Shown here piece by piece: positions 1-64,000 of a stretch of 64,000 nucleotides of DNA; the stretch's first letter is position 1, and every line of letters begins with the position of its first letter. This DNA is from an uncultured Dechloromonas sp. (GTDB lineage Bacteria > Pseudomonadota > Gammaproteobacteria > Burkholderiales > Rhodocyclaceae): the NCBI GenBank assembly GCA_964583695.1, contig CAZOWA010000012.1, positions 11,077 through 75,076 on the forward strand, in the 5' to 3' direction. The notes beneath the pieces were generated by a model, which was given only the letters and a program-made list of their open reading frames with translations, searched no databases and was not told the DNA's origin. The position numbers were made by a program, and so were the translations under genes.

Positions 1-10
1 CTGATTCGAT

Positions 11-616
11 ATGTCTGCCAAGCTGGAAACGCTTAGCCAAAATTTGCAAAAGCATTTTGGAGACAAGCTCAAGTCGCTGAAGCTGGCGTTGGGTGAGCTT
101 ACGATTGAGGTCGCTGCGGCTGATTACCTTGGGGTGATGACCTCTTTGCGTGATGAGCCTGATTTGGGTTTTGAGGAAATTTCCGACCTCTGTGGTGTCG
201 ATTATTCGACTTATGGAGACGGTGCATGGCAAGGAAAACGTTTTGCTGCTGTGTCTCATCTCTTATCGATTTCCAACAATTGGCGCCTGCGTGTCCGTGT
301 TTTTGCCGAAGACGACGAGTTTCCCGCTGTCGATTCTGTTACCGGAGTGTGGAAGAGCGTCAATTGGTTCGAGCGTGAGGCGTTCGACCTGTTCGGTATT
401 GCCTTTGTTGGCCATGACGATCTGCGCCGCATCCTGACAGACTACGGTTTTATCGGTCATCCATTCCGCAAGGATTTTCCCATTTCAGGTCATGTTGAAA
501 TGCGCTACGACCCAGATCAGGCACGGGTGATTTATCAGCCAGTGACCATCGAGCCCCGCGAGAATACCCCGCGCATCCTGCGCGAAGATACCTATGGGGA
601 TTCCTCTCATGGCTGA
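11..616 (+). CDS. nuoC: NADH-quinone oxidoreductase subunit C
   Basis: 201-aa ORF with NuoC-type sequence ([20 protein letters not shown]). It overlaps the nuoD start by 8 nt (ATGGCTGA) and is the first gene of a contiguous nuoC-N block. Confidence 0.95.
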
Positions 617-1862
617 TATCCGCAATTTCACGCTCAACTTCGGTCCGCAGCACCCGGCTGCGCACGGCGTTCTGCGCATGGTGCTTGAACTGGATGGTGA
701 AGTGGTTCAGCGTGCCGATCCGCACATTGGTCTCTTGCATCGCGGTACCGAGAAATTGGCCGAGACGCGTACCTGGGTTCAGTCCGTTCCTTACATGGAT
801 CGTCTCGATTACGTTTCCATGATGTGCAACGAGCATGCTTACTGCCTGGCAACCGAGAAACTGCTCGGTATCGAGGTTCCGGAGCGGGGTAAATACATCC
901 GCACGATGTTCGATGAGGTGACTCGTATCCTCAACCATCTGTTGTGGATCGGTTGTCATGCGCTTGACGTCGGTGCAATGACCATGGCGCTCTATACATT
1001 CCGCGAGCGCGAAGATCTCATGGATGCTTACGAGGCGGTTTCCGGTGCTCGTCTGCACGCTGCTTACTATCGTCCGGGCGGTGTGTATCGCGATTTGCCT
1101 GATCGGATGCCGCAGTATCGGGAATCGACTTGGACCAGTGCAAAAAAAGCCAAGGAAATCAACGAAAATCGCAGTGGTTCCCTGCTCGATTTTCTTGAGG
1201 ATTTCACCAACCGTTTCCCTACCTATCACAGCGAATATCACACTCTGCTCACTGATAACCGGATCTGGAAACAGCGTCTGGTCAATGTCGGCGTCGTTTC
1301 TCCCGAGCGAGCCCTGCAAATGGGCTTTACTGGCGCCATGTTGCGAGGCTCCGGCTTTGCCTGGGATTTGCGCAAAAAGCAGCCATACGCTGCCTACGAC
1401 AAGGTTGATTTCGATGTGCCGGTTGGCGTCAACGGCGACAGCTATGACCGCTACTTGGTTCGTATGGAGGAAATGCTCCAGTCAAACCGGATCATCAAGC
1501 AGTGTATCGATTGGCTGCGCAAGAACCCCGGTCCGGTCATCACCGAAAATCACAAGGTGGCGCCGCCGCCGCGCGAAGGCATGAAGTCGAATATGGAAGA
1601 GCTGATCCATCATTTCAAGCTCTTTACCGAAGGTATTCATGTTCCGCCGGGCGAAGCGTATGCCGCCATCGAACATCCGAAGGGCGAATTCGGTATCTAT
1701 TTCATTTCTGATGGGGCAAACAAGCCTTATCGCATGAAGATTCGTGCTCCGGGTTATGTACACTTGGCCGGTATGGACGAAATGTCCCGCGGCCACATGC
1801 TGGCCGACGTCGTTACGATCATCGGCTCCCAGGATATTGTTTTTGGCGAGATCGACCGCTGA
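609..1862 (+). CDS. nuoD: NADH-quinone oxidoreductase subunit D
   Basis: ORF 594-1862; the likely start is the internal ATG at 609 ([23 protein letters not shown], typical NuoD N-terminus), giving 417 aa. Confidence 0.96.
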
Positions 1863-2335
1863 TGTTTTCTGCTGACACCCTTCAGAAGTTTGCTCGCGAG
1901 GTAGCCAAGTACCCCGCCGACCAGAAACAGTCGGCCGTCATGGCCTGTCTCGCTCACGCGCAGGAAGAAAAAGGCTGGCTGCCTCCCGAGGCGGTCGAAG
2001 CCGTTGCCAACTATCTCGGCATGCCGCCCATCGCGGCTTATGAGGTCGCTTCCTTCTACAACATGTACGACCTCAAGCCCGTCGGCAAGTACAAGATTAC
2101 CGTCTGTACCAATTTGCCTTGCGCGCTTTCCGGTGGTTATCACGCTGGCGAATATCTGCAGAAAAAGCTGGGTATTGGTTATGGCGAGACAACTGCCGAT
2201 GGCAAATTCACTCTCAAAGAGGGTGAGTGCATGGGGGCTTGCGGTGATGCACCGGTAATGATTGTGAATAACCGCAGCATGTGTAGTCACATGCTTCCGG
2301 AACAGATCGACAAGCTGATTGAGGAGCTCAAATAA
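1862..2335 (+). CDS. nuoE: NADH-quinone oxidoreductase subunit E (2Fe-2S)
   Basis: 157 aa with Cys motifs CTNLPC and CMGACGDAP. The start overlaps the nuoD stop (TGATG). Confidence 0.96.
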
Positions 2336-3663
2336 TGGCGATGCTCGGATCAATCAATAGCGTCCTGATGGCCGGTCTGGAAGGTGATGCGACCTGGCAA
2401 CTCAAGGATTACGTTGCACGCGGGGGCTATTCCCAGTTGCGTCGTATTTTGGAAGAGAAGATTTCCCAGGAAGACGTCATCAGCGAAGTCAAAAAGTCAG
2501 TATTGCGTGGCCGTGGTGGCGCCGGTTTTCCGACCGGACTGAAATGGTCTTTCATGCCGCGCTCCTTCCCTGGTGACAAATATATCGTCTGCAATACTGA
2601 CGAAGGGGAGCCAGGTACCTTCAAGGACCGCGACATCATGCGCTACAACCCGCATGCAGTCATTGAAGGAATGGCCATCGCAGCTTATGCGATGGGTGCT
2701 ACGCGCGGCTACAACTACGTGCACGGCGAAATCTGGGAAATATACAAGCGCTTCGAGGAAGCACTTGACCAAGCCCGCGCTGCCGGTTTTATCGGTCAGA
2801 ACATTCTCGGCTCCGGCTTCAATTTCGAGTTGTTCGCGCACCATGGTTACGGCGCCTACATCTGTGGAGAAGAAACCGCGCTGCTCGAGTCCATCGAAGG
2901 CAAGAAGGGTCAGCCGCGCTTCAAGCCGCCGTTCCCGGCCTCTTTTGGTCTGTATGGCAAGCCGACGACGATCAATAACACGGAAACCTTCGCTTCCATT
3001 CCCTTCATCCTGAAGATGGGCGGCGAGGAATTCCTCAATCTTGGCAAGCCGAATAATGGCGGTACCAAGCTGTTCTCGGTATCCGGCCACGTCAATCGTC
3101 CGGGCAACTACGAAATTCCTCTGGGCACACCGTTTGCCACTCTGCTTGAAATGTGCGGTGGCATGCGCGGCGGGCGCAAATTGAAGGCGGTCATTCCAGG
3201 CGGTTCTTCCGCGCCGGTCATGCCGGCCGAGGTCATCATGGATTGCACCATGGATTACGACTCGATCAGCAAAGGCGGATCGATGCTTGGTTCCGGCGCC
3301 GTCATCGTGATGGACGAGACCGTTTGCATGGTCAAGGCGCTCGAGCGTCTGTCCTTCTTCTATCACGAGGAATCCTGCGGTCAATGCACGCCTTGCCGTG
3401 AAGGCACGGCTTGGATGTACAAGATCATTCACCGCATCGAAAACGGCTTGGGCAAGCCTGAAGATCTTGATCTGCTGGGCAGTGTTCTGGGCAATATTTC
3501 CGGACGGACGATCTGTGCGCTCGGCGATGCTGCAGCTTTCCCGGTGCAGAGTTTCCTCAAGCATTTCCGCAGTGAATTCGAATACCACATCGAGAACAAG
3601 ACCTGTCTCGTTCCGAAGGATGTGCAGTGGGCAGGTAGCGGTTTTCACAAGGTTCAGGCCTGA
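2335..3663 (+). CDS. nuoF: NADH-quinone oxidoreductase subunit F (FMN/NADH-binding)
   Basis: 442 aa with [26 protein letters not shown] and 4Fe-4S motif [12 protein letters not shown]. The start overlaps the nuoE stop (TAATG). Confidence 0.98.
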
Positions 3664-3714
3664 GCGAAATCCGCCGAGTGATAGATACGAAAGAACTGGC
3701 TACAAGGTAGCGAC

Positions 3715-6045
3715 ATGCTAGAAATTGAAATCGACGGCAAGAAGGCGCAAGTACCCGCGGGCAGCACGGTGATGGATGCCGCGCAGCAGGTGGGCGTGTA
3801 CATCCCGCACTTCTGTTATCACAAGAAACTCTCGATCGCCGCCAACTGCCGGATGTGTCTGGTCGAAGTCGAAAAGGCACCGAAGCCGTTGCCCGCGTGT
3901 GCGACGCCGGTTACCAATGGCATGAAGGTATTTACCCACTCCGACCTGGCCGTCAAGGCACAGAAAGGGGTGATGGAATTCCTGCTCATCAATCACCCGC
4001 TGGATTGCCCGATCTGCGATCAGGGCGGCGAGTGTCAGTTGCAGGATATGTCAGTCGGTTACGGCCCGATGAAGAGCCGCTATACCGAAGAAAAGCATGT
4101 TGTTTTCCACAAGAATGTCGGTCCGCTGATTTCCATGGAGGAAATGAGCCGCTGTATCCACTGCACCCGGTGTGTGCGTTTCGGCCAGGAAATCGCCGGG
4201 ATCATGGAACTCGGCATGGCGAACCGGAACATGCACTCCGAGATAACCACCTTCCTTGGGCGCACGGTTGACTCCGAATTGTCGGGCAACATGATTGATC
4301 TGTGTCCGGTGGGTGCGTTGACTTCGAAGCCTTTCCGCTACACCGCCCGCTCGTGGGAGTTGCAGCGTCGCAAGTCGGTGAGCCCGCACGATTCCGTGGG
4401 CGCCAATCTGGTGGTGCAGGTCAAGCACGATGCCGTGATGCGCGTCCTGCCGCGTGAGAACGAAGCAGTCAACGAATGCTGGATTTCCGACAAGGAACGC
4501 TTTTCCTATCAGGCACTGAATTCCGATGAGCGTCTGACCCGCCCGATGGTCAAGCAGGGTGGCGAATGGAAGGAAGTGGACTGGAATGTGGCGCTTGATT
4601 ACGTCGCGCACGCGCTCAAGGATGTCGTGCGTGATCATGGCGGTGACGCAATTGCAGCGCTGGCATCGCCTGCTTCTACCGTCGAAGAGATGTACCTGCT
4701 GGGCAAAGTGTTCAAGGCGCTGGGTAGCGGCAATGTCGATTTTCGTCCGCGCCAGCAGGATTTCGGCACCGACTTCAAGCGTGCCGGTACGCCTTGGCTG
4801 GGTCTTAAGCTCGCCGAGATCAAGGATCTGGATGCGGCTTTGGTCGTTGGTTCCTTCCTGCGCAAGGATCATCCACTGATCGCCCAGCGTTTGCGGCAGG
4901 CTGCGCGGAAATTCACCAAGGTCAGCCTCCTGTCCGTCACTGACGATGATCAACTCATGCCGATGCATGCCAGGCTGACGGTTGCGCCGTCGCAACTGGC
5001 GCAATCGCTGGCCGCAGTCGTCAAGGCTGCAGCCGAAATCAAGGGGCTTGCCGTTCCGGTCGGCCTGGAAAACGTCGCTGTCTGCGATACCAGCCGGAAA
5101 ATCGCAAAGAGTCTCATCGATGGCGAGAAGCGCGCCATTTTCCTCGGCAACGTCGCAGCCCAGTCGGCTCAGGCAACTCAATTGCACGTGCTCGCGCTTG
5201 AGCTCGGCAAGATTACCAACGCTACGGTTGGCTTCCTCGGCGAGGCAGCCAACGTGGTTGGCGGGCATGCAGCCTGGGCTCTGCCGTCCGGGGCCAATGC
5301 CCGGACGATGTTCGAGCAGCAGCGCAAGGCTTATTTCCTGCTCGGTGTTGAGCCTGAATTTGACTGCGCCAATCCACAACTGGTACTCGGTGCGCTGAAG
5401 CAGGCGGATACCGTGATTGTTGCGTCGGTGTTCAAGAATGCATCGGCGCTTGAGTACGCTGACGTGATCCTGCCGGTGGCGCCCTACACAGAAACGTCCG
5501 GTACTTTCATCAACACCGAAGGCCGTGTTCAGAGTTTCAATGGCGTCGTCAAGGCGCGTGGCGATGCGCGTCCGGCCTGGAAGGTGCTGCGCGTATTGGG
5601 TAACGTGCTGGCGCTGGACGGTTTCTCTCAGGATTCGAGTGAAGCGGTGCGCGATGAGGTTCTTGGCAAGGGTGTCGAATTCCTGCCCAATCTCGATAAC
5701 GGTCTGAACGGCGTGGCTATTTCCTTGCCGGCCGCCGTCGAGGGGCTGCAACGTATTGCCGATGTGCCGATCAATTTTGCCGATCCCATGGCCCGTCGTT
5801 CTCCCGCCTTGCAGCAGACTGCCGACGCGGTGGCTCCGGCTGCCCGCATCAATGAGCAGACTCTGGCCCAACTGGGTATTTCCTGCGGGGCGCAAGTACG
5901 TGTGAAACAGGGTAATGGCGAGGCGGTTCTGACCGCCAAGGGCGACAACAAGGTGCCGGTCGGCTGTGTCCGCGTTGCTGCGGCTCATGTCAGTACGGCT
6001 GCGCTGGGCGAGATGTTCGGCCCGATCTCCGTGGAGCGCGCATAA
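3715..6045 (+). CDS. nuoG: NADH-quinone oxidoreductase subunit G
   Basis: 776 aa with an N-terminal 2Fe-2S/4Fe-4S region (CYHKKLSIAANCRMCLVE, CPICDQGGECQLQD, CIHCTRCVRF) followed by a molybdopterin-like domain. Confidence 0.97.
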   Translation: MLEIEIDGKKAQVPAGSTVMDAAQQVGVYIPHFCYHKKLSIAANCRMCLVEVEKAPKPLPACATPVTNGMKVFTHSDLAVKAQKGVMEFLLINHPLDCPICDQGGECQLQDMSVGYGPMKSRYTEEKHVVFHKNVGPLISMEEMSRCIHCTRCVRFGQEIAGIMELGMANRNMHSEITTFLGRTVDSELSGNMIDLCPVGALTSKPFRYTARSWELQRRKSVSPHDSVGANLVVQVKHDAVMRVLPRENEAVNECWISDKERFSYQALNSDERLTRPMVKQGGEWKEVDWNVALDYVAHALKDVVRDHGGDAIAALASPASTVEEMYLLGKVFKALGSGNVDFRPRQQDFGTDFKRAGTPWLGLKLAEIKDLDAALVVGSFLRKDHPLIAQRLRQAARKFTKVSLLSVTDDDQLMPMHARLTVAPSQLAQSLAAVVKAAAEIKGLAVPVGLENVAVCDTSRKIAKSLIDGEKRAIFLGNVAAQSAQATQLHVLALELGKITNATVGFLGEAANVVGGHAAWALPSGANARTMFEQQRKAYFLLGVEPEFDCANPQLVLGALKQADTVIVASVFKNASALEYADVILPVAPYTETSGTFINTEGRVQSFNGVVKARGDARPAWKVLRVLGNVLALDGFSQDSSEAVRDEVLGKGVEFLPNLDNGLNGVAISLPAAVEGLQRIADVPINFADPMARRSPALQQTADAVAPAARINEQTLAQLGISCGAQVRVKQGNGEAVLTAKGDNKVPVGCVRVAAAHVSTAALGEMFGPISVERA

Positions 6046-7092
6046 ATGGATGCAGTGATGAATTTCGGACAGGGTGTTTTTGGTGGCATCTGGCCGGCCG
6101 TGTGGACCCTGATCAAGATCGTGCTGATCGTTGCCCCATTGATGCTTTGCGTTGCCTACCTGACTTGGGTAGAGCGCAAGGTGATCGGTTACATGCAGGT
6201 GCGTATCGGGCCGAATCGTGTTGGTCCCTGGGGTCTGATACAGCCGATTGCCGACGGCTTGAAGCTCCTGATGAAGGAAATTGTGGTGCCGAGCGGCTCC
6301 AGCAAGGGGATCTTCATCATTGCGCCGATGCTTGCCATCGCGCCGGCGCTGGCTGCGTGGGCAGTTGTGCCGTTTAACGACACGATGGTGCTTGCCAACA
6401 TCGATGCAAGCCTGCTCTACATCATGGCGATCACCTCCATGGGCGTGTACGGCATCATCCTGTCGGGCTGGGCATCAAACTCCAAGTATGCGTTCCTCGG
6501 CGGCATGCGTTCGGCGGCTCAGATGATTTCCTATGAAATCTCGATGGGTTTCTCGCTGTTGTGTGTGCTGATGGTCTCCAACAGTCTGAATCTGGTGGAC
6601 ATCGTCAATGCTCAGAGTCATGGCATGTTTGCCGGCTGGAACCTTGATTTCCTGTCCTGGAATTGGTTGCCCCTGTTGCCGATGTTCCTGGTCTATCTGA
6701 TTTCTGGTATTGCGGAAACCAATCGTGCACCGTTTGACGTGGCCGAAGGCGAGTCCGAAATCGTGGGCTTCCACGTCGAGTATTCCGGTATGGCGTTCGC
6801 CGTGTTCTTCCTGGCCGAATACGCCAACATGATTCTGGTGTCCATTCTGGTTTCCATCCTCTTTTTGGGTGGGTGGTTGTCGCCGTTCGGTTTCCTCCCC
6901 GACAGCTTTATCTGGCTGGCTGCCAAGGCATCTTTCATCCTGTTGCTCTTCCTCTGGTTCCGGGCAACCTTCCCGCGTTATCGCTACGATCAACTGATGC
7001 GTCTGGGCTGGAAGGTCTTCCTGCCAATCTGCATCATCTGGCTGGTCGTCGTAGGCGTCTGGATGATGTCCCCCCTGAATATCTGGAAGTGA
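6046..7092 (+). CDS. nuoH: NADH-quinone oxidoreductase subunit H
   Basis: 348-aa polytopic membrane protein with a NuoH-type sequence ([25 protein letters not shown]). It starts directly after the nuoG stop. Confidence 0.97.
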
Positions 7093-7102
7093 GGAGAAAG
7101 AC

Positions 7103-7591
7103 ATGGGTTCGATGAAGGAAATCTTCAACAGCCTCCTCCTCAAGGAGTTGTTGAAAGGCATGGCGGTGACGGGCAAGTATTTCTTCGCCCGCAAGATTAC
7201 CGTCCAGTATCCGGAAGAAAAGACGCCGCAGAGTTTCCGTTTCCGCGGTTTGCATGCCCTGCGCCGTTATCCGAACGGGGAAGAGCGCTGCATCGCATGC
7301 AAATTGTGCGAAGCGATCTGCCCGGCCATGGCCATTACCATCGAGGCGCAACCGCGTGACGATGGTTCGCGTCGTACCACGCGCTACGACATCGATCTGA
7401 CCAAGTGCATTTTCTGCGGTTTTTGCGAGGAAGCCTGCCCGGTGGATGCGATTGTCGAGACCCGCGTTTTTGAATACCACGGCGAGAAGCGCGGTGATCT
7501 GTATTACACCAAGCAGATGCTGCTGGCCAACGGCGAGCGTTATGAGGCGGAAATTGCCGAAGACCGCGCGCTTGATGCCCCTTACCGATAA
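7103..7591 (+). CDS. nuoI: NADH-quinone oxidoreductase subunit I (2x 4Fe-4S)
   Basis: 162 aa with two ferredoxin motifs, [12 protein letters not shown] and [12 protein letters not shown]. Confidence 0.97.
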
Positions 7592-7603
7592 CAGGTGCCA
7601 GCG

Positions 7604-8200
7604 ATGGATTTTCAGACCTTTGTCTTTTTCTTCCTGTCGGCGATTCTGGTTTTTGCCAGCCTGCGCGTGATTACTGCCCGTAATCCGGTGCATGCCGCGC
7701 TCAACCTGATTCTCGCCTTCTTCACCTGCGGTGGTATCTGGGCACTGCTTCAAGCTGAATTTCTGGCCATTGCCATCATCTTGGTCTATGTCGGCGCGGT
7801 GATGGTGCTTTTCCTCTTTGTGGTGATGATGCTCGATATCAATATCGACCGGATTCGCCAGGGTTTCTGGAATTACCTGCCGCTGGGTATTGTGTTGGGA
7901 GTGGCGATGGCGGCCGAAATGGGGCTGGTTCTTGGCGCCAAGTTCTTCCGTGTGCCGGCTGCCGAGGCTCTGGTTCCGGCGGGGGTTTCCAATACCAAGA
8001 AAATTGGCGAATTGATGTTCAGCCAGTATGTCTATCCGTTCGAACTGGCCTCGCTGGTGCTGCTGGTCGGCATCATCGCAGCGATTGTCCTGACGCAGCG
8101 TGGCAAGAAGGACACCAAGTACACCAACCCGAATCGGCAGGTCTTCGTCAAAGCGAAAGATCGTATTCGCGTTGTGCAAATGCCGGCTGAAAAAGACTGA
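7604..8200 (+). CDS. nuoJ: NADH-quinone oxidoreductase subunit J
   Basis: ORF 7595-8200 opens at a GTG; the ATG at 7604 ([31 protein letters not shown]) matches the usual NuoJ N-terminus. The exact start is uncertain. Confidence 0.92.
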
Positions 8201-8214
8201 ACCCCGGGAAGACT

Positions 8215-8526
8215 ATGCTCACACTTTCTCTCTCGCATTTCCTGATCCTTGGCGCGATTCTTTTCGCGATCAGCGTGGTCGGTATCTTCCTCAACCGCAA
8301 GAACCTGCTGGTGCTGCTCATGGCCATCGAGCTGATGTTGCTTGCGGTCAACATGAATTTTGTGGCTTTTTCGCACTATCTCCAGGATCTCTCCGGTCAG
8401 GTGTTCGTGTTCTTCATCCTGACCGTCGCCGCGGCTGAATCGGCAATCGGCCTGGCCATCCTGATCGTTTTGTTCCGTAACCTCAAGAGCATCCATGTGG
8501 ATGACCTGGGCAGCCTGAAGGGTTAA
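8215..8526 (+). CDS. nuoK: NADH-quinone oxidoreductase subunit K
   Basis: 103-aa, three-helix membrane protein ([21 protein letters not shown]). Confidence 0.95.
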
Positions 8527-8528
8527 AC

Positions 8529-10577
8529 ATGGAAATGCAAAAACTCTACTTGCTCGTACCCCTCGCTCCTCTGATTGGAGCGATGATTGCCGGTCTGTTC
8601 TGTCGAGTCATCCCGCGTTGGGTTGCGCACACGGCGACCATTGCCGGTGTCGGTATTGCCTTCGCGCTGTCCGTGATGATTTTCATGGATGTGCAAGCCG
8701 GCCACACGTTCAATGGCCCGGTTTACACTTGGCTGACCAGCGGCAAATACACCTTTGAAGTCGGCTTCCTGATCGACACGCTCACCACGACGATGATGCT
8801 GGTGGTCACCTTCGTGTCGCTGATGGTGCATATCTACACCATCGGGTACATGCAGGAAGACCCAGGTTACAACCGTTTCTTCAGCTACATCTCGTTGTTC
8901 ACCTTCTCCATGCTGATGCTGGTGATGAGCAACAACTTCATGCAGCTCTTCTTCGGCTGGGAAGCGGTCGGTCTGGTTTCCTATTTGCTGATCGGTTTCT
9001 GGTACACCCGTCCAACCGCCATCTTCGCCAACATGAAGGCCTTTTTGGTCAATCGCGTCGGCGACTTCGGCTTCATTCTCGGTATCGGTCTGGTGCTCGC
9101 CCATTTCGGTTCGCTCGATTACGCCACGGTGTTTGCCAAGGCGCCGGAATTGGCTGCAAAGACGATCAATATCTGGGGCTCGGCCGAGTGGTCGCTGCTC
9201 AGCGTCACCTGTATCTGCCTGTTCATTGGTGCCATGGGCAAATCTGCCCAGGTTCCGCTGCATGTCTGGCTGCCCGACTCGATGGAAGGCCCGACCCCGA
9301 TTTCCGCGTTGATCCACGCTGCAACCATGGTGACGGCCGGTATCTTCATGGTGTCGCGCATGTCGCCGCTGTTCGAGCTGTCGACCACCGCGCTATCTTT
9401 TGTCCTGATCATCGGCGCCATCACCGCCTTGTTCATGGGCTTCCTCGGCATCATCCAGAACGACATCAAGCGCGTCGTTGCCTACTCGACGCTGTCGCAG
9501 CTTGGCTATATGACTGTCGCGCTCGGCGCTTCCGCCTATTCGGTCGCCATCTTCCACCTGATGACGCACGCCTTCTTCAAGGCGCTGCTGTTCCTTGCCG
9601 CCGGTTCGGTGATTATCGGCATGCACCATGATCAGGACATTCGCAACATGGGCGGCCTGCGCAAGTACATGCCGATTACCTGGCTGACTTCGCTGGTTGG
9701 TTCCCTGGCCCTGATCGGTACGCCTTTCCTGTCCGGTTTCTACTCGAAGGATTCGATCATCGAGGCGGTGCAGTTCTCGCATATCCCGGGTGCCGGTTTC
9801 GCCTACTTTGCCGTGCTGGCCGGAGTTTTTGTCACCGCTTTCTATTCGTTCCGGATGTATTTCCTGGTGTTCCACGGTGAGGAGCGTTTTGGCAAGGCTG
9901 ATGATGCGCATCATCACGAGCATCATGGCGATCATGACGACGAAGAAACTTCGCACGACCATCATCACGGCCTCGCCCCCGGGCAAAAGCCGCACGAGAC
10001 GCCGTGGGTCGTTACCCTGCCGCTGGTTCTGCTTGCCATTCCTTCGCTGGCTATTGGTTTCTTCGCCATCGAACCCATGCTCTATGGCGAGTACTTCAAG
10101 GGCGTGATATTTGTGGATCACGAGGCGCATCCGTCGATGGAACACATGGCTGAGCACTTCCAGCACAATTTCCACGACGCGGTTGGCATGGCGCTGCACT
10201 CCTTCGTCACGCCGCCGTTCATCCTGGCGCTTTCCGGTGTGCTGCTCGCCTGGTTCTTCTACATGAAGCGCCCGGATATTCCGGCTGCCATCCAGCGCAG
10301 GTTCTCCGCCATCAATACGGTACTTGAAAACAACTATTACTTTGACAAGGTCAACGAAGCTGTTTTCGCCGGTGGTGCCCGCCTGCTCGGCAAGGTGCTC
10401 TGGCGTGGTGGCGATGTCGCCGTAATTGATGGGATTTTCGTCAATGGCGCTGCCAAGCTGGTTGGCTGGATCTCTTCCATCACCCGCCTGTTCCAGACGG
10501 GTTACGTCTATCACTACGCTTTCACCATGATCATCGGCGTCTTCGTGCTGATGACCCTGTGGATCAACCGTGCCTAG
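8529..10577 (+). CDS. nuoL: NADH-quinone oxidoreductase subunit L
   Basis: 682-aa antiporter-like subunit (WEAVGLVSYLLIGFW, SAQVPLHVWLPDSMEGPTP). It contains an unusual His/Asp-rich loop (see findings). Confidence 0.96.
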   Translation: MEMQKLYLLVPLAPLIGAMIAGLFCRVIPRWVAHTATIAGVGIAFALSVMIFMDVQAGHTFNGPVYTWLTSGKYTFEVGFLIDTLTTTMMLVVTFVSLMVHIYTIGYMQEDPGYNRFFSYISLFTFSMLMLVMSNNFMQLFFGWEAVGLVSYLLIGFWYTRPTAIFANMKAFLVNRVGDFGFILGIGLVLAHFGSLDYATVFAKAPELAAKTINIWGSAEWSLLSVTCICLFIGAMGKSAQVPLHVWLPDSMEGPTPISALIHAATMVTAGIFMVSRMSPLFELSTTALSFVLIIGAITALFMGFLGIIQNDIKRVVAYSTLSQLGYMTVALGASAYSVAIFHLMTHAFFKALLFLAAGSVIIGMHHDQDIRNMGGLRKYMPITWLTSLVGSLALIGTPFLSGFYSKDSIIEAVQFSHIPGAGFAYFAVLAGVFVTAFYSFRMYFLVFHGEERFGKADDAHHHEHHGDHDDEETSHDHHHGLAPGQKPHETPWVVTLPLVLLAIPSLAIGFFAIEPMLYGEYFKGVIFVDHEAHPSMEHMAEHFQHNFHDAVGMALHSFVTPPFILALSGVLLAWFFYMKRPDIPAAIQRRFSAINTVLENNYYFDKVNEAVFAGGARLLGKVLWRGGDVAVIDGIFVNGAAKLVGWISSITRLFQTGYVYHYAFTMIIGVFVLMTLWINRA

Positions 10578-10609
10578 CGCGAACAGTTCGCAGAAAAGCA
10601 AGGAATAAC

Positions 10610-12094
10610 ATGTCGACTTACCCGCTGCTATCTCTCGCCATCTGGATTCCGATCATTGCCGGTCTGGTGGTGCTCGCCACCGGCTCCGACCGGAATGCGC
10701 CGCTGGCCCGGATGCTCGCCCTGTTTGGCGCGCTTATCGGTTTTCTGGTGACCATCCCGCTTTGGACGGGCTTTGACACTGCCAACAGTGGCATGCAGTT
10801 CGTCGAGCTTGCCAACTGGATTCCGGGTCTGCGTATCAAATACCACCTTGGGGTGGATGGCATATCGATGCTGTTCGTTCTGCTCAATGCTTTCATCACG
10901 ATCATCGTCGTGGCCGCAGGCTGGGAAGTCATCAAGGAAAAGATTGCGCAGTACAACGCGGCCTTCCTGATTATGTCGGGTTTGATGAACGGCATCTTCA
11001 CTTCGCTCGATGGCATGCTGTTCTATGTTTTCTTTGAAGCGTCGCTGATCCCGCTCTATCTCATCATCGGTGTCTGGGGTGGTCCGAACCGCGTTTATGC
11101 CGCCCTGAAGTTCTTCCTCTACACCCTGTTCGGCTCTCTGCTTTTCCTGCTTGCGCTGGCCTATCTGTTCATCCAGTCCAACGGTAGCTTCTCCATCCTC
11201 GAATGGCACAAACTGCCGATCGCCATGGGGCCGCAGATCTGGTTGTTCCTCGCCTTCCTCATTGCCTTCGCCGTCAAGGTGCCGATGTGGCCGGTGCATA
11301 CCTGGTTGCCCGATGCTCACGTTGAAGCGCCGACCGGCGGTTCCATCGTGCTGGCTGCGATTGCCCTGAAGCTCGGCGCCTACGGTTTCCTGCGGTTTTC
11401 CCTGCCGATCGTGCCGGATGCCTCGCATCAACTGTCCTGGCTGGTCATTGCGCTGTCGCTGATTGCCGTGGTTTATATTGGCTTCGTCGCCCTGGTTCAG
11501 GCCGACATGAAAAAGCTGGTCGCCTATTCATCCATCGCGCACATGGGTTTCGTTTCCCTCGGCTTCTTCATGTTCAGCCCGATGGGGATCGAAGGTGCGC
11601 TGGTCCAGATGGTTTCCCACGGTTTCGTTTCAGGCGCCATGTTCTTCTGTATCGGCGTCATGTATGACCGTGTGCATAGCCGCCAGATCGCCGATTACGG
11701 CGGTGTGGTGAATACCATGCCCAAGTTCGCTGCCCTGTTCATGCTGTTCTCGATGGCTAACGCGGGCCTGCCGGCGACTTCCGGCTTCGTCGGCGAGTTC
11801 ATGGTCATTCTCGGTGCCGTCGAATACAACTTCTGGGTCGCCTTTGCCGCCGCAACCTCGCTGATCATCGGTGCCGCCTACACCCTGTGGATGTACAAGC
11901 GGGTGATCTTCGGCAACGTCACCAATCATCATGTCGAGGAACTCACCGACATCAATTTGCGCGAGTTCGCCATCCTTGGCGTGCTGGCCATCTGTACCCT
12001 CTTGATGGGCCTGTATCCCCAGCCCTTCACCGAAGTCATGCACGCCTCGGTCAACGAGCTGCTGAACCACGTCAATATCAGCAAGATTCAATAA
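10610..12094 (+). CDS. nuoM: NADH-quinone oxidoreductase subunit M
   Basis: ORF 10559-12094; the likely start is the ATG at 10610 (MSTYPLLSLAIWIPI). Antiporter-like subunit with VPMWPVHTWLPDAHVEAPT. Confidence 0.95.
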   Translation: MSTYPLLSLAIWIPIIAGLVVLATGSDRNAPLARMLALFGALIGFLVTIPLWTGFDTANSGMQFVELANWIPGLRIKYHLGVDGISMLFVLLNAFITIIVVAAGWEVIKEKIAQYNAAFLIMSGLMNGIFTSLDGMLFYVFFEASLIPLYLIIGVWGGPNRVYAALKFFLYTLFGSLLFLLALAYLFIQSNGSFSILEWHKLPIAMGPQIWLFLAFLIAFAVKVPMWPVHTWLPDAHVEAPTGGSIVLAAIALKLGAYGFLRFSLPIVPDASHQLSWLVIALSLIAVVYIGFVALVQADMKKLVAYSSIAHMGFVSLGFFMFSPMGIEGALVQMVSHGFVSGAMFFCIGVMYDRVHSRQIADYGGVVNTMPKFAALFMLFSMANAGLPATSGFVGEFMVILGAVEYNFWVAFAAATSLIIGAAYTLWMYKRVIFGNVTNHHVEELTDINLREFAILGVLAICTLLMGLYPQPFTEVMHASVNELLNHVNISKIQ

Positions 12095-12106
12095 ACGGTA
12101 GCCGAC

Positions 12107-13582
12107 ATGTTCGACAATTTCGTTGTCCCCGATCTCCTGCCCGCCGCACCGGAAATTTTCCTCGCGGTCATGGCGCTGGCCATTCTCATGATTGATCTTC
12201 TGGTCAAGGACAGCCGCCGTACGGTGACCTTTGTCCTGACCCAGCTGACGCTGGTCGGATGCGCCTATATCCAGTTCGTGACCAGTTCCGGCGAGATTAT
12301 CTACACGTTCAGCAACATGTTCGTCGATGATCTGATGTCTGACCTGCTCAAGCTCTTCCTCTACATGACCATGATCATGGTCATGTTCTACTCGCGCACC
12401 TACGTCCAGGAGCGGGAGTCGATGAACAAGGGCGAGTACTACGTTCTGGCCCTGTTCGCCACGCTCGGCATGATGGTCATGATCTCGGCCAATCACTTCC
12501 TGACCCTCTACGTCGGCCTTGAGCTCCTCTCCCTGTCGCTTTACGCGATGGTGGCCATGAATCGTGACTCGGTGGCCTCCACCGAAGCCGCCATGAAGTA
12601 TTTTGTTCTCGGCGCGCTGGCGTCTGGTCTTCTGCTCTATGGCATGTCGATGATCTACGGTGCGACCGGCAGCCTCGAAATCACTACCGTGGCCGACCGT
12701 CTGTCCGGTGGCGCCAACAAGTCGGTGATGATTTTCGGTCTGGTCTTCCTGGTCTCCGGCCTGGCCTTCAAGCTCGGTGTCGTTCCCTTCCACATGTGGA
12801 TTCCCGACGTCTATCAGGGCGCGCCGACCTCGGTTACCCTGCTGATCGGTTCCGCACCGAAGCTGGCTGCCTTCGCCATCGTCATGCGTCTGCTGGTCAA
12901 TGGCCTGATCACCATGGCGGCCGACTGGCAGAACATGCTGATCATCCTTTCCGTGCTCTCCATGGCGGTTGGTAATCTCGCCGCCATTGCACAGACCAAC
13001 CTCAAGCGCATGCTTGCCTACTCGGCAATCTCGCACATGGGCTTCATGCTGCTCGGCATCGTCACCGGTGTCGTCAGTGGCGACGCCCGCTATGCGCTGA
13101 ACGCGTACAGCTCTTCGATGTTCTACGTCATCGCCTACGTGATGATGAGCCTCGGTACCTTCGGCATGATCCTGCTCATGTCGCGCGCCGGGTTCGAAGC
13201 CGAGAACATCAGCGACTTCAAGGGCCTCAACAAGCGCAGCCCGTGGTTTGCCGCCGTGATGATGATGTTCATGTTCTCGATGGCCGGCATTCCCTTCTTC
13301 ATTGGCTTCTTTGCCAAGTTCACGGTGATCCTCTCCGTGGTTGTTGCCGGTTACTGGTGGCTGGCCATTGCCGCCGTCGCTTTCTCGCTGATCGGCGCCT
13401 TCTATTACCTGCGCGTCGTCAAGGTCATGTACTTCGATGCGCCGACCGATGACACCCCGATTACCGCAGGCATGGACATGCGCATCCTGATCTCGGCTAA
13501 TGGTCTGGCGGTTGCGCTGCTCGGCATTTTCCCGCAGTTCATCATGACCCTGTGCGCCTTTGCCATTCTCCGTTCGCTCTGA
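12107..13582 (+). CDS. nuoN: NADH-quinone oxidoreductase subunit N
   Basis: 491-aa antiporter-like subunit ([16 protein letters not shown]) and the last gene of the nuo block. Confidence 0.95.
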
Positions 13583-13610
13583 TGCGAACCGGTTGTGCTG
13601 ATTGATTGCT

Positions 13611-13638
13611 AACGCCCCGCTGGTCGGGGCGTTTTCCT
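13611..13638 (+). terminator. Rho-independent terminator after nuoN
   Basis: Hairpin AACGCCCCG-CTGGT-CGGGGCGTT followed by TTCCTGT, about 30 nt after the nuoN stop. Confidence 0.7.
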
Positions 13639-13652
13639 GTCCGGAGAGAAAA

Positions 13653-14195
13653 ATGTCGCATGACGCCCACCTGATCGAATCGGAAATTTCCAGCGAACGA
13701 GTGTTCAAGGGCGTTTTGCTTGATGTGCGCAAGGATCGTGTCCTGCTGCCGAACGGACAGGAATCGATCCGCGAATACATTGCCCATCCCGGTGCCGTCG
13801 TCATTCTGGCTTTTCTGCCCAACGGCAATCTGCTGTTCGAACGCCAGTTCCGCTATCCGTTGCGCCGCGTCTTTCTTGAACTGCCGGCCGGGAAAATCGA
13901 CCCAGGCGAGGCGATCATCGATACGGCCCGCCGCGAACTTCTGGAAGAGACGGGGTATACCGCCAGCGACTGGGAATACCTCGGCGTGATGCACCCGTGT
14001 ATTGGCTATTCGGACGAACGAATCGAGATTTTCGAAGCCCGCGGCCTGCACCTCGCCGGCGAAAAGCAGCTCGATCACAACGAATTTCTCGATGTGCTCG
14101 AAGTCTCGCCGGAAGAGGCTCGCCAGGCGGTGTGGGAAGGCCGGATCACCGACGCCAAGACCATCACGGCATTGTTCTGGCTTGATCGCCCTTGA
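13653..14195 (+). CDS. Nudix hydrolase (ADP-ribose pyrophosphatase-like)
   Basis: ORF 13602-14195; the ATG at 13653 lies just after the terminator. Nudix box GKIDPGEAIIDTARRELLEETGY is present. Confidence 0.85.
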   Translation: MSHDAHLIESEISSERVFKGVLLDVRKDRVLLPNGQESIREYIAHPGAVVILAFLPNGNLLFERQFRYPLRRVFLELPAGKIDPGEAIIDTARRELLEETGYTASDWEYLGVMHPCIGYSDERIEIFEARGLHLAGEKQLDHNEFLDVLEVSPEEARQAVWEGRITDAKTITALFWLDRP

Positions 14196-14203
14196 GAGGC
14201 TGC

Positions 14204-14240
14204 TGCGGTCAACCTGAAAAAACGTCTGTTTTTCTGAATC
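14204..14240 (+). repeat. Dispersed repeat family, half copy A
   Basis: TGCGGTCAACCTGAAAAAACGTCTGTTTTTCTG lies between the convergent Nudix and heme oxygenase genes. It shares the arm TGCGGTCAACC-N-GAAAAA-W-CG with the other copies. Confidence 0.8.
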
Positions 14241-14273
14241 GGAGTGAGCCGAGTTCTCCGGAGCGATTGCTCC

Positions 14274-14852
14274 TCAGGGGGTGGCTTTGGCGATCATTAG
14301 CAGGCCGGAAAAGGTAGCCCGAGCCGCGCTGAGTGCCTGCTCATGGGTTTCCGGTAGTGATAGTGACTTATCAAGGTGTTGCATGAGCTGGCTCCAACCA
14401 CTTTCGGCATCAGTCTGTCTGGCCAGTGTATTGAGAAAGGAAAAGTCCGCGACCGGTTTCCCGAAGTGCTGAGAGAGATGCGCACATATCTGGCGTGAAC
14501 CGTGTCGCGACCCTTCTACCACGTAAAGCACCCCGGCGATGTTGGCGATGGTCGCCAGTGGCAACGAGAACCCTGACTCCGGCCCTAGCGATGTGCAGGA
14601 ATCTCCAAGTTCGGCAACAAGCAGGGGAAGTCGCGGCAGATAAGGGTAGCCCGCATTCAGCGCACCTGCGGCGAGCCGTTGCTGCAAGCTGTTCTCAAAG
14701 CCCAGATAAAAACGGTACATTACTTTCAGAAACAGCCGATAGTTGGCCGGTGTAACCGAGGGGGTCATCAGCCCACAGAAAGGTGCACTCTTCTCGAGCA
14801 CGGCGTGTTCCAGGCGCAATGCCTGACGGAAGCGGTTCAGCGCCTCAGACAT
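14274..14852 (-). CDS. bphO: Heme oxygenase-like protein (biliverdin-producing, BphO-type)
   Basis: ORF 14274-14861; the ATG at 14852 overlaps the phytochrome stop by 8 nt (ATGTCTGA). Size is about 190 aa and it sits directly downstream of a bacteriophytochrome. Sequence similarity to the heme oxygenase family is recalled, not computed. Confidence 0.7.
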   Translation of the reverse strand: MSEALNRFRQALRLEHAVLEKSAPFCGLMTPSVTPANYRLFLKVMYRFYLGFENSLQQRLAAGALNAGYPYLPRLPLLVAELGDSCTSLGPESGFSLPLATIANIAGVLYVVEGSRHGSRQICAHLSQHFGKPVADFSFLNTLARQTDAESGWSQLMQHLDKSLSLPETHEQALSAARATFSGLLMIAKATP

Positions 14853-16308
14853 GTTCGGCAAATTCGAGCAGCAGTTCGCGAAGCTTCAGGGCCAGCAAGC
14901 GGGATTCATTGTTCCAGGGACGGCTGCTTCCCAGTCGTTTCTCTACCCAGCGTTCGAATGAGCGCCGCGGTGCAATGCCAAACTCTCCATCGTGATACTC
15001 AACGGGCTTTTCCGGGTTCCCTCCCCAGGCGATTTCGTGCACATATTCCTGGCGGGTGAGATAAACCAGCAGGAATTCGCGTTCCGATATCCTGACTTTT
15101 ACGGCCAGCAGCCCGGCAACTTCGGACAGGCCGAAGTCGGGAATTTGTTGCGACAGGCACTCACCCATCCAGATCGATTCAAGCGGTCGCGTCTGAAGCC
15201 AGGCATCGATTGCGGCAAGTTGCCCGGAACCGAGCTCCAGGCCCCAGCTTGCCGTTTCATCGCCAAATTGAAGGGTGGCGCCATCCGCCTCGAATTCCCG
15301 GGCCAGCCAAGCACCAATGTTACCGGGCCAGGCCGAGAACAGATTGCCGGATGCGTAAATCATGGTGCGGATATCGGAAAATCGCCTTGCCAGGCCGTCA
15401 ACCAGTTGAATTCTGCGCTGAGCCCAGTAAGAAGCGAGAGCGATCGAGTGCTGCTTCACCTCCTGCGCAATCGTCTCGAGCTGGCGCCTCGACAACATGG
15501 TGGGTTCCGGGTGGTGACAGGCAATCAGCCCCCAGAGATCCTGACCTATCTGAATGGGGAAAGAGAGCGAAGAGAGAACGCCCATGTTGGCCAGATACAG
15601 CTGGTGAACCGGTGAAACGCTACGTAGGTCGCTGTAGCTCAGATCGGGCGGCTCGTGGCCTTCCCGAAAGAGCAGGGATACCGGCCGGGCCTGCGCGTCC
15701 GGAATGAAACGCCAGGGATTCAGGCGATACAGAGTCCGGGCAATTTGCGGAATATCGCTGGCGGGGAAACGCAGACCGAGATAACTGCCATAGATGCCTT
15801 GCTGGCGTTTCTCGGCAATAACCTCGCCATCGCCATCTTCCCTGAAGCGGTAGTACAACACTCGTGGAAATTCGGATATGTCGGCAATTTTGGCTACCAG
15901 TGCGTTCTGGCGCTCGGCAATCGCCGCCTCATTGATCGGTGTGCCAATTTCCTGGGAAGTATTGGAATATATCCTGTCCCAGGCTATGTTTTGCGTGATT
16001 TCGATGATCGCCTGCCCGCCAGCATTGCGGCTGAGCGCTATGTCAAGCTGGCCTCTCGCTGTTGATGACGTGCCGAATTCGAGCCTGCTGCCCGGCTGTT
16101 CCGGGAGCGATTGCAACCAGCCGAGGAAAGGTTCAGGTGGTGTGGCGCCGAGGCGGAAGTGCGAAGTATCGAGCCATTCACCCATATTCTCGGAACAGGC
16201 TGTGAGCAGGCCTTCTCGACAGCATACAAGCAGTACGCCGTGAGGCTGAATGGCTGCTGAAAGGTGGAGCGCTTCCTTTTCACAACTATCGATGAAGCGC
16301 TTATCCAT
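14845..16308 (-). CDS. bphP: Bacteriophytochrome photosensory core (PAS-GAF-PHY) with no output domain
   Basis: The ATG at 16308 gives 487 aa. Motifs: N-terminal Cys (IDSCEKEALHLSAAIQPHGVLLV), RFPASDIPQIARTLY, SPVHQLYLANMGV, LWGLIACHH, and PHY tongue WGGNPEKP with PRRSFERW. The protein ends right after the PHY C-terminal helix. Confidence 0.9.
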   Translation of the reverse strand: MDKRFIDSCEKEALHLSAAIQPHGVLLVCCREGLLTACSENMGEWLDTSHFRLGATPPEPFLGWLQSLPEQPGSRLEFGTSSTARGQLDIALSRNAGGQAIIEITQNIAWDRIYSNTSQEIGTPINEAAIAERQNALVAKIADISEFPRVLYYRFREDGDGEVIAEKRQQGIYGSYLGLRFPASDIPQIARTLYRLNPWRFIPDAQARPVSLLFREGHEPPDLSYSDLRSVSPVHQLYLANMGVLSSLSFPIQIGQDLWGLIACHHPEPTMLSRRQLETIAQEVKQHSIALASYWAQRRIQLVDGLARRFSDIRTMIYASGNLFSAWPGNIGAWLAREFEADGATLQFGDETASWGLELGSGQLAAIDAWLQTRPLESIWMGECLSQQIPDFGLSEVAGLLAVKVRISEREFLLVYLTRQEYVHEIAWGGNPEKPVEYHDGEFGIAPRRSFERWVEKRLGSSRPWNNESRLLALKLRELLLEFAEHV

Positions 16309-19300
16309 GGGTGATGCTCGCCAGCAAGTCCTCGAATGCCGCCGCCTCCATCGGACGCGAGAGGTAGTAGCCCTGCAGTACGTCACAGCCATGCTTTTCA
16401 AGCCAGATGCGCTGTACCTCGGTTTCAACACCCTCGGCGACCGAGCGCAGGTTCAGGGTGCTGGTCAGGCTGAGTATGGCCATCGTGATTCCCTCATCGT
16501 CGCTGTCCTGTCCGAGCCCATCGACAAAACTCTTGTCGATTTTTAGCTCCGATATCGGCAAGCGCTTCAGGTAGGAGAGCGAGGAATAGCCTGTGCCAAA
16601 ATCATCAACGCTGATCTGGATACCATGCTCATGGAGTTCGGCAAGATTGTCGATGACGGCAGAACTGCTCTCGAGCAAGGCGTCCTCGGTGATTTCGACA
16701 CCGATCAGAGCCGGGGGGACACCCATTTCCTGTGCCATCCGGATGATTTCCGTGCCTGCGCCGGCCTCTCTCATGATTCGCGGCGAGCAGTTGAAAGCGA
16801 TTGGCGGCGGGTTGAGTCCGAGCTTCAGCCAGGTGGCAAGATGGGAGAACAGCAACTCCTGAACCCGCCGGGTCACTTCGCCGATTAGTCCGCAAGCCTC
16901 GCCGATCGGGATGAACTCGCCCGGCGGAATGTCGCCAAGTTCCGGGTCGCGCCAGCGCAGCAAGGCTTCGGCGCCCAGCAACTGGCGAATTTTTCCGGCG
17001 CAGAACTTGGGCTGGAATACGAGTCGCAGGCGATTCTGGTTGAGTGCAGCGCGCAGGGCGCTTTCCATGGTCGCACGCCGGAGCAGGCGAACATGCAGGT
17101 CGGGCAGGAAAAACTCGACACGATTGCGACCCAGTTCCTTGGCCCGGTACATCGCTGAATCCGCTGCTTTCAGTAGGGCCACGCTATCCTTTCCATCTTC
17201 CGGATAGAAGGCGACGCCGACGCTGGCGGAGACAAACAGCTGGCGATCATGGATATTGAACGAGGCGCCGAGTTCGTCAATGATTCTGCGAGCTACCAGG
17301 TGAGCCATCTGTTCGTTGCACTCAGACAGGATGGCAGTGAACTCGTCACCACCCAGACGGGCAACCGTGTCGATATCACGCATGACTTGCTGGAGGCGGT
17401 TTGCGACCTGCTTGAGCAACTCGTCACCAACATCGTGGCCGAGCGTATCGTTGATGTCCTTGAAGTTGTCGAGGTCAATGAACATCAACGCAACGCGCTC
17501 ATTCTTGCGACGTGCCTGCGCCAGCGCATGACGCAGGCGGTCCTGAAGGAGCGTACGGTTGGGAAGGCCGGTCAGAGCGTCATGGGCTGCGAGATATTCG
17601 GCCTTGCGCTGGGCATTCTTGATATCGGTGATATCGGAAAAGACGGCCACGTAATGCTCGATGGCCCCGTTTTCGTTGTCGACCCGGTTGATGGTCAGCC
17701 ATTCAGGATAAACATCGCCATCTTTACGGCGGTTCCAGATTTCACCCTGCCAGAAACCGTGCTCATTCAAACTGTCCCACATGGACTGGTAGAAATCCTT
17801 GCTGTGCCGCCCCGACCTGACCAGTTCGCCGATCGGGCGCCCCTTTGCCTCCGGTAGCGTATAGCCGGTTATCCCGGTAAAGGCGCGGTTGGTGGTCTGG
17901 ACTACTCCGGACGGGTCGGTGACGACGATCGCTTCCCCTGCATGATCGAACACCTTGGCAGTAATCCGCAGTTGATCCTCGGCTTCGCGGCGAGCTGAAA
18001 TATCTTCGGCTTCCATGGTCAGCGCCACCGGATTGCCATCAGCATCGAAAAGGGTCTGGTGAATTGCGTGCAGGTGCCGGACGCGGCCACCCTGTTCGAG
18101 GGAGTGTTCCGAAGTGATCGCTGTACGGGTACGCAGGGAGCTTACCGAGCTCTCCCAGAATGAAGCAGCAATTTCCGGCGGCAGGATGGCAAAATCCGTT
18201 TTCCCGATTACGTCGGCTTCCTGGAGGTCGAAAAATTCGAGAAAACGGTGATTCGCGTACAGATAGGCGCCGTAGATGTCACGCATCGCGAAAATTACCG
18301 TCGTATGGGCCATCAGCGAAGTCAGGCGCTGTTCCGACTCGAACAGGGCATTCTGTGCCACGACGATGTCGGTGACGTCCAGCATGCTGACTACCAGTGT
18401 GGAAACATCGCCAATCGCATTCAGTCCGGGCATGACGTTGACGCGAACGCTTCGCTCCCCGAATCTGACCATGGCATGTTCGGGCTCTCCGTGCGCCAGG
18501 GCATGCCCCATCCACAGGCTCATTCCCGCCAGCTCTTCTGGTAGCTTCAGGCTGTTCAGATGGTGCCGGATGGCTGACGGGCGCAGGTCGAACTTGCGGG
18601 CGGCAGGGGCGTTGAAGCGGACGAGTTGCATCGCCCGGTCGAAAACAAGCACCGGGAATTCGAGCGCATCGTAAAGGTGGACGTATTCCTCAGAGAGCTT
18701 CGACAGCTCCATGGTCTTGACGTTGAGCTCCTCGTTCAGGCTGACCAGTTCTTCATTGGTTGCCTGCATTTCCTCGTTGGCAGCTTCAAGTTCCTCATTG
18801 GTCGCCTGCAATTCCTCGTTGGATGCCTGAGCCTCCTCGTTCAGCGCCTGCATTTCCTCATTTGCTGTTGCCATTTCTTCAACCAGAGCCTGAAGATGCT
18901 CGCGAGTCGCCATCAACTCGTCTTCAAGCACCTCGCTGGCCGAAGAGGGGGACTCATCGGCAGCTTCCTCCGCCAATGTCTCGGGCACAAAGAGCACAAC
19001 CAGGAAATTGCCGCCAGCTTCGCGCACTGGCTGCATCATGATGCGTAGAAGGGCTTTGGCGACACGCCGACGCCTTCCTCGCTGGGGCTTTCCGGTCTGC
19101 TGGCAGCGTCGCTGAAGCGTGAATACCTCGCTACGCAATTCGGGCAGGATGACATCGCCGAGATTGAGGCGTGAGGTCCCCTGCGGAAACTGGAGAAAAC
19201 GCTCTACCTCGCCAATGCTGTGCAATACGTTGCCGTCGTTGTCGCAAAGCACCGCCGTGGCATTGAATTGAGACAGCAGGCCGGAAACCAGAATCTCGAA

Positions 19301-20761
19301 GCTCTGGTCACGGCGCTGGATCGGAAGGTGACGGGTTATTCCGTGGGTGGCCATTGGCAGAACGGCCGAATCGCCGACCTTGTAAAAAAGCCGTTCCTTC
19401 CGGTCCACCGCGGAAAAAAGTTGTTCCGCTTGCGTGACGCTTTCCGAGCGCCCGAGGAAGAGATAGCTTTCCTTGTAAAGACCGAAATGGAAGGTTTGCA
19501 ATACCTTGCTTTGCAAGGGCGCATCGAAGTAAATCAGGACGTTGCGGCAGGAAACCAGATCAAGACGCAGGAAGGGCGGGTCGCTGACCAGGTTGTGTCG
19601 GGCAAAGACGATCATGTCACGCAAGGTCTTGCCTGCCTCATACGCGTTACCGGCGGGACGGAAATAGCGCCTGAGCAGTTCTTCGGGAATCTCGGTCATC
19701 GATGCTGCCGGATACACCCCCCGGCGCGCAACGTTGAGCGCATCTTCATCGACATCGGTGGCGAAAATCTGGACGCGATGGCTCGCCAGTCGCTCCTGCA
19801 AGGCTTCGGCAAGAAGAATCGCGATCGAATAGGCTTCTTCACCGCTGGCGCAGCCGGCTACCCAGATCCGGATTTCGCTGCCGGGAGATTTCTTTCTGGT
19901 TATTTCCTTCACGGCACTGTTCAGCGCAGCGAACGCGTCCCGATCACGGAAAAACGCTGTGACGGAAATGAGAATGTCCCGGGCCAGGAATTCCAGTTCG
20001 TCCGGATGTGCCTCGATGAATCGTACGTACTCAGCCAGGTCGACAGACTGTGTAGCCGCCTGCCTGCGCCGTATGCGTCGCAGGAGCGTACCCGTCTTGT
20101 ATCCGGAAAAATCGAATTTCAGGCGCTCACGCAGTTGCACCATCAACTGCTTGTAGAGGTCGGCGGGTGGGTTTTCCGTATCGCCCTCGGACTGGGCGTG
20201 CAGCAGCAGATCCGAAATCTGCCTGGCAATCATGTCTGGTGGCAGGATGTGATCGGCAACACCGGCTTCGATGGCGGCCCTGGGCATGCCGTCGTATTTT
20301 GCTGTTTCTGGCTGTTGCACGAGCGTGAAGCCACCAGCAGCCTGAATCGCGCGCAGGCCGGCCGTGCCGTCCGAACCCGTTCCGGAGAGAACGACGCCAA
20401 TGGCTGATTCGCCTTCTTCGCTGGCCAGCGAAATCAGAAACTGATTGACCGAGGGCTTAGGCACCACTTCCGGGGAGGCTGCCGTCAGGACCAGATGACC
20501 ATCCTTGTACAGGGCGTTGGAATTGGCTGGGACGACGTAGATCACACCGGCCTCCGGAACATCGCCTTGTTCCAGTTCCTTAACTCTCAGTGTGGTTTCC
20601 CGACCGAGGATCTCCACCATCATGCTGCGGTAATTGGGCGACAGGTGCTGGAGAACGACGTATGCGCATGGCGTATCGATCTTGAGGGCACCGACGAGCT
20701 GAGTGATTGCCTCCAGCCCCCCAGCTGAAGCACCGATACCGGCTACATGCACCTTGGTCAT
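16301..20761 (-). CDS. CheB-like methylesterase / CheR-like methyltransferase / coiled coil / PAS / GGDEF / EAL multidomain protein
   Basis: 1486 aa. Motifs: GASAGG (CheB), [17 protein letters not shown] (CheR SAM site), NEE(L/M) heptad coiled coil, PAS regions, RDID-5aa-GGDEF, and [15 protein letters not shown] and EGVE (EAL). The stop lies 2 nt before the bphP ATG. Confidence 0.9.
   Translation of the reverse strand: [1486 protein letters not shown]
18724..18870 (-). repeat. 21-nt periodic coding repeat (heptad coiled coil)
   Basis: About seven units spaced 21 nt apart (TTCCTCGTTGG / TTCCTCATTGG on the + strand). They encode [48 protein letters not shown]. Confidence 0.7.
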
Positions 20762-20782
20762 GCGACTCCCCTTTTTTTGGGC

Positions 20783-20811
20783 AGTATATTTTTAACCTCG
20801 AAGCCTCGCAA
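20783..20811 (-). promoter_or_regulatory. Candidate sigma-70 promoter for the CheB/CheR-GGDEF-EAL operon
   Basis: On the minus strand: TTGCGA (20811-20806), a 17-bp spacer, then TATACT (20788-20783), about 20 nt upstream of the ATG at 20761. This is a pattern match only. Confidence 0.3.
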
Positions 20812-20858
20812 TCCGTATTTTCGGTGCAGGCATGGCCAGTGCGTTCAGAGGGGAAAGC

Positions 20859-22772
20859 TCAGAATTCCTTTAGCTTGCGGTACAGGGTTTGCCGACTGAT
20901 GCCCAGCTGACGTGCAGCTGCCGAGAGATTTCCGCGCGAGTTTTGCACCGCGCCCTGTATCGCCGAGCGCGACAGTTCGGCGAGGTTGGTTGGGGAGGGG
21001 GCTCGGGGAGCGGGAGACGACTTGGCAACGGCAAGTTCGTCGACCAAGTCATCCGGCAGATGCTGCCATTCGATGCGCTGCTCGCCTTCGTCGAGCATGG
21101 CGACGGCGGTACGCAGCACATTGGCGTACTGGCGAAGGTTGCCCGGCCAGCGGTAGGCGGCGAGGGCGGCGAGCAATTCGGGGGCTACATGCAAACCGTG
21201 GTCCGGCAGCAGTTCCTGCAGCAGCTTGTCGGTGAGTGCCGGGAAATCGCTGCGCGAACGCAGGGAAGGCAGATTCAGGGTGAGACCGTTGATGCGGTAG
21301 TAGAGATCGCTGCGGAAACGCCCGTTTTCGGATGCTTCGCGCAGGTTGTGGTGGGTGGCGCAGATCAGGGCGAAATTGACGGGGATGGCCTGTCCGCCAC
21401 CGAGCGGCGTGACCTGGCGCTCCTGCAACACGCGCAGCAGGCGGGTTTGCATGCCGAGCGGCATGTCGCCGATTTCATCGAGGAACAGGGTGCCGCCATC
21501 TGCCTCACGCAGGCGGCCGACCATGCCTTCCTTGCGGGCGCCGGTGAAGGCGCCGGGGGCGTAGCCAAATAGTTCGGCTTCAATGAGGTTTTCGGGGAGG
21601 GCGGCGCAGTTGATGGCGACGAAGGGGCCGGCGCGTTGCGGTGAAATGTCATGCACGCCGCGTGCGAAAAGCTCCTTGCCGACGCCGGATTCGCCATGCA
21701 GGAGCAGGGGGATCGGCTTGCCGGCGATGCGCCGTGCCTTGTCCGCCGCCGAGCGCCACTGGCTGTCGCCGGTATCCAGTCGTGACAGGGCATCGCCGGA
21801 CGGATTGACGGCGACTTTGGGTGGTGTGTTGCTGATCAGCGGGCGCGCCTCGGCGAAGACCTGTCCATAGATCGGCGTGCCGTCGTGACGGTGCAACAGG
21901 ATGGCTTGCTGCGGTCGCCGGCGGGCGAGGGTGAGAATCTGTTCGAGCGGCAGATCAAGGGCGCGGAAAATCGGGGTGGCGCCAATGTCAGCCGTCGACA
22001 GACCGAGAAATTTCAGGGCATTGCGGTTCGCACCGATGATCCAGCCATCGTCGGAGAGCGCGACGATGCCCTCGGCCACGCTGCCGATCCCTTCCGGACG
22101 GTTATGCAGGTGCAGGCGGATGTGGCGTCGGCAGGCATCGGCGACTAGCCGGTTTTCGATCATGCGGGCGGCGGTATTGACCAGCCCCAGTGTGTGCGGA
22201 TGGCGGCTGCGCTGGTCGCCGGAAATGTCGAGGATGCCGAGCAGTTCGCCGGTGGCGGAGACGATGGGGGCGGCAGCGCAGGTCAGGAAGCCGTTGCGTT
22301 CGAGAAAGTGTTCGGCGCCGTGAATTTCCACCCCTTCGGCTTCGGCCAGGGCGGTTCCGATGGCGTTCGTGCCGCGTTGCTGTTCGTGCCAGCAGGCGCC
22401 GGACATGAGCGCAACTCGTTCCGCCTTGCCGAGGAAATCCATGTCGCCCAGGGTGTGCATAAGTACGCCCCGGTTGTCCGCCAGAATGACCATGCTGTGG
22501 CTGTGCCGGACCTGCTCGAAGAGATATTCCATGACTGGCCGCGAATGGCTGACCAGGTCGTGGTTGCGGGCGAGCGAGCGTTGCAGCTCGGGGCCCGAGA
22601 GGTTGTCGCCACCGGCCAGCCGGCCCACCGGGGAAAGCCCCGCCGCAAGGCTGCGCTGCCAGGAACGGGCAAGGCGTTCGTCAAGGGTGCCAAACGCAAT
22701 CTCGCTGCCTTCCAGCAGCTGATTCCGGGCCTGGCGCAGCGCCGGCGGCAATGCGGGGGAATGGGTGTACAT
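20859..22772 (-). CDS. Sigma-54-dependent transcriptional activator (AcoR type)
   Basis: ORF 20859-23057; the likely start is the ATG at 22772 (MYTHSPALPP), giving 637 aa. It has an N-terminal GAF-like sensor, AAA+ motifs GESGVGKE and GAFTGA, and a C-terminal Fis-type HTH (AARQLGISRQTLYRKLKE). Confidence 0.88.
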   Translation of the reverse strand: MYTHSPALPPALRQARNQLLEGSEIAFGTLDERLARSWQRSLAAGLSPVGRLAGGDNLSGPELQRSLARNHDLVSHSRPVMEYLFEQVRHSHSMVILADNRGVLMHTLGDMDFLGKAERVALMSGACWHEQQRGTNAIGTALAEAEGVEIHGAEHFLERNGFLTCAAAPIVSATGELLGILDISGDQRSRHPHTLGLVNTAARMIENRLVADACRRHIRLHLHNRPEGIGSVAEGIVALSDDGWIIGANRNALKFLGLSTADIGATPIFRALDLPLEQILTLARRRPQQAILLHRHDGTPIYGQVFAEARPLISNTPPKVAVNPSGDALSRLDTGDSQWRSAADKARRIAGKPIPLLLHGESGVGKELFARGVHDISPQRAGPFVAINCAALPENLIEAELFGYAPGAFTGARKEGMVGRLREADGGTLFLDEIGDMPLGMQTRLLRVLQERQVTPLGGGQAIPVNFALICATHHNLREASENGRFRSDLYYRINGLTLNLPSLRSRSDFPALTDKLLQELLPDHGLHVAPELLAALAAYRWPGNLRQYANVLRTAVAMLDEGEQRIEWQHLPDDLVDELAVAKSSPAPRAPSPTNLAELSRSAIQGAVQNSRGNLSAAARQLGISRQTLYRKLKEF

Positions 22773-22919
22773 CGGTCTCGTCTCCTCGGGCAGGTCGTTG
22801 CCTGCTTTTTTGCCGAGTATAGAGACTGTCCTCAGTGACGCAATAGTTGTCCGAAGAAATGTTGCACAAGTGTTCCATTTTGAGACAGGTGTCACCTTGT
22901 GGAGCGTTGCAGTGATTGC

Positions 22920-22958
22920 TGCGGTCAACCTGAAAATTTGGCAAAAAAACGGAAAATC
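22920..22958 (+). repeat. Dispersed repeat family, half copy B
   Basis: TGCGGTCAACCTGAAAATTTGGCAAAAAAACGGAAAATC lies in the intergenic region between the activator and the aldehyde dehydrogenase. Confidence 0.75.
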
Positions 22959-22984
22959 AATGGGTTGTGGCTCGTGTTTCAGGC

Positions 22985-23000
22985 TGGCACGACCCTTGAT
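22985..23000 (+). promoter_or_regulatory. Sigma-54 (-24/-12) promoter candidate
   Basis: TGGCAC-GACCC-TTGAT lies about 60 nt upstream of the aldehyde dehydrogenase ATG, divergent from a sigma-54 activator. The -12 element reads TTGA rather than TTGC. Confidence 0.55.
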
Positions 23001-23058
23001 ATAGGTAATGGCCCGCAAGGGAATCAATTTACCCATTCGTAAAATATCAGGAGACAAA

Positions 23059-24579
23059 ATGATCTACGCTGCCCCCGGTGCCGCAGGTGCCAAGATTGCT
23101 TTCAAAGCCCAATACGACAACTACATCGGCGGCCAGTGGGTCGCTCCGGTCAAGGGTGAATACTTCGATGTGGTGACGCCGGTCAACGGCAAGGTGTATA
23201 CCAAGGCCGCCCGTTCGACGGCCGAAGATGTCGAACTGGCGCTCGATGCCGCCCACGCTGCTTTCCCGAAATGGGGCAAGACCGACGCCGCCACCCGCTC
23301 CAACATTCTCCTGAAAATCGCCGACCGTCTCGAACAGAACCTCGAACTGCTCGCCTATGCCGAAACCGTCGACAACGGTAAGCCGATCCGCGAAACGCTG
23401 GCTGCCGACATTCCGCTCGCCGTCGACCACTTCCGCTACTTTGCCGGAGCCCTGCGTTCGCAGGAAGGTGGCATCTCGGAAATCGACGAAAACACCATGG
23501 CGTACCACATCCATGAACCGCTCGGTGTCGTCGGCCAGATCATTCCCTGGAACTTCCCCATCCTGATGGCCGCCTGGAAGCTGGCTCCTGCACTGGGCGC
23601 CGGCAACTGTGTGGTGTTGAAGCCTGCCGAATCAACCCCGATCTCCATCCTGATCCTGATGGAACTGATCGCCGACCTCTTGCCGCCGGGTGTGCTCAAC
23701 ATCGTCAACGGCTACGGCCGCGAAGCCGGCATGCCGCTCGCCACCAGCAAGCGCATCGCCAAGATCGCCTTCACCGGCTCCACCACCACTGGCCGCGTCA
23801 TCGCCCAGGCGGCTGCCAACAACCTGATTCCGGCGACGCTGGAACTGGGCGGCAAGTCGCCCAACATCTTCTTCGCCGACGTCATGGACAAGGATGACGG
23901 CTTCCTCGATAAAGCCATCGAAGGCCTGGTGCTGTTCGCCTTCAATCAGGGCGAGGTCTGTACCTGCCCGAGCCGCGCCCTGATTCAGGAATCCATTTAC
24001 GAAAAGTTCATGGAAAAAGCCCTCAAGCGCGTTGCAGCGATCAAGCAAGGTTCGCCGCTCGATACCGACACCATGATGGGTGCCCAGGCATCGCAGATCC
24101 AGATGGAAAAGATCAAGTCCTACCTGCAACTGGGCAAGGATGAAGGCGCTGAATGCCTGATTGGCGGCGATGTTGCCAAGCTGGGCGGTGATCTTGAAGG
24201 TGGCTACTACATCCAGCCGACGCTCTTCAAGGGCCACAACAAGATGCGCATCTTCCAGGAAGAAATCTTCGGGCCGGTGCTCGCCGTCACCACCTTCAAG
24301 GACGAAGCCGAAGCACTTGCCATCGCCAACGACACGCTCTACGGCCTCGGCGCCGGCGTGTGGAGCCGCAATGGCAACGTCGCCTACCGCATGGGCCGCG
24401 CCATCCAGGCCGGCCGCGTCTGGACCAACTGCTACCACGCCTATCCCGCGCACGCCGCCTTCGGTGGCTACAAGGAATCGGGCATCGGTCGCGAAACCCA
24501 CAAAGTGATGCTCGATCACTACCAGCAAACCAAGAACCTGCTGGTCAGCTACACCGAGCAGAAACTGGGCTTCTTCTAA
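23059..24579 (+). CDS. NAD-dependent aldehyde dehydrogenase (acetaldehyde dehydrogenase II type)
   Basis: ORF 23008-24579; the ATG at 23059 follows AGGAGA and gives 506 aa. Motifs ELGGKSP and [12 protein letters not shown] (catalytic Cys) are present. Confidence 0.95.
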
Positions 24580-24622
24580 GCCTTAACGACTCTTCTCCAG
24601 TCCCTTGCCTGGGGCTGCTTGC

Positions 24623-24650
24623 ACGGGGCGGGAAACCGCCCCGTTTTTTT
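24623..24650 (+). terminator. Terminator-like hairpin between the aldehyde dehydrogenase and DUF779 genes
   Basis: ACGGGGCGG-GAAA-CCGCCCCGT followed by TTTTTTT. It ends 10 nt before the DUF779 ATG. Confidence 0.6.
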
Positions 24651-24660
24651 GGAGATCGAC

Positions 24661-25038
24661 ATGGTTGAAAAAGTGATTGCAACCGATGCGGCACTGGCGC
24701 TCATTGCCCTGCTCAGGCAAAAACACGGCAGCGCACTGATCTTTCACCAATCCGGCGGTTGCTGCGACAACAGCGCGCCCAACTGCTACCTGCCCGGCGA
24801 AATCACCATCGGCGCCGGTGACGAATATCTCGGCGACATCGGCGGCGTGCCCTTTCACATCAGCAAGACGCAATACGAATACTGGAAGCACACCCAACTG
24901 ATCATCGACGTCATGGACGGCCACGGCGACAATTTCTCGCTCGAAGGCCCGGAAGGTAAAAGCTTCATCACCCGCTCGCGGCTGTTTACGGATGAGGAAT
25001 GGGCCGAACTGGTGGCCAGCAATCCTGGCCTTGATTAG
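24661..25038 (+). CDS. DUF779 family protein
   Basis: ORF 24619-25038; the ATG at 24661 follows GGAG and gives 125 aa (FHQSGGCCDNSAPNCY). The family is commonly encoded downstream of aldehyde dehydrogenases. Confidence 0.85.
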   Translation: MVEKVIATDAALALIALLRQKHGSALIFHQSGGCCDNSAPNCYLPGEITIGAGDEYLGDIGGVPFHISKTQYEYWKHTQLIIDVMDGHGDNFSLEGPEGKSFITRSRLFTDEEWAELVASNPGLD

Positions 25039-25054
25039 GTTGCACGAAACACAA

Positions 25055-25092
25055 TTGGCAAAAACGGGCAATTTTTCCGGTTGACCGTGGCA
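25055..25092 (-). repeat. Dispersed repeat family, half copy C (reverse orientation)
   Basis: TTGGCAAAAACGGGCAATTTTTCCGGTTGACCGTGGCA lies between the convergent DUF779 and cyclase genes. Confidence 0.8.
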
Positions 25093-25126
25093 GAACAAAT
25101 TTCACCCGGCTGCGGCCGCTGTTTTT

Positions 25127-25756
25127 CTACTCGGCGACTGCGCCCAACAGACGAAAAGCAGCATTTGCCCCCGGCGGAATGCTCGAAATCTGCTCGAAGC
25201 GGTAATGCGCCTTGAGCGCCTCGCGCACACTGTCGGTCACCAGGATTTCTCGTGCCTTCGCGATATCCTCGCCGAGTTTCGCTGCGGCATTGACTTCGCT
25301 GCCGTAGGCGTCACGGTCGCCGATCCTGAGCAACTGGCCGAAACCGAGTCCGATGCACAGCCGGATCTGCTCGGCTTCTTCCTTCTCGACGTTATAAATG
25401 GTGCAGGTCTTCTGCATGCTCAAGGCGCATTCGATTGCCTTGGTGACATTCCTGAAAATGACCATCATGCTGTCGCCGTCCATTTTCAGCAGAATGCCGT
25501 CGAAGCCGTCGATGCAGGGAATTAGCAGGCGCTGCGACTCCTGGATGATCTGCAAGAAGTGAATGATCCCGAAGGACGCCACGCCACTTGAGAACCCGGA
25601 CAGGTCGGTAAACATCACCGCCCACTCCTCGCCAAACAGATCCCAGATGCGCTGATCAATCGCCGCCTTGTCGCTCCCGGGCAGGAGGCGTTCATTGATC
25701 AGTTTTTCCAGGCGGTCTTCGGAGGCATGCAGGCCGATGTTGTGGGCGTAGGTCAT
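25127..25756 (-). CDS. Minimal class III nucleotidyl (adenylate/guanylate-type) cyclase
   Basis: 209 aa. Metal-binding Asp motifs FTDLSGFS and KMDGDSMMV, and GSEVNAAAKLGED in place of the usual GxxVNxAARLE. No recognisable sensor domain. Confidence 0.82.
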   Translation of the reverse strand: MTYAHNIGLHASEDRLEKLINERLLPGSDKAAIDQRIWDLFGEEWAVMFTDLSGFSSGVASFGIIHFLQIIQESQRLLIPCIDGFDGILLKMDGDSMMVIFRNVTKAIECALSMQKTCTIYNVEKEEAEQIRLCIGLGFGQLLRIGDRDAYGSEVNAAAKLGEDIAKAREILVTDSVREALKAHYRFEQISSIPPGANAAFRLLGAVAE

Positions 25757-25849
25757 GGAAGGTCTTCACGGGGCGAAGAAGGGGCACAGTTTAATGCCTT
25801 GTGCGCAAGGGGGCGAAAACAACGCGAATCGGGTTGTGGCCCGGATAGC

Positions 25850-25880
25850 AAAACGCCCCGGAAAACCCGAGGCGTTTTTT
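25850..25880 (-). terminator. Terminator-like hairpin downstream of nrdJ
   Basis: ACGCCCCGG-AAAAC-CCGAGGCGT (one mismatch) flanked by A and T runs, about 20 nt after the nrdJ stop. Confidence 0.45.
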
Positions 25881-25897
25881 CTTGAGCCGGAAAGAGC

Positions 25898-28801
25898 TTA
25901 ACCGCAGCTTCCCACAGCCCCACAAGCCGTACAGAAATCACACCCATCCTTGCGAATCATCGTGTGGTTGCCGCATTCGCCGCAGAGCTTGCCCTGGGTT
26001 GGCAACACCTTGTTGCTGATGGTGTCTTCCGGAGCTTCGAGAATGCCCATTTGCTGCAGCGGGAAGCCTTCTTCGTCGAGAATGCCGAGCATGGCGTAGC
26101 GGTGGATGATGAGCTGCGCGATGTAGGCGACGGTCGAGGGGAAGGTTTGCTGCTTGCGCGAACCTGGAACGAAGGCCATGAAGTCGCCGAGCGGTTCCGG
26201 ATAGTCGAGCAGCTTGCGCAACTTCATGCCGATCCAAGCCGGATCGAGGACGCGCATGTCGAGGGAGAGAAGCTTCGACAGGCCGTCGAGGGCGCGCGGA
26301 TAGTTGCCCGAAAGCCACATGGAGTAGGGGCGGGTGACGCCGTCGGGCAGGGTGATTTCCTTGAGGCCAAGGACGAAGTCTTCGCCGGTCGAGGGGTTGT
26401 TCACGTCCACCGTCCAGGAGAGGGTTCCGTCGGTGCCGGTTTTCGGTTCCTTGGTGCTGAACAGGGCGTCCTTCACCGGGGTCGCGCCCTCATGCTTGAA
26501 GGCGCCAAGCTGTTCGCAACGCCAGCGGATGATCTGGGCCATGGCCGAAACCACCGAAGGCATGCGCTTGCGCTCGCCATGCGGGGGCATGGGTAGCTCG
26601 AAGGCTTCACCCGGCGTCTTGGAGAGGGCGTCGAGTTTCATTTCGAGCCAGCCGGCGTCATTGGCGCGCATGTCCATGGACAGCGTCTTGGCGACGGCGC
26701 CGAGGCCGCGCGGTTCGGCCGGGCCGTTGGCCCAGACTTCGAACGGCCAGGCGCGGCCTTCCGGTTCGACGTGGCCGACGAAGAGCGCAAACTTGCCGAT
26801 CGGCGAGTCGACCATGTAGGTCCAGCACAGGTTGCCTTCCGGCAGGTTCGGGCGGCCCGGCCAGCGCAGGCTGGCGAGCACCGGTGCCGGCAGGTTCTTG
26901 ATCGACAGGCGGCGGTTGGCGTCGGAGACGAAATCCTGCGGCGATTTGGCATCGGCCGCGGCGGCGGCTTCGGCGGCGCTCGGTTCAGGCGTTACGGAAA
27001 GCACGGAGCCGAGCACGCTGTTCGGACGGTAGGTGGCCAACCCCTTGAGGCCGGATTTCCAGGCTTGCATGTAGAGATCCTGGAAATCTTCGTAGGGGTA
27101 GTCGCCCGGCACGTTCACTGTCTTGGAAATGGCGGTGTCGATGTAGGGGGCGACGGCTGCAACCATGTCCTTGTGCGCTGCGGCCGAAATTTCCAGCGCG
27201 GTGACGAAGTAATCCGGCAGTTTGGTGACGTCGCCGCCGATATGCTTGTAGTAACGCCAGGCGTAATCCTCGACCGAGTATTCCTTGAGGGTGCCGTCCG
27301 TCATGCGCTTCTTGCGGGTGTAGGTCCAGGAGAAGGGCGGTTCAATGCCGTTCGAGGCGTTGTCAGCGAAAGCCAGCGAGATGGTGCCGGTCGGGGCGAT
27401 CGACAGGAGGTGCGAGTTGCGCAGGCCGTGCTTGCGGATTTCCGCCTTGACCTCGGCGGGCAGGCGGGAAGCGAAATTGCCGCCGGAGAGGTAGAGCTCG
27501 GCGTTGAACAGCGGGAAGGCACCGCGTTCCTTGGCCAGTTCGACCGAGTAGAGATAGGCTGCATCGCGCATGCTTTCGGTGATGCGGGTGGCCATGGCGC
27601 GGGCTTCCGGCTTGTCGTAGCGCAGGCGCAGCATGGTCAGGGCATCGCCCAGGCCGGTAAAGCCGAGGCCGACGCGGCGCTTGTTGGCGGCTTCCTGGGC
27701 TTGGCGATCGAGCGGCCAGTGGGTGGTGTCCAGCACGTTGTCGAGCATGCGGGTGGACACGCGGCAGACTTCGGCGAAGGCGTCGAAATCGAACGCGGCC
27801 TGTTCGGAGAAGGGGTGGCGGACGAACAGCGTCAGGTTGATCGAACCCAGGCAGCAGCAGCCGTAGGGCGGCAGCGGCTGTTCGGCGCAGGGATTGGTGG
27901 CCTCGATCACTTCGCAGTAATTGAGGTTGTTGTCCTTGTTCATGCGGTCGAGGAACAGGATGCCCGGCTCGGCGTGGTCGTAGGTGGATTTCATCACCTG
28001 ATCCCACAGGTCGCGGGCGCGCACCTTGCGGTAGACCCACTGGCCGTCGTCGCGCTGGTAGGCGCCGGCAGACTTCAGGTCGCTGTTCGGTTCGGCGCGG
28101 TGGGTCAGTTCGACATCGCTGTCGGCATCGACCGCTTCCATGAAGGCATCGGTGACGCCGATGGAAATGTTGAAATTGGACAGGTCACCCTTGTCCTTGG
28201 CATGGATGAATACCTCGATATCCGGATGGTCGCAGCGCAGCACACCCATCTGGGCGCCACGGCGGGCGCCAGCCGATTCGACGGTCTCGCACGAGCGGTC
28301 GAAAACACGCATGTAGGACACCGGGCCGGAAGCGCGCGACTGGGTGCCCTTGACGCGGGCGCCTTGCGGACGGATGGAGGAGAAGTCATAGCCGACGCCG
28401 CCACCACGGCGCATGGTTTCGGCAGCCTGCGCCAGCGCGGTGTAGATGCCCGGCTTGCCATCGGTGTTCTCGACGATGGAGTCGCCGACCGGCTGCACGA
28501 AGCAGTTGATCAGCGTGGCCTGCAGATCGGTACCGGCAGCCGAATTGATGCGGCCAGCGGGAATGAAGCCGTTTTCCTGGGCCCACAGGAAGCGGGCTTC
28601 CCAATGGCCACGGTCCTTCTCTTCCTCGACCTGGGCCAGTGCCCAGGCAACGCGCTTGCGCACGTCGTGAACATTGGTTTCCTTCCCTTTTGCGTATTTC
28701 TCGATCAGCACTTCGCCGGAGATTTCCTGCTCTTGCAGGGGGGCGAATTGCGGCGGTGCGGGAATGTCAGTCAGTGAGAGTTGTTCGGATACCGGGCCCA
28801 T
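25898..28801 (-). CDS. nrdJ: Class II (adenosylcobalamin-dependent) ribonucleotide reductase
   Basis: 967 aa; long monomeric-type RNR sequence ([21 protein letters not shown]) with a C-terminal Cys-rich tail, [22 protein letters not shown]. Confidence 0.93.
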
Positions 28802-28862
28802 TTTTTGCTCCTCGATCTGTCTTTGTTAATCTGGCTTGTTCGTTTTTTGAATGACGAGCAAT

Positions 28863-28909
28863 CTACTATATCTAGTAGGTCAATACAATCCGTTGACTAG
28901 ATGTTGGGT
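28863..28909 (-). promoter_or_regulatory. Tandem NrdR-box candidates upstream of nrdJ
   Basis: Palindrome CTACTATATCTAGTAG (28863-28878) and a weaker second box with core CTAGATGTTG (28897-28906). The box centres are 31 bp apart, which is the typical NrdR tandem spacing, and lie 70-100 bp upstream of the ATG. Confidence 0.5.
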
Positions 28910-29000
28910 TTTGTGATGTTGGGAAAAGCGTTTTGTCATAGCCAAAAAAAGCCCGAAAAAACAAGCGCGAAGTGTGAGGACGATGTCGTTCGGGAGGCAG

Positions 29001-29065
29001 AAATTTTTTCCGCCCGGTTGGCAGACTTCTGCGGTGAACCGGAAAAAACGTCTTTTTTTTGGAAC
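29001..29065 (+). repeat. Dispersed repeat family, copy D (rearranged arms)
   Basis: AAATTTTTTCCGCCCGGTTGGCAG (right-arm-like) is followed by TGCGGTGAACCGGAAAAAACGTCTTTTTTTTGG. It lies in the 330-bp divergent region between nrdJ and the PLDc_N/TPR gene. Confidence 0.7.
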
Positions 29066-29132
29066 GCCCAGGAAGACTATCCGGAACGAATATTCCGGTA
29101 AGCTATGCCTTTTTCATTCGCCGTCGAACATC

Positions 29133-29870
29133 ATGCCGATTCTCGCCGCCTTCCCTGTCGTTCTCGACCTGTTGTGCATCATTCACGTTTACCGGACGGG
29201 ACGTCCGCAGTGGTGGTATTTCGTCATCGTCGGCTTTCCGGTCATTGGTGCACTGGCCTACCTGTTTCTGGAAGTACTGCCGCAGGCTGGCGGCACCCGC
29301 GTCGCCAAACGGGTGATCAAGGTGATCAATCCCGGAGCCGATTTGAAGGCGCGCATCAACGACGTCGAACGTTGCGGTTCGGTGGCCAACAAGGCGGCGC
29401 TGGCCGACGAGCTGATCAGTTCCGGGCAGTTTGACGATGCCATCAATCTCTACAAGAGTTGCATCGACGGTCTGCACGCCGACGATCCGGCGCTGATCTT
29501 CGGCCTTGCTGAAGCCTATTTCTACAAGCGCGACGGCGACAATGCCCTGGCTACGCTGGATCGCGTCATCGCCATCGAACCCTGGTTCCGGGCTGGCGAG
29601 GCCAAGCTGCTGCGGGCGCGTACCTTGGCCAGTACCGGGCGCTCCGACGAAGCGCTGGCGCAGTACGAGGCGATTCTCGAACATTTTCCCGGTGAGGAAG
29701 CGCGTTGCCGCTATGCCTCGCTGCTCGCCGGTCTGGGTCGTGTCGAGCAGGCCGGCCGCGTGCTGGCAGAAGCGGAGAAGCGCATGTCGCTGAACGGCCG
29801 TCAATACACGCGTGACAACCGGGAATGGCTGAGCGGAGCGCGCAAGGATATCGAGGCGTGTCAGGCCTGA
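29133..29870 (+). CDS. PLDc_N-domain membrane protein with C-terminal TPR-like region
   Basis: ORF 28974-29870; the upstream part crosses the repeat, so the likely start is the ATG at 29133 (MPILAAFPVVLDLLCIIHVYRTGRPQWWYFVIV). It has two N-terminal TM helices followed by helical repeats. Confidence 0.7.
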   Translation: MPILAAFPVVLDLLCIIHVYRTGRPQWWYFVIVGFPVIGALAYLFLEVLPQAGGTRVAKRVIKVINPGADLKARINDVERCGSVANKAALADELISSGQFDDAINLYKSCIDGLHADDPALIFGLAEAYFYKRDGDNALATLDRVIAIEPWFRAGEAKLLRARTLASTGRSDEALAQYEAILEHFPGEEARCRYASLLAGLGRVEQAGRVLAEAEKRMSLNGRQYTRDNREWLSGARKDIEACQA

Positions 29871-29887
29871 TTGCTGCGCGGCACCAA

Positions 29888-29920
29888 TAAAAAACCCCGG
29901 CACCTTGCAGGGCCGGGGTC
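29888..29920. terminator. Bidirectional terminator between the TPR gene and ackA
   Basis: Stem CCCCGGC ... GCCGGGG flanked by AAAAAA on one side. On the minus strand this gives a TTTTTTATT tail after ackA. Confidence 0.6.
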
Positions 29921-29936
29921 GGGAAAATTGGATTTC

Positions 29937-31118
29937 TCAGAGCGCCAAAAGCGTCTGCGCGTGGTGCGCCATCATCCATTCTTCGTTGGTCGGGATGACC
30001 AGCACGTCGACGCTGCTGGTGCCGGCGCTGATGTGCAGATCATGGCGGGCGTTGGCTTCCGGGTTGAGCAGGATGCCCAGCCACTGCGATTGCAGGCAGA
30101 CGCGGCGGCGCACTTCGGCGGCGTGTTCGCCGATGCCGCCGGTGAATACCAGCGCATCGAGACCACCGGCCGCCGCGGCCAGTGAGCCGAGTTCGCGGGC
30201 GATGCGGTAGCAGAAGAGATCAACCGCTTCCTGGGCTTCCGGCTTGTCGCTGGCGAGCAGGGTGCGCATGTCCTGGCTGATGCCGGAGACACCGAGCAGG
30301 CCGGATTCCTTGTAAAGAATCTTGGTCATGTCCTTGACCGACAGGCTCTTGGTTTCCATGAGGTGCAGGATGACGCCAGGGTCGAGGTTGCCGCAGCGCG
30401 TGCCCATGACCAGACCATCGATGGTCGAGAAGCCGAGCGTCGTGGCGACGCATTTACGATTGACCATCGCCGCCATGCTGGCGCCGTTGCCGAGGTGGGC
30501 GACGACGACGCGGCCAGTGGCGCGGCTCGAATGCTGGGGCAGGGCGCGGGCGATGAATTCGTAGGACAGGCCGTGGAAACCGTAGCGCTTGATGCCCTCG
30601 GCGGTGATGTTGCGCGGCAGGCCGAAGGTCTGGGCGACTTCCGGCTGGCTGCGGTGGAAAGCCGTGTCGAAGCAGGCAATCTGCGGCACGTCCGGCAGCA
30701 GGGCTTGCAGGGCGATGATGCCGGCGACGTTGTGCGGCTCGTGCAGCGGAGCGAGCGGGATGAAGCTGGTCAGATGGCCGAGGACGGTGTCGTCGATGAT
30801 GGTCGGCTGCGAGTAACGTTCGCCACCGTGGACGACGCGATGGCCGACGGCGACGATCTGCCAGTTGGCGTGGCTGGCGGTGAACCACTTGAGCAGGGCG
30901 TCGAAGGCCTGGGCGTGGCTGACCTTGCTGCCTTCGAGTACCTGGTCGGCGATATGCTTTCCGGCCCGGTTCTTGGCCACCATTTGCGTGGATTCGGCGC
31001 CAATGCCGTCGATCTGCCCGGAAACCTCGGCGTCGGGAGAAATCGGATGATCCAGCGAAAAGAGCGCGAACTTGATGGAGGACGATCCGGCATTGATCGT
31101 CAGAATGCCTTTTTTCAT
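29937..31118 (-). CDS. ackA: Acetate kinase
   Basis: 393 aa with N-terminus MKKGILTINAGSSSIKFALF. It lies 2 nt downstream of pta. Confidence 0.95.
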   Translation of the reverse strand: MKKGILTINAGSSSIKFALFSLDHPISPDAEVSGQIDGIGAESTQMVAKNRAGKHIADQVLEGSKVSHAQAFDALLKWFTASHANWQIVAVGHRVVHGGERYSQPTIIDDTVLGHLTSFIPLAPLHEPHNVAGIIALQALLPDVPQIACFDTAFHRSQPEVAQTFGLPRNITAEGIKRYGFHGLSYEFIARALPQHSSRATGRVVVAHLGNGASMAAMVNRKCVATTLGFSTIDGLVMGTRCGNLDPGVILHLMETKSLSVKDMTKILYKESGLLGVSGISQDMRTLLASDKPEAQEAVDLFCYRIARELGSLAAAAGGLDALVFTGGIGEHAAEVRRRVCLQSQWLGILLNPEANARHDLHISAGTSSVDVLVIPTNEEWMMAHHAQTLLAL

Positions 31119-31120
31119 GT

Positions 31121-32539
31121 TCAGAGAGTTCCCTTGTTACGGTTGGCGTGAGCGACGAGTGCTGCGATGACGCAGGAGGCGGTACGGGTTTCGGCCGAGT
31201 CCGCACGGCTGGTCAGGACGATGGGGACGCGGGTGCCGAGCACGATGCCGGCAGTCAATGCATTGGCAAGGTATTCGAGCTGCTTGGCCAGCATGTTGCC
31301 TGATTCCAGGTCGGGTACGACAAGAATTTCGGCGTGGCCGGCGACTGCCGACTTGATGCCCTTGGTCTTGGCGGCGACGATGGATACGGCATTGTCGAAG
31401 GCGAGCGGACCGTCGAGGATGCCACCCCTGATCTGGCCACGGTCGGCCATCTTGCAGAGCGCGGCGGCGTGCAGGGTGGATTCGATTTTCGGGTTAACCG
31501 TCTCGACTGCCGACAAAATCGCCACTTTGGGTTCGGGAATGCCGATGACGTGGGCGAGATCGATAGCGTTCTGGATGATGTCGACCTTTTCATCCAGCGT
31601 CGGGGCGATGTTGATGGCGGCGTCGGTGATGAGCAGCGGCCGGTGATAGGTCGGCACGTCCATCAGGAAGACGTGGCTGATCCGGCGGTTGGTGCGCAGG
31701 CCGTTAGCGCGGGCGACCACTTCGCCCATCAGTTCATCGGTATGCAGGCTGCCCTTCATCAGCGCCTCGGCATCGCCGGTGCGGACCAGCGATACTGCCA
31801 TCGCGGCCGAGTCGTGGCTGTGCGCGGCGTTGACGATGCGGATGGCGTGCAGGTCGATGCCGAATTCCTCGGCGACGGCGCGAATCTTGTTTTCCGGGCC
31901 GACCAGGATGGGTTCGATGATCCCGGCCTGAAAGGCCATGACCGGGCCTTTCAGCGATTCCAGATCGCAGGGGTGGGCGACGGCGGTGGGAATGGGCTCC
32001 AGCCCTTTGACCCGTGAGAGCAACTGGGTATAGCGCTCATGCTTGTCGTCGATGCGGATCTCGGGCATATGCACCTGTCGCAGATGCGAGACCTTTTCCG
32101 AAGGGGCGAGTACTTCAGCGGTGCCGCGCACCACCTGCAAACCTTCCTGGTTGGTGCATACGCAGTCGAGCACGATGTGCTTGTTGTGCTGAAATTTCTG
32201 CTTGGCGGTGACGGTGATGGTCACCGTATCGCCGATGGTGACCGGTCGGGCAAAGTGCAGGGTCTGGTCGATCAGGATGGTGCCGGGGCCGGGAAACTGG
32301 GTGCCGAGCACCGTCGAGATTAGCGAACCGCTCCACATGCCATGGGCGATCACTTCGCGGAACAGGCCGCTTTCGGAATAAGCCGGATCGACCACCGACG
32401 GATTGAGGTCGCCGGTCAGTACGGCAAACAGCTTGACATCTTCCGGCATCAGCGTGCGGGTCAGGCTCGCCGATTGTCCGACCTGAATCTCGTCGTAAGT
32501 GTGGTTGACCAGATATCGCTGTTCGTTGCTGTCGTGCAT
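31121..32539 (-). CDS. pta: Bifunctional MaoC-like hydratase / phosphate acetyltransferase
   Basis: ORF 31121-32620; the likely start is the ATG at 32539 (MHDSNEQRYL), giving 472 aa. It has an N-terminal hot-dog (MaoC) region and a C-terminal PTA domain. Confidence 0.88.
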   Translation of the reverse strand: MHDSNEQRYLVNHTYDEIQVGQSASLTRTLMPEDVKLFAVLTGDLNPSVVDPAYSESGLFREVIAHGMWSGSLISTVLGTQFPGPGTILIDQTLHFARPVTIGDTVTITVTAKQKFQHNKHIVLDCVCTNQEGLQVVRGTAEVLAPSEKVSHLRQVHMPEIRIDDKHERYTQLLSRVKGLEPIPTAVAHPCDLESLKGPVMAFQAGIIEPILVGPENKIRAVAEEFGIDLHAIRIVNAAHSHDSAAMAVSLVRTGDAEALMKGSLHTDELMGEVVARANGLRTNRRISHVFLMDVPTYHRPLLITDAAINIAPTLDEKVDIIQNAIDLAHVIGIPEPKVAILSAVETVNPKIESTLHAAALCKMADRGQIRGGILDGPLAFDNAVSIVAAKTKGIKSAVAGHAEILVVPDLESGNMLAKQLEYLANALTAGIVLGTRVPIVLTSRADSAETRTASCVIAALVAHANRNKGTL

Positions 32540-32696
32540 CTTCTGCTCCCGGTAACATGACAGGTGGGGAGGCCTATCTTGCATGCGTGCAAGTATAGTA
32601 TGCTGCGGTGCAGCAAACAATGTCGTTCATGTGACACCGCAGCAAGCCATCAGGGCTGACACAAGCTCCAATCAAACCATTAGAGGAAAACACAAC

Positions 32697-33503
32697 ATGA
32701 CCAACTCCGCTGAACAGGGTACCGCCGCAACCTCTCCCGCACTGCCGCTGGCTGGCAAGAAGGGCCTGATTACCGGTATCGCCAACGACAAGTCGATCGC
32801 TTTCGCCGTGGCTCGCGCCATCCGCGAACTGGGCGGTGAAATCGCCATCACCTACCAGAACGACAAGACCGCAAAATACACGCAGCCGCTGGCTGAAGCG
32901 CTCGATGCCAAGCTCTTCCTCAAGCTCGACGTGGCCGAACCGGGCAGTCTCGAAAACGTCATCGCCCAGTGCGGCGAAGCCTTTGGCGAGATCGACTTCG
33001 CTATCCACTCGATGGCCTTCTGCAACGCTGACGATCTGCACGGCCGCGTCATTGATGCTTCCGAAGCCGGTTTCGATTCGGCGATGAACGTTTCCTGCCA
33101 CAGCTTCCTGCGCATGGCCAAGGCCCTGGAGCCGTTGATGGCGCATGGCGGCTCGCTGATTACCATGTCCTACCTGGGTGCCGAGCGCGTCGTGCGCAAC
33201 TATGGTGTCATGGGCATCATCAAGGCCGCGCTTGAGTCGGCTGTCCGCTACATGGCCTACGACCTCGGCCCCAAGGGCATCCGCGTCTTTGCCGTGTCGC
33301 CCGGCCCGATCATGACCCGTGCTGCTTCCGGCATCGCCAACTTCAACACGCTGCTTGAAAACGATGCCGCCAAGGCACCGCTTGGCCGCACCGTGACCAT
33401 CGAGGAAGTCGGCGCACTGACCGCCTTCCTGTGCACGGCAGGGTCTTCCGGCATGACCGGCCAGACCATCTACGTCGACGGCGGCGCCCACATCGTCGCC
33501 TGA
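32697..33503 (+). CDS. fabI: Enoyl-ACP reductase (NADH)
   Basis: ORF 32583-33503; the likely start is the ATG at 32697, giving 268 aa. Motifs GIANDKSIAF and SYLGAERVVRNYGVMGIIKAALE (Y-x6-K) are present. Confidence 0.92.
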   Translation: MTNSAEQGTAATSPALPLAGKKGLITGIANDKSIAFAVARAIRELGGEIAITYQNDKTAKYTQPLAEALDAKLFLKLDVAEPGSLENVIAQCGEAFGEIDFAIHSMAFCNADDLHGRVIDASEAGFDSAMNVSCHSFLRMAKALEPLMAHGGSLITMSYLGAERVVRNYGVMGIIKAALESAVRYMAYDLGPKGIRVFAVSPGPIMTRAASGIANFNTLLENDAAKAPLGRTVTIEEVGALTAFLCTAGSSGMTGQTIYVDGGAHIVA

Positions 33504-33580
33504 CCGGAAAAGTGCAGGGTGCCGATTGCGGCGCCCTGCGCTATGCTGTACCCCATGGCATTCCCCTGACGGAGTTGCAT

Positions 33581-34159
33581 ATGGACATCAATGGGCCTGG
33601 CATCATTGCCGATCCCGTACCGGATCATCCCCTCCTGCGCGGCCGAACCGAAATCGGCCGGGGCGAAAACACCATCGTGCTCGATGGCGACGTGGTCGAC
33701 GGGCAGGAGCGCGTCTTCAAGCTGCTTTCATCACCGACCGATTACGCCTACTATACGGCCGACGACCGGCCAACCGGGCGGCATTTCCCCGTGGTTTTTG
33801 CCGATCACGGCACGGTGGGTAAATCCAGTCGCGGGTTTCCCTTCCACATCGTCGAGGTCGAGAAACTTTATCCCTTGCCCGGCAGCGGCGATGCCGCCGA
33901 AGTGGCGACCAAGATTTCAACCTCGTATTTCGACGCCTGCATGATGTGGCGCGACCTGGCTCAGGACATGGGGCGCATCGCCCTGCATCACCTGGTAGTG
34001 ACGCCGATGGGATGGGCCGACACCGTGCAGCAGTCGCTCAAGGCGCTGGAAAACTTTTCCGGCGAATACGGCGCACTGCCCGACCTGATCAAGGCCGACA
34101 ATCTGATGATGCGCAAGGATGGAACGCTGGTATTCTCCGACCCGGTTTTTATGGAATAG
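33581..34159 (+). CDS. Hypothetical protein with a minimal protein-kinase-fold-like pattern
   Basis: ORF 33431-34159; the likely start is the ATG at 33581, giving 192 aa. Motifs: GRGENTIV (Gly-loop-like), VFKLL (Lys), DLIKADN (catalytic-loop-like) and VFSDP (DFG-like). This is motif-level recognition only. Confidence 0.55.
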   Translation: MDINGPGIIADPVPDHPLLRGRTEIGRGENTIVLDGDVVDGQERVFKLLSSPTDYAYYTADDRPTGRHFPVVFADHGTVGKSSRGFPFHIVEVEKLYPLPGSGDAAEVATKISTSYFDACMMWRDLAQDMGRIALHHLVVTPMGWADTVQQSLKALENFSGEYGALPDLIKADNLMMRKDGTLVFSDPVFME

Positions 34160-34161
34160 GT

Positions 34162-34650
34162 ATGACCATCCAACAGGTTTTCTACACCTCGCGCCAGCGT
34201 GCCGAGGCCCTGGCAGCGAGCGACAACATCGCAGTTATCTCGATCACCGATCCGGGGACGCCGGAAGCTCTGCTGGGCGAGGGTTTCCGAGCGGTGCTGC
34301 GCATGTCCTTCTTCGATGCGCTGCCGGCCGATGAGTTCCTGCCGGCGCCGCTGCCCGGGCTGTTCGATCATCGCATGGCGCGGCAGATCAGCGAGTTCGT
34401 GCAGGCGCTACATGCCGTGCCGGATGCACTGTCGGTCATGGTGCATTGCGAGTACGGGGTCAGCCGGTCTGCGGCTATTGCTTTGTTTGTCGAGGCATTT
34501 TCCGGTGCGCCCCTGGCGGCGCGGGAGTTCGCCTACGAAGCCAACCAGTGGGTGATCGAGCGTTTATCCAGCCTGCATCCCGACCTGTGTATCGATATTC
34601 CCGCCATGGAAGCAGCCAACGAGCGCCGGGCACTGCCGCGTGCGGCCTGA
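34162..34650 (+). CDS. Hypothetical protein with a CX5R phosphatase P-loop (PTP/DSP-like)
   Basis: ORF 33946-34650; the ATG at 34162 lies 2 nt after the upstream stop and gives 162 aa. VHCEYGVSRS matches H-C-X5-R-S. Confidence 0.6.
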   Translation: MTIQQVFYTSRQRAEALAASDNIAVISITDPGTPEALLGEGFRAVLRMSFFDALPADEFLPAPLPGLFDHRMARQISEFVQALHAVPDALSVMVHCEYGVSRSAAIALFVEAFSGAPLAAREFAYEANQWVIERLSSLHPDLCIDIPAMEAANERRALPRAA

Positions 34651-34765
34651 TTTTTCAGGGAAAAAGCACGCCATCTCTTGATCTGCCGCAACGAATGAAA
34701 TGCCTTTGGTGTTAGGCTCTTCCGGTCTTGGTAATGCTCGGGAGGTTGTTGTGGCACTGAACGAT

Positions 34766-36655
34766 ATGCAGACCGAATCGGTAGCAGCCGTGGTCGACCG
34801 CGTGGTCACCCGCTACCGGCGCGACCCCACTTACATGGTGCAGATACTGCGCGAGGTCCAGGAAGCGCTGGACTGGCTTTCCCCGGAAACGATCAGCACG
34901 CTGGAAGTCGCGCTGGGCGTGCCGCGCACCAAGATCGAAGGCGTGGCGGGGTTTTATTCCTTTTTCTATACCGAGCCGCGCGGCAAATACCGGATTCTTT
35001 TTTCCGACAACATTACCGATCGCATGCTGGGCAACCAGCCGCTTATCGAGCGCCTGTGCAAGAACCTGTGGATCGAGCCCGGCAAGGTTTCCGAAGACGG
35101 GCTGGTCAGCGTCGCCTCGACCTCCTGTACTGGCATGTGCGATCAGGGGCCGGCGCTGCTCGTCAATAACCGGGCAATTTCCGGGTTGACCGCGGAACGC
35201 ATCGACCAGATCGCCGAACTGGTACGCAATCAGGTGGATCTTGCCGAATGGCCGGCCGAATTGTTCAGCGTCCAAGACAATGTTCGTCGTGCCGACATCC
35301 TGCTTGGCGCCACGATGCAACCGGGCGATGCCCTGCGTGCCGCCCATGCGCGCGTGCCGAGCGACGGTCTGCTCGCTTCCAACACCCGTTCCTGGCGCGA
35401 AGGTCTGCCCAGCGGGCTGAGCGGGCCTTCGGCCGTACTCGACGAAATCAAGCATGCCAACCTGCGTGGTCGCGGCGGCGCCGGGTTTACCACCGGCCTG
35501 AAGTGGGAAGCCTGCCGCAACGCACCGCTCGAACCGGGCCAGCAGCGCTTTGTCGTCTGCAATGCCGACGAAGGCGAGCCGGGTACCTTCAAGGATCGTG
35601 TCCTGCTCACCTCGCATGCCGATCTGGTTTTTGAAGGCATGACCATCGCTGCCTACGCGGTCGGGGCGCGCCGCGGTTTTCTTTATCTGCGCGGCGAATA
35701 CCGGCATTTGCTCGAACCGCTCAACGCCGTACTCGAACGCCGGCGTCGTGACAATCTGCTGGGCAACGACATCATCGGTATTCCCGGCGGTGATTTCGAC
35801 ATTGAAATCCACCTTGGGGCGGGCGCCTATGTCTGCGGCGAGGAATCGGCCCTCATCGAATCGCTCGAAGGCAAGCGCGGTACCCCGCGCAACCGGCCGC
35901 CTTTCCCGGTGACCAAGGGTTATCACCAGCAGCCGACCATCGTCAATAATGTCGAAACCTATGCCGCTGCGGCACTCATCGCCCTCAACGGTGGCGCGTG
36001 GTATGCCGGCATCGGTACCAAACACTCTGCCGGCACCAAGCTGTTGTCGGTCTCCGGTGATTGTGCCCGGCCCGGTATCTACGAGTATCCGTTCGGCGTC
36101 AGCATTCGTCAGGTGCTGGCTGATTGCGGCGCCACCGACACTCAGGCCGTGCAGGTCAGCGGGCCATCCGGGATCTGCGTCACGCCAGACGAATTTGACC
36201 GCTGCATCGGTTTTGAAGACATTCCCACGGCCGGCGCCTTCACCATTTTCGACAACAGCCGCGACATGTTCGAAGTCGCCCGCAACTACGTGCATTTCTT
36301 CCAGCACGAAAGCTGCGGATTCTGCACGCCGTGCCGGGTTGGCACCTCGCTGCTGATGAACCTGATGGACAAGCTGCACAACGGCCACGGTTCGCCCTAC
36401 GACTTCAAGGAAATCGAAAATCTCAACCAGTTGCTGCGTTCGATGAGCCATTGCGGGCTGGGGCACACCGCCTGCAATCCGGTACTCGACACCATTGCCA
36501 AGTTCCGGCCGGCCTATGACCGGCGTCTGGTTCATAACGACTTCACGCCGGCCTTCGATCTCGACCGGGCGCTTGCCGCGGCGCGCCAGATGACCGGGCG
36601 CGACGATCCCGACGCCCACATTCCTGCCGAACAACCCGGGGAGGCCACGGCATGA
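34766..36655 (+). CDS. hoxF: NAD-reducing [NiFe] hydrogenase diaphorase subunit HoxF
   Basis: ORF 34700-36655; the ATG at 34766 (MQTESVAAVVDRVVTRYRRDP) gives 629 aa. It is a NuoE-like plus NuoF-like fusion ([38 protein letters not shown]). Confidence 0.93.
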   Translation: MQTESVAAVVDRVVTRYRRDPTYMVQILREVQEALDWLSPETISTLEVALGVPRTKIEGVAGFYSFFYTEPRGKYRILFSDNITDRMLGNQPLIERLCKNLWIEPGKVSEDGLVSVASTSCTGMCDQGPALLVNNRAISGLTAERIDQIAELVRNQVDLAEWPAELFSVQDNVRRADILLGATMQPGDALRAAHARVPSDGLLASNTRSWREGLPSGLSGPSAVLDEIKHANLRGRGGAGFTTGLKWEACRNAPLEPGQQRFVVCNADEGEPGTFKDRVLLTSHADLVFEGMTIAAYAVGARRGFLYLRGEYRHLLEPLNAVLERRRRDNLLGNDIIGIPGGDFDIEIHLGAGAYVCGEESALIESLEGKRGTPRNRPPFPVTKGYHQQPTIVNNVETYAAAALIALNGGAWYAGIGTKHSAGTKLLSVSGDCARPGIYEYPFGVSIRQVLADCGATDTQAVQVSGPSGICVTPDEFDRCIGFEDIPTAGAFTIFDNSRDMFEVARNYVHFFQHESCGFCTPCRVGTSLLMNLMDKLHNGHGSPYDFKEIENLNQLLRSMSHCGLGHTACNPVLDTIAKFRPAYDRRLVHNDFTPAFDLDRALAAARQMTGRDDPDAHIPAEQPGEATA

Positions 36656-37362
36656 ACCACACCTTCACCATCGACGGCAAAGTCATTCCCTTTGCCGAAG
36701 GGCAAACCATCATGCAGGCGGCGACGGCGGCCGGGGTTTATATCCCGCACCTCTGTTACCACCCGGAATTCAAGCCGCACGGTTCCTGCAAGCTGTGCAC
36801 CGTCAAGGTCAACGGCCGGCACGCCACTTCCTGCACCATGCTGGCCGCACCGGGCATGCGGGTCGAGAGCGAAACCGAGGAAATCAATGCCAAGCGCCGC
36901 GCGCTGACCCAGATGCTGTTCGTCGAGGGTAACCATTTCTGCCCCTCCTGCGAAAAGAGCGGCAACTGCCAGTTGCAGGCCACGGCCTACCATCTCGGCA
37001 TGATGTCGCCGCATTACGATCATTTCTTCCCGAATCGTCCGGTCGATGCCTCGCACCCGGAAGTCATCCTCGAAACCAACCGCTGCATTCTCTGTTCGCT
37101 GTGCGTGCGCGCCAGCCGCGATGTCGATGGCAAGAACGTCTTCGCGCTTTCCGGGCGCGGGATCGAGACGCGGCTCATCGTCAATGCGGCCTCCGGGCGA
37201 CTTGGCGACACCGATTTCACGCTGGCCGACAAGGCGGCGGAAGTCTGCCCGGTCGGGGTCATTCTCAAAAAACGCCAGGGCTTCGCGGTGCCCATCGGGC
37301 AACGCAAGTACGACGAGAAGCCGATTTCGGAACAGGTTGAAACTTCTGCGGAGGGCCAATGA
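36652..37362 (+). CDS. hoxU: NAD-reducing hydrogenase diaphorase subunit HoxU (Fe-S)
   Basis: 236 aa, similar to the NuoG N-terminus (CYHPEFKPHGSCKLCTV, CPSCEKSGNCQLQ, CILCSLCVRA). ATGA overlap with hoxF. Confidence 0.93.
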   Translation: MNHTFTIDGKVIPFAEGQTIMQAATAAGVYIPHLCYHPEFKPHGSCKLCTVKVNGRHATSCTMLAAPGMRVESETEEINAKRRALTQMLFVEGNHFCPSCEKSGNCQLQATAYHLGMMSPHYDHFFPNRPVDASHPEVILETNRCILCSLCVRASRDVDGKNVFALSGRGIETRLIVNAASGRLGDTDFTLADKAAEVCPVGVILKKRQGFAVPIGQRKYDEKPISEQVETSAEGQ

Positions 37363-37363
37363 C

Positions 37364-37918
37364 ATGGACGCCCCGGTCAAGAAAAAACTGAAAGTCGCCA
37401 CCACCTCGCTCGCTGGCTGTTTCGGCTGCCACATGTCCTTTCTCGATATCGATGAGCGTCTGTTGACCTTGCTCGAACACATCGAGTTCGACCGTTCGCC
37501 GCTCACCGATCTCAAGGAAGTGAACCCCGAGTGCGACATCGGCATCATCGAGGGCGGGTTGTGCAATGCCGAAAACGTGCATGTCCTGCGGCACTTCCGC
37601 AAGAACTGCAAGATTCTCATCGCCACCGGCGCGTGTGCGGTCAATGGCGGTTTGCCGGCGCAGCGCAATCATCTGCCGGTGGGCGGCATTCTCGAAGAGG
37701 TCTACATCACTGGCCACGGGCTCGCCAACCAGATGATTCCCAACGATCCGGAACTGCCGCTGGTGCTGGACAAGGTGCATCCCATCCACGAAGTCGTGAA
37801 GGTCGATTACTTCATTCCCGGCTGCCCGCCCTCCGGTGACGCCATCTGGAAAGTGCTGACCGACCTGCTGGCCGGCAAGGAGCCCGAGCTGGGCCACGGC
37901 CTGATGCATTACGACTGA
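37364..37918 (+). CDS. hoxY: NAD-reducing hydrogenase small subunit HoxY
   Basis: The ATG at 37364 lies 1 nt after the hoxU stop and gives 184 aa. LAGCFGCHMSFLD and IPGCPP are present. Confidence 0.93.
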   Translation: MDAPVKKKLKVATTSLAGCFGCHMSFLDIDERLLTLLEHIEFDRSPLTDLKEVNPECDIGIIEGGLCNAENVHVLRHFRKNCKILIATGACAVNGGLPAQRNHLPVGGILEEVYITGHGLANQMIPNDPELPLVLDKVHPIHEVVKVDYFIPGCPPSGDAIWKVLTDLLAGKEPELGHGLMHYD

Positions 37919-38020
37919 ATTCATGGCGCTTTCAACCCATGCCTTTGTCCACTTCGCCTTGCCGTGCAAACGCACTGTCTGTGGCTTGTTTTCGCGCCCT
38001 GGGCCGAAATCGCCATGAAT
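37919..38020 (+). repeat. 102-bp element with 15-bp inverted termini in the hoxY-hoxH spacer
   Basis: ATTCATGGCGCTTTC (37919-37933) pairs with GAAATCGCCATGAAT (38006-38020). 14 of 15 positions are complementary and the outer 10 are perfect. The element starts right after the hoxY stop and ends just before the hoxH RBS (GGGAGA). Confidence 0.6.
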
Positions 38021-38034
38021 CACGGGAGATTTGA

Positions 38035-39513
38035 ATGACCTACCAACTGGAAACCTGCAATCTTGAAACCGCCTCCAATCCCGAAGGCCTGCGCCGGGTG
38101 GCGATCGACCCAGTTTCCCGCGTCGAGGGGCACGGCAAGGTGACCCTGCTGCTCGACGAGCACAACCAGGTGCATCAGGTGCGCCTGCACATCGTTGAGT
38201 TCCGGGGCTTTGAAAAATTCATCCAGGGCCGCCCCTACTGGGAAGTGCCGGTCATGGTGCAGCGTCTCTGCGGTATCTGCCCGGTGTCGCACCATCTTGC
38301 CGCCTCCAAGGCGCTGGACATGATCGTCGGCGCCAAAAAGCTCACGCCCGCCGCCGAAAAACTGCGCAGGCTGATGCATTACGGCCAGATGCTCCAATCG
38401 CATGCCCTGCATTTCTTCCACCTCAGCTCGCCCGATCTGCTCTTCGGATTCGACAGCGACGTCACGCATCGCAACATCGTCGGCGTCGCCGCCGCCCATC
38501 CGGAAATCGCCAAGCAGGGCATCCTGCTGCGCAAGTTCGGGCAGGAAGTCATCCGCGTCACTGCCGGCAAGCGCGTGCACGGCACCGGCGCCGTGCCGGG
38601 CGGCATGAACAAGTCGCTGAGCATCGCCGACCGTGACGAACTGCTCAGGGACATCTACCAGATCGTCGGCTGGGCCCGCGATGCCGTGCACCTCATCGAA
38701 AAGGTGCACATCCAGGACCCCGGCCTCTACAACAGTTTCGGCACCGTGCGTTCGAGTTCGCTTTCCATCGTCGGCCACAACGGCGATCTCGACTTCTACC
38801 ACGGCACCTTGCGCGCCCGTGACGACAAGGGTGACACCATCTTCGACGGCATCGATTACCAGCACTACGACCAGTACATCGACGAGGAAGTGAAAGCCTG
38901 GAGCTACATGAAGTTCCCCTTCATCCGCACGCTCGGCAAGGATCGCGGCTGGTACAAGGTCGGGCCGCTGGCGCGGGTGCAGAACTGCGACCAGATTCCC
39001 ACCCCATTTGCCGAACAGGAACGCAAGGCATTCGTCGACTACGCCGGCGGCATGCCCATGCACGCGCCGCTCGCCTACCACTGGACGCGCATGATCGAGA
39101 TGCTGCACGCCGCCGAAGTCATCAAGGATCTGCTCCACGACGACGACCTGCTCAGCAACGACCTGATGGTCGAAGGCGTGCGCCAGCGTGAAGGCGTTGG
39201 CGTCATCGAAGCCCCGCGCGGCACGCTGTTCCACCACTACCGTGTCGACGACAACGACCTCGTCACCATGTGCAACCTGATCGTCTCCACCACCAACAAC
39301 AATCAGGCCATGAACGAAGCCGTGCGGCAGGTTGCCCGGCGCTACCTCAACGGGCGCGAAGTCACCGAAGGGCTGCTCAACCACATCGAAGTCGCCATCC
39401 GCGCCTTCGACCCCTGCCTATCCTGCGCTACCCACGCGCTGGGCAAAATGCCGCTCGAAGTCGAACTCATCGACCCGGACGGCACCCAGGTGCACGCCCT
39501 GAGCAAATCGTGA
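38035..39513 (+). CDS. hoxH: NAD-reducing [NiFe] hydrogenase large subunit HoxH
   Basis: 492 aa with RVEGHGKV, the N-terminal Ni-binding motif RLCGICPVSH and the C-terminal motif DPCLSCATH. Confidence 0.96.
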   Translation: MTYQLETCNLETASNPEGLRRVAIDPVSRVEGHGKVTLLLDEHNQVHQVRLHIVEFRGFEKFIQGRPYWEVPVMVQRLCGICPVSHHLAASKALDMIVGAKKLTPAAEKLRRLMHYGQMLQSHALHFFHLSSPDLLFGFDSDVTHRNIVGVAAAHPEIAKQGILLRKFGQEVIRVTAGKRVHGTGAVPGGMNKSLSIADRDELLRDIYQIVGWARDAVHLIEKVHIQDPGLYNSFGTVRSSSLSIVGHNGDLDFYHGTLRARDDKGDTIFDGIDYQHYDQYIDEEVKAWSYMKFPFIRTLGKDRGWYKVGPLARVQNCDQIPTPFAEQERKAFVDYAGGMPMHAPLAYHWTRMIEMLHAAEVIKDLLHDDDLLSNDLMVEGVRQREGVGVIEAPRGTLFHHYRVDDNDLVTMCNLIVSTTNNNQAMNEAVRQVARRYLNGREVTEGLLNHIEVAIRAFDPCLSCATHALGKMPLEVELIDPDGTQVHALSKS

Positions 39514-39998
39514 GCGCCCCGGTCGTCATTTTCGCTGTCGGCAATCCCAGCCGCGGCGACGATGCGATCGGGCCGGAAATCTGCGGTCAACTCGAAAAAT
39601 GGCTCGAAAATGAACAACTCGCCGACCAGTTCGAGCTGATCGAAGACTTCCAGCTCCAGATCGAACACGCCCTCGATCTGCAAGGTCGCAGGCTCGCCCT
39701 GTTCATCGATGCCGGCGAAAACACCCCGGCCCCCTACACCTTTTGCCAGATCGAAGCCGCTAGCGGCATCGCCCACACCACCCACGAACTCCCGCCAGAA
39801 GCCGTGCTTCAGGTCTACTGGCAAACTGAAAACACCCTGCCGCCACCCGCTTTCACTCTTTGCATCAGCGGCCAGGATTTCGAACTCGGCGACCCACTCA
39901 GCAGCGCTGCCGAGCAGCACACACGTGCCGCCTTCGAACTGCTTGAAAACCTCTGTCGCCAGCCCACACTCGAGGCGTGGCGCCGGGTAAGCGGCTGA
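39510..39998 (+). CDS. hoxW: Hydrogenase maturation endopeptidase HoxW
   Basis: GTG start at 39510 overlaps the hoxH stop (GTGA), giving 162 aa. IFAVGNPSRGDDAIG is typical of HybD/HoxW-type proteases. Confidence 0.82.
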   Translation: MSAPVVIFAVGNPSRGDDAIGPEICGQLEKWLENEQLADQFELIEDFQLQIEHALDLQGRRLALFIDAGENTPAPYTFCQIEAASGIAHTTHELPPEAVLQVYWQTENTLPPPAFTLCISGQDFELGDPLSSAAEQHTRAAFELLENLCRQPTLEAWRRVSG

Positions 39999-40010
39999 AA
40001 AAGCCGGCTT

Positions 40011-40083
40011 CCACGGTCAACCCGAAAAAACGCGGTTTTTTGCCATTGGCAAAATTTGGCGATTTTTCAGGTTGACCGCGGCA
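40011..40083. repeat. Dispersed repeat family, full-length palindromic copy E
   Basis: CCACGGTCAACCCGAAAAAACGCGG ... GGCGATTTTTCAGGTTGACCGCGGCA. The two arms are inverted around a spacer of about 25 nt. It lies between the convergent hoxW and M48 genes. Confidence 0.85.
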
Positions 40084-40132
40084 TTTGCCGTTCGCGGTCG
40101 CGCTGTGGGCCGTTCCGGCATGGCAACGCAAA

Positions 40133-40159
40133 ACGGGCCGCGATTGCGGCCCGTTTTGA
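40133..40159. terminator. Bidirectional terminator abutting the M48 gene stop
   Basis: ACGGGCCGC-GATT-GCGGCCCGT flanked by AAAA and TTTT. Confidence 0.6.
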
Positions 40160-42997
40160 TTAGCGGCTCAATGCCTGCCAGCGCCTGATTTGTGGCGTGT
40201 CCGGCGTGTCCCATTGGGCATGGGTTGCGGCGACACGTCGGCGTTCCTGCTCGTTGTCGAGGCGTTCAAGCACGCCTTCCGGTTCGATATCGGCGGGTGC
40301 GCCGCTCAGCACTTTGCGCGTGCCGCTGCCGGTCTTGGTTTTGATGCTGGTCGGTGGTTCGGCGAAATAGACGTCTGCTCCGCCGGCCAGCCAGCGCGGG
40401 GCGCCCAGCATTCTCGGTGGCACTTCGGCGGCGCTGCCGTAGGTGGCTGTCCACTCGATGAGTGGGCTGGCGCCAGCGATGTTGTAAACGTAATGCCGGC
40501 TATGCCCGTGAATTTCGGGGCGGAAGCGTTCTATTTCCTGTCCTGCCCGGGTATGGGCGAGTAGTTCGGCCTTTTCGTCGAGGCGAGCGGAGAAGTTATG
40601 GTTGCCATGGGGGGCGACCGTGAAATGCTGGTCGCCCAGCGTGACCTGAACCGGCTGGTTCAGGCCGTTGAATACGGAAATGTCGCTTTCCTGCGAGGTG
40701 CCGCCACTGAATCCAAGGACTGCGCCGACGATGGCGCCGGCGCCGAGTAGGCGGATGCCGGCAAAGATCGGGCCGTCGGCGGTTTGCAGGCGGTCCCACC
40801 AGCCGAGTCTGGTTTGCCGTTCGCGTTCGGCGCCGATCAGGCGGATCGGGTAATCGCCGGGAACGGCACTGGGGGTGGGGGCCGCTGTCGTTGTCTCGGG
40901 CTGTTGCAGGGCATTGGCGATCTGGTTTTCGCTGCTCAGGAGTTGTTCGAGGCAGGCTGAACTCAAGGCGGAGCAGGCGCCGGCCGCGGCGTTGACCCAG
41001 CCGTCGATGACGTTGAGCCAGTCGCCGATGTTATCGTCGCTGGCTTCTGGGAGTTCGAATTCGCCCAGCATGTCAGCCCATGAAGTGGCTTCCAGTCGAT
41101 CCAGCAGGGTTTGATCGAGGCACACGGCGGTGCGGATTTCGTACAGTTTGAAGAGCACGCCATGCAGTTCGTTGGCGGCGGCGACCAGACGTTTCCGTTC
41201 CTTTTTGCTGACCTTGCCATCAGCGGTGACGACGGCATAGACGTTGGCCAGCATGCCTTGCGCGTCGCGCAGGTCGGCTTCACCATGCTCAGCGAAATGC
41301 AGGGTGTTGATCAGGCCGCTCAGATATTCCGGCCAGCCTTGGCCGAGTTGGCGGGCGGCGGCGAGGTGCAGGCTGCGGCAGCGCCGGTCATGTTCGAGTA
41401 CGCGCTCGCGCAGGACATCGACTTCCTTTCGCACCTGGGCCATGACTTGCGGCAGGTCGCGGCGGGAAATTTCCCGGCCGCGGAAGACAAGGCGCTTGCC
41501 CCGGGCTTCGTAGCGCTTGTCGTGCAGCGCCTTGAGGCAGGCGTATTCCTCGTCGAGATCACGCAGCTTGGCGAGGTCGGTCGACAGCACGGGCGGATAG
41601 AGCGTATTGACGGCCTGCGGCAGGGTGGCGGTGTCGATCCGCGCGGAATAGAGTTCGTCGGCCTTCGTGACGTGCCGTGTGAGTGGGCGTCCGAGGAAGG
41701 CGCCGCGATAGCGCGGGTCGTATTGTTGCAGGCGATAGCGTTCGTCGAGGGCTTCCAGCGTTTCTTCCGCCGTGGTGATTTCGCCTTCTACGGCACCGAA
41801 TGCCTGTTCGGCCAGCGCGGTCTTGACTGCCGGAAGGTTCTCGAAAAGCAGGCTGGCGCTGCGTTCGTCGCGTCGAGACGGAATGTAGGTTTGCTTGGCA
41901 TTGTCTTCCCGGTCGGCGCTGGCCGGGTGGGTCGACCACATCTGTGGCGGCTGGGCGAAACCGGTCTTGAAGACGCGTTCCTTTTCTCCCGCGGTCGGGG
42001 TCGCGCCATAGCCGGGATCGTCGAGGATGCGCGCCATCGTTTCGATGATGCGGGTTTGCACGGCATAGAGGTCGTAGACCTTCTTGCCGCGCCCCAGCTG
42101 GCTGTTGGCGAAGCTCAGCGTGCGCGCCCAGGCATCATCAGCTGCCTGGAGCTTGTGCAGGGCATTGACGATTTCGTCGCTGCCGGTGAGCGACACGGCG
42201 ACCAGGTCGGCGTGGAATTCCATTTGTCGGGAGAGCGAACGCTGGGCGAGAACGACGAGCCGCAACAGGCTGTCCATCAGCGAGCGGATCGACCAGACGA
42301 TCAGGGAAAGCAGCCAGCCGACCCAGGCAATGCGCAGATCGGTGCGGGAGATGCCGGCCAGAAAGTTGTCCAGCGCATCGCGCCGGTAAATGATCTGGCT
42401 GGCGATTTGCTGGGCGATGTAAACCCAGCTGCCGATGGCCATCGAGCGCTGGGCAAAATGGCCGAATTCGTGGGCGAGCACCGCCTTGAATTCGCTCAAA
42501 TTGAGGATGTTGACCAGCGGCAGGCCGATTTCCAGATTCTTGCGCGAGGGAAAGAGCAGGTTGAGGATCGAAAGATCGTAGAACACCGCGGCATTGACCC
42601 GGGCCGACAGATAGACATGGGCCGGGCGAGGCGCGCCGGCTTCGTCGGCCAGCCGATAAAGGAATTCGAACAGGCGGGGCTGGTCGGCTGCCTTCAGTTC
42701 AAGCAGATCCTTGTTGTCGCCGCGCTGGATGAAAAACAAGGCCTTCAGCATGAAGACCGCGAGAAAGGCCGATCCGCCACCCACCAGCCAGTTGGAGAGA
42801 TTGCCGCCGCCGCTGACGACGGCATCCTCAATCAGCCGCCAGGCAGTGGCGACGAACCAGCCAGCCAGAAACAGGTAGACGAGGACGAAACCCACCAGGC
42901 TGACGCTGGCCAGCCACGCCCGTTGTTTATACGTCGGGCCGGGCTGGGTCAGGTTGCTCGGGATGTCGGTGGGGCCTTGGGGGTACAGCGTGTCCAT
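40160..42997 (-). CDS. M48-family zinc metallopeptidase with long C-terminal extension
   Basis: ORF 40160-43282; the likely start is the ATG at 42997 (MDTLYPQGP), giving 945 aa. It has TM helices, HEFGH in AVLAHEFGHFAQRS, about 500 aa of unassigned sequence, a further TM helix and a C-terminal domain. Confidence 0.8.
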   Translation of the reverse strand: MDTLYPQGPTDIPSNLTQPGPTYKQRAWLASVSLVGFVLVYLFLAGWFVATAWRLIEDAVVSGGGNLSNWLVGGGSAFLAVFMLKALFFIQRGDNKDLLELKAADQPRLFEFLYRLADEAGAPRPAHVYLSARVNAAVFYDLSILNLLFPSRKNLEIGLPLVNILNLSEFKAVLAHEFGHFAQRSMAIGSWVYIAQQIASQIIYRRDALDNFLAGISRTDLRIAWVGWLLSLIVWSIRSLMDSLLRLVVLAQRSLSRQMEFHADLVAVSLTGSDEIVNALHKLQAADDAWARTLSFANSQLGRGKKVYDLYAVQTRIIETMARILDDPGYGATPTAGEKERVFKTGFAQPPQMWSTHPASADREDNAKQTYIPSRRDERSASLLFENLPAVKTALAEQAFGAVEGEITTAEETLEALDERYRLQQYDPRYRGAFLGRPLTRHVTKADELYSARIDTATLPQAVNTLYPPVLSTDLAKLRDLDEEYACLKALHDKRYEARGKRLVFRGREISRRDLPQVMAQVRKEVDVLRERVLEHDRRCRSLHLAAARQLGQGWPEYLSGLINTLHFAEHGEADLRDAQGMLANVYAVVTADGKVSKKERKRLVAAANELHGVLFKLYEIRTAVCLDQTLLDRLEATSWADMLGEFELPEASDDNIGDWLNVIDGWVNAAAGACSALSSACLEQLLSSENQIANALQQPETTTAAPTPSAVPGDYPIRLIGAERERQTRLGWWDRLQTADGPIFAGIRLLGAGAIVGAVLGFSGGTSQESDISVFNGLNQPVQVTLGDQHFTVAPHGNHNFSARLDEKAELLAHTRAGQEIERFRPEIHGHSRHYVYNIAGASPLIEWTATYGSAAEVPPRMLGAPRWLAGGADVYFAEPPTSIKTKTGSGTRKVLSGAPADIEPEGVLERLDNEQERRRVAATHAQWDTPDTPQIRRWQALSR

Positions 42998-43206
42998 TGC
43001 CAAATTGTCCTCGGTTGAATGCGTGGTGTCGGCTGTTCGCCTCGTTGAGCCGTGCAGCCTGCGTTTCTGGGATGTCGGCGCTAGTACGTCGGCATTTTCA
43101 GGATGGTATCGAAATGCCCGGAATCGGGCAATTACAGTGGCATCGGGCATTGGTTCGGTCCACCGCATGCGCCCGGGTGCATGCTCGTTCCGGAATCTCG
43201 TTCTGC

Positions 43207-43246
43207 TGCGGTCAACCCGAAAAATCGGCGGATTTTGGCGATTGCC
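43207..43246 (+). repeat. Dispersed repeat family, half copy F
   Basis: TGCGGTCAACCCGAAAAATCGGCGGATTTTGGCGATTGCC lies in the 490-bp divergent region between the M48 and VOC genes. Confidence 0.8.
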
Positions 43247-43486
43247 GGGAAGCCATTTTCCCAGGTACTCGACATGGCGCACTGGCTTTATTATGCTGAT
43301 GTGCTTTTATTTCGCTTGCGCTTGATCGGGAGTAAGGATGACTGCCCGCAGTATCCTCATCGTTGCCGCTGCCCCATTCATCGTCCACGCCGAGTCGCTT
43401 GGTTTGTCGGGTTTCTACAAGGATCGACGGCCGGAGCTGATTCTCCAGAAACGGCTGCCCTGATTCACTATTTCGCTGGATATCCC

Positions 43487-43882
43487 ATGCTCGTACTCGA
43501 CCACGTTTCCATTTCCGTCCCAAGCACCGAGATCGCCCGTCCGTTTTACGACGCGGTGATGGCCGCGCTCGGTGTGGCGAAAGTCTATGATCGTCCCGGC
43601 GCGCTGGGTTACGGTGTCCGGTGTAACGACATTGAGGATTTTCATTCCTGTCTGGCCGTGTATGCGTCGGCCGAGGCGAATTTCGATGAAAAGCGCCATT
43701 GGTGTTTCAAGGCCACGACCCGGGCGCAGGTTGCCGCCTTTCATTCTGCCGGTCTGGCCAATGGTGGCAGCGACAATGGCGCTCCGGGTCTGCGTCCGGA
43801 TTATCACGCCAATTATTTCGGTGCCTTCCTTTACGACCCGTTCGGAAATCGTATCGAGGCGGTTTGCCACCGTGGGGAATGA
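43487..43882 (+). CDS. VOC (glyoxalase/bleomycin-resistance/dioxygenase) family protein
   Basis: ORF 43103-43882; the upstream part crosses the repeat, so the likely start is the ATG at 43487 (MLVLDHVSISVPS), giving 131 aa. The C-terminal motif FLYDPFGNRIEAV is present. Confidence 0.8.
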   Translation: MLVLDHVSISVPSTEIARPFYDAVMAALGVAKVYDRPGALGYGVRCNDIEDFHSCLAVYASAEANFDEKRHWCFKATTRAQVAAFHSAGLANGGSDNGAPGLRPDYHANYFGAFLYDPFGNRIEAVCHRGE

Positions 43883-43939
43883 CGGAGGCGAGATGGATTA
43901 TTTTTCCGGCTTTCGTGGCCGATCACCGAGCTAGCAGGC

Positions 43940-44317
43940 ATGCCGTCGATTCTCCTCATTGCCACGCCTCCCGGAGAGGCGCCGCTCGAAGTTCGGGCGG
44001 GATGGGTCGGCGTTACGCTGAAAATTGCGCCGGGCAATGATGCCAAACCACGGCGCTATGACGTCGTGGGCATTCATGCCAAGGTGGGCGGGCTGGGGTG
44101 GAGGATACGGAAATTTTTGCATCTTCCGCAACGAGGCCAAGAAGTCTGGCTCGGCTATGAGGTTGAACTCCTGCATGCCGTCCGGGCGCTTGAGGCGGCC
44201 GGACGTACCGAGGCTGCATTGTGGTGGACGACGAATGTGCCGCACCTGCTGCGCCCCGGCCAGACGGTGATATTTCCTGCTTCTTTTTGCCAGCTTGTGG
44301 AGCAGGCCGATATTTGA
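43940..44317 (+). CDS. Hypothetical protein
   Basis: 125-aa ORF with no recognised motif. Its composition is protein-like, unlike the opposite-strand ORF. Confidence 0.5.
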   Translation: MPSILLIATPPGEAPLEVRAGWVGVTLKIAPGNDAKPRRYDVVGIHAKVGGLGWRIRKFLHLPQRGQEVWLGYEVELLHAVRALEAAGRTEAALWWTTNVPHLLRPGQTVIFPASFCQLVEQADI

Positions 44318-44362
44318 CCAGTAGTTCGCTTCGTTCGGGGGCGGGAAGGATGCTCTCGGGTC

Positions 44363-45043
44363 TTGTTTTTTGTGATTTTTTGGGATTCCGTCGTGTTTGA
44401 AGAAAACCTGGAACAACTGCGCCCGGGGCTGACGCCATTTCCGGAGCACGTGTTCGCAAGCGACCAGCCGTGGCTGGCAGACCATCTTTGGCCCCTGCTT
44501 TCCATCGATCTCGCCTTGTTGCGTGCGGAACTGGCCGGCACGGTGGTTCATATGCTGCAACCCGTGGGGCCGATTGATGGCTATATCGGCGAAGGCACCA
44601 GCGAATTTCACAACGAATTTACGGCTCCGAACTGGTTTGCGTTGCAGCTCACCGACGACAACAAATATCGCTTTCTCGGGCAGGAGGCGTATTTCGAGCC
44701 TTATGACGACAAATACGCCCAGCGTTTGCAAAGTTATCAGGCGAAGGTGCGTGAGCATGCAAAAAACCACGGTCGCCTGGCCGGTTTCCCGCGCTATCTC
44801 AATGGTGCGGCGGACGAGAAAAACTGGCTGGATCGGCTCGGCGGAGATTTCTGGGCGGGCAACTGGGTGACGGAAGATCCGCCCCCCGCATTCAAGCTCG
44901 TTTATGACGAAGACGAAGACCACATCGAGCTCACTTTCCGCGGCAAACCCCTCTTTCCCGTGGCTTGCGCGAACGGACTGAGCATCCTGTTGTTCTACGA
45001 GCCGGAGAGCCGTATCGCACTGTTCACCTTTGATGCCTCTTGA
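44363..45043 (+). CDS. Hypothetical protein
   Basis: ORF of 226 codons opening at a TTG, so the true start is uncertain. No recognised motif; acidic C-terminal half. Confidence 0.5.
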   Translation: MFFVIFWDSVVFEENLEQLRPGLTPFPEHVFASDQPWLADHLWPLLSIDLALLRAELAGTVVHMLQPVGPIDGYIGEGTSEFHNEFTAPNWFALQLTDDNKYRFLGQEAYFEPYDDKYAQRLQSYQAKVREHAKNHGRLAGFPRYLNGAADEKNWLDRLGGDFWAGNWVTEDPPPAFKLVYDEDEDHIELTFRGKPLFPVACANGLSILLFYEPESRIALFTFDAS

Positions 45044-45142
45044 GCCGGATACGTCGGAATAATATGATCATGGAATTGTTGTGAGGGTGGCGAAAGCCCT
45101 TGCTTTTACCCACCGTGATTCGTCGATTTTGCCGGGGTTCGT

Positions 45143-45412
45143 ATGCCGCTGAAAAGAGTTGTTGCCCAGATTGGAGACACCGAAATCAAGGTTGAGAACA
45201 CCTGGTTGAGCGGTGCGCAGCTGTTCGTCAATGGGAGTGCGGTGGCAAGGACGGACGACTACTTCGCGCTCAATAAATCGAAGCCGATGATGACGGCGAA
45301 GGTGGTGATCGACGGTGCCGAAAAACTGGTCGAGGTGTTTTGCTTCGCGATATTCACGGTAAAGATCAAGATTTGTGTGGATGGCATTCAGCTTGCCGGC
45401 GACCGCTTTTGA
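45143..45412 (+). CDS. Hypothetical small protein
   Basis: 89-aa ORF with no recognised motif. It overlaps the open frame of the downstream Sel1 gene. Confidence 0.4.
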   Translation: MPLKRVVAQIGDTEIKVENTWLSGAQLFVNGSAVARTDDYFALNKSKPMMTAKVVIDGAEKLVEVFCFAIFTVKIKICVDGIQLAGDRF

Positions 45413-45443
45413 TCGGAGCTTCCCCTGGATATTCGCCTGGGTG

Positions 45444-46163
45444 ATGAAACCGTCGGCACATCAACCCACGGTCTGGAAATTTCTGATTTTTGTCTTTGGA
45501 GTCGTCATGAGCCTTACCTCCGTAGCAGCGCTGGATGATGGAATACGCGCCTACCACGCCGGCAATTTGGCGCTTGCCCTGAAAGAGTTCAGCGCTTCTG
45601 CCCGGGCGGGCGATCCCGTCGGCAAGCATCTTCTGGCCAGCCTGTACTATCAGGGGCATGGCGTGAGTCACGACGTGCAGAAGGCGGTCGAACTTTTTTC
45701 GGAAGCCGCCGAGGCCGGTTATCCGCCGTCGCTGGCCAATCTGGCCCTGATGTATGCCAACGGCGACGGTGTCGTCCGGGATGAAAAGAAGGCGCTGAAC
45801 TACCGGATGCGAGCGGCCGAAGCCGGTGACCTGCAATCGCAGTTCAACCTCGGTCAGGCATACCGCAAGGGTGAGGGCATGCCCGGCGATCAGGTCAAGG
45901 CGGCCTTCTGGTATCGCAAGGCGGCCAAGGCCGGCTGGTTGCCGGCGCAGAACGAGCTGGGTCTGCTCTATGCTCAGGGACACGGTGTCGCGCTGGATTA
46001 CGTCGAGGCTTATGCGTGGATCGACATGCCGGCGCGTGCGGGCGACGGGCAGGCCATCAAGAATCGCGCGCAGTTGCTGGAGATTCTCTCAGCGCCGGAA
46101 CAGATCAAGGCGCGCAATCTCGCAGCCGAGTACGCGAAAAAATACGCGTCTCCGGCGCGCTGA
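45444..46163 (+). CDS. Sel1-repeat (TPR-like) protein with signal peptide
   Basis: ORF 45375-46163; the likely start is the ATG at 45444 (MKPSAHQPTVWKFLIFVFGVVMSLTSVAA). It has at least four Sel1 units (e.g. AVELFSEAAEAGYPPSLANLALMYANGDGV). Confidence 0.85.
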   Translation: MKPSAHQPTVWKFLIFVFGVVMSLTSVAALDDGIRAYHAGNLALALKEFSASARAGDPVGKHLLASLYYQGHGVSHDVQKAVELFSEAAEAGYPPSLANLALMYANGDGVVRDEKKALNYRMRAAEAGDLQSQFNLGQAYRKGEGMPGDQVKAAFWYRKAAKAGWLPAQNELGLLYAQGHGVALDYVEAYAWIDMPARAGDGQAIKNRAQLLEILSAPEQIKARNLAAEYAKKYASPAR

Positions 46164-46197
46164 AAAGGGCTTCCACACCCAAGATGCTTCCATTACG

Positions 46198-46269
46198 TGC
46201 GGTCAACCGGAAAAATCGCCCGATTTCGGGAATGCCAAAATTCGGCGATTTTTCCGGTTGACCGTGGCA
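46198..46269. repeat. Dispersed repeat family, full-length palindromic copy G
   Basis: TGCGGTCAACCGGAAAAATCGCC ... GGCGATTTTTCCGGTTGACCGTGGCA. GGTCAACCGGAAAAATCGCC pairs perfectly (20 bp) with its inverted partner. It lies between the convergent Sel1 and CpxP-like genes. Confidence 0.9.
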
Positions 46270-46314
46270 GGCGAGGGGAAGCCCCCTCGCTGGCCGGTCA
46301 TCATGCCAGGCCGC

Positions 46315-46827
46315 TTAACCGCGCATCCACGGGCCGCGACTGTTGTCCAGCACGGCGCGTTGTTCGGGGGTCAGCGTGTCGTAGAGTCCCTTCATTGCCT
46401 TGCTCATTTCTTCCAGGTTGCGGGCGCGTTCCTGGGTGAATTTGCTGGCCATTTCAAGACGTTCCGGCGCAGTCTTGGGGGCATCCGTGCGTTCCTTGCG
46501 CAGTTCGCCCATGCGCTTGGCTTGCGCTTCGACGGTGCTGGCCAACGTATTCCAGGATTTTTCCTGATCGGCCTGCAGCTTGAGCGACGTCTTGAGTTTG
46601 TCGAGATGGCGTGTGGCGCGTTCCTCCGGCGAGAAATCGCCGCGTTGGCCGCCACGTTCGTGACGGGCGCCATGTCCGCGGCCCATCATGCCGGATTCGG
46701 ATTTTGAAAAGCCCGGGCCGTCGCCGTTATTGCAGCCGGCACCCGGACCGGCCAGTGCGACAGAGGCAGCCGCGAGGGAAACGCCGGTGACGCCGGCAAG
46801 GATCAGGTTACGGATTGGGGTTTTCAT
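46315..46827 (-). CDS. Spy/CpxP-family periplasmic protein
   Basis: ORF 46315-47010; the likely start is the ATG at 46827 (MKTPIRNLILAGVTGVSLAAASVALA, a signal peptide), giving 170 aa. The LTPEQRAV motif is present. Confidence 0.75.
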   Translation of the reverse strand: MKTPIRNLILAGVTGVSLAAASVALAGPGAGCNNGDGPGFSKSESGMMGRGHGARHERGGQRGDFSPEERATRHLDKLKTSLKLQADQEKSWNTLASTVEAQAKRMGELRKERTDAPKTAPERLEMASKFTQERARNLEEMSKAMKGLYDTLTPEQRAVLDNSRGPWMRG

Positions 46828-46933
46828 GGAGGTCTCCTGCAATAGTGAATCGCCACATGGCAGGACGAAGTCTGCGCGCCAGATGTAAGCCATTTGTGTC
46901 TGGCGGCGGATCGATTGGTAAATTTGTGTGACA

Positions 46934-46989
46934 GGCGAAACGGTTTTCTGCGGTTTCGCTAATTCGGGCGTTTTTTCGCGTTCACCGCA
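46934..46989 (-). repeat. Dispersed repeat family, copy I (reverse orientation)
   Basis: The reverse complement reads TGCGGTGAACGCGAAAAAACGCCCGAATTAGCGAAACCGCAGAAAACCGTTTCGCC. It lies in the 180-bp spacer between the sensor kinase stop and the CpxP-like start. Confidence 0.7.
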
Positions 46990-47006
46990 GAAGTCGCGCT
47001 GCGAGG

Positions 47007-50000
47007 TCAATCCGGGCGCGAGGCGCGTACGCGCTCAAGCACCTCACGCACTTCCTTTTCGCTGATCGGTTTGGAAATGTAGTCGTTCATGCCGGCGGCG
47101 AGGCAGCGTTCGCGGTCGCCGTGCATGGCATTGGCGGTGATGGCGATGACCGGAATATTCGGATTGCGCACTTCCCGGGAACGGCGCAGGCGGCGGGTGG
47201 CTTCAAAACCGTCGAGCACCGGCATCTGGCAATCCATGAGCACGACGTCGTAGTCGTTGGCGGCAAGTGCACTCAGGGCTTCTTCGCCATTTTCGGCAAT
47301 GTCGATGCGGTGTCCCTGACGGCTGAGAAGCAGGCTGGCGACGCGCTGATTGATGCGGTTGTCTTCGGCGAGCAGAATGTTCAGGCCGCTGCCGGCGGTG
47401 ACGTCATGGGCAGGTTCGGAAGCGTGTGGTGGCGCCGGGATTTGTGTGGTGGCGAGCGGCAGGCTGAACCAGAAGGTCGAACCTTTGCCTTCTTCGCTTT
47501 CCACGCCGATTTCGCCGCCCATCAGTTCGACGAGGCGTCGTGAAATGGACAGGCCCAGCCCGGTGCCGCCAAAGCGCCGGGTGATCGAGGTGTCGGCCTG
47601 CGCGAAGGGGGTGAACAATTCGCCAACCTTGTCCGCCGGGATGCCGATGCCGGTATCGCGGATCGTACAGCGCAGCCTGACCAGACCGGCTTCCCGGGCA
47701 ATCAGGCCGAGTTCGATGGCAACTGCGCCATGATGGGTGAACTTGATTGCGTTTCCGGCAAGGTTGGTCAGCACCTGACGGATGCGACCGGCGTCGCCGA
47801 TGAGTTGCTCAGGAATGTCGGGCGCGATGCTGAAGGAAAAATCGAGCGACTTTTCCCGCGCACTGATGGCCAGCAGATCGTAGGTCTGGTCGATGACGTC
47901 GTGCAGGTTGAAGCTGTTTTTGTCGATGTCGAGCTTGCCGGCCTCGATTTTCGAAAAATCGAGAATGTCGTTGATGATGGTTAGCAGGGCTTCGGCGCTG
48001 CTCTTCACGATCTGGGCGAATTCCCGTTGTTCGTCGTTGAGTTCGGTGCCGAGCAACAGGTCGCTCATGCCGATCACGCCGTTCATCGGCGTGCGGATTT
48101 CGTGGCTCATGTTGGCCAGAAAATCGCTTTTTGCGCGGCTTGCGGCTTCTGCGCGTTCGGAGGCTTCCAGCCGGGCACGGATGGCGCGGTCGTTGGCAAT
48201 GGCCAGGGCAAACAGGTCGCCGATCTGTTGCAGGGTCTGGAGGCGGATCGCCGAGCGCGAAGGGTGGGGCGCGGTGTACAGGAAGAGTACGCCAAGGCAC
48301 TCGCGGCCGATCATCAGCGGGATGATGTAGTGGCCATGCGGGCTCATGTCGGGCTGCCGGTTCTGGTGGCGGTGATCTTCGAAGCAATTGTCGGAAACGA
48401 TGATTTCACCGGAGGCTGCGGCTTGCCCGCAGAGGCAGCGGTTGAGCGGCAAATGCCGTTCATCGGCAAGGAAGCGGTTGGAAAAATTGCCGCAGGTGAG
48501 ATGAAGGGTGAGCTCGCTGGCGTTTTCTTCAAGGGTAAAAATGCCGCCTTTTTGCTCCACGGCGAGATCACGCATGTCGTGAATGGTAGCGAGCGCAGCT
48601 TCGAAACGTTCGGCCAGCGGGCGTTCGTTTTCCTGAAGGATGCGGGCGATGGCGAATTTTGCTTCGGCGCCTTCACGGGCGTCGATTTCGGCAGCTTCGT
48701 GCAGCTTGCGTTCGGTGATGTTCGAGGCTGCGCCGCGGTAGCCGATGAAGTCGCCATTGGCGGCAAACACCGGCACACCGCTCAGGCTGATCCAGATTGT
48801 TTCCATGCCGGAACGCAGCATGCGGTATTCGAAGCGGTGGAATGGCCGGTGCGCTTCGAGTTCGGCAATGTGCGCCTGCATTTCCTCCTGATCGCGTTCG
48901 TCTACCGCTGCCAGCAATTCGGCCCGGGTTTTGCCAATGGCACGCTGGACATCGAAGCCGAGCAGGGCGCTGGCGTTGTCGGAGAAGAACGAGAAGCGCA
49001 GCTCCTTGTCCATTTCCCAGAACCACCAGTCGGAACTGGTCGAGAAAATGTCGAGAAAGCGCTTCTCATTGGCGGCCAGCGACTGGTGCGCGTTCTGCAA
49101 ATGTGCTTCAACGCCTTGCAGGCGACGGGAAAGGGCAATGAGCAGCGCTGCCGCGAGCATTGCGGCAAGCAGCAGGGCGATGCCGAGTTGGCGGTTGTCG
49201 GACTGCCGGGTGGCTGTGACGTTACTGAGCAGGGCGATCGATGCGGCCGGGCGTTGCTCGTAATCAGGCAGGGGAATGATGATTCCGGACCAGCGTGTGT
49301 CCTGACTGCGTGCTTCGAAGACGCCGCTTTGCTGGTCGGTGGGGGTGTTTTCCCAAGTGGTGATCAGTTGTTCCGGAAGTTCAGGCAGGGTTTGGGAAAG
49401 GATGGCAAACCCGCGGTGATCCTGCCAGGTACCGCTGAAGCCGAGTGCCCTTTTGCCGAACAGGAAGTTTTCCTCGCTGGTAAAACGCTTGGTGACTGCG
49501 GTGATTGTCTCGAGATGGGTCAGGTGCTTGATCTGCGAGGCGAACCATTCGACTTCCTGGCCGAGTTCGATATAGCCGATGAGGCGGCCGTCGACACGCC
49601 AGGGAATGACGTGGCGCAGCGTGTAGGTTGCCGTCGAACCCAGCTCGATGCCGGTGGCCGGCTTGCCGGTCGCTACAGCATCCAGCAGTGTTTTGCGCTG
49701 CACGAGATCGCCGGATTTGGAAGGCTCATGGACGCGCAGCAGGACACGGCGGTCGGTGTCGATGAAATACCAGTGACTGATGCCGAAATCCTTGCGCAGG
49801 CGTTGCAGCACGGGTTCCGCTTCGGCCTGCAGCGCGGCGGTGTCGGCCCGTTGCATTGCGCGAACCAGACCCGGCCTGGCGGCCGCATCATCGGCAAACC
49901 ATGCAAGGCGCAGCTCGCTTTCGTTCTGAAGCCTCTGCCAGATGTCACGAACCTGCAGCACCCGCGTTTCGGTGAGGTTCTTCTCGCGCTCGGCCTGGTG

Positions 50001-50111
50001 ACTTTTGAAGGCGAGCCCGAACAGAACGAGAAGAACGAGCAACACCAGGCTGACCGGGAGCAGAACTTGTTGCTTCAGGCGGAAACGGCCAGTGGGCTGC
50101 ATAGAATTCAT
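47007..50111 (-). CDS. Hybrid sensor histidine kinase / response regulator (periplasmic sensor, PAS, GAF, HisKA, HATPase, REC)
   Basis: 1034 aa: an N-terminal TM helix, a periplasmic region of about 300 aa, a second TM helix, then PAS and GAF. Motifs: H-box [28 protein letters not shown], and [17 protein letters not shown]. Confidence 0.92.
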
Positions 50112-50195
50112 GACGTCTTCAGGGTGAAGGCGTCATCTCGATGGGTTGGGACGACCTGCCGGAGTTCCGCCACCGACAGGGACATGGCGGGCGAA

Positions 50196-50639
50196 TCAGC
50201 GATAGACCAGCACGGGAATCTTGGAGTGGGTCAAAACCTTGTTGGTTTCGCTGCCCAGCAAAAAGCCGCTGATTCCACGTCGACCGTGGGAGGCCATGAA
50301 GATCAGGTCACAGCCGGACTGGGTGGCGGCTTCGATGATGGCTTCGTAGGGAATGTCGCTGGTGGCTGAGGTCGTCGCACATTCGACGCCGGCTTCGGTA
50401 CAAAGGGCCTGAATTTCACCAAGATATTGGCTGGCCTGCTGGTCGGCGAGTTCGGCGAATTTTTCCGGGGTGGTCGGTTCGATCAGGGCGCCTTCGCCGA
50501 AATAGGCGATCGGGTATTCCGGTTTGGCGAAAAAGACGGTGACGCGTGCACCGGCTTCCTTGGCGAAGGCAATCGCGCTTCGGGCAGTGGCTTGAGAAAG
50601 TTCGGAACCGTCGGTCGGTACAAGAATGTGCTTGAACAT
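50196..50639 (-). CDS. Universal stress protein (UspA family)
   Basis: 147 aa, MFKHILVPTDGSELS ... GSETNKVLTHSKIPVLVYR. Confidence 0.9.
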   Translation of the reverse strand: MFKHILVPTDGSELSQATARSAIAFAKEAGARVTVFFAKPEYPIAYFGEGALIEPTTPEKFAELADQQASQYLGEIQALCTEAGVECATTSATSDIPYEAIIEAATQSGCDLIFMASHGRRGISGFLLGSETNKVLTHSKIPVLVYR

Positions 50640-50722
50640 GGTCTACCTCCTGAAACTGTCTGCTGGCGTTGCAATTCGCCTTCTTGAAGATCATGCTACG
50701 CCAAGTCAGGAGGATTTCAAAC

Positions 50723-52135
50723 ATGCGCGTCGGATTTCTCGGTGCGGCCGGCGAAGTCACCGGTTCATGCACTTTGGTCGAGGTGGGTGACCTGCGTTTT
50801 TTGGTCGATTGCGGGATGTTTCAGGGTGGGCCGGAGGCACGCAGCAAGAACCTCAAGGCACTGAATTTCGGTTTCGATGTGCGGAAAATCGATTTCGTCC
50901 TGCTGACCCATGCCCACATTGATCATTCCGGCCTGCTGCCCCGGCTTGTCATGCTCGGTTATCGCGGGCCGATCTACGCGACGCCGGCCAGTATCGAACT
51001 GCTCGAAGTGCTGCTGCCCGACAGTGCCCACATTCAGGAAAAAGAGGCGGAGTGGCAGTTGCGCAGCAGGCATCGGCGTGGGCGGGGCGAGCGCGGGATT
51101 CCCGCGCCCCTCTATTCGGTTGCGCAGGCCCAGGCATCCCTCAAGCTGTTGCGGCCAGTGCCTTATGGCCTGATCATCCATCCGGCAGAAACGGTCAGCG
51201 TCTGTTTCCACGATGCCGGCCACATTCTCGGCTCTTCGTGGCTGGAAGTGACGGTGAGCGGCGAGGGCAAGCCGCGCAAACTGGTTTTTTCCGGCGATCT
51301 CGGCATGCCGGATCGCCCTGTGTTGCGCGATCCGGAGAAGCCGGTTCCGCAGGCGGACTTCCTGCTGGTCGAATCCACCTACGGCGACCGTTTACACCGC
51401 TCCCTGGCTGAAACCGAGGACGAAATCGTCGATGCCTTCGCCCGCACGCGTGCGGCTGGCGGGAACATGGTGCTTCCTGCCTTTGCCGTTGGACGAACGC
51501 AGGAAATCCTTTATTTGCTGGCCGATCTGGTGCGCCGCAAGCGGATCTCGCCGATCAAGGTTTATGTCGACTCGCCGATGGCCAATTCGGCAACACGGAT
51601 CACGCTCGCACATCAGGAGTTGCTCGATCCGGAAACGTGCGAGTTGATCGACTGGCAGCAAAAACATCCGGAAAAGATGAAGATCGAGTTCGTGGCCGAT
51701 GTCGAGCGTTCGAAGGCGCTGAACGACATACGCAGCGGTGCCGTCATCATTTCTGCTAGCGGCATGTGCGAGGCTGGGCGCATCAAGTATCACCTGCGCG
51801 AAAACCTGCCGCGCAGCGAATGCACGGTGCTCATCGCCGGTTTTCAGGCGGCCGGTACCTTGGGCCGCCGGTTGGTTGATGGCGCCCGGCTGGTGCATAT
51901 TTTCGGTCAGCCGGTGCCGGTCCGGGCAAGGATCTATACCGTCGGCGGCTTGTCGGCACACGCGGATCAGACCGCCTTGCTCAACTGGCTGCGGGGTTTT
52001 CGTCAGGCACCGGGCAAGGTGTTTGTCGGGCACGGCGAAGCCGCTGCATCGGAAAATTTCGTGGTGGCGGTAAAAAATCACCTGGATTGGCTTGATGTCC
52101 GCTTGGCACGCCCCGGCGAGTTCGTCACGCTGTAA
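50723..52135 (+). CDS. MBL-fold hydrolase with beta-CASP/RNA-metabolising domain
   Basis: ORF 50669-52135; the likely start is the ATG at 50723 (MRVGFLGAAGEVTGSC), giving 470 aa. The HAHIDHSG motif is present. Confidence 0.85.
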   Translation: MRVGFLGAAGEVTGSCTLVEVGDLRFLVDCGMFQGGPEARSKNLKALNFGFDVRKIDFVLLTHAHIDHSGLLPRLVMLGYRGPIYATPASIELLEVLLPDSAHIQEKEAEWQLRSRHRRGRGERGIPAPLYSVAQAQASLKLLRPVPYGLIIHPAETVSVCFHDAGHILGSSWLEVTVSGEGKPRKLVFSGDLGMPDRPVLRDPEKPVPQADFLLVESTYGDRLHRSLAETEDEIVDAFARTRAAGGNMVLPAFAVGRTQEILYLLADLVRRKRISPIKVYVDSPMANSATRITLAHQELLDPETCELIDWQQKHPEKMKIEFVADVERSKALNDIRSGAVIISASGMCEAGRIKYHLRENLPRSECTVLIAGFQAAGTLGRRLVDGARLVHIFGQPVPVRARIYTVGGLSAHADQTALLNWLRGFRQAPGKVFVGHGEAAASENFVVAVKNHLDWLDVRLARPGEFVTL

Positions 52136-52164
52136 GATAACGAAAGAATTTCAGAGGCGAGGTA

Positions 52165-53919
52165 ATGAAGATGTCCAGCACTTCCTCAGCAAGAAACGAA
52201 GGCCTTGATATGCACAGCCTGAGTCCGCTCGAATCACTGGGTAATTCGGTAAGCAAGGCCGTCGATCCCTATGGCGTCACGACGTCGCTGCTCAATGCGC
52301 AGATGGCCTGGATGATGCACCCGCAGGAGCTTTCCCGTGCGATGAATGCGCTGTCCGGGGATCTTCTCGCCCTGCAGTCGCACGTGATGCGACGGGCGAT
52401 GGGGCTGCCGTCCAACGACGTCATTCAGCCCAATGCCGATGATGCCCGTTTTTCCGACCCGGTCTGGACCGATTCGGCAAGCTGGGACATCATCAAAGAG
52501 TGGTACCTTGCCTTTACGCACCGCCTTGAGGACATGCTGTTCGAGACGCCGGGGCTTTCCGACAAGGAGCGCCGGCGTTCTGCCTTCTGGCTGCGCAAAT
52601 GGCTGAACATGGTGGCGCCGACCAATTTCTTCTGGCTCAATCCGGTGGCGATGGAGCGTTTTGTCGCAACCAACGGAGAAAGCCTGAAGAAGGGCTGGGA
52701 GAACTTCCAGCGCGATGCAAAGGCGAAAAACATCCTGATGGTCGAGCCGGATGCCTTTACCGTTGGCAAGGATCTGGCAACCACACCGGGCAAGGTGGTT
52801 TTCCGCAATCGTCTGGTCGAACTCATTCATTACGCACCGACCACCGAAAAAGTGCGGGCGATGCCCATCGTGATCACCACGCCATGGATCAACAAGTTCT
52901 ACATCCTCGACCTGACGGCCAAGAAGAGCATGGTCAAGTATCTGACCGACCAGGGCTTCTCGGTGTTCATCACGAGCTGGAAAAACCCGGGTGAAGAACT
53001 TTCCGGCGTGCGTCTCGACGATTACCTGCTGGAGGGGGTCAATGAGGCGGTACGTGTCGCCTGCGAATTCTGCAAGGTACCGCAGGTGCATCTGGTCGGT
53101 TACTGCATCGGCGGTACGCTGGTCAGTACCTACATGGCCTGGGCCAACAAGCATTTCCCCGCCGACAAGATGCCGGTAGCACACTGGACACTATTTACCA
53201 CCCTGACCGATTTTGCCCATCCGGGCGATATTGACGTCTTTATCGACGAGGCCTGTATTGGCGCGCTGGAAGAGTCGATGGCCAAGAAGGGCTATCTCGA
53301 TGGTAGCGAAATGGCGACTTCCTTCCGCATGCTGCGTTCGAACAGCCTGATCTGGCATTACTGGGTGAAGAGCTATCTGATGGGCGATGCGCTACCACCG
53401 TTCGACGTGCTTTTCTGGAACATGGATACGACGCGCATGCCGCAGGCCATGCATTCCTACTACCTGCGCGAGATGTATCTGCACAACAACCTGATCAAAC
53501 GCGACAAGCTGACCATCGCCGGCGAGGCGATCGACCTCGACCGTGTGACGCAGCCGCTATATGCCGTCACTGCGGAAGACGACCACATCGCACCCTGGAA
53601 GCAGTGCTATCGCATTCGCAAGCAGATTAATGTAGCGGCACCGGTACGCTTCGTGTTGTCTACCTCGGGCCATATCCTGGGTATCGTCAATCCGCCGGCC
53701 AATCCTCCCAAGCGGGCGTACTGGATCGCCGAGCCGGAACGTAACGAGCACTGGGAACACTGGTTTGACCGTGCCGACAAGAAGCCGGGTACCTGGTGGG
53801 AAGACTGGACCCGCTGGTTGGGTGAGCGGACCGGCGATCTGGTCGAGGCTTACCCGGTAAGCAACCGCAAGTTCCCGGCGCTCGCCGATGCGCCCGGTAC
53901 CTACGTTCTTGAGAAGTGA
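52165..53919 (+). CDS. phaC: Class I poly(R)-hydroxyalkanoate synthase
   Basis: 584 aa with the lipase-box-like motif GYCIGG and a conserved PhaC N-terminal region. Confidence 0.92.
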   Translation: MKMSSTSSARNEGLDMHSLSPLESLGNSVSKAVDPYGVTTSLLNAQMAWMMHPQELSRAMNALSGDLLALQSHVMRRAMGLPSNDVIQPNADDARFSDPVWTDSASWDIIKEWYLAFTHRLEDMLFETPGLSDKERRRSAFWLRKWLNMVAPTNFFWLNPVAMERFVATNGESLKKGWENFQRDAKAKNILMVEPDAFTVGKDLATTPGKVVFRNRLVELIHYAPTTEKVRAMPIVITTPWINKFYILDLTAKKSMVKYLTDQGFSVFITSWKNPGEELSGVRLDDYLLEGVNEAVRVACEFCKVPQVHLVGYCIGGTLVSTYMAWANKHFPADKMPVAHWTLFTTLTDFAHPGDIDVFIDEACIGALEESMAKKGYLDGSEMATSFRMLRSNSLIWHYWVKSYLMGDALPPFDVLFWNMDTTRMPQAMHSYYLREMYLHNNLIKRDKLTIAGEAIDLDRVTQPLYAVTAEDDHIAPWKQCYRIRKQINVAAPVRFVLSTSGHILGIVNPPANPPKRAYWIAEPERNEHWEHWFDRADKKPGTWWEDWTRWLGERTGDLVEAYPVSNRKFPALADAPGTYVLEK

Positions 53920-54572
53920 GACCGGCCAATGGGATCGAAGGGGGCGTTAACGTGAATACCAGCCTGGTTCCGGTCAATCGCCTGTCTCCGCGAGCAGGGG
54001 CCGATTTGTTGCGGATCGTGCAGATCAATGAGGAAATCAAGTCGGTCGTCGGTGTCGCCTTCAGGATCAACATCATGGCGCTCAACGCCATCTTTCTTGC
54101 CAAGCGTGCCGGAACGGCTGCGCTCGGATTTGGTGTTCTCTCCAATGAGCTGAGGGTCTTTTCCCAGGATCTGAGAACCTGCATGTCGTCGCTGACTGCG
54201 TTGATTTACGCCTGTGTCAAGGAGGTTTCGGTCGCGTTGCAGGACATTCGCTACACCCGGCTGATTCGCCAGGCCGTCGAGCTTGCCGGGAAAAACGGGC
54301 CAGGTGCCGTTCTTGCCAAACGCGATGCGGAGAACGAGGCGCATGCCCGGCACCTCCAGCAATTGCGTAACCGGCTCAGGCGCGCACTCGAGGATGCCTT
54401 CCAGATGGTTGAACTGGGCGGGGTGCTGGCCAAGTCGGCGAAGATCGAGGCGGCCTACGGGCAGTCATTCGCAGCGTCGCTGGCGCAGGTGTCGGGAGAG
54501 TTCGACGGTGTGGTCGAAGAAATCCGGCGCTCCCTTGAATCGCTGCGTCGCTCGGCATTTTTTACGGTGTAG
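53916..54572 (+). CDS. Soluble protein with a degenerate MCP signalling-domain motif
   Basis: The ORF opens at a GTG overlapping the phaC stop; an alternative GTG lies at 53952. FRINIMALNAIFLAKRAGTAALGFGVLSNELRVFSQD aligns with the canonical chemoreceptor motif LLALNAAIEAARAGExGRGFAVVAxEVRxLA. The protein appears all-helical and has no TM segment. Confidence 0.6.
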   Translation: MRPANGIEGGVNVNTSLVPVNRLSPRAGADLLRIVQINEEIKSVVGVAFRINIMALNAIFLAKRAGTAALGFGVLSNELRVFSQDLRTCMSSLTALIYACVKEVSVALQDIRYTRLIRQAVELAGKNGPGAVLAKRDAENEAHARHLQQLRNRLRRALEDAFQMVELGGVLAKSAKIEAAYGQSFAASLAQVSGEFDGVVEEIRRSLESLRRSAFFTV

Positions 54573-54593
54573 TCAGACCCGCCAGAGGCTTGC

Positions 54594-55334
54594 ATGAAAA
54601 CGACAAAGACAATTTTTCAGGATGGCAACCACAAATGGGTGGCCATTGTGCGCGATCCCGAGCGCCCCAATTACCTGATTGATACCAACGAATATCTGGT
54701 TACCCACGGCGCCCAGGGTATCTTGCTCGATCCCGGTGGTGCCGAGGTGTTCCCTGCGGTGTTTGCGGCGCTTGCTTCGGAGTTCGACCCATCCAAGCTG
54801 ACCTGCATGTTTGCCTCGCATCAAGACCCGGATATCTGCTCTTCACTCGCGCTGTGGCTGGAATTCAATCCGGGGATGCACTGTTACGTGAGCTGGTTGT
54901 GGAGCAGCTTCATTCCGCATTTCGGTGGTTCCGCCGATACGTTTATTCCGATGCCCGACGAAGGGCTGGATATCCCGCTTGACGGTTTGATGCTGAAGGC
55001 GGTGCCAGCACACTATCTGCATTCTTCCGGCAATTTCCACCTCTACGACAAGGAGGCGAAGATACTCTTCTCAGGCGATGTCGGTGCGGCACTTCTGCCG
55101 CCGGGGCACGACCATCTGTTTGTCGAGGATTTCGACAGCCACATTCGCCATGCCGAAGCCTTCCACCGGCGCTGGATGGGCTCGAACGAAGCCAAGCGGC
55201 GCTGGTGCGAACGCGTGTCGCAGATGGAGGTCGATATGCTCTGCCCTCAACATGGGGCCATTTATCGCGGCCCTGACGTGCAGCGTTTCATCAACTGGTT
55301 CGATAGCCTGCAGGTGGGTGTGGTCGGCGCCTGA
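54594..55334 (+). CDS. MBL-fold di-iron protein (FprA-core / ODP-like)
   Basis: 246 aa with SHQDPD in the position of the metal-binding motif. It has the MBL core without a flavodoxin domain. The family assignment is recalled, not computed. Confidence 0.72.
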   Translation: MKTTKTIFQDGNHKWVAIVRDPERPNYLIDTNEYLVTHGAQGILLDPGGAEVFPAVFAALASEFDPSKLTCMFASHQDPDICSSLALWLEFNPGMHCYVSWLWSSFIPHFGGSADTFIPMPDEGLDIPLDGLMLKAVPAHYLHSSGNFHLYDKEAKILFSGDVGAALLPPGHDHLFVEDFDSHIRHAEAFHRRWMGSNEAKRRWCERVSQMEVDMLCPQHGAIYRGPDVQRFINWFDSLQVGVVGA

Positions 55335-55342
55335 TCCGAAAA

Positions 55343-55356
55343 TTAACCGGAATCAA
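55343..55356 (+). promoter_or_regulatory. Weak FNR/Dnr-type box candidate
   Basis: TTAAC-CGGA-ATCAA matches 8 of 10 positions of TTGAT-N4-ATCAA and lies about 63 nt upstream of the hemerythrin ATG. Confidence 0.3.
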
Positions 55357-55365
55357 GGTTTTCGG

Positions 55366-55398
55366 GAGGACTGCATCCGACAATGCAGTCCTCTTTTT
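55366..55398 (+). terminator. Strong rho-independent terminator after the ODP-like gene
   Basis: Perfect 11-bp stem GAGGACTGCAT-CCGACA-ATGCAGTCCTC followed by TTTTT. Confidence 0.75.
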
Positions 55399-55412
55399 CA
55401 TTGTCTTCCGCC

Positions 55413-55859
55413 ATGACTTCAATCAGCCGCCTGATGACCGATGACCATCGTCGTTGCGACGATTTTCTTGCCGAGGCAGAGCAGGCCGTCGGTAAAAATG
55501 ATGGAGCTGCCGCCCGGAAAGCGTTTGAGCATTTTTCCAGGGCGATTCTGGCTCATTTCGAAGGTGAGGAAAAAACCTTGTTTCCTGCTTTTGAAGCCAA
55601 GACCGGGATGAGCATGGGGCCGACCCGGGTGATGCGGATGGAACACGGCCAGATGCGCGCACTCCTGGAAGAGGCCGGGGAAGCGCTCAAGGAGACGGAT
55701 TTCGACAACTACTTCGGCCTGGTCGAGACACTTCTGATCATGATGCAGCAGCACAACATGAAGGAAGAAGGCATGCTTTATCCGATGTGTGACCAGCATC
55801 TGGCCGGTGAGGTGCCTGACCTGGTTGAACGCCTCGCGCAGGAACTGTCGGCGGCATGA
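55413..55859 (+). CDS. Hemerythrin-domain protein
   Basis: ORF 55383-55859; the ATG at 55413 lies outside the terminator hairpin and gives 148 aa. The His/Glu pattern (DDHRRCD, HFEGEE, MEHGQM) fits an HHE cation-binding domain. Confidence 0.8.
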   Translation: MTSISRLMTDDHRRCDDFLAEAEQAVGKNDGAAARKAFEHFSRAILAHFEGEEKTLFPAFEAKTGMSMGPTRVMRMEHGQMRALLEEAGEALKETDFDNYFGLVETLLIMMQQHNMKEEGMLYPMCDQHLAGEVPDLVERLAQELSAA

Positions 55860-56083
55860 GCAAGGCAGCACCCGCCCATGTTCTTGATGCGCGGTATCTG
55901 GAACCGCCCGAACCGTTCACGCGAAGCATGGAGATGCTCGACTCCCTGAACGAAGGCGAGCAGATGCTGCTGTTGCTTTTTCGCGAACCACATCCGTTGT
56001 ACAACGTTCTGCGTCGTAATGGCCATGCCTGGGAAACCTCGCTGCAGGCGGATGGCACTTTCGAAATCCTGATTACCCGCTGA
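55856..56083 (+). CDS. DUF2249 domain protein
   Basis: 75 aa with LDARYLEPPEPFTRSMEMLDSL, typical of DUF2249 (TusA-like fold). ATGA overlap with the hemerythrin gene. Confidence 0.8.
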   Translation: MSKAAPAHVLDARYLEPPEPFTRSMEMLDSLNEGEQMLLLLFREPHPLYNVLRRNGHAWETSLQADGTFEILITR

Positions 56084-56099
56084 ATCGGGAACGGACAGA

Positions 56100-57413
56100 G
56101 TGGCGACCGGAGCGATGCAGAACGCACTGTCCTTCGAAAGTGCCCCCCCATTCACGGCACCCCTGCGCTTTTTTCTCACAGCACCGCTGTTTGCCGTGCT
56201 GTCCGGCTTGCTGGTCTTCATGGAAGGATCGGCGCTTTTCGCTTCACGATGGACGCCCGGTGCTCTGGCTGCGACGCATTTGCTGACTGTCGGGTTCATG
56301 CTGCAAATCATGCTGGGTGCGCTGATCCAGATTCTGCCGGTGGTGGCCGGGGCGCAACTCGCACGGCCGGTTGCCGTTGCAACGGTGGTGCATGCCGGTT
56401 TGACGCTGGGGGGGCTGGCACTGGCGGGCGGGCTTTATTTCGGTTTTCCCGACTGGCTGGTAGCTGCTGCCGTGCTGCTGGGTTTTTCCGTCCTGGTCTT
56501 TCTGGTGGCGACGGTACGCGCGTTGATCGGATTGCCAACCAGCAGCCCGACGGTGCTTGGCCTGAAATTATCATTGCCCGGACTGCTTGGTGTGCTCGTT
56601 ACAGGGCTTGTCCTGGCTCTGTCGCTAGCTTGGGGCTGGGCCATTCCGCTGGCCGATCTGGTCAATCTTCACGCTGCCTGGGGGCTGGGCGCCTGGGCCG
56701 GGGTGTTGCTGGTTGCGGTTGCCTTCGTTGTCGTCCCGATGTTTCAGTTGACACCGGGTTACGCAGCTCGTCCGGCCTGGGTGTTGCCACTGCTCATGAC
56801 GCTTGCCTTGCTTTCGTGGAGTGTCGCGTTCTGGCAGGAGTGGCCGCTGCTTGTCCGTTCAGCGCTGACCTTGCTTGCTGGCAGCGGACTTGCCTTCGCC
56901 GCAATTACCCTTCGCCTGCAGGCAAAGCGGCGGCGGGCGCGGGTTGACGCTACGGCGCGCTATTGGCAGGGCGGTTTGGCGCTTGCCATTTTTGGCCTGT
57001 TTTTCGTGTTGACCGCAGCAATTCGTCCCGATGCCCTGGCGTATGACCGTGTTCCGTTGCTGGTCGGAGTACTCCTGCTGGTCGGTGCGTTCATGTCGTT
57101 CATCAACGGGATGCTCTACAAGATCCTGCCTTTTCTGGCCTGGCTGCATTTGCAGAACAGCAATCCTCCCGGTATTGCCGTACCGAATATGAACAAGCTG
57201 CTGTCGGATGGCGCAATGCAGCGTCAGATGCAGGCGCACGGACTGGCTGTGCTGTTCCTGTGCGCCGCAGTATTTTTTCCGGAAGAGCTGGCACGTCCGG
57301 CGGGGCTGGTGCTGGCGCTAGCCTCCGGTAGCCTGTGGTGGAACCTCTTTGGGGTAGTTCGGCGTTACCGGGTACACCAGAAATTGGTGGCGATGAAAGC
57401 GCCGGCGCCATGA
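56100..57413 (+). CDS. Polytopic membrane protein of unknown function
   Basis: 437 codons (the ORF opens at a GTG), with about 12 predicted hydrophobic helices. No family was recognised with confidence. Confidence 0.7.
   Translation: MATGAMQNALSFESAPPFTAPLRFFLTAPLFAVLSGLLVFMEGSALFASRWTPGALAATHLLTVGFMLQIMLGALIQILPVVAGAQLARPVAVATVVHAGLTLGGLALAGGLYFGFPDWLVAAAVLLGFSVLVFLVATVRALIGLPTSSPTVLGLKLSLPGLLGVLVTGLVLALSLAWGWAIPLADLVNLHAAWGLGAWAGVLLVAVAFVVVPMFQLTPGYAARPAWVLPLLMTLALLSWSVAFWQEWPLLVRSALTLLAGSGLAFAAITLRLQAKRRRARVDATARYWQGGLALAIFGLFFVLTAAIRPDALAYDRVPLLVGVLLLVGAFMSFINGMLYKILPFLAWLHLQNSNPPGIAVPNMNKLLSDGAMQRQMQAHGLAVLFLCAAVFFPEELARPAGLVLALASGSLWWNLFGVVRRYRVHQKLVAMKAPAP
56994..57020 (+). repeat. 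Possible intragenic remnant of the repeat arm (copy J)
   Basis: GGCCTGTTTTTCGTGTTGACCGCAGCA compared with the right arm GGCGATTTTTCCGGTTGACCGTGGCA gives about 21 of 26 matches with one gap. It lies inside the polytopic membrane protein CDS. Confidence 0.25.
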
Positions 57414-57790
57414 GTTACATCCTGCTCAAACATTTGCATGTTACTTGCGTGGTGCTGAGCGGCCTCGGGTTTTCCCTGCGCGGGGTATGGATGCTGCTCG
57501 ATTCGCCGATGTTGCAGCGCCCGCTGGTCAGGCGTCTGCCGCATGTGGTTGATAGCGTGCTGTTGGGGAGCGCCTTGCTCATGGCCTGGACGAGTGCCCA
57601 GTATCCATTCATCAACGCGTGGCTGACGGCGAAATTCTTTGGTTTGCTGGCCTACATCGTGCTGGGTGCCATGGCGCTCAGGCGGGGGCGTACGAAAAGC
57701 CGGCGCACGGCTTTTTTGTTCCTTGCCTTGCTGGCCTACGCTTATATCGTGAGCGTGGCGCTTACCCGAAATCCGCTTCCCGGAATCTGA
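57410..57790 (+). CDS. SirB2-family membrane protein
   Basis: The ATG at 57410 overlaps the upstream stop (ATGA), giving 126 aa. MSYILLKHLHVTCVVLSGLGFSLRG is typical of the SirB2 family. Confidence 0.75.
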   Translation: MSYILLKHLHVTCVVLSGLGFSLRGVWMLLDSPMLQRPLVRRLPHVVDSVLLGSALLMAWTSAQYPFINAWLTAKFFGLLAYIVLGAMALRRGRTKSRRTAFLFLALLAYAYIVSVALTRNPLPGI

Positions 57791-58543
57791 TCAGATCGGG
57801 TGATTGTTCATCAGGGCCTTAAGGCCGTTGACGTTGAGAATCCGGATGTGTTTTTGCTGGACGGCGATATGTCCTTCCTCCTGAAAGCGGGAGAAGGCGC
57901 GCGAAACGGTTTCCAGCTTGAGCCCGAGGTAGCTGCCGATTTCTTCACGCGTCATGCGCAGGTAGAACTCGGCATGCGAGAAACCGCGGGCAGTGAAGCG
58001 CTGCGAAAGGTTGAGCAGGAAGGCCGCCAGTCGTTCTTCTGCGCGCATCGTGCCAAGCAGCATCATGACCCCGTGGTCGCGCACGATCTCGCGGCTCATC
58101 ACTTTGTGGAAATGGTGTTGCAGCGTGTGGATTTCTCGCGACAGGCTTTCCAGTCGCGAGAACGGAATGGCGCAGATTTCGCTGTCTTCGAGGGCAATTG
58201 CGTTGCAGGTGTGGATTTCGGTGCTGATGCCGTCGAGACCGAGCAGTTCGCCAGCCATCTGGAAGCCCGTGACCTGATCGCGACCATCTTCAAGCAGGAC
58301 GTCCGTCTTGAAAAAGCCGCTGCGAATCGCATAAATGGCGTCGAAGGGCGCGCCGGCGCGATACAGATGATCACCCCGCTTGACACGACGACGGGTCGAC
58401 ACCAGATCGTCCAACCGCTCAAGCTCTTCGAGGCTGAGACCGAAGGGCAGGCAAAGTTCGCGCAGGTTGCAATTGGAGCAGGCCGTCTTGATGACGGACA
58501 GGGAAATTTCCTGATTGATCTTGTGGTGTTGAGGCATTAGCAA
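57791..58543 (-). CDS. fnr: FNR-type oxygen-sensing Crp/Fnr regulator
   Basis: 250 aa with an N-terminal Cys cluster (CSNCNLRELC), a cNMP-like fold and an HTH with ETVSR. Confidence 0.92.
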   Translation of the reverse strand: MLMPQHHKINQEISLSVIKTACSNCNLRELCLPFGLSLEELERLDDLVSTRRRVKRGDHLYRAGAPFDAIYAIRSGFFKTDVLLEDGRDQVTGFQMAGELLGLDGISTEIHTCNAIALEDSEICAIPFSRLESLSREIHTLQHHFHKVMSREIVRDHGVMMLLGTMRAEERLAAFLLNLSQRFTARGFSHAEFYLRMTREEIGSYLGLKLETVSRAFSRFQEEGHIAVQQKHIRILNVNGLKALMNNHPI

Positions 58544-58554
58544 CCTGTGTTAGC

Positions 58555-58568
58555 TTGATCCAAGTCAA
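58555..58568. promoter_or_regulatory. FNR box in the divergent fnr/hemN region
   Basis: TTGAT-CCAA-GTCAA matches 9 of 10 positions of TTGAT-N4-ATCAA. It lies about 60 nt upstream of the hemN ATG and 12 nt upstream of the fnr ATG. Confidence 0.65.
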
Positions 58569-58622
58569 CCGAAAAATTGCGCTTCCCAACCATAATCCGT
58601 CCCATATTTGATGGAATGTTTA

Positions 58623-60026
58623 ATGAATTTCGCAACTGAAAACCTCGTCTTCGATCCACAGATCATTCGCCGTTTTGATGTCAACGGCCCACGCTACACG
58701 TCCTACCCGACCGCAGACCGCTTTGTCGAGGCTTTCGATTCGGATGCCGCCAAGCTCTGGCTCGGTAAACGCAACATCGGCGGTATCAGCCGGCCGCTCT
58801 CATTATACTTCCACATCCCCTTCTGCAACACTATTTGCTATTACTGCGCCTGCAACAAGATCATCACCAAGGATCACGGACGTAGTGCGAAATACCTGAA
58901 ATATCTCGCCAAGGAACTCGACTTGCAGGCGGCAGCGCTGGAAGGTCGCGACGGCGAGCACGAGGTCATCCAGCTGCATTGGGGCGGCGGCACGCCGACC
59001 TTCCTGTCGCACGACGAAATGCGCATGCTCATGGGTGAGACGAGAAAGCATTTCAAGCTTCTTGACGGCGGTGAGTACTCGATCGAAGTCGACCCGCGCA
59101 AGGTCGATACCGCAACGGTCGCCTTGCTCGGAGAGCTCGGTTTCAACCGGATGAGCGTTGGCGTGCAGGATTTCGACGAGCGTGTCCAGGTTGCCGTCAA
59201 TCGAGTGCAGAGCGAAGAGGAAACCTACAGCGTCATTCGCGATGCCCGTGCCAACGGTTTCAAGTCGGTTTCAGTCGACCTGATCTACGGCCTGCCGCAC
59301 CAGACGGTGATGGGCTTCAACCGCACGCTGGAGCGTGTGCTGGCCATGGACCCGGATCGGCTGTCGATCTACAACTACGCCCATCTGCCCAGCCTGTTCA
59401 AGCCGCAGCGCCGGATCAACGACGCCGACCTGCCGTCGGGCGATACAAAGATGCAGATCCTCGCCCTGGCCATCAAAAAACTGACTGAAGGCGGCTATGT
59501 GTTCATCGGCATGGATCACTTCGCCAAGCCCGATGACGAACTGGCGGTCGCCCAGCGCCAGGGACGCCTGCATCGCAACTTTCAGGGCTATTCGACTTAT
59601 GCCGATTGCGACATGCTGTCCTTCGGCATTTCATCGATCAGCAAGGTGGGGCCGACCTACAGTCAGAATGTGAAGACGGCCGAAGAATATTACGACCGTC
59701 TGGATGCCGATCTCCTGCCGGTCTTCCGCGGTATCGAACTGACTGCCGACGACATTCTGCGGCGCTCGATCATCCAGGCTTTGATGTGTCACTTCGAGTT
59801 GTCCATCGAGAGTATTGAAAGCGCGCATCTCATTGATTTTCACAAGTACTTCGCCGCCGAGCTCGAAGACATGAAGGAAATGGAGCGCGCCGGTCTGCTC
59901 AAGATCGAACGCGAATGGATTACCGTGCTGCCCCCGGGGCGCATGCTGGTTCGTGTCATTTCCATGGTGTTCGACCGCTATTTGCGGGCGGATCGCCAGC
60001 GCACGCGCTACTCCAAGGTGATCTGA
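58623..60026 (+). CDS. hemN: Oxygen-independent coproporphyrinogen III oxidase (radical SAM)
   Basis: ORF 58608-60026; the ATG at 58623 (MNFATENLVFD) gives 467 aa. Motifs CNTICYYCAC and GGGTPTFL are present. Confidence 0.95.
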   Translation: MNFATENLVFDPQIIRRFDVNGPRYTSYPTADRFVEAFDSDAAKLWLGKRNIGGISRPLSLYFHIPFCNTICYYCACNKIITKDHGRSAKYLKYLAKELDLQAAALEGRDGEHEVIQLHWGGGTPTFLSHDEMRMLMGETRKHFKLLDGGEYSIEVDPRKVDTATVALLGELGFNRMSVGVQDFDERVQVAVNRVQSEEETYSVIRDARANGFKSVSVDLIYGLPHQTVMGFNRTLERVLAMDPDRLSIYNYAHLPSLFKPQRRINDADLPSGDTKMQILALAIKKLTEGGYVFIGMDHFAKPDDELAVAQRQGRLHRNFQGYSTYADCDMLSFGISSISKVGPTYSQNVKTAEEYYDRLDADLLPVFRGIELTADDILRRSIIQALMCHFELSIESIESAHLIDFHKYFAAELEDMKEMERAGLLKIEREWITVLPPGRMLVRVISMVFDRYLRADRQRTRYSKVI

Positions 60027-60043
60027 GCGAACAACCGAACAAA

Positions 60044-60078
60044 GGGCGCACAGGTTAAACTGTGCGCCCTTTTCTTTT
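60044..60078 (+). terminator. Rho-independent terminator after hemN
   Basis: GGGCGCACAG-GTTAAA-CTGTGCGCCC followed by TTTTCTTTT. Confidence 0.75.
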
Positions 60079-60089
60079 GATCCAGCCTG

Positions 60090-60761
60090 ATGCCTGATAC
60101 CGGTTTCATCGCCCTCTTTCTGGTCGGCCTCCTTGGCGGGGCGCACTGTGTCGGCATGTGTGGCGGTATCGTCGGTGCCCTCGTCATGGGCGCACCGGCG
60201 CGCTGGTCAATGTTGCTGGCCTACAACGCCGGCCGGATTCTTTCGTATGGTGTGGCCGGTGCGATTGCCGGTGCGCTGGGTGCCGCCAGTCTCGGGCTGG
60301 AGGGTCAGGTGCCTGCCCGGCTCATTCTCTATTTGCTCGCCAATGTGATGCTGATTGCGCTGGGTTTTTACCTGCTCGGCGTGACTCAGGCGCTCGCATT
60401 TACCGAGCGTGCCGGACAGAAATTGTGGCGTCTCCTGCAACCGCTGACCCGTCGTTTTCTGCCGGCGCGCACGGTGGGGCAGGCGTTTCCTCTGGGCCTG
60501 CTGTGGGGCTGGCTGCCCTGCGGGCTGGTCTATAGTGCACTGGCCAGCGCCTTGAGTGCCGGTTCGGCACAACGCGGTGCGCTCCTGATGCTGGCCTTCG
60601 GGCTGGGAACCCTGCCGAATTTGTTGTTGGCAGGCATCCTGCTGGCGAGATTGAATGAATTTGTTCGTCGTCCGGTGGTCAGAATAGCGTCCGGGCTTCT
60701 TGTTCTGGGCTTTGGTCTTTACGGTTTGCTCGGGCTGGTGCGCCTCCTGGGCTGGGTGTAA
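60090..60761 (+). CDS. TauE/SafE- or DsbD_2-like membrane protein
   Basis: 223 aa with about 6 TM helices and an N-terminal GGAHCVGMCGG motif. Confidence 0.78.
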   Translation: MPDTGFIALFLVGLLGGAHCVGMCGGIVGALVMGAPARWSMLLAYNAGRILSYGVAGAIAGALGAASLGLEGQVPARLILYLLANVMLIALGFYLLGVTQALAFTERAGQKLWRLLQPLTRRFLPARTVGQAFPLGLLWGWLPCGLVYSALASALSAGSAQRGALLMLAFGLGTLPNLLLAGILLARLNEFVRRPVVRIASGLLVLGFGLYGLLGLVRLLGWV

Positions 60762-60767
60762 ACAGGA

Positions 60768-61199
60768 GTGAATATGAAAATTCTCGTCCCGGTTGATGGT
60801 TCTGCCTGCGCCCTGCGTGCGGTCGAACAGCTGATTGACCATTGTGACTGGTTTCGCGAAACCCCGGAAATTCATTTGCTGAACGTGCATGCACCGATTC
60901 CTTTGGGGCGGGTGCAGGCACACATCGGCAAGGAAACCCTGCACGAGTACTACCTCGAAGAAAGCCGGGGGCAACTGCTGGAGGCCGAGAAGAAACTCGA
61001 TGCCGCCGGATTGGCTTACAACAAGCACGTTCATGTCGGGCAGGCTGCCGAATTGATCGCGAAAATGGCCGGCGAGCTGGCGTGTGACCTCGTCGTCATG
61101 GGGACGCACGGGCGAACTGCGGTTGCCGGGTTGGTCATGGGTTCCGTGGCCAGCCGTGCGGTTCATCTCCTTGCCTGCCCGGTAATGCTGGTCAAGTGA
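60768..61199 (+). CDS. Universal stress protein (UspA family)
   Basis: 143 aa, [16 protein letters not shown] ... [19 protein letters not shown]. Confidence 0.88.
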
Positions 61200-63379
61200 G
61201 CGAGGGCAGTCCGCGGGTCGTCGAGTTTGCCATTGGCGGCATGACGTGTGCCGCCTGTTCGGCACGCCTTGAGAAAGTGCTCAATCGCCAGCCGGGCATG
61301 CAGGCCAATGTCAATCTGGCTGCCGAGCGGGCGCGTGTTCGACTCGAAGGCGAGGCGACCGAGCAGTCAGTGATTGCCGCAGTTGCCAAGGCGGGTTTCG
61401 CCGCAGAACTTGTCGATGCCGGGACACGCGATCGGGAAAAAAAGGCAAAAATTCAGGTTTACCGCAGCGAAATCCGTCGCTTCTGGATTTCGGTCGTTCT
61501 CACCCTGCCGCTGGTCGGGCAGATGTTCTTCATGTTTGGCGAACACGCCCATCACAACCAGTTGCCGCTCTGGCTGCAACTGGCGCTGGCGACGCCGGTG
61601 CAGTTCTGGATCGGTTGGCGCTTCTACGACGGTGCCTACAAGGCCTTGCGTGGTGGCGGTGCCAACATGGATGTGCTGGTGGCGCTCGGTACCAGCATGG
61701 CCTGGGGATTTTCGGCGGCGGTGACGCTGTTCGGCCTTGATCAACACGTCTATTTCGAGGGCGGCGCGGCAGTCATCACCCTGGTTCTGCTGGGCAAGCT
61801 GCTCGAAGCGCGTGCCAAGGCAAGAACCTCGGAAGCCATCGAAGCCCTGATTCGCCTGCAACCCAGAACAGCTCGTGTCGAACGCGATGGTCAATGGCTG
61901 GAAATGCCGGTCGAAAGCCTGATGCCGGGCGATATTTTCCTGGTTCGGCCAGGGGAGAGCGTGCCAGTCGATGGCGAAGTGGTCGACGGCGAGTCGAGTA
62001 TCAATGAAGCGATGTTGACCGGTGAGAGCATGCCGGTTGGCAAGCGAAACGGCGACAAGGTCTTCGCCGCCACGGCGAACGGGCAGGGCGCCCTGCGTTG
62101 CCGGGCAACCGGTGTTGGCGAGCACACGCTGCTGGCTGGCATCATTCGCATGGTTGGTGAGGCGCAAGGATCGAAAGCGCCAGTACAACGCCTGGCTGAC
62201 CGAATTTCGGCGATTTTCGTGCCGGTCGTGTGCACCATCGCCCTGATTACTTTCGCCGGTTGGTGGTGGTATTCCGGGCTGTTTGCAGAGGCGCTGGTCA
62301 ATGCGGTTGCGGTGCTGGTCATCGCCTGTCCGTGCGCGCTTGGTCTGGCGACGCCGACGGCGATCATGGTCGGTACCGGGCAGGGCGCGCAGGCGGGGAT
62401 TCTGGTCAAAAATGCCGAAGCGCTCGAACGTGCCGAGAAAATCGCCGTGCTGGCGCTCGACAAGACCGGCACGCTGACCCATGGCGCGCCGCAACTCACC
62501 GACATCGTGCCGCGCGCCATGAATGCCGACGAGGCCTGGGCGCTTGCTGCGGCGCTCGAACAGAATTCCGAACATCCGCTGGCGCGGGCAGTGGTGGCCG
62601 GGCCCGAGGGTGGGGGCAATGCCGCGGTGAACCTGAAAAAAGTCGAAAATTTCCTTGCCGTGCCCGGCCATGGGGTCGAAGGAGAGATTGACGGGCGGCG
62701 ACTGCGCCTCGGCTCACCAGCGTGGCTCGGCGTAGCCGACGATGCGGCGGTGGATGCATTGCAACGCGCGGGCAAGACGGTTGTGGTGCTTGCCGGGGAA
62801 GGGGAAATTCTCGCATTGCTGGCCATTGCCGATGCCTTGCGGCCGACGTCGCGCGAGGCGGTTGCCCGTTTGCGTGCGCGCGGCATCCGGGTTGTCATGC
62901 TGACGGGGGATAATGCGCTTACCGCAGCGGCGATTGCCGATGAGGCCGGTATTGCCGAGTTTCGCGCCGGCATCCTGCCGGGGGACAAGGCGGCTGTTGT
63001 CGCCGAGCTGAAAGCGAACGGCGAACTGGTGGCGATGGTCGGTGACGGTATCAACGACGCCCCGGCGCTGGCTGCGGCGGATGTGAGTTTCGCTATCGGT
63101 GCGGGTTCGGATGCAGCCACCGAGGCTGCCGACCTCACCCTGATTCGTAACGATCTTGCCGGTGTCGTTGATGCTATTGATCTTTCTGCCGCCACGCTGG
63201 GCAAGATTCGGCAGAATCTTTTCTTTGCCTTCATCTATAATGTTCTCGGCATACCGCTTGCAGCCCTCGGGTGGCTCAATCCTGTCGTTGCTGGTGCGGC
63301 GATGGCGATGAGTTCCGTGTCGGTGGTATCAAACTCACTTTTGTTGAAGCGTTGGCGACCGGCAGGTCGCAGCAAGTAA
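61196..63379 (+). CDS. Heavy-metal (copper-type) translocating P1B-type ATPase
   Basis: GTG start overlaps the usp stop, giving 727 aa. Motifs: [32 protein letters not shown] and GDGINDAP. Confidence 0.95.
62623..62654 (+). repeat. Possible intragenic remnant of the repeat arm (copy H)
   Basis: CGCGGTGAACCTGAAAAAAGTCGAAAATTTCC compared with TGCGGTGAACCGGAAAAAACGTC (copy D). It lies in frame inside the P-type ATPase and encodes [11 protein letters not shown]. Confidence 0.35.
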
Positions 63380-63400
63380 GCGAAGTTTCGAGAGGGCTGG

Positions 63401-64000
63401 ATGACCGTCAAGGTCGGGGAAAACGGCTTGGTACAGGCAGCGTCCGGGGCGCCCAGCGGTGGTGCCGGGGACGTTTTTGACCTTGTCGCGGAGCAGGAAA
63501 ACCATTTTCATTGCGTCATGGAAGCTGCGCAGGTCGGCATTTTCGTGCTTCAGGATGGCGTATTCCGGTATGTGAATCCCTTTTTGCATGGTTTGCTCGG
63601 TTATGCGTCCGACGAGATGGTCGACCGGATGGGGCCGCTCGATCTGCTCCTGCCCGACCTGCACGACGCGTTTTCGCGGCAGATCGAACAGCACGCGACG
63701 CGTCAGCCCGGCCACGGCCACGAGATTTCGGTCATTCGCAAGGACGGCCTGCTTGTCCCGGTCAGCGTCCAGGTCTTGCCCTCGGTTTTCGCTGGCCGGC
63801 CGGCGACGGTGGGTACGGTGCTCGATCTTTCCAGCCAGCGCCTGGCAGAGGAAAAAATCCGTGACCTCGCCGATTTCGACGCACTGACCCGCCTGCCCAA
63901 TCGCCGTTTGCTGCATGACCGGGTCGAGCAGTTGCTGGCCACGGCGGAGCGCGACGATTCGGCGATTGCCCTGATGTTCCTCGATCTCGACCACTTCAAA
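63401..64000 (+). CDS. PAS-GGDEF diguanylate cyclase (5' partial, runs off the window)
   Basis: The frame is open from the ATG at 63401 to the window end, so it is absent from the ORF track. It has a PAS region (FHCVMEAAQVGIFVLQDGVFRYVNP) followed by the start of a GGDEF domain (DALTRLPNRRLL, IALMFLDLDHFK). Confidence 0.85.
   Translation, partial: MTVKVGENGLVQAASGAPSGGAGDVFDLVAEQENHFHCVMEAAQVGIFVLQDGVFRYVNPFLHGLLGYASDEMVDRMGPLDLLLPDLHDAFSRQIEQHATRQPGHGHEISVIRKDGLLVPVSVQVLPSVFAGRPATVGTVLDLSSQRLAEEKIRDLADFDALTRLPNRRLLHDRVEQLLATAERDDSAIALMFLDLDHFK

Follow-up and report, generated by a model that had tools for sequence, protein, structure and literature searches.

A predicted three-gene operon on the minus strand of the window, a stretch of 64,000 nucleotides from an uncultured Dechloromonas sp., probably encodes a two-piece red/far-red sensor for second-messenger (c-di-GMP) signalling. 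The results point to a widespread two-piece light-signalling system, a partnership that is new to the literature searched. ORF calls and translations gave the 5'-to-3' order of the genes as megaprotein, phytochrome and heme oxygenase, with the following features:

16301..20761, minus strand: megaprotein gene, 1486 aa, CheB-CheR-PAS-like-coiled coil-PAS x3-GGDEF-EAL (ORFs, Pfam, AF2)
14845..16308, minus strand: stand-alone phytochrome gene, 487 aa (start codon ATG, 16308), PAS_2-GAF-PHY
14274..14852, minus strand: heme oxygenase gene (BphO/HemO type), 192 aa
16301..16308, minus strand: ATGGATAA, 8-nt overlap of phytochrome start and megaprotein stop, read directly in the sequence
14845..14852, minus strand: ATGTCTGA, 8-nt overlap of heme oxygenase start and phytochrome stop, read directly in the sequence
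20783..20811, minus strand: candidate promoter of sigma-70 type (TTGCGA-17-TATACT), within the 97-nt gap that precedes the megaprotein gene
20766..20771, minus strand: Shine-Dalgarno sequence GGGGAG, 4 nt ahead of the megaprotein ATG, read directly

An earlier note on this DNA had described the three genes as tightly packed, and both junctions were indeed found to be 8-nt overlaps between start and stop codons. The note placed the megaprotein stop and the phytochrome ATG correctly but was mistaken in setting the one 2 nt before the other: read along the coding strand, the ATG of the phytochrome (16308-16306) comes upstream of the stop codon of the megaprotein (16303-16301), hence the 8-nt overlap of the two reading frames. 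The overlap of the phytochrome stop with the heme oxygenase ATG was read at 14852-14845 as described. A longer phytochrome ORF, starting from the GTG at 16431, was discarded; the extension merely overlaps the EAL-coding region, and homologues begin at MDKRF. Inspection of the sequence revealed a strong ribosome-binding site at the megaprotein gene only, an arrangement that would fit coupled translation of the three genes and matched stoichiometry of their products. The candidate promoter is weak and is proposed on its position only, since it was the sole match in a region where 2.5 are expected by chance. A convergent NUDIX gene and then nuoN lie 3' of the heme oxygenase gene. The same three genes with the same neighbours were found by an independent gene call in a relative with 85% identity, where the heme oxygenase is called as starting 25 nt past the phytochrome stop, without overlap.

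Pfam analysis of the phytochrome yielded PAS_2, GAF and PHY in that order (29.8, 37.6 and 93.1 bits, each above its gathering score). The hallmarks of a photosensory core (N-terminal Cys, DIP, SPVH and PRRSF) are all present in the window, as the earlier note had stated, and their key residues are invariant in a family alignment of 22 sequences. Thus, Cys9 in IDSCEKEALHLSAAIQPHG (codon 16282-16284), part of the motif C-E-x-E-x-[IL]-H for the biliverdin thioether, is found in 22/22 sequences; equally invariant are D185 and P187 of DIP, S232 and H235 of SPVH, H265 (the second His of ACHH) and residues P447, R448, S450 and F451 of the tongue motif PRRSF. The sequence matched PaBphP, Agp1 and Agp2 in the PDB at E ~1e-55 (best 1.5e-55). 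An AF2 model of the protein (pLDDT 81.3, pTM 0.73; low confidence in the tongue, aa 426-454) was submitted to Foldseek, which returned 5lly, 5i5l, 9euy, 6g1z and 3c2w at E ~1e-35 and TM 0.7-0.8, the top match being the photosensory module of PadC (5lly). By homology, the 487-aa protein is a complete photosensory module of the biliverdin type, equipped with the attachment Cys, the PHY tongue and an intact pocket for the chromophore.

The phytochrome ORF ends some 35-36 residues past PRRSF. No kinase domain was found by Pfam, which saw PAS_2, GAF and PHY alone, in line with the proposal that the protein carries no output domain. Against the NCBIfam profile of the canonical BphP sensor histidine kinase (NF041576), it scored 163.6 bits where 1040 are required, matching only profile positions 145-502. 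A canonical histidine-kinase phytochrome that a mutation had cut short in this particular genome would likewise lack its output domain, and nothing else speaks for such an origin. The sequence downstream holds an intact heme oxygenase gene, the NUDIX gene and nuoN, with nothing resembling a kinase or the remnant of one. The 120 best database homologues are 386-511 aa long and consist of PAS_2, GAF and PHY only, save for one match of 488 aa that adds PAS_4; Pfam detected neither a kinase nor a GGDEF domain in any of them. Eighty relatives taken from genomes share the same end point, totalling 481-515 aa and ending 1-30 residues past the end of the alignment. Orthologues running on into a kinase, which the earlier note had named among the findings that would count against it, thus numbered 0/120 and 0/80. 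The probability of truncation is negligible and we consider it ruled out; on the evidence of its relatives, the output-less phytochrome is a conserved stand-alone family.

The third gene scored close to the Pfam threshold for heme oxygenase (23.5 bits, cut-off 23). A profile built from 13 orthologues matched Neisseria HemO (1j77, E=4.5e-24) and pa-HO (1sk7, E=1.9e-18) in the PDB, both over the full length. His16, likely the proximal heme ligand, is invariant among the orthologues, as are Y110-x-x-E113-G114, and S115 is conserved in at least 90% of the sequences; the distal-helix motif reads YVVEGSRHG. By homology, the protein is of the HemO/BphO type and expected to produce biliverdin from heme. 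The note had considered the position of bphO at the end of the operon unusual. This proved incorrect: the order is the family norm, found in at least 42 of the 70 loci with room for the gene, and no peculiarity of this genome.

Pfam and AF2 analyses divided the megaprotein as follows:

20216..20740, minus strand: CheB methylesterase without a preceding receiver domain, aa 8-182 (Pfam E=6e-54)
19400..20155, minus strand: CheR_N and SAM-binding CheR, aa 203-454 (Pfam E=2e-55)
18980..19318, minus strand: PAS-like alpha/beta domain invisible to Pfam, aa 482-594 (AF2 model of aa 455-830, pLDDT 78-90 here)
18665..18940, minus strand: single 92-residue helix, candidate methyl-accepting coiled coil, aa 608-699 (AF2 pLDDT 84-97)
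17624..18652, minus strand: three PAS domains (PAS_10, PAS_4, PAS), aa 704-1046 (Pfam; AF2 for the first)
17120..17590, minus strand: GGDEF diguanylate cyclase domain, aa 1058-1214 (Pfam E=1e-54)
16352..17059, minus strand: EAL phosphodiesterase domain, aa 1235-1470 (Pfam E=1.4e-59)

At the level of motifs, the catalytic residues of both CheB (Ser of GASAGG, His of QHL, Asp of GSDG) and CheR (GCASGEE) are present. Orthologues whose N-terminus is complete retain GASAGG and GCASGEE; QHL and GSDG are near-invariant in a multiple alignment. CheB_methylest, CheR_N, CheR, GGDEF and EAL all exceed their Pfam gathering scores, and so do PAS_4 and PAS (best stretches 823-926 and 937-1044); PAS_10, at aa 696-797, falls just below the cut-off (19.8 versus 22.1 bits) and is annotated in many orthologues. 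The model of aa 455-830 was matched by Foldseek to tandem-PAS structures; the N-Q-PAS1 portion of PpsR also appeared among the matches of the PAS-long helix-PAS segment, at a low TM and as a lead only. The GGDEF domain keeps its motif and, five residues upstream of it, an RDID I-site (RxxD); the EALLR and DDFGTG motifs of the EAL domain are intact as well. All four are kept in nearly all of some 60 orthologues. Both the GGDEF and the EAL domain look active; therefore, the sign of the light response is not predictable.

With CheB_methylest lacking a receiver, CheR_N, CheR and then PAS_10, the megaprotein belongs to the CheB/CheR fusions. Its orthologues form 120 clusters at 52-93% identity, and homologues at E<=1e-20 number 7971, many of them named "Two-component system CheB/CheR fusion protein" by JGI. 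The outputs of family members vary (none, histidine kinase, GGDEF or GGDEF-EAL), one sub-group being the GGDEF-EAL branch that is linked to phytochromes. The literature searched contained no functional study of the family.

A feature absent from the earlier note is the helix between the PAS-like and PAS domains. It is made of heptads of the type NEE(L/M)(Q/E)A(T/S/A) and carries Glu-Glu pairs at 635/636, 642/643, 649/650 and 656/657. The classical methylation consensus of chemoreceptors is Glu-Glu-X-X-Ala-Ser/Thr, EExxA(S/T), and the heptads fit it. The most conserved 50-aa block of the megaprotein (0.79) falls within the coiled coil; the EE pairs are invariant in 34 aligned sequences and unchanged even in CheB/CheR fusions only 34-36% identical over the segment (P0152, P0163 and P0220). 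The array, as an NEELQxx heptad helix, is shared with the wider fusion family and occurs in 84/120 homologues. AF2 predicts one continuous helix rather than a hairpin (pLDDT 84-97 from residue 161 to residue 250 in the model of aa 455-830, about 54 at the first residues of the helix), no match to MCPsignal was obtained with Pfam at E<=0.01, and the EExxA(S/T) motif is the sole resemblance to chemoreceptors. The helix is a candidate methyl acceptor on the basis of a short repeated motif and of the presence of CheR and CheB.

The survey of related genomes proposed in the earlier note covered 80 phytochrome loci from Beta-, Gamma- and Alphaproteobacteria and bore out the association. In 61/80, a full CheB-CheR-PAS-GGDEF-EAL gene in the same orientation immediately precedes the phytochrome gene, and in most of these its stop codon overlaps the phytochrome start or all but touches it. 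Three more have the upstream gene cut by the contig end, consistent with a megaprotein; in two the megaprotein is directly downstream, and in two the upstream partner is CheB-CheR-PAS-HK-REC, with a hybrid histidine kinase output. Ten loci have no directly adjacent CheB-CheR gene, one of them (L034) having a split one further upstream. Altogether, the pairing occurs in more than 60 other bacterial species. Among 66 measured junctions, 54 are overlaps (23) or gaps of 0-30 nt (31), and 16 show an 8-nt overlap identical to that in the window. As the earlier note proposed for this DNA, the light sensor is not part of the same polypeptide as the c-di-GMP enzyme, and this holds for all relatives examined. 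In some loci the GGDEF-EAL portion is itself split off as a separate gene; judging from these comparisons, what stays constant in the partner is CheB-CheR-coiled coil-PAS rather than GGDEF-EAL.

No fusion of sensor and megaprotein was found among the 120 orthologue clusters, so that no Rosetta-stone argument can be made for direct contact. Moreover, no phytochrome was located within 5 kb of P0127, a CheB-CheR-HK homologue with 61% identity across the first 813 aa; the CheB-CheR module is therefore not dedicated to phytochromes. The lack of fusions would be expected if the genes were co-transcribed without direct coupling and travelled together merely as parts of one physiological programme, the phytochrome signalling to an unlinked partner (a transcription factor or chemotaxis component), much as RpBphP1 signals to PpsR2, and the megaprotein reading its own PAS signals. 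The ten loci devoid of an adjacent CheB-CheR partner, and the presence of other signalling neighbours (histidine kinases in L035, L073 and L074, a TM-PAS-GGDEF protein in L029), also favour this explanation. We nevertheless regard it as unlikely: overlapping adjacency is kept across Alpha-, Beta- and Gammaproteobacteria with sensor identity down to ~34%, and the differing neighbours are still signalling enzymes, consistent with a sensor that is detachable and couples to an output protein.

We infer that sensor and megaprotein form a physical complex through which light would control c-di-GMP turnover. In the mechanism proposed, the heme oxygenase would make biliverdin from heme, and the photosensory module would act in trans. 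Pr/Pfr photoconversion would alter the binding of the sensor to a dimeric CheB-CheR-PAS-coiled coil-PAS3-GGDEF-EAL protein, most likely through the conserved CheB-CheR/PAS/coiled-coil half and less so through the catalytic domains, thereby tilting c-di-GMP turnover towards synthesis (GGDEF) or hydrolysis (EAL). Other signals could enter through the three PAS domains and dominate. A second layer, more speculative, may be superimposed: the fused CheR and CheB would methylate and demethylate their own EExxA(S/T) glutamate pairs, thereby resetting the output after a light change as in chemoreceptor adaptation for chemotaxis.

Methylation might instead be the signal itself, the phytochrome gating access of CheR and CheB to the EE heptads and the methylation level of the helix being relayed to GGDEF-EAL or kinase. 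The invariance of the CheB-CheR-coiled coil-PAS part whatever the output of the partner, the coiled coil being the most conserved segment, and a CheB without regulatory receiver, which calls for some other control of demethylation, are all compatible with such gating. It depends, however, on the same methyl-acceptor assumption, and heptad-array CheB/CheR fusions exist without an adjoining phytochrome, so that the array does not need one; we rate it as distinctly improbable.

Red/far-red input to c-di-GMP enzymes is known from BphG1 of Rhodobacter sphaeroides and PadC of Idiomarina sp. There, however, the C-terminal helix of PHY runs covalently into the GGDEF or GGDEF-EAL output, and the enzyme in the window adds CheB, CheR and the heptad-repeat helix. 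Photoreceptors that regulate a separately encoded effector by protein-protein contact are exemplified by PapB-PapA (Rhodopseudomonas palustris BLUF/EAL), which targets c-di-GMP hydrolysis, AppA-PpsR and RpBphP1-PpsR2. The BLUF proteins differ from the phytochrome in chromophore and fold, and RpBphP1 retains a PAS/PAC-HOS output module where the window phytochrome has none. Sensory rhodopsins are separate photoreceptors that dock on a methyl-accepting transducer (Htr) adapted by CheR and CheB, and the Wsp system is a CheR/CheB-adapted pathway ending in a diguanylate cyclase. The two are built as membrane arrays that include CheA and CheW and have CheR and CheB as individual proteins. In the window, in contrast, a single soluble polypeptide combines the c-di-GMP enzymes with a methyltransferase, an esterase and the candidate acceptor helix, and neither CheA nor CheW was found near the operon.

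There is a broader possibility that we consider doubtful at present: the CheB-CheR-coiled coil-PAS protein may be a self-contained, soluble "receptor with memory", the phytochrome being a detachable photoreceptor that docks on it in the way that sensory rhodopsin does on Htr. Its own CheR and CheB would add methyl groups to the invariant EE pairs on the 92-residue helix and take them off again, so that c-di-GMP or phosphorelay output adapts to red/far-red changes. If true, methylation adaptation of the chemotaxis type would extend beyond chemoreceptor arrays, and thousands of CheB/CheR fusion proteins would receive a first function.

Of the stand-alone phytochromes, one has already been characterised: MmBphP of Magnetospirillum magneticum AMB-1 (Chen et al., 2020, FEMS Microbiol Lett 367:fnaa142), a natural bacteriophytochrome whose listed domains are PAS, GAF and PHY alone. 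Two Paramagnetospirillum proteins (L060 and L063) reproduce its numbering (Cys14/Arg240/His246) and fall in the same stand-alone clade as the window phytochrome, to which the MmBphP type is only ~37% identical. Their genes lie directly downstream of a CheB-CheR-PAS-GGDEF-EAL gene; no description of such a partnership was found in the literature searched. MmBphP reportedly binds biliverdin and is photoreversible, which, with the position of the L060 and L063 genes, counts in favour of the two-piece sensor. It also reportedly affects phototaxis, a phenotype that need not involve c-di-GMP and to that extent lends something to the view that sensor and megaprotein are uncoupled.

Phytochrome signalling is understood almost wholly through covalent outputs, the PHY helix twisting or splaying a fused kinase or cyclase. 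A photosensory module that is always separate raises the question of how this photochemistry is passed on to a second protein, and sensor and megaprotein would provide a natural light-controlled interaction pair for near-infrared optogenetics. For the CheB/CheR fusions, the phytochrome link would supply a known, controllable input, making their function and possible self-methylation directly testable. If correct, the two-piece sensor would make the choice between biofilm and motility programmes depend on red/far-red light in many non-phototrophic Beta-, Gamma- and Alphaproteobacteria. Hosts include Azonexus, Dechloromonas, Thiobacillus, Nitrosomonas, Methylomonas, Halomonas/Vreelandella and magnetospirilla. 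Many of the genera are non-phototrophic and some come from dark habitats, and sediment, groundwater and wastewater bacteria are among the hosts. This, together with the tight linkage of the heme oxygenase gene, might indicate that the phytochrome does not sense light in vivo and reports the availability of biliverdin or heme, or redox, to the megaprotein. Such a role appears very unlikely, given the reported photoreversibility of the orthologue MmBphP and the strong conservation of the photochemistry residues and tongue motifs: DIP is found in 80/80 loci, PRxSF in 78/80 and W(G/A)G in 79/80.

The predicted operon consists of three tightly packed ORFs on the minus strand, encoding a CheB-CheR-PAS-GGDEF-EAL megaprotein, a phytochrome that lacks an output domain, and a heme oxygenase (bphO):

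16301-20761, minus strand: megaprotein ORF, 1486 aa
16308-16301, minus strand: megaprotein/phytochrome junction, ATGGATAA, 8-nt overlap
14845-16308, minus strand: phytochrome ORF, 487 aa from the ATG at 16308
14852-14845, minus strand: phytochrome/heme oxygenase junction, ATGTCTGA, 8-nt overlap
14274-14852, minus strand: heme oxygenase ORF, 192 aa

The ORFs, junctions and domains all confirmed that the gene arrangement reported in an earlier note is real and was well described. Direct reading of the sequence showed both junctions to be overlaps at the coordinates originally assigned. The megaprotein stop does not, as had been claimed, lie 2 nt before the phytochrome start: on the coding strand the phytochrome ATG is found ahead of the stop, and therefore the ORFs overlap. 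A GTG at 16431 was rejected as an upstream start for the phytochrome; it only creates overlap with EAL-coding sequence, and the N-termini of homologues align with MDKRF. A GGGGAG located 4 nt 5′ of the ATG gives the first gene, but neither of the others, a strong Shine-Dalgarno sequence. One promoter-like site turned up in a scan of the region, fewer than the 2.5 that chance alone would give, and nothing there resembled a terminator convincingly. The flanking genes are unrelated to the operon: one flank holds a NUDIX gene in convergent orientation together with the nuo operon, the other a sigma-54 activator and a divergent aldehyde dehydrogenase gene. Metagenome contigs provide the nearest relatives (GCA_048222695.1, Logan ERR12717845 and Logan ERR12717846); independent gene calls in an 85%-identical metagenome relative gave the identical three genes and the identical neighbours. 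Among named genomes, those of Azonexus and further Rhodocyclales-type Betaproteobacteria come closest. Evolution is slower in the megaprotein than in the sensor, as seen in the closest relative (locus L081; 93% versus 85% identity) and in Azonexus (loci L001 and L002; 69% versus 51%).

Pfam searches delimited the following domains in the megaprotein:

aa 8-182, minus-strand gene: CheB_methylest, with no receiver domain in front
aa 203-454, minus-strand gene: CheR_N and CheR
between aa 696 and 1046, minus-strand gene: PAS_10 (19.8 bits, just below the 22.1-bit cut-off), PAS_4 and PAS
aa 1058-1214, minus-strand gene: GGDEF
aa 1235-1470, minus-strand gene: EAL

An additional PAS-like domain at about 482-594, undetected by Pfam, was seen in an AlphaFold2 (AF2) model of aa 455-830 (34 input sequences, pLDDT 83), and the Foldseek matches of this model were tandem-PAS proteins. 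The CheB serine motif GASAGG, the CheR motif GC(A/S)(S/T)GEE, the GGDEF motif and, five residues ahead of it, an RxxD I-site, and the EAL(L)R and DDFGTG motifs are intact both in the window protein and in some 60 orthologues; therefore, judging from these motifs, all four enzymatic domains look functional.

In the 487-aa phytochrome, PAS_2, GAF and PHY all scored above threshold. The protein matches solved photosensory modules in sequence (E ~1e-55) and in predicted fold (TM 0.7-0.8; model pLDDT 81). The photosensory hallmarks listed in the earlier note were borne out by an alignment of 22 family sequences, in which Cys9, D185 and P187 (DIP), S232 and H235 (SPVH), H265 and the tongue residues P447-R448-x-S450-F451 (PRxSF) are invariant; that the protein serves instead as a dark bilin or redox sensor appears very improbable. 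Assignment to the bathy type (Pfr dark state) from the nearest structures was abandoned, the best matches mixing bathy PaBphP and Agp2 with canonical Agp1. The protein falls far short of the NCBIfam BphP equivalog, scoring 164 bits where 1040 are required, and only the sensor part of the profile is covered. The Pfam score of the 192-aa heme oxygenase was only borderline; a profile of 13 orthologues gave full-length matches to Neisseria HemO (E=4.5e-24) and Pseudomonas pa-HO (E=1.9e-18). His16 is invariant, as are Y-x-x-E-G within YVxEGS, whose Ser is kept in at least 90% of sequences.

A sensor ending after PHY might be the remnant of a phytochrome truncated by mutation, in which case its orthologues would be expected to continue into a kinase. 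The best 120 database homologues contain PAS_2, GAF and PHY only, save for one 488-aa match that also carries PAS_4, and are 480-511 aa long except for a few fragmentary entries. All 80 relatives from species-representative genomes terminate 1-30 residues past the end of the alignment and 31-50 residues beyond the tongue motif, for total lengths of 481-515 aa. Since the homologues are short, lack an output and share a common end point, no continuation into a kinase exists in either set, and truncation is refuted. In a neighbour-joining tree, a weak test with only two outgroups, the 81 stand-alone proteins (at least 32% identical to one another) separated from two output-bearing phytochromes of the same loci (25-32% identity). 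Together, these data demonstrate the domain content, the intact motifs and the conservation of a stand-alone sensor.

One relative of this kind has already been studied. MmBphP of Magnetospirillum magneticum reportedly binds biliverdin via Cys14, with Arg240 and His246 important for binding; it is said to miss the usual C-terminus, to be photoreversible and to affect phototaxis. Counted from the start MTTLSM, the sensors of two Paramagnetospirillum loci (L060 and L063) have Cys, Arg and His at exactly positions 14, 240 and 246, as reported for MmBphP, and in both loci the gene immediately upstream encodes a CheB-CheR-PAS-GGDEF-EAL protein. Therefore, the stand-alone type has one characterised member. 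A review table lists MmBphP as a PAS-GAF-PHY phytochrome, citing Chen et al. 2020.

The earlier note had proposed surveying related genomes for co-occurrence of the two proteins. When the window's domains were compared with the 80 loci by tblastn, a full CheB-CheR-coiled coil-PAS-GGDEF-EAL gene was found directly upstream of the sensor, on the same strand, in 61. Three more loci, cut by a contig end, are consistent with this order; in two Skermanella loci the megaprotein gene immediately follows the sensor gene, and in two other loci (L024 and L070) a CheB-CheR-PAS-HisKA-HATPase-REC protein takes the place of the megaprotein. Two loci were too short for a call, and ten showed no adjacent CheB-CheR gene by tblastn. 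Several of these ten adjoin another kinase or a GGDEF protein, and in one (L034) a split CheR-coiled coil gene lies at a greater distance upstream. Stop-to-start distances (n=66) included 23 overlaps, 16 of them of -8 as in the window, and 31 gaps of 0-30 nt. Hosts include Betaproteobacteria (Azonexus, Dechloromonas, Parazoarcus, Thiobacillus, Nitrosomonas, Gallionella, Rhodoferax), Gammaproteobacteria (Methylomonas, Halomonas/Vreelandella, Marinobacterium, Nitrincola) and Alphaproteobacteria (Paramagnetospirillum, Skermanella, Magnetospira). By jackhmmer, at least 42 of the 70 loci with room for it have the heme oxygenase gene directly 3′ of the sensor; thus, the terminal position of bphO, thought unusual at first, is the normal order in the family. 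The placement of the sensor gene beside that of a CheB-CheR-coiled coil-PAS signalling enzyme, with translational coupling, is therefore conserved, and the split operon is a widespread module rather than a one-off. Neither this pairing nor a function for CheB/CheR fusion proteins was found in the literature searched, which leaves out most subscription journals and whose silence is no proof of absence.

Three operon contigs (L025, L047 and L080) have been assigned to MAGs of Actinomycetota, Mycobacterium and Klebsiella pneumoniae; the operon being of proteobacterial type, these assignments are probably binning errors. L070, a Rhodospirillales MAG, encodes immediately 3′ of its stand-alone sensor a 931-aa canonical phytochrome-histidine kinase (11474-14269, plus strand). 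The C-terminal end of this kinase, with a YVIEGAAMGG motif and a jackhmmer match of E=2.4e-44 to the heme oxygenase family, resembles a heme oxygenase domain fused to it; a protein joining sensor, kinase and chromophore synthase is unusual. A 16-kb Sulfuricella contig (L073; 22-5779 and 10001-11446) carries three phytochrome-type genes: a BphG1-like PHY-PAS-GGDEF-EAL fusion, an 881-aa output-bearing protein and a stand-alone sensor following a PAS histidine kinase.

We postulate that the biliverdin-loaded sensor would bind its CheB-CheR-coiled coil-PAS partner non-covalently, and that its Pr/Pfr state would tip the partner towards making or breaking down c-di-GMP or, in HK-type partners, would set kinase activity. 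The main inference of the earlier note, on which this scheme builds, survives every in-silico test available, and the scheme seems to us reasonably probable. Mere co-regulation of sensor and megaprotein, with no contact between them, is a less attractive account of the conserved coupling and in our judgement unlikely. A Rosetta-stone search with a concatenated 1973-aa query revealed no natural fusion among the best 120 clusters; the megaprotein orthologues in these clusters (52-93% identity, 1280-1551 aa, with the shortest entry marked partial) all lack a PHY domain, and the sensor stays separate throughout the orthologues examined. Compared with BphG1/PadC-type fusions, the present system is split and has CheB, CheR and a methylation-motif helix in addition. 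Since outputs vary and the CheB-CheR/PAS/coiled-coil half is constant, the contact more likely lies in that half. Natural fission variants could guide domain dissection: a Rhodoferax locus (L086, 5001-11612) encodes, in order, CheB-CheR-PAS (1112 aa), GGDEF-EAL (355 aa), the sensor (491 aa) and heme oxygenase (193 aa), and L027 and L034 also have the megaprotein split into separate genes. From the partner's side the phytochrome link is not exclusive. The CheB/CheR fusion family (7971 matches at E<=1e-20) has no output, a kinase, GGDEF or GGDEF-EAL; an exclusive phytochrome-linked clade spanning these outputs was not supported, as no phytochrome lies within 5 kb of the CheB-CheR-HK homologue P0127, which shares 61% identity across the first 813 aa, yet one accompanies P0152, a more distant homologue (45%).

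The earlier note mentioned the coiled coil of the megaprotein but missed its conserved heptads, which resemble methylation motifs. Residues 608-699 form one continuous predicted helix (AF2; pLDDT about 84-97 past its first turns), which at about 651-700 includes the best-conserved 50-residue block of the entire protein (mean column identity 0.79), ahead of any catalytic domain. In an alignment of 34 sequences, which extends to CheB/CheR fusion proteins sharing no more than 34-36% identity with the window across the segment, nearly all invariant columns of segment 455-830 fall within the helix, among them EE pairs at 635/636, 642/643, 649/650 and 656/657. The classical chemoreceptor methylation consensus is Glu-Glu-X-X-Ala-Ser/Thr. 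The heptads, N-E-E-(L/M)-(Q/E)-A-(T/S/A), match it, at the level of the motif only: the megaprotein has no Pfam match to MCPsignal, and the AF2 model of aa 455-830 contains a single helix in place of the chemoreceptor hairpin. Of 120 CheB/CheR fusion homologues, 84 contain runs of at least two such motifs at heptad spacing, irrespective of output, and the helix shares one polypeptide with a methyltransferase (CheR) and an esterase (CheB) that has no receiver domain. Whether the megaprotein methylates its own helix for adaptation is speculative and, on balance, doubtful; that the sensor gates such methylation instead of catalysis is less likely still.

Elsewhere in the window, the longest ORF of the GAF/sigma-54 activator (20859-23057, minus strand; 732 aa from a TTG) overlaps at its 5′ end with the aldehyde dehydrogenase gene (23008-24579, plus strand). 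A gene call of 637 aa in a relative makes it probable that the activator really begins further downstream. A 209-aa stand-alone ORF resembling class III adenylate/guanylate cyclases (25127-25756, minus strand; Pfam Guanylate_cyc, E=6e-9) is located between the aldehyde dehydrogenase locus and a ribonucleotide reductase gene. A large multi-sensor hybrid histidine kinase of 1034 aa (47007-50111, minus strand; dCache_3-PAS-GAF-HisKA-HATPase-REC) is unrelated to the operon.
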